From a virus (Duplodnaviria > Caudoviricetes): a stretch of DNA of 62,696 nucleotides. Under the pieces are notes generated by a model. The model ran no database searches. It was not told the DNA's origin and was given only the letters and a program-made list of their open reading frames with translations. This document shows, piece by piece, positions 1 through 62,696 of this stretch (its first letter is position 1; each line of letters begins with the position of its first letter). The stretch spans positions 1 to 62,696 of the IMG/VR virus record IMGVR_UViG_3300021379_000628; one strand, given 5' to 3'. The translations under genes and the position numbers were made by a program.

Positions 1-139
1 TTCAGCAGAGTAGATAGCGTCTTTATCTATAAGTGCTCTACTAACTTTATTCTCTTGAAACACTGTTAGGTTTGTATCTTCAGCATATAACTTCTGTATA
101 CTACCATAGCCAGGGTCCACGCTTTTAGTTATAGCATCA
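1..139. repeat. Terminal direct repeat (circular assembly overlap), copy 1
   Basis: 1-139 is identical to 62558-62696 except A127 vs C62684 (synonymous Thr codon on the - strand); an ORF reads in frame across the junction. Confidence 0.95.
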
Positions 140-453
140 CCAACTGAAAACACGTTAGAATTGTTAACACCTGTTTTTGAATTGAATATACCAGAATATA
201 TAAGACCATTTTTTAATTGTTGAGAACTAGTATCATCTTCAACTATAGAAGCTCTAACACCGTAGTCTACGTTTGTATTATTATAACCACCGCGAATACG
301 AGCTTCTTCCAAATACCACATTACACCATCAGCATTAAGCGTACCTGAATTATTAGGAGAACCACCCAGCCAATTTGGAAATGTATTCACATTAGCAGCG
401 GTTTGTAGTCTTTTCAAAACGAAAGAATTAAAGTAAGGTACTTCTATCGCCAT
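1..453 (-). CDS. 5' part of a tail stabilization/muzzle-type protein that continues across the circular junction into 62557..61595 (about 471 aa in total)
   Basis: ATG at 453 reads MAIEVPYFNSF...WYLEEARIRGGYN...YSGIFNSKTGVNN...SVDPGYGSIQK with no stop and joins in frame with the 61595 ORF. Confidence 0.8.
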   Translation of the reverse strand, partial: MAIEVPYFNSFVLKRLQTAANVNTFPNWLGGSPNNSGTLNADGVMWYLEEARIRGGYNNTNVDYGVRASIVEDDTSSQQLKNGLIYSGIFNSKTGVNNSNVFSVGDAITKSVDPGYGSIQKLYAEDTNLTVFQENKVSRALIDKDAIYSAE

Positions 454-491
454 AATTTATTATTACACTATTATATAAATTATTACTATTA

Positions 492-3400
492 TTAAGGACA
501 TGTGTAAGTAAAACCGCCAACATCTACAACATCTAGTTCTATTCTATCAAAACCGGTTCCGGAATCAGGATCATTTGGAGAACAAGTTCTATCAGAATCT
601 ATTTGATTTATAATAACTCTCCATTCGTAATAAGGATCTTGAGCAGTACCAGCTTGAGGATCTATAGCTGTTGTAGCTGAAGGTATATAAACAGATGTAC
701 TAGAGCTATCGCTTATTACTGATATACTTCCGCTTCCATTACCACCAGCGTAAGTTTGCCAAGTACTTGATGGCGCACCAACTTCTTTATATTGAATCCA
801 ATAGTCAGTGCTTAAGCCAGTGAACGTGCCAAAAGGATTTTCGCAGTCTGCAAACAATTGCAGTTTAAACCTCATTTGTCCTTTTTGATGCCCTTGTTCG
901 GTTCCATCAACATTGTTTCTATGTATACCTGTAACAAGCGAATAAGTGCCACTTGGCAAATTATTAGTATACTCAGCAGGATCACCTTCACCTGATGTAT
1001 TAGCACCAAAATATTGTACAAAAGTTCTATTTGGACTAGATGACGTTGTAACAAGACCTCCCCATGGATTTGGACAAGGTTTAATATTTAAACTATCATC
1101 ACCTATTTGTATTTCTATATCAGGGGTTGTAGCTGATAAAGATCCAACACCTAAATTAGCGTCTTCAACTTTCACTTGGATAGTATATTCTTCACCTTCT
1201 AAACCTTCAACATTTTTAGTTAAAACACCAGTTGTTGAGTTTACAGAGAAAACATTAGTATTAGAACCATCATAGCTCCAAATCTCTTTAACTTTAGTAA
1301 ACACAAGTTGTTGTTTTTGTTCTGAAGTTATAGCGGATCCATTAGATGTGCCGGCAGCTGATAAAAAGTCGTATATATCTGTGTCAGCATCTTCAATGTT
1401 TAAAGCACCTGGATCTTGAATAGTTGGCGTTATATTTTGTAAAAATCCTGTAGAAGTTATAACGCTTTCATAAACATCACCACCACCTTTATCTAAAGTA
1501 ACATTATAAGTAAATGTAAAATCGAATTTTTCACTACTATCTTGAATATATGTAAAGTTCTTTGATGTAAATAAATTAAATGTATTATCTAAATTATCTA
1601 CTAAATAAAAACCGTGGAATGGGACATTATCACCATTAGCATCTTTAACACTAACAAGCTCAGCGGTTACAGTTCCAATACCAACTGTTATAGGTCCTTC
1701 TGAATTAACAAAGTACCAAGGCGTTGTGGTACAGTTGAACGGAGATAAAACTGAAGCAGCATCATCTTCACTTAAACTAAATGAATATGTGGTGTTATCA
1801 ACACCAATAGCTCCATCAAATTGATTTAAAGCGTCTAAATTTAAATCACTTAGCAAACCAGTTGCTGATGTTTCCCAAAATATATCTAACAAAGATATTG
1901 TAGGGTTTGTTTCATATACAGATAAATTTTGTGTTATCGACGTTGTACTATTAGGAAGTCTACCTAAAGTTTCTGTTGATCCAGATGGTGCAAGAGATGA
2001 TATTGTTAGTATTGAAGGATTAGTATTTTGATTATACATACCAAAATAAAAACCTGTAGCAGCACTAGGACTTTGCGGGTAATCAACATCGTAACCAGAG
2101 TCTATAGCTGTAGCTATTTTACTAACTTGATCTGATGCGATACTTGGATACCATTGTATGTTATTCGTAGCTCCAGTAGCTCTCTCTGGTGCAACTCTAC
2201 CAAATAATTTAACGTCACTGCTATATTGCTTTTGATCAGGACCAACTTCAGATAAGTTTCTAGGTACTTTATTTATATTATCATTAATTAAAACACTTTG
2301 TGCTAATTCATCTTGATCATCACTAGTTGATGGTGTGCCGGTATTTAAAAGATAACCACCATTTATAACTAAAGGTAAATAAACATTATAATATTCTTGT
2401 TCGTTTTGTTTTACGACTATTTTATAAGAATACCAACCAAGAGTGTTTATCTCGTAAGCTTCTCTAATAACTGAACTAGATACTGTTTCAGTGTAAATAT
2501 CAGAAATTTCTTCTTCCGTGGTTATAATTGTATTTGGAGAACTCCAAGTAACATCAGTTACTTTAGTATAGTCAATGTATTTACCTCTTAAGTAATCACC
2601 TTCTAATACTTTAGAGCTAATGTTTTGGTTTATAGTATACGTGGTCGAAGTTTTACTTGTTACATAAGGAGTAGAACTGCCAGTATTGTATAAATCCCAA
2701 GATTTGTTACCATTATTTGAACTAGCATATAAACCAGGATAGTCGCTCTGTGCGTTGGTTTCTATAGGAGAGTCTAGCGTAAATCTTAACGCATCACCTT
2801 CCCACCACTCAACTGGGTTTCCTTCGTAAGTTACCCCATCTACATCTGTAAAAAATATACTATTTTTATAACTATTAAAAACAGTAGAACCAGCACCATC
2901 AGTTTGAGCATCTTTACGAGATAATAAAACAGAAGTACTTCTACCATACCTATCGGAAAGTATAAGTCCTACCTGGTAAGTTCTATTTTGTTTTAAGCTA
3001 TGACTTGGATACTGTGCTGTTGTAGTAAATCTAGCAAAGTCTTTCGGTAAAGCAGAAACATAATAATCTGGTAAAGCTGTTGGAGGATTGTTTTTATCTT
3101 TATAATTACCATAAACAACTCTATTACTTATAACCTCTTGAGTTTTAGCTGTTATAGGCACTCTATCGTATACTCTAACTATTTCTTTTTCTGGAAGAGT
3201 TTTATATGGTTTTTTCGATGTATAATTAAATGTATACAAATTATCTTCTCCAACTATACTGCTTGACGTAATATTTGAAGATACTATAGTACTCATTACT
3301 TTTAAAGCTAATGAATCAGACTCTTTGTATAGAATATCTATTTCTTTAATTTTAAACCTATTACTACCCCAGTTGTCATCGCCTTCTGTATTAGAAGGTA

Positions 3401-4676
3401 ATGGTATCCTAAGACCAACTTCTTGTATAAAGTTTTCAAAAAAGCTAACTACAGATGACTTGTAGGTTTGCGTCTCATCATCTACTTGGAAATAACCAAA
3501 TTGCTTTGGTATAAAAATAGGTTGAGTAAACGGCGCTATTAATGAATATTGATTATCATCAAATTTAAATCTATAACTAAATCTTATAAATTTATCTTCA
3601 AGAAAATCAGAATCACCTTGCCATGTACTATCGTAATTAGGATTTTGAATAGAGCCTGTTGATTTGTTGTAACTATCTAAAAACTCTTCAGTTCTATTGA
3701 TCATTGTAGATCTTCTAAATACTACTTCATCGCCGTTTGCCATGATAGTATTAGCGTTAAAAGCTCTATCTAAAGTTACCGTTGGATTAGCAAACGATTT
3801 TACTCTACCAACCTGCTTAGTTCCAGAAACAACATAATCACCTACTTTAATATCGTGAGGTGGCGCTACAGTGAAAGTAATATCACCAACAGCTATAGAA
3901 GCACTAGTCACTGTTGTTTCATGCTCTTCTAATAAACTTATAGGTTTAAATGGAGCAAACTTAGCTACAGAAACATGGTCTTCATTAGTGTAGTAAGTAT
4001 ATGGTTTAGATACGTTTAAAACTCTAGGTTGGTTTCTGTTGTCAGTGAAGAATAATAAATCCTCAAGTAGGTTTACACCACTAATAAAATTTTGTTTTGA
4101 GAAGTTTAAAAAAGCGCCTTCAGCTTTCTTGGTTATCGGTGAAGAGTCTGAAAAGTTATATGTATGAATAAAACAATTTGCGTATGGATCTACTTGAGTA
4201 CCCACAGGCACATCTTGATCTGTTGAGAATATATATAAATTGTTTGTAGCTTCATCTGAATAATAACCTATAATATCTACAACAGGTCTAAATTCTACCG
4301 TATCACCAGGATTACCCACAGCTGTTCTATCTATTATTACATCAAAATCACCAGGAAGATATTCAACTACAATACCTATAAGAACATCATTGATATAAAC
4401 CTCATCACCAGCTTTTATACCAACTGGAGCTGTTGTAATATATATATCAGTTGTATCACAGTAATCAACAGTAGCTGTTATAAGCAAACTTTCTTCTTCA
4501 AAAATATCAAATAAAAGTTCGTTACCTTTTATATTTTCTACAGCTCCTACGTCAGCACCTTCAGATTTGCTGATTGAAACGTTCATTGCATCTCTATATT
4601 CTCCAGACGGCAATAATCTTGCGTCCAGGTCCTTATTCATCTTAGACTTGATGAAAGCGTTTTTTACTTCAGCCAT
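492..4676 (-). CDS. Tail stabilization/muzzle-like structural protein with C-terminal cadherin/Ig-like segment
   Basis: N-terminus MNKDLDARLLPSGEYRDAMN and LFFTDNRNQPR are typical of crAss-like/podovirus stabilization proteins; follows the ring genes; FSVNSTTGVLT..YTIQVKVED is cadherin-like. Confidence 0.7.
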   Translation of the reverse strand: MAEVKNAFIKSKMNKDLDARLLPSGEYRDAMNVSISKSEGADVGAVENIKGNELLFDIFEEESLLITATVDYCDTTDIYITTAPVGIKAGDEVYINDVLIGIVVEYLPGDFDVIIDRTAVGNPGDTVEFRPVVDIIGYYSDEATNNLYIFSTDQDVPVGTQVDPYANCFIHTYNFSDSSPITKKAEGAFLNFSKQNFISGVNLLEDLLFFTDNRNQPRVLNVSKPYTYYTNEDHVSVAKFAPFKPISLLEEHETTVTSASIAVGDITFTVAPPHDIKVGDYVVSGTKQVGRVKSFANPTVTLDRAFNANTIMANGDEVVFRRSTMINRTEEFLDSYNKSTGSIQNPNYDSTWQGDSDFLEDKFIRFSYRFKFDDNQYSLIAPFTQPIFIPKQFGYFQVDDETQTYKSSVVSFFENFIQEVGLRIPLPSNTEGDDNWGSNRFKIKEIDILYKESDSLALKVMSTIVSSNITSSSIVGEDNLYTFNYTSKKPYKTLPEKEIVRVYDRVPITAKTQEVISNRVVYGNYKDKNNPPTALPDYYVSALPKDFARFTTTAQYPSHSLKQNRTYQVGLILSDRYGRSTSVLLSRKDAQTDGAGSTVFNSYKNSIFFTDVDGVTYEGNPVEWWEGDALRFTLDSPIETNAQSDYPGLYASSNNGNKSWDLYNTGSSTPYVTSKTSTTYTINQNISSKVLEGDYLRGKYIDYTKVTDVTWSSPNTIITTEEEISDIYTETVSSSVIREAYEINTLGWYSYKIVVKQNEQEYYNVYLPLVINGGYLLNTGTPSTSDDQDELAQSVLINDNINKVPRNLSEVGPDQKQYSSDVKLFGRVAPERATGATNNIQWYPSIASDQVSKIATAIDSGYDVDYPQSPSAATGFYFGMYNQNTNPSILTISSLAPSGSTETLGRLPNSTTSITQNLSVYETNPTISLLDIFWETSATGLLSDLNLDALNQFDGAIGVDNTTYSFSLSEDDAASVLSPFNCTTTPWYFVNSEGPITVGIGTVTAELVSVKDANGDNVPFHGFYLVDNLDNTFNLFTSKNFTYIQDSSEKFDFTFTYNVTLDKGGGDVYESVITSTGFLQNITPTIQDPGALNIEDADTDIYDFLSAAGTSNGSAITSEQKQQLVFTKVKEIWSYDGSNTNVFSVNSTTGVLTKNVEGLEGEEYTIQVKVEDANLGVGSLSATTPDIEIQIGDDSLNIKPCPNPWGGLVTTSSSPNRTFVQYFGANTSGEGDPAEYTNNLPSGTYSLVTGIHRNNVDGTEQGHQKGQMRFKLQLFADCENPFGTFTGLSTDYWIQYKEVGAPSSTWQTYAGGNGSGSISVISDSSSTSVYIPSATTAIDPQAGTAQDPYYEWRVIINQIDSDRTCSPNDPDSGTGFDRIELDVVDVGGFTYTCP

Positions 4677-4682
4677 TTAATT

Positions 4683-5885
4683 TTAGTGTTTAATCCATTT
4701 AGATTTACCACGCATAGTTTGGATAAGCTCATTAAGTTTAATATTTGAAAGTCTAAGTTTAGCGTTTCTAATCTTAGCGCTTTTCTCTTTCTTAAGTCTT
4801 TGAACTATATACTCAGGTTGATTTATTCTTGTAGATATAATAGCATGCAATATCGATGCATACATTGCTTCTTCAGCGAGTTTAGGCACTTTGGTATCTA
4901 GGTCAGTTGATAAACCATCAGAGATGTATTCAAAAGTAATTAGTTTGCCAACTAGATTAGCAGAGAAAGATATTTTACCTTCTCTATCATTTATAGTAAA
5001 ATAACCATTTGCATTAGCGTATCTTGGGTCCATACCATATTGTTGTCCATAAAATGGATCACCCCAGCCATAACCGTACTCCCATGTTTCAATAATGTTA
5101 TCGATGTTTCTTTCTTCACCAAGTACATTATCTCGCCATCTTAGCTCGGCTATAGAAGTACCACTAGTATTATTATCGAAGTTATCCTGCATAGGTATAC
5201 CTTCAGAATCTTGAAGCGGTTGGGTGTATGGGTTGCTAGTTAGGTTTGTTGGTAGTATAATATGCTTAACGCCCTGGTTATCAAACCAATAGAAGTTAAC
5301 ATAGTTAACATAATCTTGGGGCATAACAACGCTTAAGTTGTGTGGTATGTTTAGCTCTTGAGATTTTATAGCTTTAAGTGTATCATAGCTAAGTTCTTGC
5401 ATAGCACGCTTAGCATGGAATATAACATCAGTTCTTTTTACAGATGGTATTAATTTATCTTGACCTACATAAGCTATCAAGAAATTGTTAATAATATCAT
5501 CTAACTTAGTATAAGCATAAGATCCATAGTTTTGCTCAACTACAGAACCATAGGCTTTATCTTGAGTAGTGTTACCATATTGACCACCATCTAATCTTCT
5601 TAACTGAACAACTATAAAAAGTCCGTCAGTTGGAGCAGTGTCAAATGTTATAATATTATTTGCAACTGAATAATCAGCTACAACTTCAGTCCAAGTACCA
5701 GGTATACCATTTGGACTAGTATATAACTTAAAGTTATTTCTTTGATAGTTTACATCAGTTTGCTCTGCAGCTCCAAAAACTAAATCAGTATCAAATGTAG
5801 CTGTAAAACTAACAGTTGTTCCATCGCCTCTAAAGCCCTGAGCGCCTTCGTAATATTGTCTATTGTTTTCTGTTAGTAAAGCCAT
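4683..5885 (-). CDS. Structural head-tail connector/tail ring protein
   Basis: Lies between capsid and stabilization genes; MPQDYVNYV motif of adaptor/ring proteins. Confidence 0.55.
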   Translation of the reverse strand: MALLTENNRQYYEGAQGFRGDGTTVSFTATFDTDLVFGAAEQTDVNYQRNNFKLYTSPNGIPGTWTEVVADYSVANNIITFDTAPTDGLFIVVQLRRLDGGQYGNTTQDKAYGSVVEQNYGSYAYTKLDDIINNFLIAYVGQDKLIPSVKRTDVIFHAKRAMQELSYDTLKAIKSQELNIPHNLSVVMPQDYVNYVNFYWFDNQGVKHIILPTNLTSNPYTQPLQDSEGIPMQDNFDNNTSGTSIAELRWRDNVLGEERNIDNIIETWEYGYGWGDPFYGQQYGMDPRYANANGYFTINDREGKISFSANLVGKLITFEYISDGLSTDLDTKVPKLAEEAMYASILHAIISTRINQPEYIVQRLKKEKSAKIRNAKLRLSNIKLNELIQTMRGKSKWIKH

Positions 5886-5888
5886 TTA

Positions 5889-6653
5889 TTAACTTTTTTG
5901 ATTCATTTCGTTTTGTGCTATTTCACTAGCAGCAGCTTGTACTATTTGTGGGTCTCTTATAACTATACCAGAGTATTGTAGTATTCTTAATATAACTTCA
6001 ACTTGCTCTGATGGTAATAATTCAAAACTTGTAGATGTTGTTGAGTTGTAGGTATATTGACCTAAACTACCAACAGTGTATCCCCAAACAACGTCTTTAG
6101 GTTTACGTACAAATGAAGCAACTATATCACTTTGTATAGACGTAGGTCTTACAGTTATTTTACCTCCTTCGTATAAGTAAGTTGGGAAAGATGTCGTTGA
6201 TTTTGTTAGTTGTGATTTTTGTATATTGTAAAAATCAAACCTTTGAAGTCGCTGTAATTCTATAGGATCAGTATTTGTAGGTTCATAAGTTACAGCACCT
6301 AATTTATAAAAAGAAACTTGATCGCTACTTGCTGGAGCATCATTATATATTATAGTAAGCCCAGAAATATCATCAAGTGTTGGTAATGAAAAACTTCCAG
6401 CTGAATAAGTACAAGAACCAATACCTTTGAATGTAGCTAGTTTTTCATCTATAGAACTTTGTCTATCAGCGTAATCAATGTCAACCTGTGGAACACGTAG
6501 TTGTTGATTTAAATCATCAAAGTATTGTTCAAATATATCTAATTGAACCTGTGTTGCTGTTTTATTGAACTCGTTAGGTGTCATATAACCTCTCTGTTCT
6601 TTGTTCAATATAAGCAAAACGGTTTGATACACATTGTTTACGTTTATTGCCAT
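5889..6653 (-). CDS. Tail tubular/ring (head-tail adaptor) protein
   Basis: NKEQRGYMTPNEFN N-terminus and synteny as in crAss-like ring proteins. Confidence 0.6.
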   Translation of the reverse strand: MAINVNNVYQTVLLILNKEQRGYMTPNEFNKTATQVQLDIFEQYFDDLNQQLRVPQVDIDYADRQSSIDEKLATFKGIGSCTYSAGSFSLPTLDDISGLTIIYNDAPASSDQVSFYKLGAVTYEPTNTDPIELQRLQRFDFYNIQKSQLTKSTTSFPTYLYEGGKITVRPTSIQSDIVASFVRKPKDVVWGYTVGSLGQYTYNSTTSTSFELLPSEQVEVILRILQYSGIVIRDPQIVQAAASEIAQNEMNQKS

Positions 6654-6674
6654 TTATATTTTTATTTAAATATA

Positions 6675-6696
6675 AGGGCCCGAGTGAACGAGCCCT
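6675..6696 (-). terminator. GC-rich hairpin (terminator or 5' stabilising stem)
   Basis: AGGGCTCG-TTCACT-CGGGCCCT on the - strand in an intergenic gap. Confidence 0.5.
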
Positions 6697-6714
6697 ATAT
6701 ACTATTGTTACATG

Positions 6715-7485
6715 TTATTTAAGTTTTTTCTCTATAGACTTAAAGACTTCTACACCTTCATCAGTCTTAAAGAAAGCAGCCATCGCTGAGTATGGATTTT
6801 CATCAAATGGTACATTCATAAGTTTCTTACCATTAGATGACCACATGAACGATCTTTGATCATCAGCTAGCGAAATAATCTTAGCTTCAGTTGCTTTGAT
6901 AGCAAAGTTTCTAAGCTGTACATTGTCATCGTTTGCAAGTTCTATAAACAATGCTGGATTTTTCCTGGCAAATATTAATAGATCTCGTTTAACTTCTTTA
7001 GAAGACATTTGATTTACTTTACTTCCAACTTCAACTCTTAGTATAGCTTCTGCTTGATCAATATCCATAGTTCTAGCAGCGTTAAGAGCATCAATCTGAA
7101 GTTCCATAACATCTAGTTCGTCTTCAGCTTCTACTACAGCATTATATTCTGTATATCGTATGTTTTTTAACGGGTGATATAATGAAAGTAGTTTTTGTAG
7201 TGCTTGATGTTCTTTTGAAACAAACAAAGCACCGTCTTTAAATAAAATAGTACCTAATGTAACTTCACCATATTGATCTTCAACAAACGGAGAAGACATA
7301 TTTGTAGCGTACCTTAATTCTTTTTGTTCGTTAGTTTCGGGATCAAACCACAATAATGGAAACTTTCTACTGTGTCTAGCCGGTATCCTAAGAGTTAGTG
7401 GTTTATATTTTCCTTTAACGAAGTATGTTCTATCTTTAATTTCCCAGCCTTGTTCAACGCTAGGAACTTCTTTTGTTTTTGCCAT
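6715..7485 (-). CDS. Conserved-type hypothetical protein downstream of the capsid gene
   Basis: 256-aa ORF with AT-rich start context in the structural operon. Confidence 0.6.
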   Translation of the reverse strand: MAKTKEVPSVEQGWEIKDRTYFVKGKYKPLTLRIPARHSRKFPLLWFDPETNEQKELRYATNMSSPFVEDQYGEVTLGTILFKDGALFVSKEHQALQKLLSLYHPLKNIRYTEYNAVVEAEDELDVMELQIDALNAARTMDIDQAEAILRVEVGSKVNQMSSKEVKRDLLIFARKNPALFIELANDDNVQLRNFAIKATEAKIISLADDQRSFMWSSNGKKLMNVPFDENPYSAMAAFFKTDEGVEVFKSIEKKLK

Positions 7486-7514
7486 GATATAATATAATAA
7501 AAATGTTAATAAAA

Positions 7515-7556
7515 GTAAGAATTACCCCCGTCGATAAGACGAGGGTAAAAACTTAC
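7515..7556 (-). terminator. Intrinsic terminator/hairpin after the major capsid gene
   Basis: GTAAG..TTACCCTCGTC-TTATC-GACGGGGGTAA..CTTAC followed by TTTT on the - strand. Confidence 0.7.
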
Positions 7557-7572
7557 ATAATTTACCTACTTA

Positions 7573-9033
7573 CTAGGCAGCTGTAAACAACACAAAGTTG
7601 TTAGCACCTTGTACACATAAACATCTTTCAGAAAGGAAGTTTACTTCCATAGCGTCAAGATCAGATGTAGCAGCACCACCAACAGATCCAGTCAACCAAG
7701 ACTTCATACGACGATCGTCAGTTTGAGACGCTCTATATCGTACGTGTAAGAATGGGCGACGGATGTTAGTACCAAGAATTTGATCGTAAACAGTTGAAGT
7801 ACCAGCAGGAACTAGTACACCATCGATAGCGTAAACAGGAGCGGCAGTTGCAGCAGCTTCAACAAAACCTCCACGAGTAGAAGCATCGTTCAAGTATTTC
7901 CAGTCAGTTTTGTAGAAATCGTAAGAACCACGACGGAAACCAGAGAAACCTAGGTTAAGAGCCATGTCTTCAGAGTTTTCAAACAAACCGTAAGCAGAAC
8001 CAGCACCAGCGTTACCACCGTTCAAACCAGCAAGCATATCGTCGATAGTCAAAGAAGTTTCACGATTCAAGAAAAGCATGTTTTCTTCAATAGCTCCTTG
8101 AGTATCTAGGTTTTTAAGGATAAGGTCAAACTGAGCAAGAGCGTTAGCAGAAGTTAATCCAGCAAATCCAGTTTCAACGTTACCACGAGAGTTAACGGCA
8201 GCGAAGAGACCTTCAGTACCTTTGTACCCAGCAGTTTCAGCACCAGAAGAACCAGCAGCTAATTCACCTTCAACAACACTCATTTCAAGATAATCTTCGA
8301 AACGTAAACGAGTTTCAGACTCAGCTTTCAAATACCAAAGGTATCCAGAAGTTCCGTCTTCAGTAGCAACTTCAACCCAACCGATTTGAGCAGCATCAGA
8401 ACCAGAAACAACATATTTGTTACGGATAATGATTGGAGAGTTAGAGTATTGAGTGAAATCAGGGTCAATACTTACATAACCGTTAAATGCTCCAGTTGTA
8501 GCAGTGTTATTAGGAGTAGAAGAACCTTTAGCATATTCAGATCCATAAACGAAGATCTTAACAGTAGCAGCCAAACCAGATAGATCAGCAGATCCGTAAG
8601 GAGCTACAGTCAAAACACCAGTAGTTTGGTTTGATCCGGTAACAACAGCTTTAGCTTCAGCTCCAAGAGCATCTACAATTACGATTGTTTGACCAACTGA
8701 GATTACGTTTCTTACTGTAGCAGAAACAGGGATAGTTACAGTGTTAGCAACACCACCGTTAGTACAGTCAGAATAAGAGATATGCAAACGATTTTGCTCA
8801 GACCAGATAACTTGGTCAGAAGTCATAGGCATTTCAGCACCTACCATACGCAAGAATCCAGAGAGAGTACGGTTTCCGTAACGCTCTACTTCAGCAGCGT
8901 ATACTTCAGGTAGATATTGTTGAGCGAAAGTGTCAGTACCACTAGCGCTGTCGTTAAACTTTAGATAGTTGCTATCCAAAAGTTGTTGTTTTTGAGATGG
9001 GACGATGTCACCAAATAAAGGACTTAAAGCCAT
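7573..9033 (-). CDS. Major capsid protein
   Basis: 486 aa after portal and scaffold, strongly biased codon usage, followed by a strong terminator; resembles crAss-like/Bacteroidota-phage MCPs. Confidence 0.8.
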   Translation of the reverse strand: MALSPLFGDIVPSQKQQLLDSNYLKFNDSASGTDTFAQQYLPEVYAAEVERYGNRTLSGFLRMVGAEMPMTSDQVIWSEQNRLHISYSDCTNGGVANTVTIPVSATVRNVISVGQTIVIVDALGAEAKAVVTGSNQTTGVLTVAPYGSADLSGLAATVKIFVYGSEYAKGSSTPNNTATTGAFNGYVSIDPDFTQYSNSPIIIRNKYVVSGSDAAQIGWVEVATEDGTSGYLWYLKAESETRLRFEDYLEMSVVEGELAAGSSGAETAGYKGTEGLFAAVNSRGNVETGFAGLTSANALAQFDLILKNLDTQGAIEENMLFLNRETSLTIDDMLAGLNGGNAGAGSAYGLFENSEDMALNLGFSGFRRGSYDFYKTDWKYLNDASTRGGFVEAAATAAPVYAIDGVLVPAGTSTVYDQILGTNIRRPFLHVRYRASQTDDRRMKSWLTGSVGGAATSDLDAMEVNFLSERCLCVQGANNFVLFTAA

Positions 9034-9051
9034 TGTAATAAATTTTTAAAG

Positions 9052-10263
9052 TTATTTTCTAGTTTTTATTTTTAACCTTGAAGAATCAACACCGTTAATA
9101 GCCTTTACCCTAAAACCTCCAATCGAAATATCACCAGCAGCGGTTGCTCGTGGTTCAGTTGAAATGTTTTTTGATTTAGCAACTACATCTTTAACAGCAT
9201 CAGCTTTGCCTTGCTCGTAAAAATGTTGCGCTATAGTATCAGCATTTCTGGCTGCGTATAAAGCTTTGTGGTATCCTTGCATATCTGTTATTTCATTTTT
9301 TTCATTCAAGAACGTCTTGATAAAATTTGTAATATCAGATTGAGCATCTGCCACTTGACTTGGGTTTTTAATACCGTATCTAAACTTCTTCTCTCCGACA
9401 TTGAAATCAAAACCTTTGAAATCATCGTTTAGAAGACTCTTTGTACGATTAATAAAACTCTCGTGTTGTTGCTTTACAGCTTGTTGCTCTTCATTATATC
9501 TATTGAAAAAGTCCATCGCTTTTTGTTGGTCTTGAGTTACGCCTGGTCTCAACTTGATCTCATCGTAGTATTTACTCTTTAAACCATCTAAAAAGTTACG
9601 GGCTTTTGCAACTTCTTCTTTAAACGCAAGTTTTGCCCTGCGTATATCTTTCTCATCATCTAGCTCTTCATCATATGAAAAATCTTCTAGTAGAATATTC
9701 ACATCTTCAGCATCTAAATGAGGTTTAGTTTGTTTATAATATTCTCTAAGTAGTGTTGTACCATCTATATTAGAGTAATCAGCATTTAGTCGAACGTAAT
9801 CTTCGACTGTACCACCAGTTTCCTCCATAAAAGAAACTAGTTTTTCAATATTTTCAGGAAGAGGTTTACCTGTTTGTTGACTTTCTTTTACAGCTTCAAC
9901 AACTTGTTTTTCAGTTACTTCTTCTTCTTGCAGATCTTCGATAGCGGTGAGGGGAGACTCGACATTTGAGTCGGAGGCCCGTACTTCTTCAACCACTTCT
10001 TTGCTGTCGCTACTGTTTTCGGGTTGTCCGACAGTATCATCGCTTGCATCTGCGATTCGTTTTTGAACGGCATTTTCTTCTTCTTCTTTTTTATCTATTT
10101 GTACTTTAATAACTTCAGGATCTACTTCTCCTTGAGCTTCTTTAGCTGTATTTGGTATTTCTACCTTTGTCATAGATTCTGAAGCTTTACTTAAGTCTTT
10201 AGGTTTTTTTACAGTTTTACCTTTAAGAGAAAACTCCCCTTCTTTTTTTACTTCTTCTGACAT
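9052..10263 (-). CDS. Putative capsid scaffolding protein
   Basis: Acidic low-complexity N-terminal half, helical C-terminal half, located between portal and MCP. Confidence 0.55.
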   Translation of the reverse strand: MSEEVKKEGEFSLKGKTVKKPKDLSKASESMTKVEIPNTAKEAQGEVDPEVIKVQIDKKEEEENAVQKRIADASDDTVGQPENSSDSKEVVEEVRASDSNVESPLTAIEDLQEEEVTEKQVVEAVKESQQTGKPLPENIEKLVSFMEETGGTVEDYVRLNADYSNIDGTTLLREYYKQTKPHLDAEDVNILLEDFSYDEELDDEKDIRRAKLAFKEEVAKARNFLDGLKSKYYDEIKLRPGVTQDQQKAMDFFNRYNEEQQAVKQQHESFINRTKSLLNDDFKGFDFNVGEKKFRYGIKNPSQVADAQSDITNFIKTFLNEKNEITDMQGYHKALYAARNADTIAQHFYEQGKADAVKDVVAKSKNISTEPRATAAGDISIGGFRVKAINGVDSSRLKIKTRK

Positions 10264-10296
10264 GATATGATAATATAAAATTAATAAAAATTATTT

Positions 10297-12720
10297 TTAA
10301 CGAGGTTCAAACTGCTCTAGTCCAAATCCTCCTAATGAATCAAAACCTGCGCTTTCAAAGTTTTTAGGTAGTTCATCATTTTTTCTTTGAGATATTAGTT
10401 CAGATTGCTGCGTAGCTTGTATTCTAGTGCGCTCGTCCTTTCTATCTTCTATATTTTTTAGTTTATCAGCTTCTGCTTTAGCTCTAGCTTGTGCGAGTTG
10501 AATATTATAATTAAACTCTTCAGCCATTAATTGCTTTTTAATCTCAGCCTCTGTTTGCATACGTTGTATTTCAAACTGAGATTTACCTTGCTCTATTTGT
10601 AATTGAGTTTCAGCTAAAGCTTGTTGTTTTTGCATTTCAGCTAAAGCAGCTTGTTCTGAGGCTTGAGCGTTTGCTTGTGCTTGAGCTTGAATATTAGCCA
10701 TTTGGGCTTGCTGATCTCTTTGTTGTTTTTGCTTACGTTTTATTTTAAGCAATTGATTAGCCAACTTAATGTTATTAATCTCTCTTAGATCTATTACATC
10801 TTCTAAATCAATTTGACCAGTTTGAAGAGCTACTTGTATATTTTGTTCCAATACTTGTTTGTCTTGCTCTTCTGGTTCTAATTCTAAGAAAATACCAAAC
10901 TCATGCATGTTTAGTTTTTCCATTTGCTCAAGCGTATTTACATTGAAAGTACTAATACTATTCATCAACGCTTGCTTTGTTAATGGGAAACTAACCATAT
11001 CCGCAGCTCTCAAGCTGATATTTTCAGCATTACGTACCGTTAAGTACATAAGAGACTGTAGTATGTGTTTTGTAGCTGTATTTGAAGCAGCTGCAGCAAG
11101 TTTTTGTAAACCAACTAAAGAATCTTTGCTAGGCTGACTACCGTCTCTAGCTTCATTTAGTCCCGTTACATCACGTATCATTTGTAAATAATATTGATAC
11201 GTCTGTGTAAGAGCTTGTATTTTAGCAATACCAGAAGATGATTGTAACTCTTGAATAGGTATCATACCTCTGTTACCATCACCATCTTGTGTCATACTTC
11301 TACCAACGATACTACCTGTTTGGAAATACATGTTAAGTGCTTCCTGCGGGTTGTATGTGGTACCATTACCAAGATCAACTTCAGCTAAACCGTCAACATC
11401 TACAAAAACACCATCAGGAACCATTCTAGATAATACCTGTTGTATTTTAAGATGCGTTAGTTGAATCATATCGGCAAAACCAATACATTTGCTTACTAAG
11501 CTTTCGATGCGTCCCTTATACATTCTAGGAGCAACGATATTGTAATTCATTCTAACCTTAGTCTGATCGCTATATGGACGAGTCATATTTTCAGCTAACT
11601 CCCATTTAAGCATTTTTTCGTGACCAAGTATTTTAGCACCGCTATATAAAACTTCTATAGCTCTATGAACTTTTTCAAAATTATCACTTTCTGGAGCATC
11701 TAAAAAAGTATCTGGTTTTTCTAAAGCTTTTTCTAAACCTTGTTCAGTATACTTAATTTTAAATACTTGATTATTATAAGTCTTATATTCAAAGAATAAA
11801 ACCTGAACTTGACTATAATCATCGTCATTTCCAGCAGCGTTCCTAGTATAATTAATATTACCTGGATATTTCTCTATTTCCTTTAATTCACTATCAGTTA
11901 AATAAGGAAATAACTTCTTAAGCTCTTCTAATGTAATACTTTTTACTTCGCCTACATAATATATATCTTCGAAGTTAGGATCTTCTGTATATGAATATAC
12001 TAAGTTCGCTGGATCTACATATTTAACTTCAATACCATTTGCTAGATTAAAATCAGTTTTACTAGCAGCTATACCAAGTACTGTTAAATCGTAAGCTAAT
12101 CGTTTCTTTGTTTCTTCGTATTTATTAAAACTAAATACATTTTCTATAAGTTCTTCTTCAGCTATTTCAATCGCTTGCTTGTAAGTAAGCTGCATGTGAA
12201 GCTCTAACTCTTCTTTGGTTGTTGGCAACTGATCTTCTGGTACATTACTTCTTTTTAAGTCTACACCAAGAAGATCTTTAGTTTGAGCCATTAAATCTTT
12301 TGCGAAAGCATCTTGTGCTATAGCTGTGGCATGTGCAGTTCTTTCTTTTGTTGCAAATGGATCTGTAGCAAATGAATTTATCTTATAACCTTTATCTGTC
12401 ATACCATTTACTACAATATCTACAAATTTAGATAAAACAGCAACTGGCTTCCAGTCTAAATTAAGATAAGACAAGTCACCATTAATAGACAACTCATCTT
12501 TATATTTTTGAACGTTTTGTTCACCTCTAGCGTAAAGTCTTAGCTGATGAAATCTTTGCCAGCTATTACCAAATCTACCACCTATATTAGTTCCTCTATC
12601 ACCTCTGAACCATTCATTCTCGATAGCTCTTCCTACAGCTAAGCCGTAGTCGTACGTTGATTTCTCTTCATCAGGTACTACCTGACTTGGGAAAGAACTG
12701 TTAACGTTAGTATAAATCAT
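10297..12720 (-). CDS. Portal protein
   Basis: 807 aa directly after TerL; Q/A-rich coiled-coil C-terminal barrel; VTGLNEARDG motif. Confidence 0.8.
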   Translation of the reverse strand: MIYTNVNSSFPSQVVPDEEKSTYDYGLAVGRAIENEWFRGDRGTNIGGRFGNSWQRFHQLRLYARGEQNVQKYKDELSINGDLSYLNLDWKPVAVLSKFVDIVVNGMTDKGYKINSFATDPFATKERTAHATAIAQDAFAKDLMAQTKDLLGVDLKRSNVPEDQLPTTKEELELHMQLTYKQAIEIAEEELIENVFSFNKYEETKKRLAYDLTVLGIAASKTDFNLANGIEVKYVDPANLVYSYTEDPNFEDIYYVGEVKSITLEELKKLFPYLTDSELKEIEKYPGNINYTRNAAGNDDDYSQVQVLFFEYKTYNNQVFKIKYTEQGLEKALEKPDTFLDAPESDNFEKVHRAIEVLYSGAKILGHEKMLKWELAENMTRPYSDQTKVRMNYNIVAPRMYKGRIESLVSKCIGFADMIQLTHLKIQQVLSRMVPDGVFVDVDGLAEVDLGNGTTYNPQEALNMYFQTGSIVGRSMTQDGDGNRGMIPIQELQSSSGIAKIQALTQTYQYYLQMIRDVTGLNEARDGSQPSKDSLVGLQKLAAAASNTATKHILQSLMYLTVRNAENISLRAADMVSFPLTKQALMNSISTFNVNTLEQMEKLNMHEFGIFLELEPEEQDKQVLEQNIQVALQTGQIDLEDVIDLREINNIKLANQLLKIKRKQKQQRDQQAQMANIQAQAQANAQASEQAALAEMQKQQALAETQLQIEQGKSQFEIQRMQTEAEIKKQLMAEEFNYNIQLAQARAKAEADKLKNIEDRKDERTRIQATQQSELISQRKNDELPKNFESAGFDSLGGFGLEQFEPR

Positions 12721-12723
12721 CTA

Positions 12724-14946
12724 TTATATTATTTTTGAACTATATCCACTGTTGTTATATTTCTTAAATGAAAGATTAACAGGTTGTTTTTTAATATTGT
12801 AAACTGGTGCGTATTTATTTTTATTACACGCCATGATAGCTAAGCCAGAGCTAATAGAAGCATCGTGCTTTGTTCTATTGTTTATATTAAACGCTGCCCA
12901 ATCTTCTAACGTTCTTTGAAAATACATTTGACCATAAGTATCATTATTAATACCAACGTGATCTTCGATGTAACTTTCAATAGCAGCCGCGTGAGCTTGT
13001 TTAATATCTTCTGAGGAGTTTGGTATACCTCCTATATCTTTTTCAGTAACTGATAGTTTGTTATAAACTTTATCAGGTCTATTTATTGAGAAGTTTCTAT
13101 AACCTCTTCTTTTTAAATAGTATAATAATCTAGGTTTGTTATTTTCTGCAAGTATTGGCATACCGTAAAAATGTAATGCCATAAGTACATCTTCAAAAAA
13201 TATTTCAGCGGTTTCAGGTCTTGCAATATATTCTAAGAAAAACATATTAGCTGGAGCATTTTCCATACTAAACTTTGTTAGTCCATGCAAAGATCCTTTT
13301 GAACCTCTTTTGTCAACAGTACCAGATATATCATAAGAGTCACAACCAAATGCTCCCACGTGTTCATTACCTGGATACTTTAACCCATTCTTTATTATCA
13401 CACGATTTTGCATTTCCGCAGGTGGAACCCAAGAAACTAAAAATCTACCGTTTTTATTTGGTACAAATCTTACTCTAGTATCTCTTGTTTCACCTTCCCA
13501 CTGAAAGCTTCCACGTGTAACTAATACTTGATTTTTTATATCTTCATTATAATCTATCTGTTCGTATATCTTAGTTAGATTAAATAAAGACTCTTTTGTT
13601 TCATCTCTAAACGCGTGTTTTTCTGTACGCGGAAATTGACGATAATACTCATTTAAACCGTCTTGGTCGTTTTTAAGACCATCTACCTCGTTTTCCCAAT
13701 GTTCTATAACACCAACTCTTATTAAATCTCCGTTGGCATCTCTGACTGTTCCTGTTGGTGTTTCGAATACAGGGTATCCATAAGCATCAATGAATCCCTC
13801 GTAATTCCACTCCATAGGTATAAACAAAGAGTATAATCCCGAAGCAGTCTGTCCATTGCGGTTGCGTTTAGTAACGTCTGAATCTTCGTATAATTTTTTA
13901 AAGTTTGCCCCACCTTTATCTAATGCGTTAGAGGTCGAGCCCATCATACATTTTCCAACTACTCTAGCACCAAGTCTTAATGTAGTTTTTGTTACTCGCC
14001 AGTTATTTAATATATTGTCGGGTTTTTCCCATTTTCCACTTTCGTCGTGAACAAGGAGCTTAAGCTTTTCACCGTCGTAGCTGTTGTCCCCTGTGTTTTT
14101 CCAGTCGATGGTTGTATCAAGTCCTTCAAGCTGTTCAGCTGCTTCTCCATCATCAAACTTTCTTCTAGTAAGTTTAGACGCTGGTATTCTGTAAGCAAGC
14201 TCTGTCTTTGGGCGATCCATTCCGTCCTGTATTGGTTTGAAAAAGAACGGGTAGTTAATCGATATTGGTACAACTTTATCGGTAAACATTTTCTTTGCAT
14301 CAGCTCCAGTCTTCGATAATATGCCAAATCTAGAGTCGCTTGATATTGTCGCTTGGTTAACTGTTTCTCCAGACGCCATAAAGGAGAAACCAGACCGTCT
14401 GTTTTTGAGGTAGCACATACCATAACATCTTTGGTCTGCTTTGCAAGCCTCCCAGAATATAAAGAATAATCTGTTTGATTCCCTATAATCTGGTGCCCCA
14501 ACATCAATTTTGGACCACTGCAAGTACATGTAATGAGTACCAGTAATGTAAGTTGGAGTACCGTTGTTATAAAACCAAAAACCTTCATCTCTTTTAGTAA
14601 ACTCATTATCTATGTAATCATACCATTTTTCCTTAAAACTTAATGGAAATCTTTCCCACTCAAATCTACTTTTAATTTTATCTAACTCTTGTGGGTAATC
14701 AAGTTTTTGCCACATTTGCTCTTCTTGTTTATCAGAGCAAGCGTATACATTTTCAGGAATAGCTGGTAAAGCTATAGTTAAATTTTGTATTTCTATAATC
14801 TCACCTATAGTGCCGTCTTTACTAATAATAACTACATCATGCTCGGGATCATATCCATACTCCCATTTTTTGTATCTATTATTCTTTTTTAGTATAGATG
14901 GTTTAATGTGGTCATGTACTGTTCTTACTAAAGTTTGTTCGTACAT
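12724..14946 (-). CDS. terL: Terminase large subunit
   Basis: Walker A LKNRRSGFS, Walker B LLVHDESGK, GSTSN motif, nuclease acidic residues (GCDSYD...HDASISSG). Confidence 0.9.
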   Translation of the reverse strand: MYEQTLVRTVHDHIKPSILKKNNRYKKWEYGYDPEHDVVIISKDGTIGEIIEIQNLTIALPAIPENVYACSDKQEEQMWQKLDYPQELDKIKSRFEWERFPLSFKEKWYDYIDNEFTKRDEGFWFYNNGTPTYITGTHYMYLQWSKIDVGAPDYRESNRLFFIFWEACKADQRCYGMCYLKNRRSGFSFMASGETVNQATISSDSRFGILSKTGADAKKMFTDKVVPISINYPFFFKPIQDGMDRPKTELAYRIPASKLTRRKFDDGEAAEQLEGLDTTIDWKNTGDNSYDGEKLKLLVHDESGKWEKPDNILNNWRVTKTTLRLGARVVGKCMMGSTSNALDKGGANFKKLYEDSDVTKRNRNGQTASGLYSLFIPMEWNYEGFIDAYGYPVFETPTGTVRDANGDLIRVGVIEHWENEVDGLKNDQDGLNEYYRQFPRTEKHAFRDETKESLFNLTKIYEQIDYNEDIKNQVLVTRGSFQWEGETRDTRVRFVPNKNGRFLVSWVPPAEMQNRVIIKNGLKYPGNEHVGAFGCDSYDISGTVDKRGSKGSLHGLTKFSMENAPANMFFLEYIARPETAEIFFEDVLMALHFYGMPILAENNKPRLLYYLKRRGYRNFSINRPDKVYNKLSVTEKDIGGIPNSSEDIKQAHAAAIESYIEDHVGINNDTYGQMYFQRTLEDWAAFNINNRTKHDASISSGLAIMACNKNKYAPVYNIKKQPVNLSFKKYNNSGYSSKII

Positions 14947-15221
14947 TACTTAGATCTTCCTTCAGCAAAACCTCTAAACGTTTTTTGTTCAGTTTTATTG
15001 TCTTCAGATTTCAAGGTATTCTCCTCTTCTTCGATACGCATCAATATTTCAAAAGCATCGAATATAGCTAGCTTTTTAGTTGCAGCAGCGTTTTTAAGTC
15101 TATCAGCAGAAACATCATCATCAGTGTTTGTAATAATTTTCTCTTCTGCTACTTTGATAAGCTCATCTACTGCTTTCCGCCCAGCTTGGATTATATTCTT
15201 CCTCGTTTCCTTTGAACTCAT
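14946..15221 (-). CDS. Candidate terminase small subunit
   Basis: Small helical protein translationally coupled directly upstream of terL. Confidence 0.4.
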   Translation of the reverse strand: MSSKETRKNIIQAGRKAVDELIKVAEEKIITNTDDDVSADRLKNAAATKKLAIFDAFEILMRIEEEENTLKSEDNKTEQKTFRGFAEGRSK

Positions 15222-15771
15222 GTTTCACTAATATATCATTTGATTCCATACAATAAAGTCTTTGACCGTCGATCAAAAACTCAAATTCCCTGTTAGATTT
15301 AAAGCCAACTAGATCACCCTCGTTTATTTCTAGCGTCTCTAGTGTCTTATTACCAATCTTGACTATACCTATGTTCTTTCTTTCTTTTTCTAATGACCAG
15401 GGATCATTATTTTTTATAGGCATTACAAAGCATCTTTCGCCTATTGTTTTCCAACTATCACCGTCTTTGCGAGCATATATTTGATCTATACCGCAAACAA
15501 ACTCATTATCGTTAAATAGTCTACTACTATCTTTTTGTACGCCTTGGTGGTTATAATATCTTCTAAAAACATTATGGTGAATAATTATTGTATCACCTTT
15601 TTTTATATCTGTTTTAAAAGCTGTTGGTGTTGCTATTACAATCGCTTCTCTACTTACAAACTTATGATCTTCTATACCAGAGTTTAAAATAAGATTGTTT
15701 CCATCTATGGAAACTTCGTTGTCATATCGTTTGTTTGAAGGTTTTATTATAAAGTCAAAAACGCTTCTCAT
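15163..15771 (-). CDS. Tandem GroES-like (two-domain co-chaperonin-like) protein
   Basis: Two GroES-like repeats: FIIKP..LIL..AIVIA..IKKGDTIII and CFVMP..GIVKIG..INEGDLVGF..EFLIDGQRLYCMESNDIL. Confidence 0.55.
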   Translation of the reverse strand: MRSVFDFIIKPSNKRYDNEVSIDGNNLILNSGIEDHKFVSREAIVIATPTAFKTDIKKGDTIIIHHNVFRRYYNHQGVQKDSSRLFNDNEFVCGIDQIYARKDGDSWKTIGERCFVMPIKNNDPWSLEKERKNIGIVKIGNKTLETLEINEGDLVGFKSNREFEFLIDGQRLYCMESNDILVKHEFKGNEEEYNPSWAESSR

Positions 15772-15998
15772 TAATATTCTAAATCATATTCAACGGATAC
15801 CGCCATGTTAGAATTAAATTTCTTCCATGGCAATACCTCGCCGTTTTTCTTTATAAATATGTTATAAGAACCGTCTTGGTCTTCAAATAATATATGCGAT
15901 ATTTCATGACCGCCGTAAACCTGTTGGCCTAACGCATAGTGCATCGCATCATTTTTATAATCAGAGCCAATACTGATTTTTCTTATAACAGCAGACAT
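15771..15998 (-). CDS. Hypothetical protein
   Basis: 75-aa coupled ORF. Confidence 0.6.
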   Translation of the reverse strand: MSAVIRKISIGSDYKNDAMHYALGQQVYGGHEISHILFEDQDGSYNIFIKKNGEVLPWKKFNSNMAVSVEYDLEY

Positions 15999-16243
15999 TA
16001 CTCAGATTTTTCTTCAGCTTTAATTTCTTCGTATTCACCAGTTTCTAGGTTAATACTAATAGAACCGTATTTGTCCTCTAAAGCTTTTTTAGTTTCCTCA
16101 AGCCTACCGTTCATATCAGCAACTTGATGTAATAGTGAATGTTTCTGAGTTTCTAAAACTCCGATATTAGCAACCGCGTTATTTAATTCCGCCTGTTGTT
16201 TTTTGATAAGTTCAAGCTCTTCAGCTGTAATTGAATTTGCCAT
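15998..16243 (-). CDS. Hypothetical coiled-coil protein
   Basis: 81-aa ORF ending in KYGSISINLETGEY. Confidence 0.6.
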   Translation of the reverse strand: MANSITAEELELIKKQQAELNNAVANIGVLETQKHSLLHQVADMNGRLEETKKALEDKYGSISINLETGEYEEIKAEEKSE

Positions 16244-16284
16244 TTAATTTAATTTAAGTTAATTTACTATTTTATAGTCACTTA

Positions 16285-16731
16285 TTAATCTTTGTTTTTC
16301 CTTATTGCAGAGCCAAAGAAGTAACCAAATATAGAAAGTACAATACCTTCACATATACCAATTAAGTGTATCCATACTTCTTGATTATTTTCTGGTATTT
16401 CTAAATACACAATAGCGTATATAATAAACGCAAAAGCCGCTAAGCCAGTCAAACCGGTTAGGTTAAACATTAAATCAAACCCACCAGTTTTAGCTTTTTC
16501 TACTTCACGTTTTCTTGCTGAATCACGATCTGCAACTTCAAGCTCGTATAATTGTACAAGCTCTTGATGCATCTGCGCTTTCTCTTCAGGTGTAATTTTA
16601 GGATCGTTATCTATAAGATTTTTAACTACACCTAAAACTCCACTATCAGGTAATGTACCAGCAACAAAGCCAGGAAGCTTATCTAATATAAACTTCCCAA
16701 CTTTAGTTTCTTTAAAAGGTTTTTTTGGCAT
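16285..16731 (-). CDS. Putative holin
   Basis: DRDSARKRE followed by two hydrophobic helices and YFFGSA, a pattern of 3TM/GTA-type holins. Confidence 0.6.
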   Translation of the reverse strand: MPKKPFKETKVGKFILDKLPGFVAGTLPDSGVLGVVKNLIDNDPKITPEEKAQMHQELVQLYELEVADRDSARKREVEKAKTGGFDLMFNLTGLTGLAAFAFIIYAIVYLEIPENNQEVWIHLIGICEGIVLSIFGYFFGSAIRKNKD

Positions 16732-17117
16732 TATTTATCTACAGTTACTTTAAGGTATGTTTTGCCTATTTTTTCAGATGGGATAGCACCTTTGTATTTT
16801 ATATGTTTAGCAGCTGGGTTTTCTTTTTCCATGATTCTAGTTAGTTTGCGCCCAGCTCCTTTTATTTCCTTACCTTCAATATCTCTAACAGTTGGATAAC
16901 TAATACCATAACCATGGTCTCCAAATTTTATAGGCTCAGAACTAACTTTCCTAACTGTTCCTGTTACACCTGGAGCATCCGCTTTAAAATCTTCTGGAGC
17001 ACCAGGGTCTTGAAATGGTTGTGGTTTTTTATCAGGATCTAAATGTAAAGCTGACATATATCCAACAGCTTTATTTTTCATTTGTACTGGCGCGAAATTT
17101 TTAGGTTGTTTAGCCAT
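16731..17117 (-). CDS. Small Lys-rich hypothetical protein
   Basis: 128 aa; APVQMK and SALHLDP motifs shared with neighbours. Confidence 0.55.
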   Translation of the reverse strand: MAKQPKNFAPVQMKNKAVGYMSALHLDPDKKPQPFQDPGAPEDFKADAPGVTGTVRKVSSEPIKFGDHGYGISYPTVRDIEGKEIKGAGRKLTRIMEKENPAAKHIKYKGAIPSEKIGKTYLKVTVDK

Positions 17118-17149
17118 TTTGTTTTTTTATTATTAATACTTAATTAAAA

Positions 17150-17515
17150 CTAAGAGCTATAAACTCTCAATACGTTACCAACTATTTTAGCACCACCACG
17201 ACCTCTTTCTTTTATAGCCGCTTTAAGCACGTTTTCTTTTTGAGATTGACTAACATTTTCTCCAAAAGTAAATTCTTTACCTTGTCTCTTCCCACTTGGA
17301 TCTTGAAATTGAGATCCTGGTGTTATGTATCCAACATCTTGATATTTACCTAAAAATTTACCTTTTTTTTGTGCTGGTAGATCTACATTAGATAAGCTTA
17401 CTTCTTTAGTTTCTTCTTTTTCTCCAGTTGGGTCTAAATAAGCAGCGGAATCTTTCATCATTAAAGATCCTTTGCCATGTTTTTTAACCATTTTGTTTGG
17501 TGAATTGTATGCCAT
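17150..17515 (-). CDS. Small Lys-rich hypothetical protein
   Basis: 121 aa; SPNKM and SAAYLDP motifs. Confidence 0.55.
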   Translation of the reverse strand: MAYNSPNKMVKKHGKGSLMMKDSAAYLDPTGEKEETKEVSLSNVDLPAQKKGKFLGKYQDVGYITPGSQFQDPSGKRQGKEFTFGENVSQSQKENVLKAAIKERGRGGAKIVGNVLRVYSS

Positions 17516-17523
17516 TTTTTAAA

Positions 17524-17844
17524 TTATTTAAATTGTTTATTAACTTTCCAAGCTTCTTTTTCCCAAGGCAAGTTTTTTGCCCCTTCTTTTATACTAGATC
17601 TAGGTATTACTTTACCTTTCCAATATACATTATCATCATCGTAATCAAGATCACCTCTACGCATTTGGTTTATATGAACCATCTCGTGAGCAATAATCTC
17701 TTTCTGCATTTCAACAGGAGCGTCTTTATTTACAATAATAGTACCGTTATTATTAGCTTTGCCTAGCACACCATTTTCCATATCAACTTGATATATAGGA
17801 GTAGGTTCTACTGAATATGGTGGATTTGTTAGTTTAAAAGCCAT
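17524..17844 (-). CDS. Small zincin-type metallopeptidase
   Basis: AHEMVH (HExxH) plus downstream PWEKEA Glu ligand. Confidence 0.7.
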   Translation of the reverse strand: MAFKLTNPPYSVEPTPIYQVDMENGVLGKANNNGTIIVNKDAPVEMQKEIIAHEMVHINQMRRGDLDYDDDNVYWKGKVIPRSSIKEGAKNLPWEKEAWKVNKQFK

Positions 17845-17999
17845 TATTGTTTGTATGGGAATTTATCGTTAAACCAAGCTTGTCTATTAGCACAACCGCA
17901 TGGTATATTAAGACCTTCTGAAACTTTATCAACTATAGATTTAATACCTGTAGCTTTGGTAAATTTCGCTATATCGTCTCCTAAACCTTTTGATTTCAT
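17844..17999 (-). CDS. 51-aa hypothetical protein (below the ORF-track cutoff)
   Basis: MKSKGLGDDIAKFTKATGIK...CGC..RQAWFN; start and stop overlap both neighbours. Confidence 0.7.
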   Translation of the reverse strand: MKSKGLGDDIAKFTKATGIKSIVDKVSEGLNIPCGCANRQAWFNDKFPYKQ

Positions 18000-18274
18000 T
18001 ACCACTTAACTTTATCAGCCCAATATGCGGCTGACATTTTACCTTTCTTAATATTCTTAGCATGACGTGCTTTGAAACTAGCACGCTTAGCTTTCATTTT
18101 GTCAGACTCACCTGCTTTTGGTTTACCAGCTGTTTTAGCACCTTGCTCACCAAATCTAATGAGTTTTTCTACTCCACCAGAGCAAGCCTTAACAATATGA
18201 GACTTTTTAGGGTGGTTAGGTGTTCTACGAGGCGTATTACACTTTAGACTTTTTTTGTCTACCCTAGCAGCCAT
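17999..18274 (-). CDS. Small basic phage protein (DUF6321-like)
   Basis: IRFG...RASFKARH...SAAYWA..KW pattern. Confidence 0.55.
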   Translation of the reverse strand: MAARVDKKSLKCNTPRRTPNHPKKSHIVKACSGGVEKLIRFGEQGAKTAGKPKAGESDKMKAKRASFKARHAKNIKKGKMSAAYWADKVKW

Positions 18275-18275
18275 G

Positions 18276-18482
18276 TTAAGATCTTTGTTTAGCTATTTCA
18301 GTGATAGGTAGACCAGATACTGGATCGCAAGGGTATTTTTTAATTTGCATTCCGTTTTTACCAGAGCTACTACCTTTACCCATTGGGAAACCAGTTACAT
18401 CTAAAGGCCCGTCCCATAAATGAGATTCACCTACTTGACCTTCAAGATATGGTTTGTCGATAATTGATTTACGTTTATCCAT
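18276..18482 (-). CDS. Hypothetical protein
   Basis: 68-aa ORF in the operon. Confidence 0.55.
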   Translation of the reverse strand: MDKRKSIIDKPYLEGQVGESHLWDGPLDVTGFPMGKGSSSGKNGMQIKKYPCDPVSGLPITEIAKQRS

Positions 18483-18492
18483 GTTTGTGTAT

Positions 18493-18810
18493 TTATTTTT
18501 TATAACCTTCTATACGAGCTTTTATAACGTCAGCTTGTGTTATTTTCCCATCACCCGTTTGATCTTTAAAGAACACAGGAGCATCGGGCATAGACATTTG
18601 TCTTTGCTCTGTAGTTCCAAATATACTTTCAGCTGAAGCTTGCGCCATTGGATTAAACAATGGTTTAGCATTACCTTTTTGATTGCTTTGAAGAGGTAAG
18701 TCTTTTGTTACTTGAGGATCTAATCCCACTGATGCCATTTCTGGGTCAATCATATGATTTGGTGATCCACACATACAAGCTACTGAACCACATTTACTAC
18801 ATTTTGCCAT
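18493..18810 (-). CDS. Hypothetical protein with N-terminal CxxC..CxC and C-terminal dockerin/EF-hand-like DQTGDGKITQADV
   Basis: Motifs visible in the translation. Confidence 0.55.
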   Translation of the reverse strand: MAKCSKCGSVACMCGSPNHMIDPEMASVGLDPQVTKDLPLQSNQKGNAKPLFNPMAQASAESIFGTTEQRQMSMPDAPVFFKDQTGDGKITQADVIKARIEGYKK

Positions 18811-18816
18811 AATTAT

Positions 18817-19545
18817 TTATCTTTTAACAGATCTGTCTCTAGATTCTTTTTCACCAAAAACTCCTAAGTTAGCTTTCATTTGAGCTGGAGTAATTGTAAA
18901 TGTTTGTCCTTCAAAAGGATTTGTTCCACTAGCAGCGGGAGCAGTACCAGTAGTATCAATTGGAGCTTGAGCAGCTACAGTACCAGCTTCAGCAGGAGCA
19001 GCGCCAACAGCGGTCTCCATACCGAAATCTCCTAACGACTGCCTTCTTTTTATTTCTTTTTCATAAATGCCAGCTATTGGTCTAAAAAAACCACCTCTTC
19101 CAGACATTTGATCGTATTTAGCTCTTAAATCAGCATCAGACATACTTCTAAAATCAAGTTGATTAGGAGAACCTTTACCAACTTGCATAGCAAAAGCAGA
19201 ATCAGGCTGTACAACTTCTATTTCACCAGGTTTAAAATCTTTAAATTTATTAAGCTTAACGCTAACGTCTTCAAAAGCATTATCAGAAGAATTTGTTTTT
19301 AACTCTTCTTCAATAGCTTCTTCATTTATTTTTGGCTCTTCCTTTGGCTTTTCCTTTGGCTTTTCTTTTTTAACCTCATCTTTCTTAGCTTCAGCGTAAG
19401 TAGTTATGAAGTTGTTAACACCTGATTGTATGCCAGCACCTAAAATTTCAGCGCTCCTGTCTATAATTGTAGCAGGGTTTCTATAGTTACCACCTTGCAC
19501 CTTATCGGGTTGCGCTAAGTGGAATGGTGTCATTTTAAAAGCCAT
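18817..19545 (-). CDS. Hypothetical low-complexity protein, possibly capsid-internal
   Basis: Shares YRNPxxIxDRSAE with the N-terminus of 58701..60413. Confidence 0.55.
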   Translation of the reverse strand: MAFKMTPFHLAQPDKVQGGNYRNPATIIDRSAEILGAGIQSGVNNFITTYAEAKKDEVKKEKPKEKPKEEPKINEEAIEEELKTNSSDNAFEDVSVKLNKFKDFKPGEIEVVQPDSAFAMQVGKGSPNQLDFRSMSDADLRAKYDQMSGRGGFFRPIAGIYEKEIKRRQSLGDFGMETAVGAAPAEAGTVAAQAPIDTTGTAPAASGTNPFEGQTFTITPAQMKANLGVFGEKESRDRSVKR

Positions 19546-19546
19546 A

Positions 19547-19987
19547 TTATCTATTTTTATCGCTATTTACGTTTTTTATGGAAGTTATTAAAACTTTATC
19601 TATATAACTCCCACCTTTCATTATTTTATTTCGTCTAGTGCTAGTTGGTATATCTTCTTCACCAAGCATTATCCTATATACTCTTTGTATAAGTTGCTTG
19701 CATTTAAATGAAACTTGATATACATTAAATCTTCCTTCTTGTTCTCTAGTCTTAAATACAACTATCCAACCTTCTTTAAGCAATCTATTCCATCTTCTAT
19801 TGTCCCAACTATACGAATAAGACCCTAACTCAAAATCTCTTTTACTAAACAATCCTAGACAATCTAAATAGATTAATAGTTCAAGATCAGCATCGTTAAG
19901 CCCATTGTTCTTACAAGCCCACTTCCTTATTATACGATAGTGTTTTAATAAGTTAAGGTCTTTTATATCGCTAGCACTTAATCTCAT
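19547..19987 (-). CDS. Putative winged-helix (MarR-like) DNA-binding protein
   Basis: LNDADLELLIYL...RLLKEGWI...YQVSFK pattern. Confidence 0.45.
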   Translation of the reverse strand: MRLSASDIKDLNLLKHYRIIRKWACKNNGLNDADLELLIYLDCLGLFSKRDFELGSYSYSWDNRRWNRLLKEGWIVVFKTREQEGRFNVYQVSFKCKQLIQRVYRIMLGEEDIPTSTRRNKIMKGGSYIDKVLITSIKNVNSDKNR

Positions 19988-20253
19988 AAAACAACTACAA
20001 CGTCGTGATTTGTAATAACATGATAAACTTCTTTATCAATCTCTAATCTGTGAGCGTGTGTTCTATCGAAATAAACGGTATCACCTTCTTTAATACCTTG
20101 AACGTCACTACCACAGTTTAGAACTTTAGCTTGTTTATATCTAACATCAACTCTTTGTGAGTTAGCAAGCATAAGACCTCCATCAGTTTTTTTGATGTTA
20201 TCTTCTTTTTCTATTTCTATAACTATATTTCTACCTATTGCTTTCATCACCAA
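19984..20253 (-). CDS. groES: Co-chaperonin GroES (start possibly at ATG 20247)
   Basis: KTDGGLML mobile loop, IKEGDTVYF, adjacent to groEL. Confidence 0.85.
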   Translation of the reverse strand: MVMKAIGRNIVIEIEKEDNIKKTDGGLMLANSQRVDVRYKQAKVLNCGSDVQGIKEGDTVYFDRTHAHRLEIDKEVYHVITNHDVVVVL

Positions 20254-21787
20254 CTCTTAAATTATTGATTACACAATCTGTAGATAAAATAGTAGTAGCT
20301 ACTGAAGCCGCGTTTCTAAGTGCGCTTTTAGTTACTAACAGTGGGTCAATGATTCCGTTTTTAACCATATTGACAAACTTACCTGTAATAACATCAACGC
20401 CATAACCAGTTTTGGGCGTACCATCGTTCTCAAGTCCAGCATTTTTAAGTATAGTATTAAATGGTGCCTTTATTGCTTCAAGTAGTATTTCTTCACCAAC
20501 ACTTTTAGCTTTAATCTTTTTAGAAGCATCAAAAAGCGCTATACCACCACCAGAAACTATACCTTCTTTTACCGCGGCTTTAGTAGCACAGATAGCATCT
20601 TCAACTCTATCTGCTTTCTCTTTTAATTCAATTTCTGAGTTTGCTCCAACTTTTACCACTGCAACTTTAGCAGATAGTCTAGCTAAACGTTTTTCTAATC
20701 TGATTACCTCACCTGGAGACTTAGCTTTATCAAGTTGTTCTTTAACACTTTCTATTAAAGCTTTAACTTGCTCTGTGTCGGTATCAACTTGTATAATTGT
20801 TGATTCGTTATTTGTTGTTGCTTTATCACAGTGACCTAAAAACTCAGGGCGTATAACATCTAAATCATCACCTAAATCTTCGTTGATAACTGTAGCACCT
20901 GTTAAAACAGCAAGATCACTCAGTGTATCTTTTTTGTTAATACCATATACAGGGGCTTCAACAACGTTAACTTTTAAGTTACCTTTAGCTTTATTCATTG
21001 CTAGCGTAGCTAATACTGGCTGTTCTAAATCACCAATAATAAGTAAAGGTTTCTTTTCTTTTATAACGTACTCAAGTACGCTTTGTATTTTTCTAACTGA
21101 TTCAACTCTTGATTCTAATATGAGTACAAGAGCATTTTCTAGTTCAGCTACATTCTTTTCGATGTTTGTAATAAAGTGTGGATTAGATAATCCTTTATCA
21201 TATTCAACACCATCTACAAGCTCAAAATAAGTTTTATCATCTTGAGTTGATTCCATTGTAACAACACCGTTTTCACCTACAGTTCTAAAAGCTTTGCCAA
21301 TTATGCTACCAAGCTCTTCATCGTTATTACAACTAATTGTAGCAACATCATTCAGCATTGTACCTTCAACAGGTATACTAACTTTCTGTAGATAATTTAT
21401 AGTTTTTTCTACAGCTGAATTAATGCCATTTTTAATATTTCTCGGATTATCTTCTTTAGATCTTTTGTAGGCTTCTGTTAAAATTGAGTGCGCTAGCACT
21501 GTAGCCGTTGTTGTTCCATCGCCAGCTTCTTTTACAGTTTTCCTAGCTGCTTCCTTTAAAAGCGTTGCACCCATGTTTTCTACAGGATCTAAAAGTATAA
21601 CCGAGTCAGCAACCGTTACACCATCTTTAGTGATAACAGGTTTTCCTTGATCATTTTCTAAGATTACACATTGACCGCTAGCCCCAAGTGTGGAGCTAAC
21701 GGCTTTTGTGAGTTTTTGTATTCCTTCAAATACTTTGTCTCTGGCTTCGTCGCCAAAGTTTAAATTCTTAACAATTGCGTCAGACAT
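20231..21787 (-). CDS. groEL: Chaperonin GroEL
   Basis: [33 protein letters not shown] motifs; no GGM tail. Confidence 0.95.
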
Positions 21788-21822
21788 ATTGGATTTAATT
21801 AAATTTGATTTATAGTTTGTGC

Positions 21823-22119
21823 CTATTCAAATGTTTTTACAACTATTGGTCCTTTGGCAAAGTCCAAACGTTTTTCGTAGTGTTCAATCGAAGCATCAAT
21901 CGCTGATTCAGCACCACCTACAGTTTCCCTTCGCGTAACGTCAACCCAGTCGTTTTCTTTTTTAGGATTGAGGTATTCGGTTTGGTAATACCCATTTGGT
22001 AGTTGTACAATTCTCCAGTTTTTCTTTTCAACTAAATGTTTCCAGAAATCTAGATCCTCTTCGGTTACACCAGGAGTATTTGCGTTACCCCAAGTGTAGG
22101 TTCTGTAATACAGTGTCAT
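21823..22119 (-). CDS. Hypothetical protein
   Basis: 98-aa ORF in the operon. Confidence 0.6.
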   Translation of the reverse strand: MTLYYRTYTWGNANTPGVTEEDLDFWKHLVEKKNWRIVQLPNGYYQTEYLNPKKENDWVDVTRRETVGGAESAIDASIEHYEKRLDFAKGPIVVKTFE

Positions 22120-22169
22120 TGGTTTTGGTTTTAAAAATTAATAATTGGTTTTGCCCTTCCTGGGCCAGG

Positions 22170-22409
22170 TTATCTTTTACCTTCTTTTTTGGTTCCGTTG
22201 CCGTCGTTTCCGCGGTTTCTCTTCACAGACTCAAAATGTCCGTCTTCGTGGTCGTAGTCTTTTCCTTTTATGTTCTTGCCTTCTTTTATGGCTTTCCTAC
22301 GTAGTCTTTGGTTTTCTGCTTTCTTTTTTCTCCTATCAGGAGTCATGGCAAACTTTTTGTCTCGCGCTTTTTTAGCTATGCGGGCTTTCAATGATAACTT
22401 TTGTGCCAT
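22170..22409 (-). CDS. Small basic protein, degenerate HNH-like
   Basis: GKDYDH...NRG motif; very Lys/Arg-rich. Confidence 0.4.
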   Translation of the reverse strand: MAQKLSLKARIAKKARDKKFAMTPDRRKKKAENQRLRRKAIKEGKNIKGKDYDHEDGHFESVKRNRGNDGNGTKKEGKR

Positions 22410-22439
22410 ATCTTATATATCACTTGTTTTTAGTGATTT

Positions 22440-22784
22440 TTACACTAGCCAAGGAGCATCTAATGCCACTGAATCTGGAGTAATTAACTTTTCAATTTGT
22501 AAATCTAAACTTGCTTTTAAACCAGCTACATCTAAATCACTTGCTTCTAACCAACCTTCAACGTCAGCTTGTGTTAAGCTTTCAAACGCTGTGAAGTTAG
22601 ATGGATCAGGCGTTGACACAATTTGCACCCCAATATTAGTAGCTGAATAAGCGTTACCATCAGCATCAGTTTGGTCAGAAGTGGCTGTATATCCCCAATG
22701 AATATTATAAACTACATTTGATAATGAATCTTGAGTTGGACGTACGTCAAGTTTGTTTATTGTCCAATTATAAGTATTAGCCAT
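22440..22784 (-). CDS. Tail-fibre-associated protein (possible assembly factor)
   Basis: Coupled downstream of the long fibre gene; YNWTI...VVYNIHW...FTAFESLT..V.GW pattern. Confidence 0.5.
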   Translation of the reverse strand: MANTYNWTINKLDVRPTQDSLSNVVYNIHWGYTATSDQTDADGNAYSATNIGVQIVSTPDPSNFTAFESLTQADVEGWLEASDLDVAGLKASLDLQIEKLITPDSVALDAPWLV

Positions 22785-25700
22785 TTTTTAGCGTATTTAT
22801 TTCTTGTTCTAAAGTTTGCACTTTTTCATTTAATTCTTTTATTGCATTAATCATTGCAAACGTAATAGCTTGGAAGTCGACGTTGTATAATTCTGTTTTC
22901 TCAGCGTCTGTTTCTTCAAGCTTAGCTTGATATGTATTTATTGCCTCAGGGAATATGCCTATTGTTTCTTGTGCAATAATACCAATATTATCTACAACGC
23001 TAGCATCAAATCCAGCCTTACCATTATAGTCGTAAAGTTTAGGCTGTAGTTGGATAACTTCAGCTAATCCTTTTTCATAGGGTCTTATATTTGTTTTTAC
23101 TCTTTCGTCAGATGTTGTTGTCCAATATATTGAGGTTGGTTTAGCTGCGGAGTTGTATTGCAAATGTAAATTATAGCTAGGCGTTATATTTCCTAAAGAA
23201 AAACCTTGACTATCACCATCAAACATTGCAAATCTATTACCGCCACTATCTTTAACCATTAATTGCCCATAGCTTGTTCCACTAGCTTCAATATACATAT
23301 TGTCATAGTCACCCTCAAACCATATTTTTTCACCACTACCAACATAAGTGTTAGGGCCTAAATAAGTGCTTCCGCTTAAAAAAGTAGTGCTATTAAAATA
23401 CGCTGTGCTTGTAGCTCTAAACGTACCGTTTACGTCTAAAGTATATGAAGGTGTTGTGTCGTTAATACCAACACGAGATAGCCCATTGTCTATATAAACC
23501 TTAGTGCTTGTTGTAGTACCAAGTTCAATATCTCCATTCGTGCTATAAGTTTGTAATTTTAAATCGTAAGTATAGTCAGTATATATTCTTGAATTACTCA
23601 CACCATTTGTTTGGAATAAAATCTGATTATTCCCAATACCACTTGGGTAATTAAAAGTCAGAGTACCAGCTGAAATGGTTTTAGAACCAGAAATTGTTTG
23701 GCTTGTATTTGTTGTAACAGCATTAGAACTTGCCTGAGCTCCAATGTCACTTAGCACCTGTGACCCAGTTCTGTATTTGAGAACTCCGCTATCTGAAACA
23801 ACAAACTTATCTGTATCTATAGTAGCTGCAGTCTCAGTCATTTTAATGTTACCGTTTACATCAAGAGTTGTTGCCGGAGAATCTGTTCTAATACCAACCC
23901 TACTGCTATCACTAACAAATAAATCAGGCGTTCCAGACGCTGTTGCTCCTCTACCAATATGAAGACCATCACCACCACCGGAGGTCCAGTTAGCTATATG
24001 GAATAAATCATTGTCGTAATCTTCAAAGACTAAATTCTGCCCACCTGGTATTCTAGCGCCTGAATTTAAATAAGACACACCTGTTGCTCTAAATGTACCG
24101 TTAACATCTAAACTATAAGATGGACTTGTGTCGTAAATACCCACACCACTAGTTGCAGAAAGAGTAATTACAGGATTGTCATTTTGTCTTATATAAACAG
24201 GTATGTCAAGCGCGTTATAATCACCGTAATCTATTTGAGTAGCATTACCATTCACATCCAATGGAGCTGAAGCTATTTCAGTATTACCTATAGCGAAAGC
24301 ATAAGTAGCACTTGATTTTGATTCACCAGCATAAACCCAACCTTGGCCGTTAATATCACTTGTTACCGTTAGTATACCAGTTAACGTATCTGTTGTGTCA
24401 AGTAAATACCTACCGTCTAAATCCGTTGTAACTGTACCGGCGTCGTTTCTGGTTAGCGTTAACACACCGTTTCCAGTGTTAAAACTAGCAGAAGTTACAT
24501 ATGTATTATTGTCAGCAGGTAATGTCGCCCAAGTGTTATCGCCTCTAAGATAAGTTGAAGAACTTGGGGTTCCAGTAGCGCTTAATGAATAAGTTAATGA
24601 TCCAGTGGTTGTGATAGGACCTCCAGACCCACTTATAAATGTTGAGTTTCCTGTACCTACACTTGTAACCGTACCAGTATATTGATCAGATGAATTTATT
24701 GTGATTGTATCTGTAGTTGCATTGGTAGTTATAGTAACATTTGAACCTGCGACTAGAGTTAAAGTGTCATTATTGCTATCAGCAACCACGGTTGTTTGTC
24801 CTGATACTGCAAAGTTTTTAAATATAGCTTGAGACGATCCTCGATCGGAATTAGTTACAGTTATAGTTCCACTGGTTGTAATTGGAGATCCGGTTACGCT
24901 AATACCGGAACCAGCGCTAACACCTACACTTGTAACAGTACCTGTGTTTGAAGTTTTATTATTGAAAGTATTCCAATCAGTGGAACTTAAATAACCGTCA
25001 GTAGAGGTCGTTGCTTGTGTAATACCAATAGTTCCAGTTGACGTAATTGTGCCGCCTGTAATTGGTGCAGTTGTTGCTACACTGGTAACCCCACTAGTAT
25101 AATCTGTCCAACTAGCTGTAATTGTTCCAGCGTCTTGCTGTGTAAGCGTAAGTGTTTTTGTAGTTGTACCAGTAACAACAGCTGAAACTATAGAATTATC
25201 ATAAGCAGTATTCCACTCTGTTGAATTTCCTCCAGTAGCTGTTATTACTCCAGATACATCTAATTTAGTGCTTGGACTAGCTGTTCCAATCCCAATTCTA
25301 CCATTAGTATAATCGGATATTATAGTATCATCATTAAACCAAACACCAGTAGTATTATTCCACACTAGAAATTCACCATCTGCCTGCGTACCTATATTAG
25401 TATCATGTAGTTGGTGTATGCCTTCGTTAGCTTGTACTCTAATTTGTATTTTACCTTGGGTGGATGCTTTTAAAACAAATGCAGCTGGAATTTTTACGTT
25501 TGGTCCATCTGGTTCTGTAATTGTGAAATCACCAGCAGAATCTGGATCACACCACAAAACATCGCCACCAGTCCAAGTTTCTCCATTTTGGCCGGTAGTA
25601 TTAAACTGATCTAGTTCACCAAAAGATATAGCTCTTTTAATTTCACCGTTCGCTATATCTTCCTCCATAAGACCTAGGAAGTATCTAGCTTCAACAGTGC

Positions 25701-25968
25701 CGTCAGCCACCATTTCATCTACAAGTATATGACCAGAGTTACCATCGGTTCCGACTGCCATAACTCCTTTGCCTTTTGAAATAGTAACACCAGTAGAATT
25801 TTTTACGTAATAAAACATAAAGTCAGAGGTGGCGACTACACTAGATTGCGGTATCCACTCAACACCAGTTCCTGTAGAAGATAATACATCACCGGCATCA
25901 CCGTTTACGTCGTTATTATCTACAAGGCCTGCGTCAAGTTCTATATCAGTTAAAAACTTATTAGCCAT
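22777..25968 (-). CDS. Long tail fibre with C-terminal peptidase S74 intramolecular chaperone
   Basis: GIGTxSP..LDVxG repeats, GTVTSV repeats, TSDERVKTNI cleavage motif and C-terminal coiled coil. Confidence 0.85.
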   Translation of the reverse strand: MANKFLTDIELDAGLVDNNDVNGDAGDVLSSTGTGVEWIPQSSVVATSDFMFYYVKNSTGVTISKGKGVMAVGTDGNSGHILVDEMVADGTVEARYFLGLMEEDIANGEIKRAISFGELDQFNTTGQNGETWTGGDVLWCDPDSAGDFTITEPDGPNVKIPAAFVLKASTQGKIQIRVQANEGIHQLHDTNIGTQADGEFLVWNNTTGVWFNDDTIISDYTNGRIGIGTASPSTKLDVSGVITATGGNSTEWNTAYDNSIVSAVVTGTTTKTLTLTQQDAGTITASWTDYTSGVTSVATTAPITGGTITSTGTIGITQATTSTDGYLSSTDWNTFNNKTSNTGTVTSVGVSAGSGISVTGSPITTSGTITVTNSDRGSSQAIFKNFAVSGQTTVVADSNNDTLTLVAGSNVTITTNATTDTITINSSDQYTGTVTSVGTGNSTFISGSGGPITTTGSLTYSLSATGTPSSSTYLRGDNTWATLPADNNTYVTSASFNTGNGVLTLTRNDAGTVTTDLDGRYLLDTTDTLTGILTVTSDINGQGWVYAGESKSSATYAFAIGNTEIASAPLDVNGNATQIDYGDYNALDIPVYIRQNDNPVITLSATSGVGIYDTSPSYSLDVNGTFRATGVSYLNSGARIPGGQNLVFEDYDNDLFHIANWTSGGGDGLHIGRGATASGTPDLFVSDSSRVGIRTDSPATTLDVNGNIKMTETAATIDTDKFVVSDSGVLKYRTGSQVLSDIGAQASSNAVTTNTSQTISGSKTISAGTLTFNYPSGIGNNQILFQTNGVSNSRIYTDYTYDLKLQTYSTNGDIELGTTTSTKVYIDNGLSRVGINDTTPSYTLDVNGTFRATSTAYFNSTTFLSGSTYLGPNTYVGSGEKIWFEGDYDNMYIEASGTSYGQLMVKDSGGNRFAMFDGDSQGFSLGNITPSYNLHLQYNSAAKPTSIYWTTTSDERVKTNIRPYEKGLAEVIQLQPKLYDYNGKAGFDASVVDNIGIIAQETIGIFPEAINTYQAKLEETDAEKTELYNVDFQAITFAMINAIKELNEKVQTLEQEINTLKNG

Positions 25969-25984
25969 GAATTTTATTTAATTA

Positions 25985-27280
25985 TTATCCGATTTTTTGT
26001 ACTAGCACTCTAATACTATTTGTTGGAGTAGCGGCAAATGTAATTGTTGCTTGAGATGTTGAAATTCTATCTACATCAGCATATACTGTTTCATATGTTA
26101 CCGTATCGTATAATTGTATAATTACATCTTGCGTGCCTAAGCTATGTGTAATTGTAGCTGTATCTGAAATTGTTGTAGCGTACGTATTATCAGAGTTTGT
26201 ATCTATGTTTGTTACTGTTGCGGTACCAGATGAATAAGAAACACTAATTCCAGTTCCAGCGTTTACGTTTCCAAGACCAACAGTTGTTAGTGTAGCTAAA
26301 TCTACGTTATTTTGAACAGTTGTCCAGTCGCTTAAAGTAGTTGGTGAATCAATCTCCGCGATAAGTACATCACCTACTCTAACTTGTTCTGTGAAGAATA
26401 AACCATCAGCGGTTACAGTCCACATGAATCCTTTATCAATAGTGATAGTAGGGGAGTTGTCTAGGTTAGGCGTATTTGTCGCAGCGTCATACCCACCTTG
26501 ATAATAAACACCGCCAGCAACAGAGTTATCAATATATGTTTTAACATCAGCTAAAGCCTCTACCGGTATATTACCTAAAGTAGTTTGCTTAACCTCGTTA
26601 TCATCGCTATCACTAAAGTTGATTATATCTGTAGAAGCTGCAGTCGTTGCAGCTCCAGCTGATAGCAAGTAGTTATCAGCACCTGAGTAATCTATATTTA
26701 CAGTAGGGTTAACTGTAGAAGTTCCTGTTATTACAATACCATCACCTCCAGAAACAGATGTTACTGTTCCTACGTATTGATCGTTAGATGTAATCGTTAT
26801 CGTGTTAGTACTTTGCGTTACGGTGGTTGTTCCAGCGCCTGTAATAGCAACTTGGTCAGTTGTGGCATCGCTACCTATTAATTGAATACCAGCAGTACCA
26901 TTTGTAGAACCATAACCTGATAAATCGTATGTAGTATCAGTATCTACAACAGCAGCCCAAGTGTTATCACCTCTTAAATATGTAGAAGAGCTAGGCGTTC
27001 CAGTTGCAGAAAGCTCAACAGTAACAGTTTGCTTGGCATCTGTAGAGTTTGTGTCAGCTTTTGTTACAGTTATAAACGTATCACCAGTGAAACCATACTC
27101 GCTTAGCGTCACCCATTGGTCTGTAGCGTTGGAATAATACTTAGCTGCCTCTACACCTGTGGTACTATCAAAGTATATTTGTGCCGCGGCGGCAGTTGGA
27201 GCTGATGACGTTACATGCAATTTAGCATTTTGCAGCTGATTGTCGTCGAGATTTATATTATTAAGAAACGGTATTGCCAT
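25985..27280 (-). CDS. Tail fibre/structural protein
   Basis: Thr/Ser/Gly-rich; shares SATGTPSSSTYLRGDNTWA with the long fibre; C-terminal ITHSLGTQDV domain. Confidence 0.7.
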   Translation of the reverse strand: MAIPFLNNINLDDNQLQNAKLHVTSSAPTAAAAQIYFDSTTGVEAAKYYSNATDQWVTLSEYGFTGDTFITVTKADTNSTDAKQTVTVELSATGTPSSSTYLRGDNTWAAVVDTDTTYDLSGYGSTNGTAGIQLIGSDATTDQVAITGAGTTTVTQSTNTITITSNDQYVGTVTSVSGGDGIVITGTSTVNPTVNIDYSGADNYLLSAGAATTAASTDIINFSDSDDNEVKQTTLGNIPVEALADVKTYIDNSVAGGVYYQGGYDAATNTPNLDNSPTITIDKGFMWTVTADGLFFTEQVRVGDVLIAEIDSPTTLSDWTTVQNNVDLATLTTVGLGNVNAGTGISVSYSSGTATVTNIDTNSDNTYATTISDTATITHSLGTQDVIIQLYDTVTYETVYADVDRISTSQATITFAATPTNSIRVLVQKIG

Positions 27281-27282
27281 AA

Positions 27283-27978
27283 TTAATTGATATATGCTTT
27301 ACCGGTTTCAGCTCCGGCAAATGTTATTGTTAAAGTATTTTCATCTATATATTGTATATCACCATATCCTTTCTGCCCAGTGGATAAAACCATAGTTGCA
27401 GCGGCATATTTGTCTAGATTGTGGTTAACAGTCCAAGTTACAGCTGGAGTATCTTGCGTATGAACGTAATTTTTATCACCTTCAATACTATTCATATCCA
27501 TTGTAATAGAATAGTACTGTAAAGCTGTTAAAAGTAGGTTACCTTGTATAAATGTTAGTGCCATTCTATAAACTGGACCACTAACTTGTGTAAGTGCTGT
27601 TAATCTAAATACGCCAAATCTAGCAATATCTTTCCTATCTTCAAAAACGATTACCTCACCAACTAATCTTTCCAAATATGGTAGCGCATTATTAGCCGCT
27701 GGCATATCTGTCATGATGTCGATGTATGTCATTGTACTCCAATCGGTACCAGGACCTCCGTAACCGTCGAAAAATATAGTACCTTCTTCAGTGGGTTCTG
27801 GTGATGGATCTACAACTACAAACTTCCAACTGATTTTTTCCAAATACAAATTAATCATTGCATTGGAAAGACCAGCTACGTTAAAGTTTTTCGTCTGATT
27901 TTTAGAAACATCAGTTCCGATAACTATATCTGATGGCTCTACCTCGTTATTTACAATATACGAAGATATTATAGGCAT
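27283..27978 (-). CDS. Tail-associated structural protein
   Basis: C-terminal YVHTQ..WTVNHNL..P-type domain; in the fibre cluster. Confidence 0.55.
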   Translation of the reverse strand: MPIISSYIVNNEVEPSDIVIGTDVSKNQTKNFNVAGLSNAMINLYLEKISWKFVVVDPSPEPTEEGTIFFDGYGGPGTDWSTMTYIDIMTDMPAANNALPYLERLVGEVIVFEDRKDIARFGVFRLTALTQVSGPVYRMALTFIQGNLLLTALQYYSITMDMNSIEGDKNYVHTQDTPAVTWTVNHNLDKYAAATMVLSTGQKGYGDIQYIDENTLTITFAGAETGKAYIN

Positions 27979-27991
27979 GTGTTATTTTTTA

Positions 27992-29056
27992 TTATGCGTT
28001 TTCTAAGGCTTCGATTCTAGCGATAGCTTCTTGTAGAGCTGCAGTAAGTAGTGGGACTAGTTTAGATTTGTCAATGCCTTGATAAATAGCTTCGCCGCTA
28101 TCGTTTACTTCATCTTTCGTTCCTGTTACAGCCTCTGGCACGACACTCTGCACTTCGTGAGCAATAAATCCGTCAACAGTGTTGCTATCTCCTATGAAAT
28201 TAAATCTACTTGGGTTTAGTTGTTTTACTTTATCTATTGCACCAGTGATTCCTACTATATTTTCTTTTAAACGGTAGTCAGAGGTTTCGTTATATGCAGT
28301 ACCAGTACCACTCAAGGATATAGTTCCTTTTGTCACATTAGCTATTTGGAAGCGTATAGCTACGTCACTGTTTTGCTGATTAATTATAAAACTGTCATTA
28401 GAATCAGATTCATTGTTTTCTAAATATAACGCTGGAGCAGATTCATATATAGCGTCTCTTACAATCTCCATTGTTGATCCAGTGTGTACAATGCTAGTAC
28501 TATTTACCAACACTTGGTTGTAAAGACCCTCTATGTATATTGGTGAATCAGCTAATGCTGTTGAGCTACTCATTTTAGGAATATACTGAGCGCTTGATGT
28601 GCTTGTAACTGTACCTGTTCCAGCCCCGATGTCACTTCGTAATTGTGTACCGGTTCTATATTTAATAACACCAGAATCTAGTACAGCGAACTTATCTGTA
28701 TCAACCGTAGCAGCAGTCTCTGGTATTGTAACATCACCTGTAACACCTAAAGTTCCACCCACCGTAGCATTTGAAGTAACAGCTAGTGTAACACCTGAAG
28801 ATACTGTCAAAGATGTTGGGGCTGAAGTACTATCTTGTTTTAACACTGAATCTACAGTATGTGTAGCCGTGTCATACACTGGAATATATGTCGCTGTACC
28901 ATCGTGAAGGCTTGTGTAAATAGCGTCACGCAGTGTCTCGAAAGTTATTGAGTTAGTCTGAAATGCTCCTACGCCTGCAGAAGGCGCCACACTTAAGACA
29001 AACTGGTCTGTTGTTTTGACCGTTTCTGTTATAGGGTAAGAGTATAATATAGCCAT
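27992..29056 (-). CDS. Short tail fibre with peptidase S74 chaperone
   Basis: TSDYRLKENI, GFIAHEVQ, IDKSKLVPLL motifs. Confidence 0.8.
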   Translation of the reverse strand: MAILYSYPITETVKTTDQFVLSVAPSAGVGAFQTNSITFETLRDAIYTSLHDGTATYIPVYDTATHTVDSVLKQDSTSAPTSLTVSSGVTLAVTSNATVGGTLGVTGDVTIPETAATVDTDKFAVLDSGVIKYRTGTQLRSDIGAGTGTVTSTSSAQYIPKMSSSTALADSPIYIEGLYNQVLVNSTSIVHTGSTMEIVRDAIYESAPALYLENNESDSNDSFIINQQNSDVAIRFQIANVTKGTISLSGTGTAYNETSDYRLKENIVGITGAIDKVKQLNPSRFNFIGDSNTVDGFIAHEVQSVVPEAVTGTKDEVNDSGEAIYQGIDKSKLVPLLTAALQEAIARIEALENA

Positions 29057-29083
29057 AGCTTTTTAAAATTCGTTTATATGATA

Positions 29084-29113
29084 TATACTTACAGATTATA
29101 GTGAATTTTTACA
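29084..29113 (-). promoter_or_regulatory. Candidate class-2 (middle/late) promoter; similar copies at 22415-22444(-), 16273-16302(-), 6703-6732(-), 458-487(-), 39203-39232(+)
   Basis: TGTAAAA-N13-TGTAAGTATA; approximate consensus WGKAAAA-N13-WGTRANWATA at gene starts. Confidence 0.5.
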
Positions 29114-29127
29114 TAAGCATTGAAACA

Positions 29128-29172
29128 GTGACAATAGCCTGTTACTTATACTACTTATAAGGCTAATGTCAT
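29128..29172. promoter_or_regulatory. Inverted-repeat operator in the divergence region
   Basis: GTGACAATAGCC-N21-GGCTAATGTCAT; near-identical site at 37628-37671. Confidence 0.65.
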
Positions 29173-29227
29173 ACTTTTTTTGACGTTAGATATATAGGAG
29201 TATGGGGTTACCCCCTATCCCACTGAT

Positions 29228-29240
29228 AATCAATCAATTA
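29228..29240 (+). promoter_or_regulatory. IHF-consensus-like site (second, one-mismatch copy at 29305-29317)
   Basis: AATCAATCAATTA matches WATCAANNNNTTR. Confidence 0.3.
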
Positions 29241-29371
29241 CAAAACACGTTTTAATTTAGCGGGTCCCCCTTTTTCTCAGAATTTACGTTTATATACCCT
29301 TGGTTTTCAATGCGTTACGCGTATACATATTGACATTTTGTACAAAATTACTATACTGTTTAAACTTTTTT

Positions 29372-29402
29372 ACAGACAAAATATAATTTAGTTTGGATAA
29401 TA
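29372..29402 (+). promoter_or_regulatory. Early promoter motif, copy 1
   Basis: ACAGACAAAA-N12-TGGATAATA. Confidence 0.75.
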
Positions 29403-29513
29403 TATATGTAAGTAAATTAATAATGAAACAAATAAAATACTTTACTGTAAGCAAAGAGAAAGAGTGTTATACTTCTCTAACAAATTAAACTAATAAACAA
29501 TAATACACTTATT

Positions 29514-29544
29514 ACAGACAAAATAATTAACTAACTGGATAATA
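29514..29544 (+). promoter_or_regulatory. Early promoter motif, copy 2
   Basis: ACAGACAAAA-N12-TGGATAATA upstream of 29588. Confidence 0.75.
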
Positions 29545-29587
29545 TAATAAACTAAATATAACATATAAATCTTTTAAATTAAATACT

Positions 29588-29818
29588 ATGCAAAATTCAA
29601 TTCAATCAAAACGCTTTGTTATTCGTCAATCTCTCGTAGGCCAAAATCAAATCATTGAAGTCACTTTCAAAAATGGCAAAACTTTCAAATATAATCATGA
29701 CAAAGCATTTGAACTAATGAAGTCAAATCTTGAAAAACTAAACTGTTTTCAAAAATATAAATCATACACTTCATCTACTTCAATTCCAAAAGTATTACAA
29801 AATGCTGAAGTTATCTAA
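29588..29818 (+). CDS. First early hypothetical protein
   Basis: 76 aa behind the tandem promoter motifs. Confidence 0.65.
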   Translation: MQNSIQSKRFVIRQSLVGQNQIIEVTFKNGKTFKYNHDKAFELMKSNLEKLNCFQKYKSYTSSTSIPKVLQNAEVI

Positions 29819-29886
29819 TCAATAACTTTATTACAAAAGTGGGCGTTGAAATGTGTTCTCTCCACTATAAATAAAGTTGAACAGAT

Positions 29887-29928
29887 TAGTCACAATGGTT
29901 AATAGTGGTTCGATTCCACTCGTGACTA
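29887..29928 (+). ncRNA. Minimal tRNA-like element (acceptor stem plus T-arm only)
   Basis: TAGTCAC/GTGACTA stem, AATGGTT linker, AGTGG-TTCGATT-CCACT T-arm, followed by CTAA as in the other two elements. Confidence 0.55.
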
Positions 29929-29943
29929 CTAATACAAATAATT

Positions 29944-30099
29944 ATGAGAAAGTTTCAACACACAAATCTACTTGAAGTAGTATTAAAACTCTACGCCTTT
30001 TCACTCGCTGGTTTATCAGTAATTGGAGCGTTATCACTAATAATTGGTTTAGTAACAGGCGAAATAGTAGTACCAGAATCCGCTTTCGGTACTTACTAA
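29944..30099 (+). CDS. 51-aa membrane protein
   Basis: MRKFQH...LYAFSLAGLSVIGALSLIIGLV; single hydrophobic helix. Confidence 0.55.
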   Translation: MRKFQHTNLLEVVLKLYAFSLAGLSVIGALSLIIGLVTGEIVVPESAFGTY

Positions 30100-30101
30100 T
30101 C

Positions 30102-30132
30102 ACAAACAAAACATTACACTAACTGGATAATA
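30102..30132 (+). promoter_or_regulatory. Early promoter motif, copy 3
   Basis: ACAAACAAAA-N12-TGGATAATA. Confidence 0.75.
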
Positions 30133-30149
30133 ATATAAAATAATATACT

Positions 30150-30284
30150 ATGCAATTTATACTAACTTGTCAAAACGGTAAACAAATAGATATGTCTTCA
30201 TATATACTATCTCAAATGAAAGGTGAGATGACTCGTGAAGAAGTTCAAACTCGTATTGACTACTACAAATCAAATAATCTATGA
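30150..30284 (+). CDS. 44-aa hypothetical protein
   Basis: MQFILTCQNGKQ...; ATGA overlap with 30281. Confidence 0.55.
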   Translation: MQFILTCQNGKQIDMSSYILSQMKGEMTREEVQTRIDYYKSNNL

Positions 30285-30538
30285 AACACAGAGGCGTAAA
30301 ATACAACTACAAAGAGTGGATCACTTGGAATGGTAAGATAGTTAGCGGTTATGACTGTGACCATTTTAACTTCTCACCATATTATGTAGCAAGTTTTGCC
30401 ACTAAGACTGAAGCCGAGATGATCGCTCGTATAGATGATTATCTTGACAATGTAGACGAATACACTCGTCGTCGTGAACTAAATAACAAAGCAGCTCAAG
30501 AATTCTACGATTCAATGGGCGAATATAAAGGAGATTAA
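30281..30538 (+). CDS. Early hypothetical protein
   Basis: 85-aa ORF. Confidence 0.6.
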   Translation: MKHRGVKYNYKEWITWNGKIVSGYDCDHFNFSPYYVASFATKTEAEMIARIDDYLDNVDEYTRRRELNNKAAQEFYDSMGEYKGD

Positions 30539-30540
30539 CT

Positions 30541-30744
30541 ATGGGATACAAAAGACTTTACTGTAATGAAGAAACAATTGACACGCTCGTTGAAGTAGCA
30601 AAGCAAGACGGGTGGGATGTAATGGTGAAAGATGCTTTCATGATAGTCGAGAAATTCGCTGACTATGAAAATATGGAAGACAGATTTAACCAAACTAGAT
30701 CACTAATAAGTGAAGTTGGTTACAAGATTACAAACAAAATATAA
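30541..30744 (+). CDS. Early hypothetical protein
   Basis: 67-aa ORF. Confidence 0.55.
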   Translation: MGYKRLYCNEETIDTLVEVAKQDGWDVMVKDAFMIVEKFADYENMEDRFNQTRSLISEVGYKITNKI

Positions 30745-30760
30745 TATCCTTTGGATAATA
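30730..30760 (+). promoter_or_regulatory. Early promoter motif, copy 4
   Basis: ACAAACAAAA-N12-TGGATAATA. Confidence 0.75.
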
Positions 30761-30785
30761 TATATGAACATTTAAATAATTAACT

Positions 30786-30995
30786 ATGCAATCAATAAAA
30801 TTCAAGTCAGATAAGACTATTAAAATCAATGGCGAGATCTATAAACCATACTTAGTTGGCGATCTTCCACCAAGTTTTGGCTTCAAATATCAAGACAATG
30901 GTGATGGTACTTTCACTGAAGGCCACTCAGAATGGTTCAATTACAAAGGTTTAACTTATCTTAAAAAGAAAGAAGGTTGGTATGATGCACTCTAA
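30786..30995 (+). CDS. Early hypothetical protein
   Basis: 69-aa ORF. Confidence 0.6.
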   Translation: MQSIKFKSDKTIKINGEIYKPYLVGDLPPSFGFKYQDNGDGTFTEGHSEWFNYKGLTYLKKKEGWYDAL

Positions 30996-31236
30996 TCCAA
31001 CTACAATGGCGGAACTATGCGCTTACGTCAAACAAGAAAGAATCAAGCGAGCTGCGGAGCATAGACGCAGATTCGCCACAGAAGGCAGATGTCGTGGACT
31101 TACTGACAAAGAGTATATGAATTTAACTCATAAACAAAAGTCAAGCTTTGCTAAAGCTCGTAAGTTCACTCATCATGCCATGTGGAAAGAGACGCATGAG
31201 AAATGGGATTTAAAACTAATGACTAAGAAGAAATGA
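30982..31236 (+). CDS. Early basic hypothetical protein
   Basis: 84-aa ORF. Confidence 0.55.
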   Translation: MMHSNPTTMAELCAYVKQERIKRAAEHRRRFATEGRCRGLTDKEYMNLTHKQKSSFAKARKFTHHAMWKETHEKWDLKLMTKKK

Positions 31237-31592
31237 GTAAATTTGGTTTAGTAATAATGAACGAGCTTGAAAGAAATGTATTACAAATAGCACTTGATCA
31301 CTTTGAAGAGCATTTAACAAGTATTAGTGATGAAGTTGATGTAACAGATAGATTAAAAGCTTGTAGAGATTTAAAAAAAAACAATAAAATGAGTAAAACA
31401 AAAGAACTAGAAGAAATAGCCGCGTGGATTGCTGATTCTATTGATGATACTATTATGTCAAATGCGGAATGGTCTATGGATGGGAGTAGCTTTGAAGATC
31501 TTGAAGGTGACGATTACTATGAAGCGCAAGAAGCTATTGCAGCAAAAACAGTGGAAATACTGTATAACAGGTGGTTCACAAACAAAAAATAA
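31233..31592 (+). CDS. Early hypothetical protein (possibly two genes fused at an A9 run)
   Basis: Internal AT-rich ATG at 31389 right after A9 at 31373-31381. Confidence 0.5.
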   Translation: MSKFGLVIMNELERNVLQIALDHFEEHLTSISDEVDVTDRLKACRDLKKNNKMSKTKELEEIAAWIADSIDDTIMSNAEWSMDGSSFEDLEGDDYYEAQEAIAAKTVEILYNRWFTNKK

Positions 31593-31608
31593 TAACCTCT
31601 GGATAATA
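31578..31608 (+). promoter_or_regulatory. Early promoter motif, copy 5
   Basis: ACAAACAAAA-N12-TGGATAATA. Confidence 0.75.
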
Positions 31609-31630
31609 TAATAAACAAAAATAAACAAAT

Positions 31631-31819
31631 ATGTATTGTAGATGCGGAAAATCTGTGCACCCTGTGCGAATAAATTTAGGTTACAAAAGTTGTGTAGACT
31701 GTTCAACTATGCAGACTTATAGTTATGTACCTATCATTGAGCATAAGACAGGCAATACTATTCAAATCGTTAGCCAAGAAGTATCAGCAAGTGTTCACAG
31801 AGCTTGGCGGCGTAAGTAG
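31631..31819 (+). CDS. Small zinc-finger protein
   Basis: CRCG...R...G...CVDC (DksA/TraR-like Cys spacing). Confidence 0.55.
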   Translation: MYCRCGKSVHPVRINLGYKSCVDCSTMQTYSYVPIIEHKTGNTIQIVSQEVSASVHRAWRRK

Positions 31820-31852
31820 CTGGAAGGTGCTGCTGTTAGCGGCAGGCTACTA

Positions 31853-31945
31853 GGGCGTGAAATGGTTGGCGAGACAGTATCTGTGAGGCGTGTAAGACCT
31901 CTAACGACAGTATCTCAAACGCAGGTTCGATTCCTGCCACGTCCA
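31853..31945 (+). ncRNA. Mini tmRNA-like/tRNA-like RNA A (93 nt)
   Basis: Acceptor GGGCGTG/CACGTCC with G3-U70 and A73, stemless D-loop AAATGGTTGGC, GAGA/TCTC stem, T-arm GCAGG-TTCGATT-CCTGC. Confidence 0.75.
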
Positions 31946-31960
31946 CTAAAATTATAAAAT

Positions 31961-32215
31961 ATGAGTGAAATGAAAACACTTTACGAAAGGTTAAAGCCTG
32001 AAATTAAAGACAAACTATTGCAACAAGACAGAAAGTACAGTGAAAGTGTTCGTAACATTATCGCTAAACTTGACAGTAACAAGTTTGTTTCTGAATTAAC
32101 GCTAAGTGATGTTAGAAATATTCATATATTTTCTGACACTGACTACATGGACCAATCCGCTTACGAGCTAATGTGGTGTGAAAAATTATTTGAAGATGAC
32201 AAAGGAAACGATTAA
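31961..32215 (+). CDS. Early hypothetical protein
   Basis: 84 aa; starts 15 nt after RNA A. Confidence 0.6.
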   Translation: MSEMKTLYERLKPEIKDKLLQQDRKYSESVRNIIAKLDSNKFVSELTLSDVRNIHIFSDTDYMDQSAYELMWCEKLFEDDKGND

Positions 32216-32444
32216 ATTACGAGCGCATGATAAGGCAATGGCACAAATCCATGCTAATCAATTGAAAGTCAGAAAGTTAAAGTATGATGTGGAAAGAGAA
32301 AACACAGGTGTTATAACTATGCATGAGTTAGAGATCTGTTTAGAGTCAGCTAAACGAGAACTTGAAACTTGGAATTATATAATGAAACTAATAGAATTAG
32401 ACTATGGAAAACACGATTACGCTGATGAAATACTTGGGCATTGA
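32178..32444 (+). CDS. Early hypothetical protein
   Basis: ORF, probable start at ATG 32196. Confidence 0.55.
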   Translation: MKNYLKMTKETIKLRAHDKAMAQIHANQLKVRKLKYDVERENTGVITMHELEICLESAKRELETWNYIMKLIELDYGKHDYADEILGH

Positions 32445-32757
32445 AGAGATTACAACGCCTAAACAAAAGTTAAATGGTACTAGAAATTTTGCTTTACCTT
32501 ATTATATAAGAGGTAAGCGGGTGACAATAGCCTCTTATCAAACGGGTTATGTTAGAATTGACAGAAACTGTCATAGTGCTTATCAAGTAAATCCTACATA
32601 CAAAGTACCTTACAAAGTAATTGGTAGAGATGGTAAACTTAGAACTTGGACAAGTACAAAACGCATAATGATATACGGAGAAGAAAGTCGTATTGATTTT
32701 ATATTTAACTACGTATTAAAAAACTTTTATAAAAAACAATGGAAAACAATAAACTAA
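32404..32757 (+). CDS. Early hypothetical protein
   Basis: 117-aa ORF. Confidence 0.55.
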   Translation: MENTITLMKYLGIEEITTPKQKLNGTRNFALPYYIRGKRVTIASYQTGYVRIDRNCHSAYQVNPTYKVPYKVIGRDGKLRTWTSTKRIMIYGEESRIDFIFNYVLKNFYKKQWKTIN

Positions 32758-33209
32758 CTCAAGAATTACTTGAGCGATTATTAGCTGAAGATGGTGTGAC
32801 TGTAGCTGAAGATACAAGCTTTGCAGACATGTTAAGTAAAGCAAGTAATCATTTTGACTTTAAAATTACAGACGAGTGGAATGCTAACACAACATATTTT
32901 TTCTATACAGAGACAACTGCTGACGGATATGAGGTGTGGGTTGCCACCGATGATGACCAAAAACCTAGTATAAATGATGATATTTATTACTATGAAAGTG
33001 ATTGGCTTGAAAAAATGCAAGATGCTATGACAGATGGTAATAACATTTACTTTCAAGAACTGAATGATGAAAACCCCAACTTTGAAGAGGTTATCTTAAA
33101 TGTTTATGAAGAATATTATAACGATAAAAAACAAGAACTAGAAGAAAAATTAATTGATGATGGTTACGAATACGAAAACGAAGATGAAGCCGTTACCGAA
33201 GTGGTTTAA
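32739..33209 (+). CDS. Highly acidic early protein (DNA-mimic candidate)
   Basis: Very D/E-rich, few basic residues, aromatic-rich. Confidence 0.5.
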   Translation: MENNKLTQELLERLLAEDGVTVAEDTSFADMLSKASNHFDFKITDEWNANTTYFFYTETTADGYEVWVATDDDQKPSINDDIYYYESDWLEKMQDAMTDGNNIYFQELNDENPNFEEVILNVYEEYYNDKKQELEEKLIDDGYEYENEDEAVTEVV

Positions 33210-33432
33210 TGGTGAAGTGTACCCAAAAGGTGATACAGTAAAAAACATATTTACAGGTATGCCAGCAGAGTTAAATGCTAATGAGCTTAGTATGTATGAC
33301 TTTATTATGGGTTGCAACATGATACTAGAACGTACTAATTTTGCATCTCAAAAGCTAATAAATGAAATGCGTAAAGGTATTGACTGGTTTAGATCAGCTA
33401 ATCCTTCAGCGTATATGACACTATTAGATTAG
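33154..33432 (+). CDS. Early hypothetical protein
   Basis: Probable start MKPLPKWF at 33184. Confidence 0.55.
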   Translation: MMMVTNTKTKMKPLPKWFNGEVYPKGDTVKNIFTGMPAELNANELSMYDFIMGCNMILERTNFASQKLINEMRKGIDWFRSANPSAYMTLLD

Positions 33433-33440
33433 TGTCTACT

Positions 33441-33543
33441 GGGCGTGAAATGGTTAGACAAATTGGGGAGGCGATGTAACTTCGTTCAGAAGTGAGCCCA
33501 CAGTGAACAATTTGTAACGCGGGTTCGAATCCCGCCGCGTCCA
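33441..33543 (+). ncRNA. Mini tmRNA-like/tRNA-like RNA B (103 nt)
   Basis: Acceptor GGGCGTG/CGCGTCC with G3-U70 and A73, D-loop AAATGGTTAG, 8-bp ACAAATTG/CAATTTGT stem, T-arm GCGGG-TTCGAAT-CCCGC. Confidence 0.75.
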
Positions 33544-33564
33544 CTAACTTTAAAATTAATTATT

Positions 33565-33759
33565 ATGCCTAACATGAGTTATTGCCGTTTCGAAAACACG
33601 GTGAATGATATGCAAGATTGTTTAAACGCTATTGAAGAACGTGATACAAGCGAGCTAAGCAATTATGAGGTTCGAGCTCTTAAAGAGTTTTTAGAACTAG
33701 GACGTACTATTATAGAGTTTGAAAATGAAATCGAAGAAATACTAGAAGAATATGAATAG
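33565..33759 (+). CDS. Phage hypothetical protein (MSYCRFENT type)
   Basis: NMSYCRFENT..D...C motif often seen in phage early genes. Confidence 0.65.
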   Translation: MPNMSYCRFENTVNDMQDCLNAIEERDTSELSNYEVRALKEFLELGRTIIEFENEIEEILEEYE

Positions 33760-33946
33760 AGATAAACACATATGGGAAGGTTGGACAGTCGGTGATTTCA
33801 TTGACGATATAGAACCTATATTTAATATGTGCGCTCCATTCCACGACAAGCAAAGTCTTAAACGTTGGGTTGCACAAGAACAACCTTACTATAAGAAACA
33901 TATACCAGAAGTATACAATTACTTCTTACAAAAATCAGGATTGTAA
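33752..33946 (+). CDS. Early hypothetical protein
   Basis: IWEGWTV..FI...QPYYKK motif. Confidence 0.6.
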   Translation: MNRDKHIWEGWTVGDFIDDIEPIFNMCAPFHDKQSLKRWVAQEQPYYKKHIPEVYNYFLQKSGL

Positions 33947-34101
33947 TGGGATTTAAAGAAACAAAATTTAAAACAATTAAACTAACAGAAGGCGACGCTA
34001 CATTTGTGCATTATGTACTACGAATGTACGCCCAGCAAACACCTGGGCTTGACAGCGATGACAAAGAAGAAATACGTGAAGTCGCAGCTAAATTTAAATA
34101 A
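33946..34101 (+). CDS. 51-aa hypothetical protein
   Basis: TAATG coupling on both sides. Confidence 0.6.
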   Translation: MGFKETKFKTIKLTEGDATFVHYVLRMYAQQTPGLDSDDKEEIREVAAKFK

Positions 34102-34547
34102 TGGGAACAAGATCACTAACACGAATTATACCGCGTCAAGAAGGTTTAGCTTATGACGATGGGCACAGGCGAGCAGAGCTTGCGCTTGTGAATATTTATC
34201 AGCAATATGATGGTTATCCTGAATATATGGCAGTAGAATATGCTAAATGGTTAAAAGATCTTAGTATTGGTAATGGCTTAGGTAAAGATCCAGAGCTTAA
34301 TAAATACGCAAATGGTGTAGGTTGTTTTGCCGCTCAGTTTATTAAACAATTTAAAGATCGACCAGGCGGTTTGTATTTACATCCAATAGATAATGAGATT
34401 GGTTGGATTGATTATATATATACTCTATACCCTAAAGAAGGTCACGATACTTACATGTCTATATACGATGCGTATAAAGAAAAAGTTATATTCGTAGGTA
34501 AACCAGATAAAGTATTAGAAAAATACGAACAAGAAGAAACGGTATGA
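34101..34547 (+). CDS. Phage hypothetical protein (MGTRS...YDGYP type)
   Basis: MGTRS, IYQQYDGYP, NGVGCFAAQ motifs. Confidence 0.65.
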   Translation: MGTRSLTRIIPRQEGLAYDDGHRRAELALVNIYQQYDGYPEYMAVEYAKWLKDLSIGNGLGKDPELNKYANGVGCFAAQFIKQFKDRPGGLYLHPIDNEIGWIDYIYTLYPKEGHDTYMSIYDAYKEKVIFVGKPDKVLEKYEQEETV

Positions 34548-34765
34548 AAATAAATAATCATGTAGACCCCTTAGTAAAAAAAGCTTACAAAAATTATATT
34601 GAAGCTAAGAAAAATGGTGATGCAGAAAAAGAGTATAGGTATTATTCTAGAAAATTAAACAATACTTATTCTACTATAAACGATAGACGAGAAATAGAAT
34701 CAATTTTAAAAGAGGAATGTATCAAGAATTACAAAGCAAGAAGATTTAGTCCAAGCAATTTTTAA
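34544..34765 (+). CDS. Hypothetical protein
   Basis: 73-aa ORF. Confidence 0.5.
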   Translation: MKINNHVDPLVKKAYKNYIEAKKNGDAEKEYRYYSRKLNNTYSTINDRREIESILKEECIKNYKARRFSPSNF

Positions 34766-34787
34766 AAACATTTAACTTTAAATAAAA

Positions 34788-35012
34788 ATGAAAACACCAC
34801 TGCAAGAGTTCTATAAGTATATGAAACAATATCAATACTTTATAGGTAATGATTTGTTTGATAAATACTATGAGATGCTTGAGAAAGAAAAAGAGGTAAT
34901 TATTACAGCTCATATTAATGGGCAATCAGAATTTGATACAGGAGCAAGGCGTGAAATAAATGATAAATATGCAGAGCAATACTATAACGAAACATTTAAC
35001 GCTAAACAATAG
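34788..35012 (+). CDS. Hypothetical protein
   Basis: EKEKE.I..A...AEQYYNETF pattern. Confidence 0.6.
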   Translation: MKTPLQEFYKYMKQYQYFIGNDLFDKYYEMLEKEKEVIITAHINGQSEFDTGARREINDKYAEQYYNETFNAKQ

Positions 35013-35018
35013 AAAGAA

Positions 35019-35267
35019 ATGGTAACAGTAGAAGCATTTAACGACAAAAAGTTAATAAACATCAGAGTGGTCGGCGTTGAAAATGATTTTTACATAACAA
35101 AATCCGATTTTGACAAATTTGAAGAAGCAATTGGAGACTATGACAATGATTTGCTTCTTGATGGACATTGGTACAGATTTGCATTAAAACCAATGTACGA
35201 AGATGATGGAAGTGGTGCAATGAGGCTAGATTGGTACGATATTACTTCCGTTGTATGGTTACAATGA
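35019..35267 (+). CDS. Hypothetical protein
   Basis: 82-aa ORF. Confidence 0.55.
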   Translation: MVTVEAFNDKKLINIRVVGVENDFYITKSDFDKFEEAIGDYDNDLLLDGHWYRFALKPMYEDDGSGAMRLDWYDITSVVWLQ

Positions 35268-35289
35268 AACCTTTTAAAACAAAATAGAA

Positions 35290-35436
35290 ATGAAAATAAC
35301 AGTAGAACATTACGATGAAAAAATAAGTATTGAACTAGAACATAATGACCTTAGTTTAGATGACTTTATGGGGTATATAAACCGCATTGCGTCGGCAATA
35401 TATGATCCGAAATCAGTAGAAGATTATTGGAAATGA
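35290..35436 (+). CDS. 48-aa hypothetical protein
   Basis: MKITVEHYDEKISIE...; ATGA overlap with the next gene. Confidence 0.55.
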   Translation: MKITVEHYDEKISIELEHNDLSLDDFMGYINRIASAIYDPKSVEDYWK

Positions 35437-35684
35437 AAGAACAAGATTTAATAGAATTAGGATTTAAAATTAACCATGAAACGGCAGAGTCTAGTGGTTA
35501 CCCAAATGACTGGCATTATTACACTTATGATTTTAAAGGTGGATTTTCTTTAATCAGTTGTGATAATGAAGAGGCAGAATTTAGCGGTTGGTATGTAAAA
35601 ATTTTTGACTATAAATGGATAAAATTTAAAACTATTAAAGAAGTAAAACAGTTAATTAATTTAGTAAATAACGCGTTAACGTGA
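35427..35684 (+). CDS. Hypothetical protein (start probably ATG 35433)
   Basis: EQDLIELGF motif. Confidence 0.6.
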   Translation: MEMKEQDLIELGFKINHETAESSGYPNDWHYYTYDFKGGFSLISCDNEEAEFSGWYVKIFDYKWIKFKTIKEVKQLINLVNNALT

Positions 35685-35793
35685 AATTAAAAATAGGCAA
35701 CTACCACAATTCCTGGGGTATAGGTATAAGTTATATATACTTTAATAATCCGTACCGATTAATTGTACTTCACTTAATATTTTTTTATATTGA

Positions 35794-36075
35794 GTGGGTT
35801 ATAACAGATTACCCAAAAGAATTGAAACCAAATGGAAGAATATGACAGAACAAGAAATAGATTTATTAGCTGAAAAAATAGTTGAAAAGCTTTTTAGTAG
35901 TGGACATTTTCAAGTTGAAGAATATCCTGCTGCAACAGATGAAGAAATATACGTAGCAGAACTAGCAAGACTTATGACCCTATTGTCAGCGTATGAAGAG
36001 ACAGAGCAGTACGAGAAAGCTGCTATAATTAAAAATAAAATAGACAGAATACAACATCAATTAGATAGACTATGA
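35794..36075 (+). CDS. UvrB/UvrC (UVR)-motif protein (start probably ATG 35842)
   Basis: C-terminal EQYEKAAIIKNKIDRI. Confidence 0.55.
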   Translation: MGYNRLPKRIETKWKNMTEQEIDLLAEKIVEKLFSSGHFQVEEYPAATDEEIYVAELARLMTLLSAYEETEQYEKAAIIKNKIDRIQHQLDRL

Positions 36076-36902
36076 TTAAACCAATGTTAGCTCACAAGGT
36101 TAATGATAATAAAATTGACTTCAGTGAGAAAGTTTTTATACAACCAAAGCTTGATGGTGTTCGTTGTATATTTACTAAGGACGGGGCTTATTCTCGTACT
36201 GGTAAAAAGTTTTACAACTTACGTCATATCGAGTTAAGACTTGAAAATTTCTTCAAGTTACACCCTTTTACCGTGCTAGACGGCGAGTTGTATAATCATG
36301 CTCTAAGAGACGATTTCGAACAAATCATATCATTAGTAAGAAAACAAAAACCGACTGACGAGGACCGCCGAAACGCACAGCATTTAATACAATATCACGT
36401 GTACGACTGCATAGCTGAAGGTCCTGATTACAATGAAAGACTTAACTGGCTAAAGTCACAACGTAAATTATTTAACAACGTAGTTATTCCAGTTGAAACT
36501 TTACATGTGTACAGTTATAGAGACGCGACAGAAACGCATAAGTTATTTTTAAAGGAAGGTTATGAAGGTTCTATCTTACGTTTGAATCGTCCTTACGAAC
36601 AGAAACGTAGTTATAATCTTATGAAGTTCAAAGACTTCAGTGATGATGAAGCTACAATTATAGGTTATGAAGCTGGTAAAGGTAAACGCGCGGGTACGCT
36701 TGGTAAATTCTTTATGATAGATGATAAAGGTGTGGAGTTCGGTTGTCCTCCAGGTAAAGGTTTCAATTACAAAGACTTAGCTGATATACTAAATAATGTA
36801 CATGACTACGTAGGCAAGCGAGCAACCTTTACTTATTTCGAACGAACTAAAGCAGGTAGCTATCGTCACCCGCAATTTAAATGTATACGTGATTATGAGT
36901 AA
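36072..36902 (+). CDS. ATP-dependent DNA ligase (minimal type)
   Basis: QPKLDGVRC (motif I), LDGELY, YHVYD, EGSILR, KFK. Confidence 0.92.
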   Translation: MIKPMLAHKVNDNKIDFSEKVFIQPKLDGVRCIFTKDGAYSRTGKKFYNLRHIELRLENFFKLHPFTVLDGELYNHALRDDFEQIISLVRKQKPTDEDRRNAQHLIQYHVYDCIAEGPDYNERLNWLKSQRKLFNNVVIPVETLHVYSYRDATETHKLFLKEGYEGSILRLNRPYEQKRSYNLMKFKDFSDDEATIIGYEAGKGKRAGTLGKFFMIDDKGVEFGCPPGKGFNYKDLADILNNVHDYVGKRATFTYFERTKAGSYRHPQFKCIRDYE

Positions 36903-36980
36903 ACTTATTTGGAACCTTTATAATACTAATATGATTAGTTATGAAGTTGCTATGATATTATTAGATAAACATTATGAATA

Positions 36981-37481
36981 ATGAATATATTTTATTTAGA
37001 TAAAGATCCATATAAAGCTGCTAGTTATTTTTATGACAAGCATAAAGTTAAAATGATATTGGAATCCGCTCAAATGCTTTGCACAGCTCATCATGTGTAT
37101 GGTAATCCTGACGATGTGCCATATAGGCAGGCGCACCTTAACCACCCATCAACGATATGGGCTAGAGAAAGCAGACCAAATTATTTTTGGTTATACGAGC
37201 ACATGATAGCGTTAGGGCAAGAGTATACTAAAAGATATGGTAAAGTCCATATGACTATAGATAAATGCAAACACGCATTAAGCTTTTGTCCTGACGGTAT
37301 TACTTCTGAAATATTTACAGAACCACCGCAGTGTATGCCTGATGAATACAAAGTAGAAGGTGATTCAGTATCAGCGTATTGGAATTATTATGAACAAGAA
37401 AAACATTTAGTTAGAAATAAAAATGAGCAGAAAATTATACGACCACATGACGCGAGTAAACTATATGAACTTAGCGCATAA
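36981..37481 (+). CDS. Pyrimidine-dimer DNA glycosylase (DenV-like) family protein
   Basis: MNIFYLD...KHKVKMILESAQML...HLNHPSTIW...EY..RYGK.H. Confidence 0.7.
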   Translation: MNIFYLDKDPYKAASYFYDKHKVKMILESAQMLCTAHHVYGNPDDVPYRQAHLNHPSTIWARESRPNYFWLYEHMIALGQEYTKRYGKVHMTIDKCKHALSFCPDGITSEIFTEPPQCMPDEYKVEGDSVSAYWNYYEQEKHLVRNKNEQKIIRPHDASKLYELSA

Positions 37482-37627
37482 GATTAAACAAAGTAGAAAA
37501 GCAAAACCAAAACCTAAAAATAATGGGGATAACTAAAGAATTATTTACAAGATTAAGGGAAGAAGAAATTCAAAATGAATTTTTAAAAAACCATATTATA
37601 TTTTGTACTTTAGAACCACAGGGGACC

Positions 37628-37671
37628 GTGACAACAGCCCCTAATATAAATAAGTAATAGGCTAATGTCAC
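37628..37671. promoter_or_regulatory. Inverted-repeat operator overlapping the start codon of the HTH gene
   Basis: GTGACAACAGCC-N20-GGCTAATGTCAC. Confidence 0.65.
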
Positions 37672-38285
37672 ACGACAGAAATTTAAAGTTTCTTAACGAC
37701 AACCGCATCGTGTATAGACGATCACCAATTAAAGATAAGCCGGATGAGGTTTATCCTTGGGGTGAAGTATATACTAACGGTACGTACGAGTGCTATGAGT
37801 TGTTTCGTACTAAAGCTAAGATAACAACTTATAAATCTCTTAAGTGGCATCTGCTAGTTATATGGTATTTAAATCCACAGCTTGATCAAGATAATTTTGA
37901 AAACGTAGCTAGACATATTGTAAACAAGAATAATGGTTTTGTAACGTTTAATGTTTCAGAGCAGTTATTCAACAATATTATCTACGATGTTAGCATGTAT
38001 GATCTTGAAGCTGCACCCAAAAATAAACTACGTAAAGTTATATTCAAAGATGGTTGTAAATTAACTGTTAATGAAAAACTTAGTATTGTAGGTCAGATCA
38101 TGGGTAAGGGTAAAGCTGTTGATGAAGAAGCTATATACGAATGTATGATAGAAATAAATGATAATAATGATAAGATAACTATTAGTCGTTTAGCTGAATC
38201 ATTAAACTGTTCAGAGCGAACAATACACAGAAATATGAGTAACGAACTTAAAAAAGAAAAAGAACTTTTAAACTCACAATTATGA
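37665..38285 (+). CDS. DNA-binding protein with C-terminal HTH (possible replication initiator or regulator)
   Basis: KITISRLAESLNCSERTIHRNM helix-turn-helix. Confidence 0.65.
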   Translation: MSHDRNLKFLNDNRIVYRRSPIKDKPDEVYPWGEVYTNGTYECYELFRTKAKITTYKSLKWHLLVIWYLNPQLDQDNFENVARHIVNKNNGFVTFNVSEQLFNNIIYDVSMYDLEAAPKNKLRKVIFKDGCKLTVNEKLSIVGQIMGKGKAVDEEAIYECMIEINDNNDKITISRLAESLNCSERTIHRNMSNELKKEKELLNSQL

Positions 38286-38437
38286 ATTATCCAAACCCAG
38301 ACAAACACTTTTGGGCTAGCGTGACAAAGAGTGTTATAAGAGTAGTAGGCTATTGTCTCATACCTTTTAACTTAGAATTTGCTGTAGGAATATTAATAGC
38401 AAGCGAGGTTATAGGTGTATTAGAAGAACTAGTATGA
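38282..38437 (+). CDS. 51-aa membrane protein
   Basis: HFWASVTKSVIR..GY...AE-like motif; ATGA coupling on both sides. Confidence 0.55.
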   Translation: MNYPNPDKHFWASVTKSVIRVVGYCLIPFNLEFAVGILIASEVIGVLEELV

Positions 38438-39195
38438 AGAAATATAACGTACAAAACTACGTAAGATTTAAGAACGACTTGAAGCAGTCAATAAATGCTA
38501 TACACACTAAGCACTTCTTAGACTATACGCGTGATGAATTAATTGTAAAGTTTATTCCACTTGTGGAAAATCTTGCTCGTAAATTTTCAACATCACAACA
38601 AGCATCTGGTGTGTTAAGTATAAACGATTTGATTCAAGATGGTTGCGAAGGTCTTATAAAAGCTGTAGATAAGTTAGAGTATAGTACTCTCTCTGATTCA
38701 GATGACATAGAAAAAACATTAAAGTCTTTCTTTTCAAAACGCATCAAAGGCGCTATTCGTAGACGTATCGATGCGGCTAGAGGTGATATGCGTATACCAG
38801 AACATAAAATGAATGAGATACGTAAAAACCCTAAAGATAAGAAAATGGTTGAAATGTTTTTTAACTCTATGTTTTTATCTATCGATGCTCAGCCTTCAAA
38901 TGATGAAGGCGAAACGATGATACATCAGATACAAGATAAGTCTGAGCCATATAACATAGCTCTACTTAATATGTATCTAAAAAGCTTATTACAAAAGCAT
39001 CTAAATGAAAAAGAATATCAGGTGTTACGTTTAAGCTATGGACTAGACTGCGACAAGCATTCAGCTAAACAAATCGCGGATATTTTAGACATTGAAGGTA
39101 CAAGTAATTATGTGCGTGTAAGTGAGCTAAAAAAGCAAGCAGTGCAGAAATTAATAGACAGCGTTGATCACTCACAAGTGATTGATTATCTATAG
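38434..39195 (+). CDS. RNA polymerase sigma70-family factor
   Basis: Region 2 LIVKFIPLVENLARKF..DLIQDG..GLIKAVDK; region 4 LNEKEYQVLRLSYGL..SAKQIA..VRVSELKKQAVQKL. Confidence 0.9.
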   Translation: MKKYNVQNYVRFKNDLKQSINAIHTKHFLDYTRDELIVKFIPLVENLARKFSTSQQASGVLSINDLIQDGCEGLIKAVDKLEYSTLSDSDDIEKTLKSFFSKRIKGAIRRRIDAARGDMRIPEHKMNEIRKNPKDKKMVEMFFNSMFLSIDAQPSNDEGETMIHQIQDKSEPYNIALLNMYLKSLLQKHLNEKEYQVLRLSYGLDCDKHSAKQIADILDIEGTSNYVRVSELKKQAVQKLIDSVDHSQVIDYL

Positions 39196-39258
39196 GTTAG
39201 TATGTAAAACTGTATTTTTATGTGTAATTATATTAATAAGTAAACCCACAAAACCGAT

Positions 39259-39825
39259 ATGACTTTAAACGAAAAGTTAGCAACAATTCAAACTAAATTT
39301 AAATCTAAAAAATCTAGATTTAATTCGTTCGGCAAATACTACTTCAGATCAGCCGAAGACATTCTCGAAGCAACAAAACCCTATCTATTAGAGTTGGGAG
39401 TAACAGTAACCATTAAAGAAAAGCTAGTAAAAGATTTATTTGGTGATAAGCAAGGTTATCCACCTATGATAAAATCTATAGCTACAATTAGTGATGGTGA
39501 AAATGCTATAAAAGCAACCGCAATAGTTGGTGTAGATTTAAACCAGAAAGGTATGCAAGTACCTCAACAGTTCGGATCTGCTTCGAGCTACGGTAAGAAA
39601 TATGCTTTAGGTAATTTATTTCTTATCGACGATACGCAAGACAGCGATGCTACAAATGATCACGGATCAGGTAAAACAGTAAAGCCAACACTTGCAACAA
39701 AAACTCAAGCGTTTGAAAAAGCTCTTGAATATGTTAAATCTGGTGGTAAATTAGAAGCTATTAACCAGAAATATAAAATGACGCCAGAGGCAAAGGCTGA
39801 ATTAAAGTCTGCGTCTCTGCAATAA
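39259..39825 (+). CDS. ERF-family single-strand annealing protein
   Basis: FGKYYFRSAEDILEA...Q.FGSASSYGKKYAL..LF.IDD..D.D. Confidence 0.85.
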   Translation: MTLNEKLATIQTKFKSKKSRFNSFGKYYFRSAEDILEATKPYLLELGVTVTIKEKLVKDLFGDKQGYPPMIKSIATISDGENAIKATAIVGVDLNQKGMQVPQQFGSASSYGKKYALGNLFLIDDTQDSDATNDHGSGKTVKPTLATKTQAFEKALEYVKSGGKLEAINQKYKMTPEAKAELKSASLQ

Positions 39826-39828
39826 GAG

Positions 39829-40560
39829 ATGGATAAAAAACAAATAATAAAAAAGTTAAGAAACGATGAAGATTATTACGGAGAGTTTGGTAAGAAATAC
39901 ATTAGTAATTCAGATATACGAGCTCTTCTTAGTAATCCTCTTGCTTTCGGCCAACCCTCTCAACCTTCAGCTGCTTTCTTAGTAGGTGGTTATTTTCACA
40001 CAGCTATACTTGAGCCAGATAAGCTTAAGAAATACAAAGTGATAAAATCATCTACAAGAAACACGAAGGATTACAAAGAGATGTCAGGCGGTGAGTTGTG
40101 CTTACTACAACACGAAGTTGATAAGATCGAATTAATGACTGATAAAGTCTTAAGCAACGAAGTTTGCGAAGGTCTTATACGTGGAGAGAACGTCGAGTAT
40201 GAAGTGCCTGGCATTGCTGAGATCGGAACCAATATGTGGAAAGGTAAAGCTGATATAATTAATCACGATGAAAAACTTGTGATTGATTTGAAGACTACTA
40301 GTGACCTTGATGGTTTTAGATGGTCAGCTAATAAATATAACTACGATAGTCAAGCTTATATCTATGGTAAATTATTTGGATATGAAATGCTGTTTATAGT
40401 TATAGATAAAGATACTCACCAAATAGGTATATTCGATTGCTCGCCTGAATTTTATGAGCGTGGCGCTGATAAAGTGCAAAGAGCTAATGCTGCTTATGAT
40501 TTGTTTTATAAGCAAGAGGACTTCGACCCCTCACAATATTTTATTTCAAAAACCCTTTAA
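39829..40560 (+). CDS. PD-(D/E)XK exonuclease (RecE/ExoVIII-like)
   Basis: GGYFHTAILEP, KGKAD, IDLKTT, YDSQAYIY. Confidence 0.8.
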   Translation: MDKKQIIKKLRNDEDYYGEFGKKYISNSDIRALLSNPLAFGQPSQPSAAFLVGGYFHTAILEPDKLKKYKVIKSSTRNTKDYKEMSGGELCLLQHEVDKIELMTDKVLSNEVCEGLIRGENVEYEVPGIAEIGTNMWKGKADIINHDEKLVIDLKTTSDLDGFRWSANKYNYDSQAYIYGKLFGYEMLFIVIDKDTHQIGIFDCSPEFYERGADKVQRANAAYDLFYKQEDFDPSQYFISKTL

Positions 40561-40569
40561 ACCCGTAAT

Positions 40570-40749
40570 ATGGCTAGAACAAGAAAAGCGCAAACTAAAG
40601 TTTGTACAGTAACAGGAATTGAAACCGATGTAAATAATTTTTACGCTAATCAAAATCATGTAAAAGCTGTAGATAATCTTAGACGTAATAGTAATGCGAC
40701 TAAAGATCAGTTACAGCGTATGTTTAACCAAATTAATTCTTACGTATAA
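40570..40749 (+). CDS. 59-aa hypothetical protein
   Basis: MARTRKAQTKVCTVTG...; TAATG coupling. Confidence 0.55.
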   Translation: MARTRKAQTKVCTVTGIETDVNNFYANQNHVKAVDNLRRNSNATKDQLQRMFNQINSYV

Positions 40750-41069
40750 TGGCTAGTATTATAGCAACAAGTATTGATCTTACTAAAATCCCAAAGAATA
40801 AGATCATTGATGGAAAAAAGGGTAAGTATTTACCTATTACAATAACTTTAAATGATGAGGTAGATCAATTCGGAAACAACGGTCCAGTTATCGTAACACA
40901 ATCTAAAGAAGAACGTGATGCGAAACAAGATAAAGTATATCTTGGTAATGTGAAAGTTGTATGGACTAATGGCGAGAATGTAGCCGCAGCACCACGTGAT
41001 GGACAGCCTGCACAAGCAGCACCAGCAATGGCAGCGGCTCCAGCTCCTGAAGACGATCTACCGTTTTAA
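40749..41069 (+). CDS. ssb: Single-stranded DNA-binding protein
   Basis: IDLTKI..GKY...DQFGN...YLGN core, flexible linker, acidic DDLPF tail. Confidence 0.75.
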   Translation: MASIIATSIDLTKIPKNKIIDGKKGKYLPITITLNDEVDQFGNNGPVIVTQSKEERDAKQDKVYLGNVKVVWTNGENVAAAPRDGQPAQAAPAMAAAPAPEDDLPF

Positions 41070-41072
41070 TTT

Positions 41073-42782
41073 ATGCAGACAACAGAGATCAATGGATTCT
41101 TGATTGACACGTTCAATCAATATGGTCTAGAAGAAGGTAAAACGCAGGGGATTTGTCCCCTGTGTTCGTCTGATAGACAACCCAAAAACCAGAAAGCAAA
41201 ATGTGCTTCATACGATTGGGAACGTGGTCTTGGTACTTGTCATAATTGTAATACAACTTTTCAGTTACATAGTTATCAACGTAAAGGTGCTAGTGAAAAG
41301 GTTTATGTTAGACCTGAAGAAACTCATTATCCACCAGTTAAAGATAAGGTAACTGAATGGTTTGAAAATCGTGGTATATCACAAAGGACTCTTGACGATC
41401 TTAAGGTTAGTCAAGGTCCTGAGTGGATGCCGCAGACTGGTAAGACCGAGAATACCATACAGTTTAATTATTTAATGGGCGATCAACTTATTAATATTAA
41501 ATACCGAGACGGCAGGAAAAACTTTAAACTATATAAAGGTGCTGAAAAAGTATTTTACAATATTAATAGTATTGTTGGTTATAAAGATTGTATAATTACT
41601 GAAGGTGAAATGGATGTACTAGCTTTTCATGAAGCTGGTGTTAAAAACGTAGTATCAGTTCCAAATGGCGCTACACTTACAAATAATAATTTAGATTACT
41701 TAGATAATTGTATTGATTATTTCGAAGATAAAGAAAGAATATTACTTGCAGTTGATTCAGATGAAGCTGGACAGATGTTACAGCAAGAGCTTATTCGTAG
41801 GCTTGGAGCTGAAGTTTGTTTTCTAATAGACTTTGATGAGTGTAAAGATGCTAATGAATACTTAATTAAATATGGAAAAGACGAGCTGGCAAAGCGTGTT
41901 ACAAAAGCAAGACCAGTACCACTGGAAAATGTTACAACTTTCAAAGACATCGAAGGCGAGATTACTGACTTCGTTACTAACGGATTCAAGCCGGGATACC
42001 AAGTTGGCCTTCCGAATTTTGATGACATATTTTCGACTTATACTGGTCAATTCATTACTGTTACTGGCATTCCGTCCAGCGGTAAGTCAGACTTTGTTGA
42101 CCAAATGGTGGTTGGCTATAATTCGAACTATGGGTGGAAAACAGCATTTGCTTCGCCAGAAAATGCTCCGACTTATTTACACGCACATAAGTTAATGCGT
42201 AAAGTATGGGGTGACATGCCTAATAAATCAGATATTGGTGGTGATAAATGGAAGCAGGTTGCTGAGCATGTAAACGACAATTTCTTTTTTATAGACATGG
42301 AACGTTATACCCTTGAATCTGTATTACGTAAAGGTGCTGAACTTGTGAAACGTAAAGGTATTAAGTGTTTGGTTATTGATCCATTTAATAAAGTACGAGA
42401 TGTTGATGCTAAAACAGAAGACATAAACAGATACACAATGGATTATTTACAGAAGATAGAAATGTTCTGTAAGAAATATGATGTACTTGTTTTTATTGTA
42501 GCGCATCCAACTAAAATGTATAAAGATAAAGATGGAAATATCGAAGAGCCGACGATGTATAATATTAAGGGCGGTGGTGAATGGTATGATGCTAGTTATC
42601 ACGGTTTATTAGTACATCGCAATTACGAAGAGAAAACAGTTAAAGCTAAAGTTCTTAAGGTTAAGTTTCAAAACCTTGGTGAAAACGGTGCTGAAGCACA
42701 TTTCAAATGGGAACCAAAGTCAGGTTGTTTTCTTCCTCACGTACCTATGGTTACAGATCTTGAGCCAATGCCTTGGGAATAA
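41073..42782 (+). CDS. T7 gp4/Twinkle-like primase-helicase
   Basis: Zn finger CPLC..CHNC, TOPRIM EGEMD/DSDEAG/KDANE, Walker A GIPSSGKS, LVIDP, VAHPTK. Confidence 0.92.
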   Translation: MQTTEINGFLIDTFNQYGLEEGKTQGICPLCSSDRQPKNQKAKCASYDWERGLGTCHNCNTTFQLHSYQRKGASEKVYVRPEETHYPPVKDKVTEWFENRGISQRTLDDLKVSQGPEWMPQTGKTENTIQFNYLMGDQLINIKYRDGRKNFKLYKGAEKVFYNINSIVGYKDCIITEGEMDVLAFHEAGVKNVVSVPNGATLTNNNLDYLDNCIDYFEDKERILLAVDSDEAGQMLQQELIRRLGAEVCFLIDFDECKDANEYLIKYGKDELAKRVTKARPVPLENVTTFKDIEGEITDFVTNGFKPGYQVGLPNFDDIFSTYTGQFITVTGIPSSGKSDFVDQMVVGYNSNYGWKTAFASPENAPTYLHAHKLMRKVWGDMPNKSDIGGDKWKQVAEHVNDNFFFIDMERYTLESVLRKGAELVKRKGIKCLVIDPFNKVRDVDAKTEDINRYTMDYLQKIEMFCKKYDVLVFIVAHPTKMYKDKDGNIEEPTMYNIKGGGEWYDASYHGLLVHRNYEEKTVKAKVLKVKFQNLGENGAEAHFKWEPKSGCFLPHVPMVTDLEPMPWE

Positions 42783-43051
42783 TGGCAGCGGCTTGGAATA
42801 AGAAAAAGAACGAATGGAATATGGGTGAGCATAACCCAACAGAAGAGCAAGTAGAAGCTCGACTGTGGTGTATCAAAAATGCTATACACATTTCTCCTCT
42901 CGCTAAGGAACCAGGTAAATGGTGGATTGATATAACAATAAACGGAAAAACAAACAGATCTCCTTACGCTTACATAGCAGGCGACATTTGGAAAAAGGTC
43001 TACGAATACTACGAATATTATTATGAGAAATATTTTCGAAACAGCAAATGA
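42773..43051 (+). CDS. Hypothetical protein
   Basis: About 89-92-aa ORF. Confidence 0.55.
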   Translation: MGIMAAAWNKKKNEWNMGEHNPTEEQVEARLWCIKNAIHISPLAKEPGKWWIDITINGKTNRSPYAYIAGDIWKKVYEYYEYYYEKYFRNSK

Positions 43052-43664
43052 AGCTTACGAGTATTACCACAATGAGATCATTGTAAATGGTATCTCGTTT
43101 GGCGATACTAAAGCTTTATTTAATATTGGTTTTACAATAACAAATCCAAGTGACAAAATAATCACAAATAAAGAACGTGATTGGAATCACAGATATGCGG
43201 AAGCTGAATGGAAATGGTATTTATCTGGAAACCCTAGTATTAAGAAACTAGGTGAACTATATGGTAGTATACCACCAATTTGGCAACGTATGGCAGATGA
43301 TAAAGGTAAAGTTAATTCAAACTACGGTTGGCAATGGAAACGTAAAGACCAATTGCATAACGTAATAGAGTTATTAAAAAAGCAGAAAGACACTAGACAG
43401 GCAGCTATAACAATTTATGATGCTAAGGAAATGTGGAAATATGAACATGACACACCTTGTACGTATGCTGTTCAATTTACAGTTGTAAATAATAAACTGT
43501 ATATGTCAGTCTATATGCGTTCTAATGATCTCTGGTACGGTTTCTGTAATGATCAATATCAATTTGCATCATTACAACAATTAGTTGCAGAAAAGCTATC
43601 TATTGAAACAGGTAGTTATTATCATCACGCACACAATTTACACTTATATAACAATAAACTTTAA
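43023..43664 (+). CDS. Thymidylate synthase-fold enzyme with dCMP-type signature (putative dCMP methyl/hydroxymethyltransferase)
   Basis: DTRQA, catalytic PC, MRSNDLWYGFCND, NLHLY. Confidence 0.75.
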   Translation: MRNIFETANEAYEYYHNEIIVNGISFGDTKALFNIGFTITNPSDKIITNKERDWNHRYAEAEWKWYLSGNPSIKKLGELYGSIPPIWQRMADDKGKVNSNYGWQWKRKDQLHNVIELLKKQKDTRQAAITIYDAKEMWKYEHDTPCTYAVQFTVVNNKLYMSVYMRSNDLWYGFCNDQYQFASLQQLVAEKLSIETGSYYHHAHNLHLYNNKL

Positions 43665-44450
43665 ATGTATTATTTATATCACATACCGGGTAAAAAGATC
43701 GGCATTACGCGTGATCTTAATACTCGGGTTACTCTTGTACAAGGTTACAAGGAGGGAGAGTATGAAGTTCTTGAGCAGTCAGACGATATAGATTATATAT
43801 CAGACCGCGAAATAGAACTTCAACAGTCTTATGGCTATAAGGTTGATAGAAAATTATATAAAAATCTTTTTAATAAAATGCGAATAAATCCAACAGAGCA
43901 AACATCAACATTCCCAGTACCCGTTGCTAAACTCAAAGGCAACTTATTGGATAACAAAGGTTTAACATGGCACACTCCACACGGACAATTTGAAATTAAT
44001 GACCAAACCATACCATGGATCTTGGCTAATGTAAAAACGTCTATGTACGATAATAATCGTTGCTATATTTATAATAAAGCTTTTTACGAAGCGTTCATAG
44101 CTGAACCAGCATATGAAAAAACTAAACACGTAAAGAAAAGTAATTGGGATGCAGTCTCAGTGTTTGGTAATATTCGTAATTGGGCTGATAAAAGAGGAAT
44201 ATATGAAAATGGAGATGTTAAAACGCAGTATATCAAACTTATGGAAGAAGTCGGCGAGCTCGCAAAAGCAATTCTCAAAGACGATAAAGATGAGTTCGTT
44301 GATGCTATTGGTGATGCCGTTGTGGTACTTACCAATCTTGCCACTTTGGGTGGTTTCGATATTGAACATTGTATTGATAGTGCCTACAGCGAAATCAGCA
44401 ATAGAACTGGATCTATGGTAAACGGAACATTTGTTAAAGATGAAAATTAA
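43665..44450 (+). CDS. Fusion: GIY-YIG-like N-terminus plus C-terminal MazG-like NTP pyrophosphatase
   Basis: YYLYH..KIGITRDL..R; C-terminal KLMEEVGELA..DAIGD..VVL. Confidence 0.75.
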   Translation: MYYLYHIPGKKIGITRDLNTRVTLVQGYKEGEYEVLEQSDDIDYISDREIELQQSYGYKVDRKLYKNLFNKMRINPTEQTSTFPVPVAKLKGNLLDNKGLTWHTPHGQFEINDQTIPWILANVKTSMYDNNRCYIYNKAFYEAFIAEPAYEKTKHVKKSNWDAVSVFGNIRNWADKRGIYENGDVKTQYIKLMEEVGELAKAILKDDKDEFVDAIGDAVVVLTNLATLGGFDIEHCIDSAYSEISNRTGSMVNGTFVKDEN

Positions 44451-44784
44451 AACTAAAGACGAAATTGTACGCAGAGTGCTTGCTAAAATGGACGAACGTA
44501 GTTTAGTTGGTCAGAAAAAGTACGGAGCTACAATGATGGGTGAAATTGAAAACCAGGTCAAGGACTTAAATAGGTTTTTAGTAGATGTTCAAGAAGAACT
44601 AATGGATGCATTATTATATATCGAAGCAGCAAAAACTTGTTTGCAAGATGAAATTGAAGAAGCTATGTTAAAACGCATGAACATAATAGGTCAAAATGGA
44701 AACGATGGTTTACATTATGATTTAAGTCCATGCGCTAACTATGAGCTTTATAACATGGAAGTTAATGATCAAGAAACCTTATAA
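44431..44784 (+). CDS. Small all-alpha nucleotide pyrophosphatase-like protein
   Basis: RS.VG.KKYG...QEELMDALLY motif. Confidence 0.45.
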   Translation: MLKMKIKTKDEIVRRVLAKMDERSLVGQKKYGATMMGEIENQVKDLNRFLVDVQEELMDALLYIEAAKTCLQDEIEEAMLKRMNIIGQNGNDGLHYDLSPCANYELYNMEVNDQETL

Positions 44785-45229
44785 AAAAAGAAGCAAAAAA
44801 CGCGGGCCAGTGCAAGCAAAGAAAATATCATATGATGGTATTAACTTTGCTTCAGGCCTTGAGCGTTATATGTATATGGCTCTTAAAAAAGCAAAAATTA
44901 AAGCTAAATACGAGGGAGAAACTTTTGTACTAGTAAACGGTTTTCATTTTGAAAACGAATGTTACGCTAGGCAAGCTAATGGTAAAGGTGGTTTTCAAAA
45001 CAGAGGAGGTAAACGTATACTACCAATAAAGTATACACCAGATTTTATCGGCGACAACTTTATAATTGAATGTAAAGGTCGCGCTAATGAATCTTTTCCG
45101 ATGCGTTGGAAACTATTTAAAAAGCTAGTAACAGAACAATTTCCTAATATTACTTTATATAAACCACAAAATCAAGCAGAATGCGACGCGACTATAAAGC
45201 TAATTCAAAATCAGGCAAACACTCTTTAA
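44741..45229 (+). CDS. T7 endonuclease I-like Holliday-junction resolvase
   Basis: FASGLE, YE, YTPDF, IIECKG. Confidence 0.8.
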   Translation: MSFITWKLMIKKPYKKRSKKRGPVQAKKISYDGINFASGLERYMYMALKKAKIKAKYEGETFVLVNGFHFENECYARQANGKGGFQNRGGKRILPIKYTPDFIGDNFIIECKGRANESFPMRWKLFKKLVTEQFPNITLYKPQNQAECDATIKLIQNQANTL

Positions 45230-45375
45230 GCATTGCTAAACAAGTAGCAAGACAAAAATATGCCGAACGACAAATTGACAAGTGGGTTAAATGGAGTATA
45301 GAAAATAGAGGTAAACTAATATATAAAGAATTAGTAGAAATGCAAACTAAATATGGAATAAAATGTTATGGCTAA
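45181..45375 (+). CDS. Hypothetical protein
   Basis: 64-aa ORF. Confidence 0.45.
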   Translation: MRRDYKANSKSGKHSLSIAKQVARQKYAERQIDKWVKWSIENRGKLIYKELVEMQTKYGIKCYG

Positions 45376-45502
45376 ATTAATATTAGGTAATTATTTAAAA
45401 AAGCCAAAGGTTAGAAGACCTGGTACACACGCTAAAACAAAAACTAGTAATTTAAAACAAAGTAAAAATTATGTCAAAAAATATAGAGGACAAGGAAAGT
45501 AA
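45368..45502 (+). CDS. 44-aa basic protein
   Basis: Ends in KKYRGQGK. Confidence 0.55.
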   Translation: MAKLILGNYLKKPKVRRPGTHAKTKTSNLKQSKNYVKKYRGQGK

Positions 45503-45635
45503 ACCAAACTGGACATTATCATTTGGGTTTTACCCTGGTATTTTATTAGGTATTAGAACTTATGAAGAAGATGAGCAAACAGCTTACGTTTTATATCTTC
45601 CTTTTATTGACATTGCTCTTGAAGTTTATCACTAA
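45471..45635 (+). CDS. 54-aa hydrophobic hypothetical protein
   Basis: GFYPGILLGIRTY..VLYLPFID; TAATG coupling to nrdB. Confidence 0.5.
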   Translation: MSKNIEDKESKPNWTLSFGFYPGILLGIRTYEEDEQTAYVLYLPFIDIALEVYH

Positions 45636-46603
45636 TGGGATTGTTTGATGAGCGCGTGGCGTACAAACCGTTTGAATATCCAGATTACTATACCGAAGGT
45701 TGGTTGAAACAAGCACAAGCTTTTTGGTTGCACACTGAAATACCAATGCAAGGTGATATTAAGGACTGGAAAGAGAAACTTACACCAGCTGAAAAGAACC
45801 TAGTAGGAAATATCTTACTAGGTTTTGCTCAGACCGAGTGTGCTGTTTCAGATTATTGGACACAAAAAGTTGTTAGTTGGTTTCCTAAACATGAAATACA
45901 ACAAATGGCTATGATGTTTGGATCCCAAGAAACAATACATGCAGTTGCTTATAGTTATTTAAATGAAACACTCGGCCTTGAAGACTTTGAAGCGTTTTTA
46001 CACGACCCTGCTACTGCTGCACGTTTTGAGAATTTGGTTGCTTATAGTGGGGATAATCCTAAAGGAATTGGGACTAGTCTCGCTATCTTTTCAGCGTTTG
46101 CAGAAGGCGTGTCTTTATATTCTGCTTTTGCTGTGTTGTACAGCTTTCAGCTACGGAATCTACTTAAAGGCATCGGACAACAAATGAAATGGAGTGTACG
46201 TGATGAATCACTACACAGTAAAATGGGTTGTAAATTATTCAGAGACATGTGCGCTGAGAATAATCAGCTATTAGGTTTGTGTAGAGATGATATTATCAAA
46301 GCGGCTGAAACAATGGTAAAGCTAGAAACAGCTTACATTAAAAAGATGTTTGAAGCTGGTGATATTGAAGGCATTAGCGCAAATGATTTAATACATTTTA
46401 TAAAAAAGAGAGCAAATGAAAAACTCGTTGAACTCGGTTACCTCGATCTTGGATCGTATTTCCCATTTGACAAAGACGCAGCAAGTAATCTTGATTGGTT
46501 CTATCATCTTACCGGGGGGCACACTCATACTGATTTTTTCGCGATTCGGCCGACGGATTATTCGAAAGCTGGTGAAGGAGAGGATTTCGAAGACATTTGG
46601 TAA
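45635..46603 (+). CDS. nrdB: Ribonucleotide reductase class I beta subunit
   Basis: Metal ligands QTE, ETIH..AY, EG, DESLH; C-terminal DFFA...Y. Confidence 0.92.
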   Translation: MGLFDERVAYKPFEYPDYYTEGWLKQAQAFWLHTEIPMQGDIKDWKEKLTPAEKNLVGNILLGFAQTECAVSDYWTQKVVSWFPKHEIQQMAMMFGSQETIHAVAYSYLNETLGLEDFEAFLHDPATAARFENLVAYSGDNPKGIGTSLAIFSAFAEGVSLYSAFAVLYSFQLRNLLKGIGQQMKWSVRDESLHSKMGCKLFRDMCAENNQLLGLCRDDIIKAAETMVKLETAYIKKMFEAGDIEGISANDLIHFIKKRANEKLVELGYLDLGSYFPFDKDAASNLDWFYHLTGGHTHTDFFAIRPTDYSKAGEGEDFEDIW

Positions 46604-46629
46604 ACTTATAACTGAAAAAGAAATGAGAG

Positions 46630-47202
46630 ATGATTTATTTGGTAGATAATTTTTTACCAGCTAATTTATATAACGAACTTGTAACATATTGTGATAAGTT
46701 CAAAGAAGTTAAAACACCTGGTAAATCTTTCTGGATTAAAGAAGTTCCAAAAGAGCTAACTGATTATATCGTTGAATCACTAGAGAATTTTGAAGGACGT
46801 AAAATAAACTGTATACTTAGTTTTTTACGTGAAGCAAAAGAAGGTCAAGATAACGACTGGAGAATACATAATGATACTGTAATAGAAGGTCAACAACCTG
46901 ATAGAGCTATAGTATTATTTTTAAAGTCAAGTGAAGACAATATTCACGGTACAGCTTTTTGGGAGCACAACGATTATGGTTATACATATAGTAGTAGTGA
47001 TGTTAAAGAGTTTAATCGGATGCTTGAAGAAGATGCTAACGACAGAAGTAAATGGAAATTAAATTCAGTTATAGGTTATAGAGATAATAGACTATTGTCG
47101 TATCCTTCTGAATATTTTCACAGTAAGTATCCAAATGAATATAAAGATCAAAGAATAGTATTAGTAATGTTTTATAAATATGCAAGGACAGAAACAAAGT
47201 AG
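46630..47202 (+). CDS. 2OG-Fe(II) oxygenase-like protein
   Basis: IHND (HxD), GTAFW, NRLLSY..YFHS, R.V.V.F. Confidence 0.7.
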   Translation: MIYLVDNFLPANLYNELVTYCDKFKEVKTPGKSFWIKEVPKELTDYIVESLENFEGRKINCILSFLREAKEGQDNDWRIHNDTVIEGQQPDRAIVLFLKSSEDNIHGTAFWEHNDYGYTYSSSDVKEFNRMLEEDANDRSKWKLNSVIGYRDNRLLSYPSEYFHSKYPNEYKDQRIVLVMFYKYARTETK

Positions 47203-47416
47203 AGTTGATAATCTTGAAAAACGTATGGCAGCAGCTGTTAAAGTTATTCAAGCGTTAATAAATGAAACAGAAAATTTAAAGACCATGGTATTTGGTCAGC
47301 AAGAGTTGTTGAAACAGTTTAAAGAATATAATAAAGCTTTAGAAAAATTAAAGAATATAAATGAGGAAATGCAACAAGTGTCAGAAGGAGAAGCCAAATT
47401 GGAAGTTCCGGAATGA
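47180..47416 (+). CDS. Coiled-coil hypothetical protein
   Basis: 78-aa ORF. Confidence 0.55.
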   Translation: MQGQKQSRVDNLEKRMAAAVKVIQALINETENLKTMVFGQQELLKQFKEYNKALEKLKNINEEMQQVSEGEAKLEVPE

Positions 47417-47708
47417 CAAAAAAAAGACTTGCAAAAAATGTGAGTTTAGACTTAAACAAAGAATACTTAGATCTTTAGTACATAATAGAAGATTAACACC
47501 TGTTGAAAGAATAGCAAATAGATTAGGATATATGGGTTCGGCATTTATGATGACGAGCCCTCATCTTCTACCAGAGCCAATAGGTATTAAAACATATATA
47601 CTAGCTGGGCTGTTATCATTGCCTCAAGTAATTGTAGCAAAACAGTGGAACTTAGTGTTGGTAAATTTAAATGTAGCAATAGCATATACAATTTTATTTT
47701 TTAAATAA
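47361..47708 (+). CDS. Zn-finger plus membrane hypothetical protein
   Basis: CNKC..CKKC followed by hydrophobic helices. Confidence 0.5.
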   Translation: MRKCNKCQKEKPNWKFRNDKKKTCKKCEFRLKQRILRSLVHNRRLTPVERIANRLGYMGSAFMMTSPHLLPEPIGIKTYILAGLLSLPQVIVAKQWNLVLVNLNVAIAYTILFFK

Positions 47709-47917
47709 TGAAGAAAGCAACAGACATAATTTTAAGATTATATAAATCAGAATATATAACACAAGATGAAGTTCATATTTTGTTGGATGGTATTTGGGAT
47801 AGAAATTATCTTTACAATCCCCCAGTGTTGGATCCATATAAACCAAGTCAGGCTTATAAACCAGAATATAAACAATGGAATATAACAAGTAATAGCGATA
47901 ATACAAATGTGGAATAA
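47708..47917 (+). CDS. Hypothetical protein
   Basis: 69-aa ORF. Confidence 0.5.
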   Translation: MKKATDIILRLYKSEYITQDEVHILLDGIWDRNYLYNPPVLDPYKPSQAYKPEYKQWNITSNSDNTNVE

Positions 47918-49676
47918 TGAATGGAAAAAAGGCGTTGATTACCCAACCTGGGGTGACACAGACGTATACAAGAAGACTATATCCGGGGGATATTTATTAT
48001 CAGGTGAATCACCAAGAGACGCATACCAACGAGTCGCAACAACAGTTGCAAGAAGATTATTTAAACCAGAATTAAGTGAAACGTTTTTTAACTATATTTG
48101 GAATGGTTGGTTAAACTTAGCATCACCAGTATTATCAAATACAGGAACTGATCGTGGATTACCTATAAGCTGTTTTGGTATCGATGTAGGTGATAGTATC
48201 GCTGAAATTGGTAATAAAAACTTAGAGATGATGCTGCTAGCTAAACACGGTGGGGGAGTTGGTATTGGCATTAATATGATACGTCCTGCCGGAGCTAAAA
48301 TAACAGGTAATGGAACATCAGACGGAGTTGTCCCTTTTTGTAAAATATATGACTCAACAATTCTTGCAACTAACCAAGGTTCTGTTAGAAGAGGAGCAGC
48401 AAGTGTTAACATCAACATTGAACATGATGATTTTGAAGAGTGGCTTGAAATTAGAGAACCTAAAGGAGATGTCAATAGACAATCGCTTAACCTTCATCAG
48501 TGCGCAGTTGTGGGCGACAAATTTATGCGTAAGCTTGAACAAGGAGATGCAGACGCTAGGAATAGATGGAGTAAACTTCTTAGAAAACGAAAGTCAACTG
48601 GAGAGCCGTATATTTTGTTTAAGGGAAATACTAATAAAGCGAATCCAGCAGCTTACAAAGACAATGCGCTAAAAGTACATATGACTAATATATGTAGTGA
48701 GATTACACTACATACAGATGAGTCTCATAGTTTTGTTTGTTGTTTATCATCAGTTAATTTAGCTAAATATGAAGAGTGGAAAAATACTAACCTTATTTAC
48801 GATGCCATTTGGTTTCTTGATGGAGTTCTTGAAGAGTTTATCCAGAAAGCTAAAGGGCTTAAAGGATTTGAGAACTCTATTCGTTCTGCAGAAAAAGGTA
48901 GAGCGTTGGGTCTGGGCGTTTTGGGGTGGCATACGTATCTACAGCAAAACGGTATCCCTTTCGAAGGGTTACAAGCACAGTTTGAAACTAGACGTATATT
49001 TTCACAAATCAAAATCGAAAGCGAACGTGCGAGTAGAGCACTTGCTGAAGTCTATGGGGAGCCTCTTTGGTGCCGCGGTACTGGCTTTAGGAATACTCAT
49101 CTTAGGGCTATTGCTCCTACTGTTAGTAATAGCAAGCTTGCTGGTAACGTTAGTCCTGGCATTGAGCCTTGGGCCGCTAATGTTTTCACGGAACAAAGTG
49201 CGAAGGGTACGTTCATTAGGAAAAACAAAGAGCTAATAAAAGTTTTACGTAAAATTGGTATTAATACTGATGAAACGTGGAATAAGATATTAGAAGACGG
49301 TGGAAGTATACAAGGTATTGATGAGCTTGATAACTGGGGATTTGTAGATCGTAGACTTACAAATATAAATGAGCAAACGGTAGATCTTGAATTGAAAGGA
49401 GTTGATATGGTTAAAGACGTATTTAAAACGTTTAAAGAAATTAATCAACTTGAGTTAGTTAATCAGGCTGGTATACGTCAGCAATATGTTGATCAATCAG
49501 TTTCATTAAACTTAGCTTTTCCAAATGAGGCTTCACCTAAATGGATTAACCAAGTTCATTTAGACGCATGGAAAAAAGGGGTTAAAACTTTATATTATAT
49601 GAGGACTGAATCAGTATTACGTGGAGACATTGCCGCAAAGGCTATGGATCCTGACTGTATTGCTTGTGACGGATAG
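47907..49676 (+). CDS. nrdA: Ribonucleotide reductase class I alpha subunit (no ATP cone)
   Basis: PISCF, TNICSEI, APTVSNS, DQSVSLN, KTLYY, C-terminal CIAC. Confidence 0.95.
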   Translation: MWNNEWKKGVDYPTWGDTDVYKKTISGGYLLSGESPRDAYQRVATTVARRLFKPELSETFFNYIWNGWLNLASPVLSNTGTDRGLPISCFGIDVGDSIAEIGNKNLEMMLLAKHGGGVGIGINMIRPAGAKITGNGTSDGVVPFCKIYDSTILATNQGSVRRGAASVNINIEHDDFEEWLEIREPKGDVNRQSLNLHQCAVVGDKFMRKLEQGDADARNRWSKLLRKRKSTGEPYILFKGNTNKANPAAYKDNALKVHMTNICSEITLHTDESHSFVCCLSSVNLAKYEEWKNTNLIYDAIWFLDGVLEEFIQKAKGLKGFENSIRSAEKGRALGLGVLGWHTYLQQNGIPFEGLQAQFETRRIFSQIKIESERASRALAEVYGEPLWCRGTGFRNTHLRAIAPTVSNSKLAGNVSPGIEPWAANVFTEQSAKGTFIRKNKELIKVLRKIGINTDETWNKILEDGGSIQGIDELDNWGFVDRRLTNINEQTVDLELKGVDMVKDVFKTFKEINQLELVNQAGIRQQYVDQSVSLNLAFPNEASPKWINQVHLDAWKKGVKTLYYMRTESVLRGDIAAKAMDPDCIACDG

Positions 49677-49760
49677 TGCAATATATAACACTTTTGTTAT
49701 AAATGTAGGCGTATACGTTTACAAATTACATTAAAAGTGCAATATATAGCATTACAAATA

Positions 49761-49796
49761 AAAAAAAGGGGGCTACTTTCGTAGCTCCCTTTCTTT
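49761..49796. terminator. Bidirectional intrinsic terminator where the two arms converge
   Basis: A7-GGGGGCTAC-TTTC-GTAGCTCCC-TTTCTTT. Confidence 0.85.
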
Positions 49797-49829
49797 ATTA
49801 GGAACGATTGGGTATGGTACGCCCAGTTT

Positions 49830-50093
49830 TTATTTGTTCCTTATTGTTTTCTTATTAATAGTTCTTTGACTTTTTCTTTGCATTATCTTAATATAGTCAG
49901 TCGTTAATTTTTTTTTGATAATGATTTCAATGTCATCATTAGTATAATACTTCTGTACTACATTAATTATTGGATTATCTTCAGATGAAGTTAACCAACT
50001 AGATTCTTTAGTTATATCTTTTGTGTATACTACTTTTGTGCTACCGCAACTAATAAATAGCGCGGTGACTGTAGCAATAATTATTTTCCGCAT
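49830..50093 (-). CDS. Lipoprotein (o-spanin candidate)
   Basis: Signal peptide with lipobox FISC; near the lysis genes. Confidence 0.5.
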   Translation of the reverse strand: MRKIIIATVTALFISCGSTKVVYTKDITKESSWLTSSEDNPIINVVQKYYTNDDIEIIIKKKLTTDYIKIMQRKSQRTINKKTIRNK

Positions 50094-50356
50094 GGTTCTC
50101 CTGTTTTAACGTTGATCCAATTTTCTTTTTCAAACCAGTCACGTAACGTAGCTCCTTTCTTGCGAGTGCCTTTTATATTTGACTTACTTGATCTTCTGTA
50201 TTTACCTGACTTAGCAGCTGACTCCTTAGCTCTAATAACTTTTTCTTTTTCAGCCTTGCTCATTGATCTTACCTTTGAAGCAGGTAAACAAACCTTTTTA
50301 GTTCCACCACCTTTTACTTTAGATTTTTTTTGGAACGGTGAGTTTTGCGTATACAT
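50081..50356 (-). CDS. Small basic protein
   Basis: CLPASK.., LRDWF..E.W; N-terminal SPFQKK. Confidence 0.55.
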   Translation of the reverse strand: MYTQNSPFQKKSKVKGGGTKKVCLPASKVRSMSKAEKEKVIRAKESAAKSGKYRRSSKSNIKGTRKKGATLRDWFEKENWINVKTGEPCGK

Positions 50357-50508
50357 TATTTTTTCTTTTTACCCATTTTGCTGGGTCCACCAGCTCTAGT
50401 ACATCTAACACCCCAACCTGAAGCGTATGCTGATGGCCACACTTTAAATTTCTTTTTTGCCGCAGCTTTGCACGGTGCGCTTATTTTTTCATATAACGGT
50501 GATCCCAT
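50356..50508 (-). CDS. 50-aa basic protein (WPSAYAS type)
   Basis: MGSPLYEK..AKKKFKVWPSAYASG; TAATG coupling. Confidence 0.6.
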   Translation of the reverse strand: MGSPLYEKISAPCKAAAKKKFKVWPSAYASGWGVRCTRAGGPSKMGKKKK

Positions 50509-50518
50509 GTCTTTGTTT

Positions 50519-50986
50519 TTAAATTATGCTATACACACTTTTTCCTCCTTCTTTACTAGCTTTCAAGCAACGTCTACGATTTTCATCTGCAGATACGTAA
50601 CTCACGTGCACCCAATCAGGGTTTTCATCAGATCCAAATTCCCAAATCAATTGATCAAAGTCTAAATTGTTTTTAATGTAATTGTACATTTCTGCATTAG
50701 TCTTATGACCATACACGTCGTCAATATCAATCGCACGACCTTCACAATGTTGCGACTTTGAACTTCCACCAATTGCTTTGTTAAGCTCTACACTTCTAAA
50801 AAATGAATTAATTTTTATTGGACCACCAACCCACTCGCGTAATGGTTCAAACACGTTTTCAGCAACACCAACCATGTTTGTTAGTTGATAATCATTTGGC
50901 ATGTTTTCTATACCTTTTCTTTTAGCTGTGTATGATTCAATTGCCTCTCGCAAGCTGATATGCTTGCTTATCCCTTCTGATCGCAT
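50519..50986 (-). CDS. Endolysin, peptidase M15 family
   Basis: INSFFRS..LN..IGG..SQH..G.AID...WVHVS. Confidence 0.85.
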   Translation of the reverse strand: MRSEGISKHISLREAIESYTAKRKGIENMPNDYQLTNMVGVAENVFEPLREWVGGPIKINSFFRSVELNKAIGGSSKSQHCEGRAIDIDDVYGHKTNAEMYNYIKNNLDFDQLIWEFGSDENPDWVHVSYVSADENRRRCLKASKEGGKSVYSII

Positions 50987-51278
50987 CCTCTATTTCTTTT
51001 ACAGTTAAATTTAATTTAAGACTTATTCCAGCTCTCCAAAACATAGCCACTTTACCATCTCTAAACAGTATAACAACTGGTACAGCTGAAATATCTTTTT
51101 TAAGGTTTTCGTGTTGATCTTCTAAATCCCCTTTTATAACTTTATATCCTAAAATCTGAAAAGGCAAATCAACGTCATTTCTTGCGTTCCAATGCGCGTT
51201 AATATGAGCTATAGTATATTCTTGAGAATAAGATATTGATGCAATTAATAATAATATTAAAGTGATTAAAGCTTTCAT
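50937..51278 (-). CDS. Secreted thioredoxin-fold-like protein lacking CxxC
   Basis: Signal peptide, NAHWN, ISAVPVVILFRDGK. Confidence 0.5.
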   Translation of the reverse strand: MKALITLILLLIASISYSQEYTIAHINAHWNARNDVDLPFQILGYKVIKGDLEDQHENLKKDISAVPVVILFRDGKVAMFWRAGISLKLNLTVKEIEDAIRRDKQAYQLARGN

Positions 51279-51279
51279 T

Positions 51280-51567
51280 TTAATTTTTCTTTTCGATTAT
51301 CTCATATAATTTCTCATCTATCTTATCCAGCTTTTTACTGTTCTCTTCAACTTTTTCTTGAGTATTCATAATTGTCTCGCGAATAAGTTGATCCTTAAGA
51401 TCGTACTCAGTTCTACTAATAGCGGGTTTTGGAAGTTCTTTAGCAATCTCAATATCTGCTTTCAATGTAAAATACATAGCGGCAAGTGATATTGCTCCAG
51501 CTATAACCATACCAATGGTCTTCAGATCCAATGTTACCTGAGTTTCTTCTCCTAATTTTGTGGCCAT
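51280..51567 (-). CDS. Single-TM coiled-coil protein (holin/i-spanin candidate)
   Basis: N-terminal TM helix, C-terminal coiled coil, upstream of the endolysin. Confidence 0.45.
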   Translation of the reverse strand: MATKLGEETQVTLDLKTIGMVIAGAISLAAMYFTLKADIEIAKELPKPAISRTEYDLKDQLIRETIMNTQEKVEENSKKLDKIDEKLYEIIEKKN

Positions 51568-51570
51568 AAT

Positions 51571-54500
51571 TTATCTTGTAATTGTTCTTCTTTTTACTGT
51601 TTTTCTTCTCGTTGTTTTAGGTTTCGGCTTTTTGGCTTTTTCTTTTTCTTCTTCTTCTATACCTATTTGCCAGTCTTGCCAACCACCTAGTAATGCTAAG
51701 CGTTCCCAAGTTTCAAGATCGCTTTCAGTAGATTGAATAACATTGTTTACTTTTTTAATTGCTCTATCAAGCGGTATGTTTGTTGTAGCGGCAATTACAT
51801 TAGCACCAGCTAGATATGCTGGATTATCTAAACTCAAACCTTTTTCCATCATCTCGTCTTTATCCCATTGATAAGCTCTAGCAGCTTGATTTATCTTAGA
51901 TAATTTAGATGATACAGGAGGTGATATTTTTGTAAGTTCATACCCAACTTTTTCAAGTTTAGGTTGATCTTTTTCCATTTCACGCATGATACGTAATATA
52001 GCGTTTTTACCAACAGATATAGCAGCTCCACCAAGACCAGTACCGCGCAATACTGAATCAGCCATACCATTAGCTACGTCAACATATTTTTCTACTTTCT
52101 CTTCTTCTTCTGGTTCTTCATCACCAAAAGCAAAAGCAAATAAACCTTGTTGTAAAGCGTTAAATATAAGGTTTTGTGCTGTTGCGTAATAAATAATCTT
52201 ACTTATATGTGTCTTAGCGTCTCCTCGGCCAGCTACAAGATCTCTAACGGCTTTATCCATTATTCTAGTATACTGTGCTGGAGTATTGCTATAAGCTAAT
52301 ATAGGACGTCCTAATGGACCAGCTTGTTGTTGTGATATAAGATCAGGTCTACTTGATTGCTGAGATATTTCAGCTGTATCTCTAAAGTCTTCAAACGCCT
52401 TTGCTTCAGCTTCAGCTTGGGATAAACCTTGTTTCTTGTATGTATTAATTCTGTTACGATAGAACGTAGCTCCACCAGATGCAATAGCAAAACTATCTGC
52501 CATTTGCGTAGGTGTAAAACCAAATTGTAATATCTTACCAACAACAGCTTTTGGACCACCCTTCTTTGCCATGTCAGCAATATCAGATTCTGTTACGTCC
52601 ATACGTAAACCACCTCTTCTTGATTTTAAGAAATCTGAATTAAACAGATACATAAAATCTTTCCAGTATTGTGGTTGATTAGCAAATGCTTTACCAGCTT
52701 TGTATGGATTGTTATCTGAGAAGTTAACAAAGTTAGTTGCAGATAACGTTTGAAGTACGGCTGATCTGGTATTTAAGAACATTGTTACACCAATACTACC
52801 ATTTAACCAATCAGTAAATCTAGCAGTGAGCGAATCGTCAGAGTAATTCTTATTACGTCCAGTCTTCATACGGCGTAAACTATTTTCAATAGCTTTTCTA
52901 TATTTCTTACCGTATATAGCTTCTAATTTGTTTAGGTTTTTCTCAGAGAAAACAATATCAGCATTAGCTTGCCACTCTTGCAAGTATTCAGCACGTCTAC
53001 CAGTATTTAAACCTTCTAAAAGATCTGTTGTGATAGTTCCGCCTAACCAACCTTCACCAGGTTTAGCGTATTCTCTACCTTTTTGTATTGCTATTAGTTG
53101 ATCTGCAAATACTTGCAGCTCTGAATTATCTATTACATGCTTTGTAAGATCTTTAAGATCTGTTTTGCTAATACCAGGTATTTCCATACCTTGTTTATTC
53201 CAAATATAGACTCTTACAGCTTGCTCATTAGTAAATACTTCACCAGGTATTTTTTTACGTAAGTTTTTTGGTACAATACCTAAGCCTTTCTTTAAAGCTT
53301 TATAATCATTAGCCATTGCTACTCTAGCTCTATCGAGATTAGTCATAGCTCTAGAAAATGGTTTGAATAAAGTTTCTTCGTACCATTGTAACTGCTGCTC
53401 ACCTTTCTTACCTTTACTAAGCGTAGAGTACAATAAACCTGCAAAGTCTTGAGCAGAGTAAGGTATAAATCTAGGTAGCCTAAGTTTTTTACCAACAACT
53501 TCAGCTTTAGCTTTACTATATTCTTTTTCAGCCGCAATACCAGATTTATCTTCTAGTATTTTATTGAACTCAGCATCTATATTTTTAGAGAATTTAACTT
53601 TAGCTTGTTGTACTTTTGATTTAACATCAAACACACTTAAAGCATCTTTAACAGCTTTAACATTTTTAATAGCGTCATCAGCAAAATAAAAGTCATTATA
53701 ACCTTCAGCAGCTTTACTAGTAATCCATCTACCTTTTGCAGCAGCTGTACCATCACCTAGACCAATAATATTCTCTTGCTTGAACTCTATACCGTTAGCT
53801 TTCATAAACTCGTATATAGGTCCAGCCGCATCAGCAGGTCTAGCGGTTAGTATATAAAGATCTTCATTACCTCTTGCTTCGTTAATCTTTTTAGCAACTT
53901 CAAACAAAGGTCCTTTCTTACCTTCAATTACTTTACTAAATTCAGAGAAATCAAACTCAGCGCCTTGAGCTTGTAATTCCGCAGCTCTTTCAGCAAACTG
54001 TGTAGCGTTTAGTTTGCCAGTAGTACCATCAGGCATCTCATAAATAACTTGGCTTTTAGATCTTGCTAATGTGTCATCGAAATCAAACACTCTAATCTTT
54101 TTAATTGGAGCATCTATTTTTCTAGCGTTATCCATAGCCTTGTCTATGTTAGACATAACAGGTAATACACTTGGATTTGATTTACTTAGTTTTACTTTTT
54201 GTGTAGATACTAAAGTATTGTTATTTTTTTCAGCAGCTTTTTGCTCTGATTTATTCATTTCAACAGAAACCTTATGACCAGCGCTATTTATTCCGTAAGT
54301 TTCAAAAACAGTTTTACCGTTAGATAAAACTATATTATTAGGATCAATACCGAAATCATTTGTTGCTACATTTATATTGAAATATCTAGCCCAAATATTA
54401 TCTGTAACTTTCCAACCTTCTGGTGTCATAGCTGTATAGTTAAAAGGCTTACCATCTGGTTTTTTACCTTTTAATTTTTTATCATCAATTTTACCTAAAG

Positions 54501-57500
54501 CTCCTTGGAAATAATTATTCTGTATATTTTTAAAATCAGCGTCTACAGTTCCGTTTATAGCTGCCTTAAATAAATACTTAGCAACTAAACTAGCTGGCAT
54601 AGTATGTTCTTCTACTATACCACCTTCTAAGTTTTTAGAATAAAATTTAATTGGAGCAGACGTTCTAACAAAATGACCCATACCTTGGCTAGTGCTTCCA
54701 AGTAACGCTATAATGTATTTAGCGTTTTGATTATCTTCTTGGATCATTGTTTCAAATGTTTTGAATATCTTTTTCAAACCATTTAATTTAGCATCTTGCT
54801 CTTTTTTAAATTTATCGCTATTAAATTCGTTTAAAAAATTTTTACTTATATTACCTTGAGCACCTCCAGTAACGTAAGTTTTTCTAGTTACAGCACTAGC
54901 AATATCTAAATCTTCGTTAGCAAAAGCTGCATTTTCTAAAGCTGTGTTTATATCATCTATACTTGTAAAGAAAAAACCTCTTTTAGCAGCAGATATACCA
55001 GCATTTGCTAAAGTACCTTGTGTAAAAAATGATTTTGGTAGCCTTGGAGCTAATTCATTAACAACCCAATCACGCATCTCTTGTACATTTTCAGGGTTTT
55101 TAGAATCTATAAAATCTAAACCTAGTTTTTTAGATATAAATTTCCAAACTTTATTTTCAGCAGCTAATTCTTCTGCTGTTTTTTCAAACGTTTGGTTTTC
55201 TATAAACTCATTTGTTTCCTTTTTTTGAGATTGTGAAAACTTAGCACCAGCTCTCAATCTTTCCGCTTTAACAGGTATAAGGTTTTCAAGCATGCGGTTA
55301 CGTATATGAAGACCCATTAAGCCTCTAATGGTTTGACCTACTTTATCCCTGTAAATTGGTTTTGTAGGTTTTTCTTTGATAAGATCTATATAGTCTTTTA
55401 AAGTACCAGTTAACTGACCGTCGGTATACATAACGTTAAGTACATTGTTTGGAATAAACGTACCTTTACCAAAGTCATCTTTAGTTTTTGGAAGTCTAGC
55501 GTAGTCAGCTGAAGCGTTGTCAACTAAAAATTGTTTTGCTCTAGTTAAACCTTCAGCATCATATTTCTGATAGTTTCTCTTTTTATCTACAAAAGTTTGT
55601 GGATTAATACCAAACGCTTCACCGTATATCTCAGCTACAGACTCAGGTATATTTCTAGTTTCACCAAATCTAGTAATCTCTTGATCTTTAAAAGCGTCTT
55701 GAGTAGCTTTAGTTATTTTATCTTCTAACTGAGCTTTACTTTCAACTTTAGCATTGTTTAAAATAGTATTAGAATACTGAGTGCTTTCACTTGGTTTTCT
55801 AACTTCTCTTTTAGGTTTAGTTTCTACTTCCGTAACAGCTTCTTCCGTAACAACGCCTTTGGCTTCAGTAACGTCTTCAACAAACTCTTCTCCAAGAACT
55901 CTTTTAGAAGCTTCAATAGCTCTAGCTGGTAAATATTTATTTATATAAGCAGCAAGTGGAACGCCAGAGTCTGGATTATATTCTCTAATTAAATCGAACA
56001 AACCTCTATCTCCAGTCTCTATTTCATCTGTAAGTAATTGACGGTCAAAACCAGGAGCTTCACGTCTTTTATCTACTAACTTACTTACTATTGGTTTAAA
56101 TTGTTCTATAATATCAAAAGCCCCAGCTTCACCTTGTTCTTCGTATATCTGCTGTACTTTTTGAGAAGCTTCTTCAGATCTTGATTCTTTTACGATTTGC
56201 TCATCTGATTTAACTTTAGCTTCTTCAACTAATTTACCTTTAACACCTTTGGCAGCAGCTTCTACTTGAGCTAAACTAAGGTCTCCTTTTTCTATGCTTT
56301 TGTTATAATCTTTTATAAAGTTATAAACATCACGGCCAGTATTAAATTTAATTTTAACACCAAATCTTTGTAGTGTTCTACGAACTCTATCACCAAGCTT
56401 AGTAAATACGTTTTCTTCAAACTTTATATCGCCAGTAGCTAAAGCATCTGAAAATAAAGTAAGTGCTTCTTCCATTTGAATATCAACGTCCTGATCAGCG
56501 TAACGCTCCATTCTTTTTTTGAAGTTACTATCAGCTATTTTAGCAGCATCTATTTTATTTAATTCGTTTAATAGAGCATTTCCAAGACTTATAGCATTTT
56601 CAGGATTATCTTTTACTGTTTTATACAATATAACATGACCAAGTTCGTGACCGGCAATGTTCATAGCTTTTTCCCGAGCAGCAACCTCTCTATTTATAAT
56701 AATAGTTTGTTTACCTGTTTCAGGATTTTGTATAACAAAACCTTGTTGCTCTGAAGCTTTAGCGTCTAAATCTTTATCTAAACCTTGTTCTTTTAAGAAA
56801 TTATCTATTTCTTCTTTGTTGGCAAAATCTTGAAAATCTAAGTCACTAACATATTTACCAGCTTCTTTAGCTTTTCTTATATTGTTTACTAATATCTCAC
56901 CCTCGTTTCTAATATCATAAATCTCTTGTTGAGCTCTATTTCTAGCTTGCTCAATAGATTTAACCATTATATCTTTTTCCTCTTTAGAGAAATCTTGCGA
57001 GGCGTTTACTTCGTTTATTCTGCTAACTGACTCGGTTAAAAATTCAGAGTTTTCAGCTATTTTATTTATTTGATCTTCAGAAAGAGCAGAAACTAGAACA
57101 TCATTTTCATCAAATTGATTTTTTAAATTTGATATTATTTCCTGTTGAGAAGTGTTTATGGTTTCTAATTCTTGTACTGTTATATTATTTCTAGACTTAG
57201 CTTTTTCTAATGTAGTTAATTCATTTAAACTGTTTTGTATTCTTTGATTCTCTGTGGTTGTCCTAACAGCGTGGCTAGCGGTTAAGTATTTACCACCAAC
57301 GCTAGCACCAAGTGCACCAAACATACCTTTAAAGCCTTGCTCTAACCCTTCTTTAGACATCATAAACTTGCCGGCAGCTAAACCAGCTTCGTCTAAATCC
57401 ATGCCCTTAGCAAGATTAGTGTTAACCTCACCTATACCACCTTGAAACCACTCTTGAAAAAAGTTAGTACCTACAACAGAAAGTAAGTCATACATCTGCT

Positions 57501-58683
57501 TCTTGCTTGAAGTTGGCAAAGAGTTTATATAATTACCAATACCTTTTATTCTAGCTTTTTCAGATAACAACTCAATACCTGCTAAACCAGCTGGAACAAC
57601 ATACTCAGCTTGACCAGTGTTGAAAAGTTCTTCGACGCTAATACCAAGTTCATTAGCTTTAGTATCGTTAAAGTTTTTTATAGAATTACTAAATATTCTA
57701 ACACCTAATCCAACTGGTGTTGAAACAACAGATGTAAGAAGAGATCCAACACCATCTAAACCAGCAGCAATACCACCACCAATTTTATTTAAAACACCTT
57801 CTTTTTTTCCAACGTTGTAAAAAGCTTGTGTCGGTAGCATCATAGAGTTTGATTCGTCTATTTTAGCCATAGCGTTACCCATGCCAACTAGGTTTTCTTT
57901 GTAAACTTTGTCAGCATACTCTTTACCAAACATATTAGCATTGAAATCATAACCTGTTGTGCCTGCAAAATGATATAAATATTCAGCTTGGCTACCCAAC
58001 GATCTTAATCCTTCCAAACCATTTATTAAAGTTGCAAAAGTAGCTTGGCCAAAAGATAAATCTTCTTCTCCAGCAGCTACTCTAGCAGCTCTCTCTTGCT
58101 TTTGTTTTCTAAACTCCATTTCACCAGCGGATATTCTTTGAGTCTCTTCAAACTCTGTTATTGGTGAAATCTCTCCTTCTTTAGCTTTTTGAACTGCTAT
58201 TTCTTCTTGCGTTGGCTCTTGTAGTCCAGTTACTTGAAGCATTAATTTTCTAGCGGCTTCATTTTCTTCTTGCTGTTGTTTTTCTTTATACTGTTCAGCT
58301 GTTAATACAACTTCAGGTAGCATAACAGGAGCAAGCATACCTTCCTTAGGTTCAGCTAAAACTATAGAACCTTTTTCAGCATACTCTACACCCTCTCTTG
58401 TTTTTACATACTTACCTTTTTCAACGAACTTTGATGGTGGCACCAAGAAAGATTCTTCCGAGTTTGATTCCGTACTCTCGGGTGCTTGCCCGGTTTCCGA
58501 CACCGCAGGCGCACCCGTTTCCACAGTGTCGTTTGTCTTTCCCTTTACTGGTGGATCAGTTGGGTCAGTTGAAGTTTGCTCTAAGCCATATTCATTAACG
58601 TATTCGTCTACAGTTAAATTTTTGTCTTTAGCAGCTTGAGTTACTTCATCTAATGTATATTCAAAACCTTCGTATCTATACAT
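51571..58683 (-). CDS. Giant polyvalent virion/ejection protein (zincin + sigma70 region-2-like + HAD domains)
   Basis: Last of three ejection-like genes; HELGH at about aa 679, sigma-2-like segment at about aa 855-928, DFDDT at about aa 1534 with ILTAR and FADD. Confidence 0.7.
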   Translation of the reverse strand: MYRYEGFEYTLDEVTQAAKDKNLTVDEYVNEYGLEQTSTDPTDPPVKGKTNDTVETGAPAVSETGQAPESTESNSEESFLVPPSKFVEKGKYVKTREGVEYAEKGSIVLAEPKEGMLAPVMLPEVVLTAEQYKEKQQQEENEAARKLMLQVTGLQEPTQEEIAVQKAKEGEISPITEFEETQRISAGEMEFRKQKQERAARVAAGEEDLSFGQATFATLINGLEGLRSLGSQAEYLYHFAGTTGYDFNANMFGKEYADKVYKENLVGMGNAMAKIDESNSMMLPTQAFYNVGKKEGVLNKIGGGIAAGLDGVGSLLTSVVSTPVGLGVRIFSNSIKNFNDTKANELGISVEELFNTGQAEYVVPAGLAGIELLSEKARIKGIGNYINSLPTSSKKQMYDLLSVVGTNFFQEWFQGGIGEVNTNLAKGMDLDEAGLAAGKFMMSKEGLEQGFKGMFGALGASVGGKYLTASHAVRTTTENQRIQNSLNELTTLEKAKSRNNITVQELETINTSQQEIISNLKNQFDENDVLVSALSEDQINKIAENSEFLTESVSRINEVNASQDFSKEEKDIMVKSIEQARNRAQQEIYDIRNEGEILVNNIRKAKEAGKYVSDLDFQDFANKEEIDNFLKEQGLDKDLDAKASEQQGFVIQNPETGKQTIIINREVAAREKAMNIAGHELGHVILYKTVKDNPENAISLGNALLNELNKIDAAKIADSNFKKRMERYADQDVDIQMEEALTLFSDALATGDIKFEENVFTKLGDRVRRTLQRFGVKIKFNTGRDVYNFIKDYNKSIEKGDLSLAQVEAAAKGVKGKLVEEAKVKSDEQIVKESRSEEASQKVQQIYEEQGEAGAFDIIEQFKPIVSKLVDKRREAPGFDRQLLTDEIETGDRGLFDLIREYNPDSGVPLAAYINKYLPARAIEASKRVLGEEFVEDVTEAKGVVTEEAVTEVETKPKREVRKPSESTQYSNTILNNAKVESKAQLEDKITKATQDAFKDQEITRFGETRNIPESVAEIYGEAFGINPQTFVDKKRNYQKYDAEGLTRAKQFLVDNASADYARLPKTKDDFGKGTFIPNNVLNVMYTDGQLTGTLKDYIDLIKEKPTKPIYRDKVGQTIRGLMGLHIRNRMLENLIPVKAERLRAGAKFSQSQKKETNEFIENQTFEKTAEELAAENKVWKFISKKLGLDFIDSKNPENVQEMRDWVVNELAPRLPKSFFTQGTLANAGISAAKRGFFFTSIDDINTALENAAFANEDLDIASAVTRKTYVTGGAQGNISKNFLNEFNSDKFKKEQDAKLNGLKKIFKTFETMIQEDNQNAKYIIALLGSTSQGMGHFVRTSAPIKFYSKNLEGGIVEEHTMPASLVAKYLFKAAINGTVDADFKNIQNNYFQGALGKIDDKKLKGKKPDGKPFNYTAMTPEGWKVTDNIWARYFNINVATNDFGIDPNNIVLSNGKTVFETYGINSAGHKVSVEMNKSEQKAAEKNNNTLVSTQKVKLSKSNPSVLPVMSNIDKAMDNARKIDAPIKKIRVFDFDDTLARSKSQVIYEMPDGTTGKLNATQFAERAAELQAQGAEFDFSEFSKVIEGKKGPLFEVAKKINEARGNEDLYILTARPADAAGPIYEFMKANGIEFKQENIIGLGDGTAAAKGRWITSKAAEGYNDFYFADDAIKNVKAVKDALSVFDVKSKVQQAKVKFSKNIDAEFNKILEDKSGIAAEKEYSKAKAEVVGKKLRLPRFIPYSAQDFAGLLYSTLSKGKKGEQQLQWYEETLFKPFSRAMTNLDRARVAMANDYKALKKGLGIVPKNLRKKIPGEVFTNEQAVRVYIWNKQGMEIPGISKTDLKDLTKHVIDNSELQVFADQLIAIQKGREYAKPGEGWLGGTITTDLLEGLNTGRRAEYLQEWQANADIVFSEKNLNKLEAIYGKKYRKAIENSLRRMKTGRNKNYSDDSLTARFTDWLNGSIGVTMFLNTRSAVLQTLSATNFVNFSDNNPYKAGKAFANQPQYWKDFMYLFNSDFLKSRRGGLRMDVTESDIADMAKKGGPKAVVGKILQFGFTPTQMADSFAIASGGATFYRNRINTYKKQGLSQAEAEAKAFEDFRDTAEISQQSSRPDLISQQQAGPLGRPILAYSNTPAQYTRIMDKAVRDLVAGRGDAKTHISKIIYYATAQNLIFNALQQGLFAFAFGDEEPEEEEKVEKYVDVANGMADSVLRGTGLGGAAISVGKNAILRIMREMEKDQPKLEKVGYELTKISPPVSSKLSKINQAARAYQWDKDEMMEKGLSLDNPAYLAGANVIAATTNIPLDRAIKKVNNVIQSTESDLETWERLALLGGWQDWQIGIEEEEKEKAKKPKPKTTRRKTVKRRTITR

Positions 58684-58700
58684 AATTTAATTTTTATTTA

Positions 58701-60413
58701 CTAAGGTAATCTTTTTTTACGTCTTTCTTCTATAAGATTTCCTATTTCAGTTATAACTTTATCAGTAGTTGTATCTTTTCCGTATACACCTTCTTGAGAT
58801 AGTCTAGCCAAAGCGTAGACGTCATCTTTTCTGTTCATGTTAAAAACGTCTTCATTTTTAGTTCCTGGATATAAAGTTATAATCACATCTCCTTTATCAT
58901 TTTTAGATTCCTGAACTTGATCATTTTTAAATATACCACTTAAATATGACAATCTTCTTTTTGGGTTTAATATTTCATTTAAAGTAGTTTTCGCTCTATC
59001 TTCTATTTCTTTAGCTGTTTTTTCAGCTTGAGTAGGTTCTTTGGGCTCGCTATCTTTAATCTGCTTTTCTATTTGACTAGTGACATCAGTAGCTTTTTCT
59101 TTGTAATAAATATGTGTAGGTACTTTCAAACCATTGTAATCAGTTTCTAAATCTATTTCAATACCATTTTTTCTATAAAAATTAATATCTTCTTGTGTGA
59201 CTACTCTAGACTTATAATCAGCACCATATAGTCTATCTAAATCTTTTTGTTTTATAAGATCAGTAACGTAAGCTTTTTGACTAGCTGGATCTGCATTTAA
59301 AAACTTTTCTTTAGCTGCAGCACTAGAATCAGGTAGAGGTAAATTGTACTGCATGTATTTCCATATTTGATCCTCTGGCATATTCATAAAACCATCTACC
59401 TTAGCTTTAATAGCGTCGTTATAAACGCGATCATTCCAAAGCATGTCTGGATCAAAGTGAGTTTCTTCTATTTGAACTGTTTTAAGACCTCTCTTCTGAG
59501 GAGCTCTAACAATTGTTTCTTCTATTAAACCTTTTTTAGTTGGGTTGTTTTGATCATCTATATATTGTGAAGCTCTTAAAGCTTCGTTAGTATCCATATC
59601 AAACTCGTTAAGGTTTGTTAATAAAGAACCTCCTTCAGCAAACTTATCAACGTTTCTTTTCCATTCAAAACTTGCATCTGAATCTTTAAGTTCAGGATAC
59701 ATGGTTTTCATACGTTTCCATAGATCGCTATTAGTATCAAAGCTAGCAGATATACTCATGATGTTATCATAAGTACCATTGTCATTTGCAACTCTACTAA
59801 AGTTTTTATTAACTTTAACGCCTTCAGCGTCTCTATTTAATAAAGCGTTAGAAGCAACCATGTTTTGAAACTCTTCTATACCTGTACCAGCAAAATCAAA
59901 TTTAGTACCAATAGTATAAGGTGATTGATCTTCCAGTGGTTTTAAACCAGCTATAACAGCACCTGCGGCTTCTAACGTTTGTCTTTGAAATTGTTGCGAG
60001 TTACTTACGATCATAGAGTAAGCAGCTCTTTGATCTGAAGTTAAGTTTGGATTTAGCGCTAATTCAGTTTGAGCATCTATAGCACCTATCTTGTAATCAA
60101 CACCTTTGTATTTAAACAACTCACCAGTGGTCATTTGATCTATAGCAGTACCTTTAAATTGCTCTAAAAGACTTTTATCTTTTATACCAGAAGCAGCCGC
60201 TGTTTCGTCATATTGCTTTAAAAATTGTTGCAAAGCTTTATTGCTATATAGTTGTTTAGCTTGCAATTGTTTTTGTACAGCAGCTTTAGCTTCTCTCTGA
60301 CGATCTCTGTATTTAGTAAAAGCTGACAAAAAGTTTTCACCAGCTTTTTGAAAACCTTCAACCATAAACTCTGCAGAGCGATCTAAAATTATTTGTGGGT
60401 TTCTATAACTCAT
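58701..60413 (-). CDS. Putative internal virion/ejection protein
   Basis: Helical 570-aa protein between the pilot-like and giant genes. Confidence 0.5.
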   Translation of the reverse strand: MSYRNPQIILDRSAEFMVEGFQKAGENFLSAFTKYRDRQREAKAAVQKQLQAKQLYSNKALQQFLKQYDETAAASGIKDKSLLEQFKGTAIDQMTTGELFKYKGVDYKIGAIDAQTELALNPNLTSDQRAAYSMIVSNSQQFQRQTLEAAGAVIAGLKPLEDQSPYTIGTKFDFAGTGIEEFQNMVASNALLNRDAEGVKVNKNFSRVANDNGTYDNIMSISASFDTNSDLWKRMKTMYPELKDSDASFEWKRNVDKFAEGGSLLTNLNEFDMDTNEALRASQYIDDQNNPTKKGLIEETIVRAPQKRGLKTVQIEETHFDPDMLWNDRVYNDAIKAKVDGFMNMPEDQIWKYMQYNLPLPDSSAAAKEKFLNADPASQKAYVTDLIKQKDLDRLYGADYKSRVVTQEDINFYRKNGIEIDLETDYNGLKVPTHIYYKEKATDVTSQIEKQIKDSEPKEPTQAEKTAKEIEDRAKTTLNEILNPKRRLSYLSGIFKNDQVQESKNDKGDVIITLYPGTKNEDVFNMNRKDDVYALARLSQEGVYGKDTTTDKVITEIGNLIEERRKKRLP

Positions 60414-60433
60414 CTTTATATTTTATTTATTTT

Positions 60434-61177
60434 TTATCCACCAGGTTTAAAACCACCACCAGCGGCCGCACCAGCTATACTACCAAGACTACTAGCAACA
60501 CCACCCCAAGCAGCAGCTTTAGCTTGGTTAGCTGCGGCAGCCTGCGCTCTAGCAGCATCTTCTTTACCAGCGGCTCTGTCAAGATCAGCATTAAGTCTAT
60601 TTTCTTTTTGAGCAAACACAAAAGCTTTACCTTCAGCCTCAGCAGCTTGAACCCTTTGTCCTTCAGATATTTTAATACCTTGAATTCTTTGTTGTTCAGC
60701 CATTTTAAGCTGTTGCATTTGTTGTTCGCCTTGAGCTTTTAGTTTTTCGTTTTGAGCTTCCTGTTGTTCAATATTAGCTGAAATACCTTGTTTAGATTTT
60801 AAAGCCGCTTGAGCAAGGGCTGTAGCTCCACCAGCAGCTGCACCTGTAGCTCTCAATGTATCTAAGGTATTAGCTAATGCTATATCAGCTTCTTCAGCTT
60901 GCATTTCTGCAGCTTGAGTTGCTACACCAAGCTGAGCGTATGGGTTTCTAATCTGACCAGATAAGTCTTGTGCCATACTGCTAAGATCTTTTACTCCAGC
61001 GTAAGGATTTATAACTGCCTGCCTTTGTGATTTAAGCGCCTCTACTTCGGCTGCGGCAGCATTAGCTCTATTGTTTGCCCCCTTAGCCGCTTGCTTTGCT
61101 TGGTTAGCCGCTACAGCTCCACCTACGACGCTGGTAACTGCTGCTGCCCCAGCTACTATTGCTGATACTGCTGCCAT
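60434..61177 (-). CDS. Ala/Gln-rich ejection (DNA pilot-like) protein
   Basis: Gly/Ala-rich hydrophobic termini and central coiled coil. Confidence 0.6.
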   Translation of the reverse strand: MAAVSAIVAGAAAVTSVVGGAVAANQAKQAAKGANNRANAAAAEVEALKSQRQAVINPYAGVKDLSSMAQDLSGQIRNPYAQLGVATQAAEMQAEEADIALANTLDTLRATGAAAGGATALAQAALKSKQGISANIEQQEAQNEKLKAQGEQQMQQLKMAEQQRIQGIKISEGQRVQAAEAEGKAFVFAQKENRLNADLDRAAGKEDAARAQAAAANQAKAAAWGGVASSLGSIAGAAAGGGFKPGG

Positions 61178-61178
61178 A

Positions 61179-61589
61179 TTAATTTATTCTTTTAGTTATT
61201 TCATGGGACGTGCCTTTATCGACAGTCCAACCTAGTTTTTTATGAGTTTCTATTAAAGATTTTGATCTACCTATAGTAAACATGTAATTAACTCCATTAG
61301 CTTTACAAACATTTTCAGCTGCAACTATAAGAAGCTCTATAGCGTCTTTTCTGTCAGCTTCTTTATATTTTGGGTTAGATACAACCCACTCAAACAAAGC
61401 TCCTTTAGAGTTAGTATAATATATGAATCCTGCAACTATAGGTGTATCTTCTTTGTAAACCATAAGTCCACCAGTTCCGTTGTCAGGTAAAAAGTCTCTA
61501 GGTGGGTTAACCCAATCAGGCCAAGCTTCCCACCACGAACATAATGTCTCCCAGTCTTCTTCTTGAAGACGACGTATATTTAATTCCAT
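61179..61589 (-). CDS. GNAT-fold protein
   Basis: IRRL...EWVVSNPKY..AIELLI.AAE...KKLGW; typical position between tail and ejection genes. Confidence 0.6.
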   Translation of the reverse strand: MELNIRRLQEEDWETLCSWWEAWPDWVNPPRDFLPDNGTGGLMVYKEDTPIVAGFIYYTNSKGALFEWVVSNPKYKEADRKDAIELLIVAAENVCKANGVNYMFTIGRSKSLIETHKKLGWTVDKGTSHEITKRIN

Positions 61590-61594
61590 TTAAT

Positions 61595-62557
61595 TTAATA
61601 TGATGACTCTACGTACTCTGATGATACCGCAAATAATTCCTTGCCTCCACCAGCGTTTGTTGTAGCGTCTGTTTGTATTTGTGCTGTTAAGAAAAATCCT
61701 TTAACACCAGTCATTGAGTTTCCAAAAACAACCTCTTGTTCTCTTACAGGTGTTCCGTTTACTATATTAGCAAAATATTTATTTTCTTTTCTATTAAATC
61801 CAGCATGACTTATAGGTTGCGTTAATGATGCTGGGTATACATTACCATAATTATCGTAAGCACCTTCATTATAGCTGTATATTCTATTACCTATATCAAA
61901 AATAGGTTCTGTAAATCCTCTACCAGTATCTTTAGTTGTCAAAGATGTAATTTCCCAACCGTTAGAACCTTCATAGTTAATTGTCTTAAATACTTTGGAC
62001 ATGCTAACATTTGGATTTAATATAAATGTTATATTAGAATTAACAATACCTATATCGTAAAAATCTCCTCTGTCAACATTATTAGAATAATGTATATATA
62101 GTTTACCATTTACAAAACTAAAGAACTTATTTCTAATACTACCCATTAAAGTAGGTTTAAAACTTAAGAAACTAGTCCAACCGTTTATAGACTCATCAAA
62201 ATATAAGGTTTTAAAGCTATCAAGATACAAATAGTTGTTCTCGTAGGTTGTATTCCAAGTATTTGAGTTTTGTATAGATACCGTATATGTTTTGTTGTGT
62301 ATATCGTAAGCACCAACTATACCAGTTATAACACCGTTATTGAACTCGTCTCTAAACCAGTCTTTCATACCGTAGTTAGAGATTTCAGTTATACCGTCCA
62401 TAGATAATCTAAGAACAGCGTTACGCCTTGTGTCTGTAAAGTATTTTTGATAACCGTAAACAGCAAAGCTTTCTGGGTTGTTACTAATACCAAATTCACC
62501 AGCATAAGGAACTATCTGGCCTATAACAACGTTTGACGAAGTTACAGTACCTCCACC
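61595..62557 (-). CDS. 3' part of the tail stabilization-type protein that starts at 453
   Basis: GEFGISNNPESF..YFTD..R..VLRLS.DG.TEIS..GM..WF motifs; continuous with 1..453. Confidence 0.8.
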   Translation of the reverse strand, partial: GGGTVTSSNVVIGQIVPYAGEFGISNNPESFAVYGYQKYFTDTRRNAVLRLSMDGITEISNYGMKDWFRDEFNNGVITGIVGAYDIHNKTYTVSIQNSNTWNTTYENNYLYLDSFKTLYFDESINGWTSFLSFKPTLMGSIRNKFFSFVNGKLYIHYSNNVDRGDFYDIGIVNSNITFILNPNVSMSKVFKTINYEGSNGWEITSLTTKDTGRGFTEPIFDIGNRIYSYNEGAYDNYGNVYPASLTQPISHAGFNRKENKYFANIVNGTPVREQEVVFGNSMTGVKGFFLTAQIQTDATTNAGGGKELFAVSSEYVESSY

Positions 62558-62696
62558 TTCAGCAGAGTAGATAGCGTCTTTATCTATAAGTGCTCTACTA
62601 ACTTTATTCTCTTGAAACACTGTTAGGTTTGTATCTTCAGCATATAACTTCTGTATACTACCATAGCCAGGGTCCACGCTTTTCGTTATAGCATCA
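62558..62696. repeat. Terminal direct repeat (circular assembly overlap), copy 2
   Basis: Matches 1-139 with one mismatch. Confidence 0.95.

What the first reader, a model, noticed from the sequence alone, without database searches (positions are those of the whole stretch)
31853..33543. Two mini-tmRNA-like RNAs with alanine identity but no anticodon arm or normal mRNA-like domain
Seen: 31853-31945 and 33441-33543 both start GGGCGTGAAATGGTT and end with a canonical T-arm (TTCGAWT loop), a 7-bp acceptor and discriminator A, then CTAA with no encoded CCA. The T-stems differ by a compensatory pair (GCAGG/CCTGC vs GCGGG/CCCGC), and the P2-like stems differ in sequence but still pair (GAGA/TCTC vs ACAAATTG/CAATTTGT). 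Established: G3-U70 plus A73 is the AlaRS identity set, and a stemless D-loop followed by a P2 stem and a short linker is the tRNA-like domain of tmRNA that SmpB binds; real tmRNAs are roughly 350 nt. Inference: these are phage-made tmRNA mimics expressed early. They could titrate SmpB/AlaRS/EF-Tu, release stalled ribosomes without a degradation tag, or decoy tRNA-targeting defence nucleases.
Basis: partly seen in the sequence, partly recalled or inferred. Interest (0 to 1): 0.88.

Follow-up and report, generated by a model that had tools for sequence, protein, structure and literature searches.

The report
Tag-less mini-tmRNAs in a phage
This uncultured phage carries two roughly 100-base RNA genes, and a 41-base cousin, that keep only the tRNA-like head of tmRNA, the bacterial ribosome-rescue RNA; this kind of RNA was previously noted in a single phage, and it probably lets the virus interfere with the host's ribosome-rescue and protein-tagging system.

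Summary
Positions 31853-31945 and 33441-33543 (+) are intergenic and G+C-rich. Each folds into a 7-bp acceptor stem with G3:U70 and A73, a stemless D-loop mimic, a P2 helix, a variable insert and a canonical T arm. No CCA is encoded. ARAGORN and the Rfam gathering thresholds report nothing, but the Rfam tmRNA model is the best sub-threshold match.

I found 47 distinct relatives in uncultured viral contigs and a few MAG contigs. P2 covaries strongly. G3:U70 is kept even where the neighbouring acceptor pair co-varies.

Full-length phage tmRNAs share the same 20-nt 5' end. The "TLD-only" tmRNA of mycobacteriophage DS6A has the same architecture, so the kind is known, although it has only been mentioned briefly.

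New here:
- the family is broad;
- a genome carries two or three copies;
- there are about 29 conserved insert types;
- a 41-nt "micro" derivative exists, with a third copy in this window at 29888-29928;
- these elements are interchangeable with a true tRNA-Met at one operon site.

Most likely mechanism (about 0.5): the RNAs are excised like tRNAs, given a CCA end, charged with alanine, and compete with host tmRNA for SmpB and stalled ribosomes. Main rival: tRNA-like RNA-processing signals. Expression and charging are untested.

The parts
31853..31945 (+). Mini-tmRNA 1 (93 nt). Acceptor 5' strand 31853-31859; stemless D-loop mimic AAATGGTTGGC 31860-31870; P2 GAGA 31871-31874 paired with TCTC 31913-31916; insert between them, containing a 10-nt direct repeat GACAGTATCT at 31873-31882 and 31906-31915; linker AAAC 31917-31920; T arm 31921-31937; acceptor 3' strand 31938-31944; discriminator A 31945; followed by CTAA, with no CCA.
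   Evidence: Family model R1 scores 73.4 bits, but this copy was one of the 43 training rows. Rfam RF00023 gives only 16.5 bits in a truncated alignment. The 5' 15 nt and the 3' 28 nt are identical to the consensus of the other contigs.
33441..33543 (+). Mini-tmRNA 2 (103 nt). Acceptor 5' strand 33441-33447; D-loop mimic AAATGGTTAG 33448-33457; P2 ACAAATTG 33458-33465 paired with CAATTTGT 33508-33515; insert with hairpin ACTTC-GTTCA-GAAGT; linker AAC 33516-33518; T arm 33519-33535; acceptor 3' strand 33536-33542; discriminator A 33543; followed by CTAA.
   Evidence: Rfam RF00023 aligns it end to end at 38.9 bits (gathering score 47), E 1.4e-13, with 304 model positions replaced by 38 nt. R1 scores 74 bits; this copy was a training row.
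29888..29928 (+). Micro tRNA-like element (41 nt). Acceptor AGTCAC 29888-29893; D-loop mimic AATGGTTAAT 29894-29903; T arm AGTGG-TTCGATT-CCACT 29904-29920; bulged C 29921; acceptor 3' strand GTGACT 29922-29927; A 29928; followed by CTAA. It has no P2, no insert and no G3:U70.
29841..29857 (+). GGGCGTTGAAATGTGTT, a diverged copy of the class-1 5' end lying 30 nt upstream of the micro element. It may be a remnant of a longer element.
   Evidence: R1 aligns 29841-29928 as one weak full-length match at 20.2 bits, E 0.0044. The fold of that span does not form the long acceptor.
29330..29387 (+). Two sigma-70-like promoter matches (TTGACA-16-TATACT, 11 of 12; TTTAAA-17-TATAAT, 10 of 12). They lie in the divergent intergenic region ahead of the + strand block of small ORFs that holds all three elements.
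   Evidence: These are consensus matches only. No + strand terminator-like site was found in 29000-34200.
33565..33759 (+). A 64-aa ORF (phrog_8760, function unknown) whose ATG lies 21 nt after the discriminator of mini-tmRNA 2. Its homologues in other phages are preceded at the same distance by a tRNA-Met, by mini elements or by micro elements.
31961..32215 (+). An 84-aa ORF with no family match, starting 15 nt after the discriminator of mini-tmRNA 1.

Best explanation
The two elements are genes for tag-less mini-tmRNAs. They descend from a phage lineage of tmRNA and keep only the tRNA-like domain (acceptor, D-loop mimic, T arm, base of helix 2), closed by a small structured insert.

Inferred mechanism:
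1. They are transcribed within the early polycistronic transcript.
2. They are cut out by the host tRNA-processing enzymes: RNase P at G1 and an RNase Z-type cut after A73.
3. They receive a CCA end from the host CCA-adding enzyme.
4. They are charged with alanine by host AlaRS through G3:U70 and A73.
5. They bind host SmpB, and EF-Tu once charged.

Because they have no resume codon, no tag frame and no pseudoknots, they cannot tag proteins. They would compete with host tmRNA for SmpB and for stalled ribosomes. Trans-translation tagging, and the proteolysis and mRNA decay that follow it, would then be damped or replaced by addition of at most one alanine.

Shown here: the structure, its conservation and its homology to tmRNA. 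Inferred: processing, CCA addition, charging, SmpB binding and the effect on the host.

My odds: tmRNA-derived structured RNA 0.95; matured and alanine-charged about 0.65; main role is interference with or substitution for host trans-translation about 0.5.
For: 1. Structure and family.
- 47 distinct class-1 elements were collected.
- In a 43-sequence alignment the acceptor and T stems are 100% paired. All 8 P2 pairs show changes on both sides; for example one pair reads UA15 AU8 CG8 GC8 GU2 UG1 with 0 unpaired.
- The covariation score is 0.291, against 0.098 for shuffles (0 of 500 reach it) and at most 0.097 for slid partners.

2. tmRNA homology.
- RF00023 is the best Rfam model for copy 2 (38.9 bits) and for 13 other members (32.3-40.4 bits).
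- Three viral contigs carry full-length tmRNAs of 294-317 nt, called by ARAGORN. Two have tags ending in AA.
- These start GGGCGTGAAATGGTTTCGAC and end GGAC.CGGGTTCGACTCCCG.CACGTCCA, also without CCA.

3. Alanine identity looks selected.
- I used a sample ascertained through the neighbouring gene rather than through the RNA sequence.
- There, pair 3:70 is G:U in 20 of 24 informative distinct rows (A:U 2, G:C 2), while the adjacent pair 4:69 is C:G 17, A:U 4, G:C 3.
- Acceptors GGGCGTG, GGGGGTG and GGGAGTG all keep G3:U70 and A73.

4. Selection on the element. Between contig pairs that share an insert type, the element is 90-96% identical in 8 of 13 pairs and 76-82% in the other 5. Flanks are 66-88% identical or not alignable.

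5. tRNA-like maturation is plausible.
- Relatives place the element 5-12 nt from a tRNA-Met gene.
- The same CTA(A/T) trailer follows both gene types; CTA follows 42 of 47 elements.

6. Precedent.
- The DS6A TLD-only tmRNA has the same architecture: RF00023 43.2 bits, my model 37 bits.
- PMC4131195 (passages) states that a similar TLD-only molecule strongly inhibits tmRNA, perhaps by titrating SmpB (citing Mao et al. 2009, which I did not read).
- PMC11915505 (passages) says the same of expression in E. coli.

7. The phage has no SmpB gene of its own (PF01668: 0 matches), so any partner would be the host's.
Against: - There is no expression, end-mapping, CCA-addition, charging or SmpB-binding evidence of any kind.
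- CCA is not encoded.
- Copy 1 scores only 16.5 bits with RF00023.
- Single-sequence folding is not much better than shuffles: z -1.31 and -1.80.
- At the base of P2 the tmRNA consensus has a non-canonical A.G pair after G.A. Most of these elements, copy 2 included, have a Watson-Crick A-U there.
- At the same operon site relatives carry forms that cannot work through AlaRS or SmpB in the same way: a true tRNA-Met, micro elements without P2 or G3:U70, or an AGGCGTG...T73 subclass with G3:C70.
- By the passage in PMC4131195, inhibition by a TLD-only molecule did not need charging. A pure SmpB sponge therefore does not explain the retention of G3:U70.
- A sponge also does not explain about 29 insert types that are conserved and show compensatory changes.
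- The host is unknown.
- A1 and the count of 47 were ascertained with patterns that fix parts of the sequence.
Confidence: 0.5

Rival explanations
1. They are tRNA-like processing signals (punctuation). What is selected is the top half of a tRNA: the acceptor/T helix plus the D-loop/T-loop elbow. This is the minimal substrate of RNase P, RNase Z and the CCA-adding enzyme. Cleavage would separate the early polycistronic RNA and give the downstream gene a short, defined AU-rich leader. The excised RNA would be a by-product, and its tmRNA features would be inherited.
For: - All three window elements sit between same-strand ORFs. The next ATG lies 15, 15 and 21 nt after the discriminator.
- Upstream of homologues of the 64-aa ORF, 26 of 80 loci have a T arm within 300 nt.
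- 15 of those 26 were examined closely. They include a true tRNA-Met, several mini types and micro elements, most ending about 20 nt before the ATG and followed by a CTAA(T/C)TTTAAA-like leader.
- In the micro family of 71 distinct sequences the elbow motif is fixed by the search pattern itself, while the acceptor sequences change freely.
Against: - A processing signal does not need the near-invariant class-1 acceptor, G3:U70 with A73 (20 of 24 in the less biased sample while pair 4:69 co-varies), or a tmRNA-type P2.
- 54 of the 80 homologous loci have no T arm upstream, so the gene does not depend on one.
- Compact phage genomes place tRNA genes close to ORFs anyway.
Confidence: 0.2
2. It is a tag-less ribosome rescuer rather than an inhibitor. 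Ala-charged mini-tmRNA with host SmpB would enter stalled ribosomes and accept the nascent chain. The complex would then be resolved by drop-off or by a host release factor. This would recycle ribosomes during infection without marking products for degradation, as is suspected for the CDS-less mitochondrial and plastid tmRNAs.
For: - The same structural evidence as for the best explanation applies.
- Retention of G3:U70 and A73 points to charging and therefore to entry into the ribosome.
- PMC11915505 (passage) notes that CDS-less organellar tmRNAs co-occur with SmpB and are thought to help with incomplete mRNAs.
Against: - No stop codon or reading frame is shared among the 29 insert types (direct reading).
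- By the passages, the only experimental precedent quoted is inhibition, not rescue.
- No release step is known for such a complex.
Confidence: 0.12
3. It is a decoy or sponge for host defence proteins that act on tRNA acceptor ends or elbows, such as toxins that modify or cut the 3' end of tRNAs. The phage would supply many anticodon-less top-half mimics.
For: - Each genome carries several copies and size classes.
- The elements lie in the early region.
- Acceptor sequences in the micro family are diverse.
- That tRNA-targeting defences and phage countermeasures exist is my background knowledge and general text in PMC11090510 (passages).
Against: - No defence or anti-defence gene is linked to the elements. 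The ten nearest ORFs have no family assignment.
- Without an anticodon loop they cannot distract anticodon nucleases.
- The idea does not explain a tmRNA-type P2 or alanine identity.
Confidence: 0.06
4. They are decaying tmRNA or tRNA pseudogenes, or selfish cassettes, with no function for the phage. On this reading a full tmRNA shrank to mini and then to micro.
For: - A size series exists: 294-317 nt, 69-149 nt and about 41 nt.
- The same insert type is found in contigs whose flanks do not align: L059 against L066.
- A contig in run X2 joins 33438 to 33544, so in that relative element 2 is absent or replaced.
Against: - The elements are much better conserved than the neighbouring coding DNA.
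- All helices keep pairing through compensatory changes. This includes hairpins inside inserts; compare L034 with L208.
- The family persists across dozens of divergent contigs.
Confidence: 0.04

Closest known systems
'TLD-only' tmRNA of Mycobacterium phage DS6A (tmRNA Website entry; PMC4131195 and PMC11915505, passages read)
   Same: The architecture is the same when tested side by side. It is an 83-nt element at JN698994 28478-28560 with a G3:U70 acceptor, a stemless D-loop mimic (CAATGGTGGTCGAC), a short P2, a small insert and a T arm. No CCA is encoded; it ends A-CTA. RF00023 scores 43.2 bits, below the gathering score, and my family model scores 37 bits, E 2.6e-8.
   Different: It has a different acceptor sequence, G+C content and host (an actinobacterial temperate phage). 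I saw one copy there. Here there are 2 minis plus 1 micro per genome, 47 or more distinct relatives, about 29 insert types, and a fixed position in an early operon. The DS6A record does not annotate the element.
Canonical tmRNA (Rfam RF00023), including full-length phage-borne tmRNAs
   Same: The tRNA-like domain is shared: a 7-bp acceptor with G3:U70, A73, the GA..UGG..GAC 5' motif, the start of helix 2 and the T arm. The 5' 15 nt are identical to full-length tmRNAs in viral contigs L044, L064 and L089, and the next 5 nt are nearly so.
   Different: The elements have no pseudoknots and no resume codon or tag frame, and they are about 100 nt rather than about 300-370 nt. They score below the Rfam gathering score, and ARAGORN does not call them.
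CDS-less tmRNAs of jakobid and oomycete mitochondria and of two Mallomonadaceae plastids (PMC11915505, passage)
   Same: They are natural tmRNA derivatives reduced to little more than the tRNA-like domain and are thought to work with SmpB.
   Different: They are organellar, single-copy and cellular, not viral. I made no sequence comparison here. The mitochondrial model belongs to the same Rfam clan and did not outscore RF00023 (lower-scoring clan members were suppressed).
tRNA-Ala and acceptor-T-arm minihelices (AlaRS substrates; my background knowledge)
   Same: The acceptor GGGCGTG/CACGTCC plus A73 is identical to real tRNA-Ala(CGC) genes of several bacterial phyla found. The top half of a tRNA is retained.
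   Different: They have no D stem, no anticodon arm and no variable loop. ARAGORN finds no tRNA. The 5' motif continues as in tmRNA, not as in tRNA-Ala.
Other tRNA-like small RNAs of phages and bacteria (YrlA Y-RNA-like RNAs; T4 stable species 1 and 2 RNAs): recalled, not tested
   Same: They are non-decoding RNAs with tRNA-like modules, some encoded in phage tRNA clusters.
   Different: In YrlA the tRNA-like module is internal and the ends form the Ro-binding stem. No Rfam family other than tmRNA matched at E <= 0.05.

Membership tests
tmRNA tRNA-like domain (TLD) | 7-bp acceptor stem with a G3:U70 wobble pair | tested here: met
   Both window copies have it. Counts are 46 of 47 collected elements (biased ascertainment) and 20 of 24 informative rows in the neighbour-gene sample.
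tmRNA tRNA-like domain (TLD) | Discriminator A73 followed by a 3' CCA end | tested here: inconclusive
   A73 is present in both copies and in 45 of 47 elements. CCA is not encoded: the trailer is CTA in 42 of 47 and CCA in 1 of 47. The full-length phage tmRNAs, DS6A and one Bacteroidetes MAG tmRNA also lack an encoded CCA. Post-transcriptional CCA addition could not be tested.
tmRNA tRNA-like domain (TLD) | T arm with a 5-bp stem and a 7-nt TTCGANT loop | tested here: met
   The T stem is 100% paired, with covariation at 4 of 5 pairs in alignment A3.
tmRNA tRNA-like domain (TLD) | No D stem, a D-loop mimic with GG, and the 5' motif GA..UGG.UU.GAC leading into helix 2 with a G.A pair at its base | tested here: met
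   Copy 2 reads GAAAUGGUUAGAC against the Rfam consensus GAucuGGaUUCGAC. G.A is kept at the first position, while the second pair is A-U instead of A.G (alignment). Copy 1 deviates (UUGGCGAGA) and scores low.
tmRNA tRNA-like domain (TLD) | Binding of SmpB and charging by AlaRS | not testable with these tools
   No tool handles RNA-protein complexes or aminoacylation. The phage encodes no SmpB.
Full tmRNA (RF00023) | mRNA-like domain with a resume codon and a tag reading frame ending in a stop codon | tested here: not met
   ARAGORN calls no tmRNA or tag. In the Rfam alignment, 304 model positions are replaced by 38 nt. The 29 insert types share no motif or frame.
Full tmRNA (RF00023) | Pseudoknots PK1-PK4 and a score above the curated threshold | tested here: not met
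   At 93 and 103 nt there is no room for them. Scores are 38.9 and 16.5 bits against a gathering score of 47.
TLD-only tmRNA (the DS6A kind) | TLD closed by a short helix 2 and a small insert, with nothing else; encoded by a phage | tested here: met
   Side-by-side comparison: the DS6A element is 83 nt, RF00023 scores it 43.2 bits, and my model built from this family scores it 37 bits.
Ordinary tRNA (RF00005) | Cloverleaf with D arm and anticodon arm | tested here: not met
   ARAGORN finds 0 genes. There is no RF00005 hit at gathering score. Within the tRNA clan, tmRNA was the best model. True tRNA-Met genes in relatives score 58-67 bits with the same tool.

The most novel reading that the evidence does not exclude
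The tmRNA head may be a modular viral RNA platform. A near-invariant, alanine-chargeable, SmpB-binding handle would carry one of about 29 or more exchangeable, selectively maintained structured cassettes to SmpB, EF-Tu or the ribosome. Alternatively, the handle would simply stabilise and mature those cassettes. The cassettes could be swapped between phages by recombination at the conserved ends. The series from full tmRNA to mini to micro, sitting at a fixed operon site, would then serve both as a processing signal and as a sponge for host factors or an anti-defence decoy. The inserts would be the real effectors, each aimed at a different host target.
Probability: 0.15. Interest if true: 0.8.

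Novelty: new member of a known kind. Interest (0 to 1): 0.6.

Why it matters
TLD-only tmRNAs have so far been a one-line curiosity: one mycobacteriophage and a few organelles. This window shows that they form a large, strongly conserved family in uncultured, apparently marine phages. Each genome carries several copies, and the positions that specify alanine charging are kept.

If these RNAs really bind SmpB and are charged, phages would have a simple RNA-only way to switch off or bypass the host's protein-tagging quality control. The natural sequence variation (about 29 insert types, mini forms against micro forms) would then be a ready-made mutational series for asking what a tmRNA head can do on its own.

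The interchangeability with a real tRNA gene at one operon site also makes the tRNA-punctuation idea testable in phages. None of this is shown yet.

Tried and rejected
- Expression. The look-up of sequencing runs listed no RNA holder. The one read-laying run used assembled contigs only, which cannot show RNA ends, strand or CCA. It did show relatives in marine and sponge metagenomes, but the low cover over the inserts is not evidence.
- Deposited phages. blastn in 'distant' mode against 50,697 GenBank phage records found no match for copy 2. For copy 1 it found only T-arm-level hits to tRNA genes, 22 records with at most 34% of the query covered. megablast of 31000-34500 found no match.
- Inserts as antisense RNAs. 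No word of 12 nt or more from either window insert occurs elsewhere in the window on either strand. The 10-11-mers are at chance level.
- Inserts as a mini reading frame or shared motif. Among 29 types nothing is universal. GCGAA occurs in 6 types against 1.6 expected, and GTAA in 13 against 7.3. Apparent 'synonymous' differences between L034 and L208 are compensatory stem changes.
- Inserts as known RNA families. No Rfam family other than tmRNA and tRNA matched at E <= 0.05 in 17 loci.
- Partner proteins. No SmpB is encoded in the phage. Of the ten neighbouring ORFs, none matches Pfam and one matches a PHROG of unknown function. An Atlas look-up of the 64-aa ORF returned only viral hypothetical clusters.
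- Host tmRNA as the source. The real tmRNAs of five genomes that hold, or were hit together with, these elements have different TLDs (GGGGCTG..., GGGGTCG..., GGGGGTG...), so the phage TLD is not a recent copy of them.
- Host assignment remains a weak guess (Bacteroidota). Two of the MAGs carrying the elements are labelled Bacteroidetes. One mini type has the TGGTTTTGAC motif of their tmRNAs. The ORFs lack Shine-Dalgarno-like leaders. Against this, the best promoter matches are sigma-70-like.
- A second class of tRNA-like elements in relatives (AACTAGGTATGG...CTAGTTAC) was seen but not analysed.
- Failed calls. Searches (a search phrase that was too long; wrong kind of handle) returned errors.
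Full report
**What is in the window**

The window is a complete or nearly complete (97%) uncultured virus record of 62,696 bp with about 34% G+C. Structural genes lie on the - strand on both sides. A + strand block from about 29.5 to 50 kb begins with many small ORFs and continues with DNA ligase, primase/helicase and ribonucleotide reductase.

The two reported elements lie in intergenic gaps in the first 4 kb of that block. Read directly, both begin GGGCGTGAAATGGTT. Both end with a 5-bp T stem, a TTCGAWT loop, a 3' strand that pairs 7 of 7 with the 5' end (with G3:T70), and the discriminator A. CTAA follows where CCA would be expected.

Several results show this is not chance:
- The 15-mer occurs exactly twice in the window.
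- The T-loop motif occurs 3 times against 0.56 expected.
- Only three perfect T arms lie in intergenic DNA.

ARAGORN finds no tRNA or tmRNA and Rfam finds nothing at gathering thresholds. Single-sequence folding is only weakly better than shuffles, with z -1.3 and -1.8. The case for structure therefore rests on comparison with relatives.

**A real, conserved RNA family**

The 15-mer occurs in 94 viral stretches, roughly the number I estimate chance would give in a collection of that size. However, 36 of the 94 have the T-loop motif within 140 nt. With a 3'-end pattern scan of bacterial and archaeal genomes I collected 47 distinct elements of 69-149 nt.

All share the 5' GGGCGTGAAATGGTTAG and the 3' AACGCAGGTTCGATTCCTGCCACGTCCA. 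A hypervariable middle is opened by a helix (P2).

In a 43-sequence alignment:
- The acceptor and T stems are 100% paired.
- Every one of the 8 P2 pairs shows changes on both sides.
- The covariation score is 0.291, against 0.098 in shuffles (0 of 500 reach it) and at most 0.097 when partners are slid.

A covariance model built from that alignment finds the two window copies (they were training rows), a weak third match at 29841-29928 (20.2 bits), and nothing else in the window with filters off.

The family is absent from 50,697 deposited phage genomes at blastn sensitivity. Its few 'genome' occurrences fall into three groups:
- short contigs of one MAG labelled Aliivibrio and one labelled Bacteroidetes;
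- a 56-kb contig of another MAG labelled Bacteroidetes;
- a longer G+C-rich variant in an Anaerovoracaceae chromosome.

**Homology with tmRNA**

- Rfam's tmRNA model, which is independent of my data, aligns copy 2 end to end (38.9 bits, E 1.4e-13). It matches the acceptor, the GA..UGG..GAC motif, the first helix-2 pairs and the T arm, and it jumps over 304 model positions.
- It is likewise the best model for 13 other family members (32-40 bits), and no other family matches the inserts. Copy 1 does poorly (16.5 bits) because its D-loop/P2 junction deviates.
- My model also hit three viral contigs where ARAGORN calls full-length tmRNAs of 294-317 nt. Two have ordinary tags ending in AA. All three begin GGGCGTGAAATGGTTTCGAC and end ...GGAC.CGGGTTCGACTCCCG.CACGTCCA without CCA. 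The mini elements therefore share their head with a phage lineage of genuine tmRNAs.
- The same acceptor also occurs in real tRNA-Ala(CGC) genes. The sequence that follows it in the elements is the tmRNA one, not the tRNA one.

**What is missing**

There is no room for pseudoknots. ARAGORN finds no tag. The 44 inserts examined fall into 29 types with no shared motif or frame. The elements fail membership of full tmRNA but meet every sequence-testable feature of its tRNA-like domain.

**The closest known thing**

Passages in PMC4131195 and PMC11915505 record that mycobacteriophage DS6A carries a tmRNA that is 'TLD only'. They also state that a similar molecule strongly inhibits tmRNA in E. coli, perhaps by titrating SmpB, whether or not it can be charged. 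Both cite Mao et al. 2009, which I did not read. The same passages mention CDS-less organellar tmRNAs.

I located the DS6A element (JN698994 28478-28560, 83 nt, not annotated in the record). It has the same layout and also ends A-CTA. RF00023 scores it 43.2 bits and my family model 37 bits. The kind is therefore known, and the window holds new members of it.

My full-text searches found no description of a marine or multi-copy family of this kind (listings and passages only). Supplementary tables and the tmRNA database itself could not be consulted.

**Is alanine identity selected?**

The collection above was ascertained with patterns that fix parts of the acceptor, so its 46 of 47 G3:U70 is biased. 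For a less biased sample I fetched 80 viral loci through the protein encoded just downstream of copy 2 and searched them with the model (36 matches, 30 distinct rows).

In that sample pair 3:70 is G:U in 20 of 24 informative rows (A:U 2, G:C 2). The adjacent pair 4:69 is C:G 17, A:U 4, G:C 3, and four of the five T-stem pairs co-vary. That alignment was fitted to the model, which favours pairing.

Mini elements with acceptors GGGGGTG/CACCTCC and GGGAGTG/CACTTCC still carry G3:U70 and A73. The exceptions are the micro elements and an AGGCGTG...T73 subclass. Persistence of a wobble pair beside freely compensating neighbours suggests that charging by AlaRS matters. A pure SmpB sponge would not require it, according to the passage cited above.

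**Context**

- All three window elements lie between same-strand ORFs. The next ATG follows the discriminator by 15, 15 and 21 nt.
- Sigma-70-like promoter matches lie at 29330-29387, and no + strand terminator-like site follows up to 34200. Co-transcription with early genes is plausible but not shown.
- In relatives the mini element often sits 5-12 nt from a tRNA-Met(CAT) gene.
- Both gene types are followed by the same CTA(A/T) trailer (42 of 47 elements). This fits shared 3' processing and CCA addition by host enzymes.
- Upstream of homologues of the 64-aa ORF, 26 of 80 loci have a T arm within 300 nt. I examined 15 of those 26. They include a true tRNA-Met, class-1 minis, other minis and micro elements, most ending about 20 nt before the ATG. 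The other 54 loci have none.

**Inserts and micro elements**

Between contigs that share an insert type, the whole element is 90-96% identical in 8 of 13 pairs and 76-82% in the other 5. Flanking DNA is 66-88% identical or not alignable.

Differences inside inserts are often compensatory. From:
- L034 against L208: GTAT/ATAC becomes GCAT/ATGC, and ACTCG/CGAGT becomes ACTTG/CAAGT.
- L022, L024 and L035: GGC/GCC becomes GGC/GCT and then AGC/GCT.

The inserts are therefore maintained structures, not filler, but their role is unexplained.

The micro form consists of an acceptor of 5-7 bp, AATGGTTAA, and a T arm. Intermediates such as GGGCGT-AATGGTTAAC-T arm-ACGTCC link it to class 1 (and a loose end).

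**Mechanism**

My best reading (about 0.5) has five steps:
1. The minis are excised like tRNAs.
2. They are CCA-tailed.
3. They are charged with alanine.
4. They are bound by host SmpB; the phage has none of its own.
5. Lacking any template, they compete with host tmRNA for SmpB and for stalled ribosomes, which blunts tagging.

The rivals are as follows:
- A true tag-less rescuer (0.12).
- tRNA-like processing signals whose tmRNA features are inherited (0.20). This best explains the site interchangeability and the micro forms, and worst explains the conserved alanine identity.
- A decoy for defences that act on tRNA ends (0.06).
- Functionless relics (0.04), which the conservation contradicts.

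These are not all exclusive, because processing is part of maturation in every functional reading.

**Limits**

- No RNA-level evidence exists. No RNA run was listed, and the reads laid were contigs.
- The host is unknown. Weak hints point to Bacteroidota, against sigma-70-like promoter matches.

Noticed in passing
window 29888-29928 (+), with 29841-29857: A third, 41-nt 'micro' tRNA-like element: acceptor AGTCAC/GTGACT, AATGGTTAAT, T arm. A diverged GGGCGTTGAAATGTGTT lies 30 nt upstream of it. The micro type is a large family of its own (117 or more viral stretches, 71 distinct sequences) with freely co-varying acceptors.
   Followed up: partly
L022:8763-8860, L024:8803-8895, L029:8093-8226, L062:3462-3566, L078 (- strand, near 2259): A second class of tRNA-like elements in related phages. 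They read AACTAGGT(A/C)(T/A)GG ... CTAC(Y)GACG(R)GTA(W)(R)AGG-TTCGAWT-CCTC.CTAGTT(A/G)C, with a variable middle and no G3:U70. They often lie next to the class-1 element. None is present in this window.
   Followed up: no
L044:7825-8118, L064:2849-3161, L089:5669-5985: Full-length tmRNA genes in viral contigs with the same 5' end as the mini elements and no encoded CCA. The tag that ARAGORN predicts for L044 (AERNTSNKVLTTLKVSGGGVRKAAR) is atypical and may be wrong.
   Followed up: partly
L342-L421, upstream of homologues of window 33565-33759: At one conserved operon position different phages carry a tRNA-Met(CAT), various mini-tmRNAs, a micro element, or nothing. When an element is present it usually ends about 20 nt before the ATG and is followed by a CTAA(T/C)TTTAAA-like leader.
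   Followed up: partly
L179:5026-5172 / L221 (Anaerovoracaceae MAG chromosome): A G+C-rich 147-150-nt tmRNA-like element (GGGCGTGAAAGGTATTCGATGAAGC ... GCTTCATACGCGGGTTCGATTCCCGCCACGTCCA; RF00023 39.5 bits, my model 46 bits). It lies in a bacterial chromosome that also has a normal tmRNA, so it may sit in a prophage.
   Followed up: no
window 31873-31882 and 31906-31915: A 10-nt direct repeat, GACAGTATCT, lies inside the insert of mini-tmRNA 1 and flanks the hairpin GAGGC...CCTC.
   Followed up: no
window 33438-33544 (read laying, run X2): One metagenome contig joins 33438 to 33544, so in that relative mini-tmRNA 2 is absent or replaced. A loose end at 33538 reads like a micro element with the class-1 acceptor. 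This suggests cassette-like gain, loss or replacement.
   Followed up: no
window 20231-21787 (-), 36072-36902, 41073-42782, 45635-46603, 47907-49676 (+): The phage encodes a GroEL-type chaperonin (best phage relatives about 41% identical, from Flavobacterium phages), an ATP-dependent DNA ligase, a primase/helicase and both ribonucleotide reductase subunits. It has no close relative among deposited phages.
   Followed up: partly
L105, L208 (56-kb contig), L130, L154, L155, L205: The MAG contigs that carry the mini-tmRNAs look like phage DNA binned into bacterial MAGs (two labelled Bacteroidetes, one Aliivibrio). The real tmRNA of one Bacteroidetes MAG also lacks an encoded CCA.
   Followed up: partly
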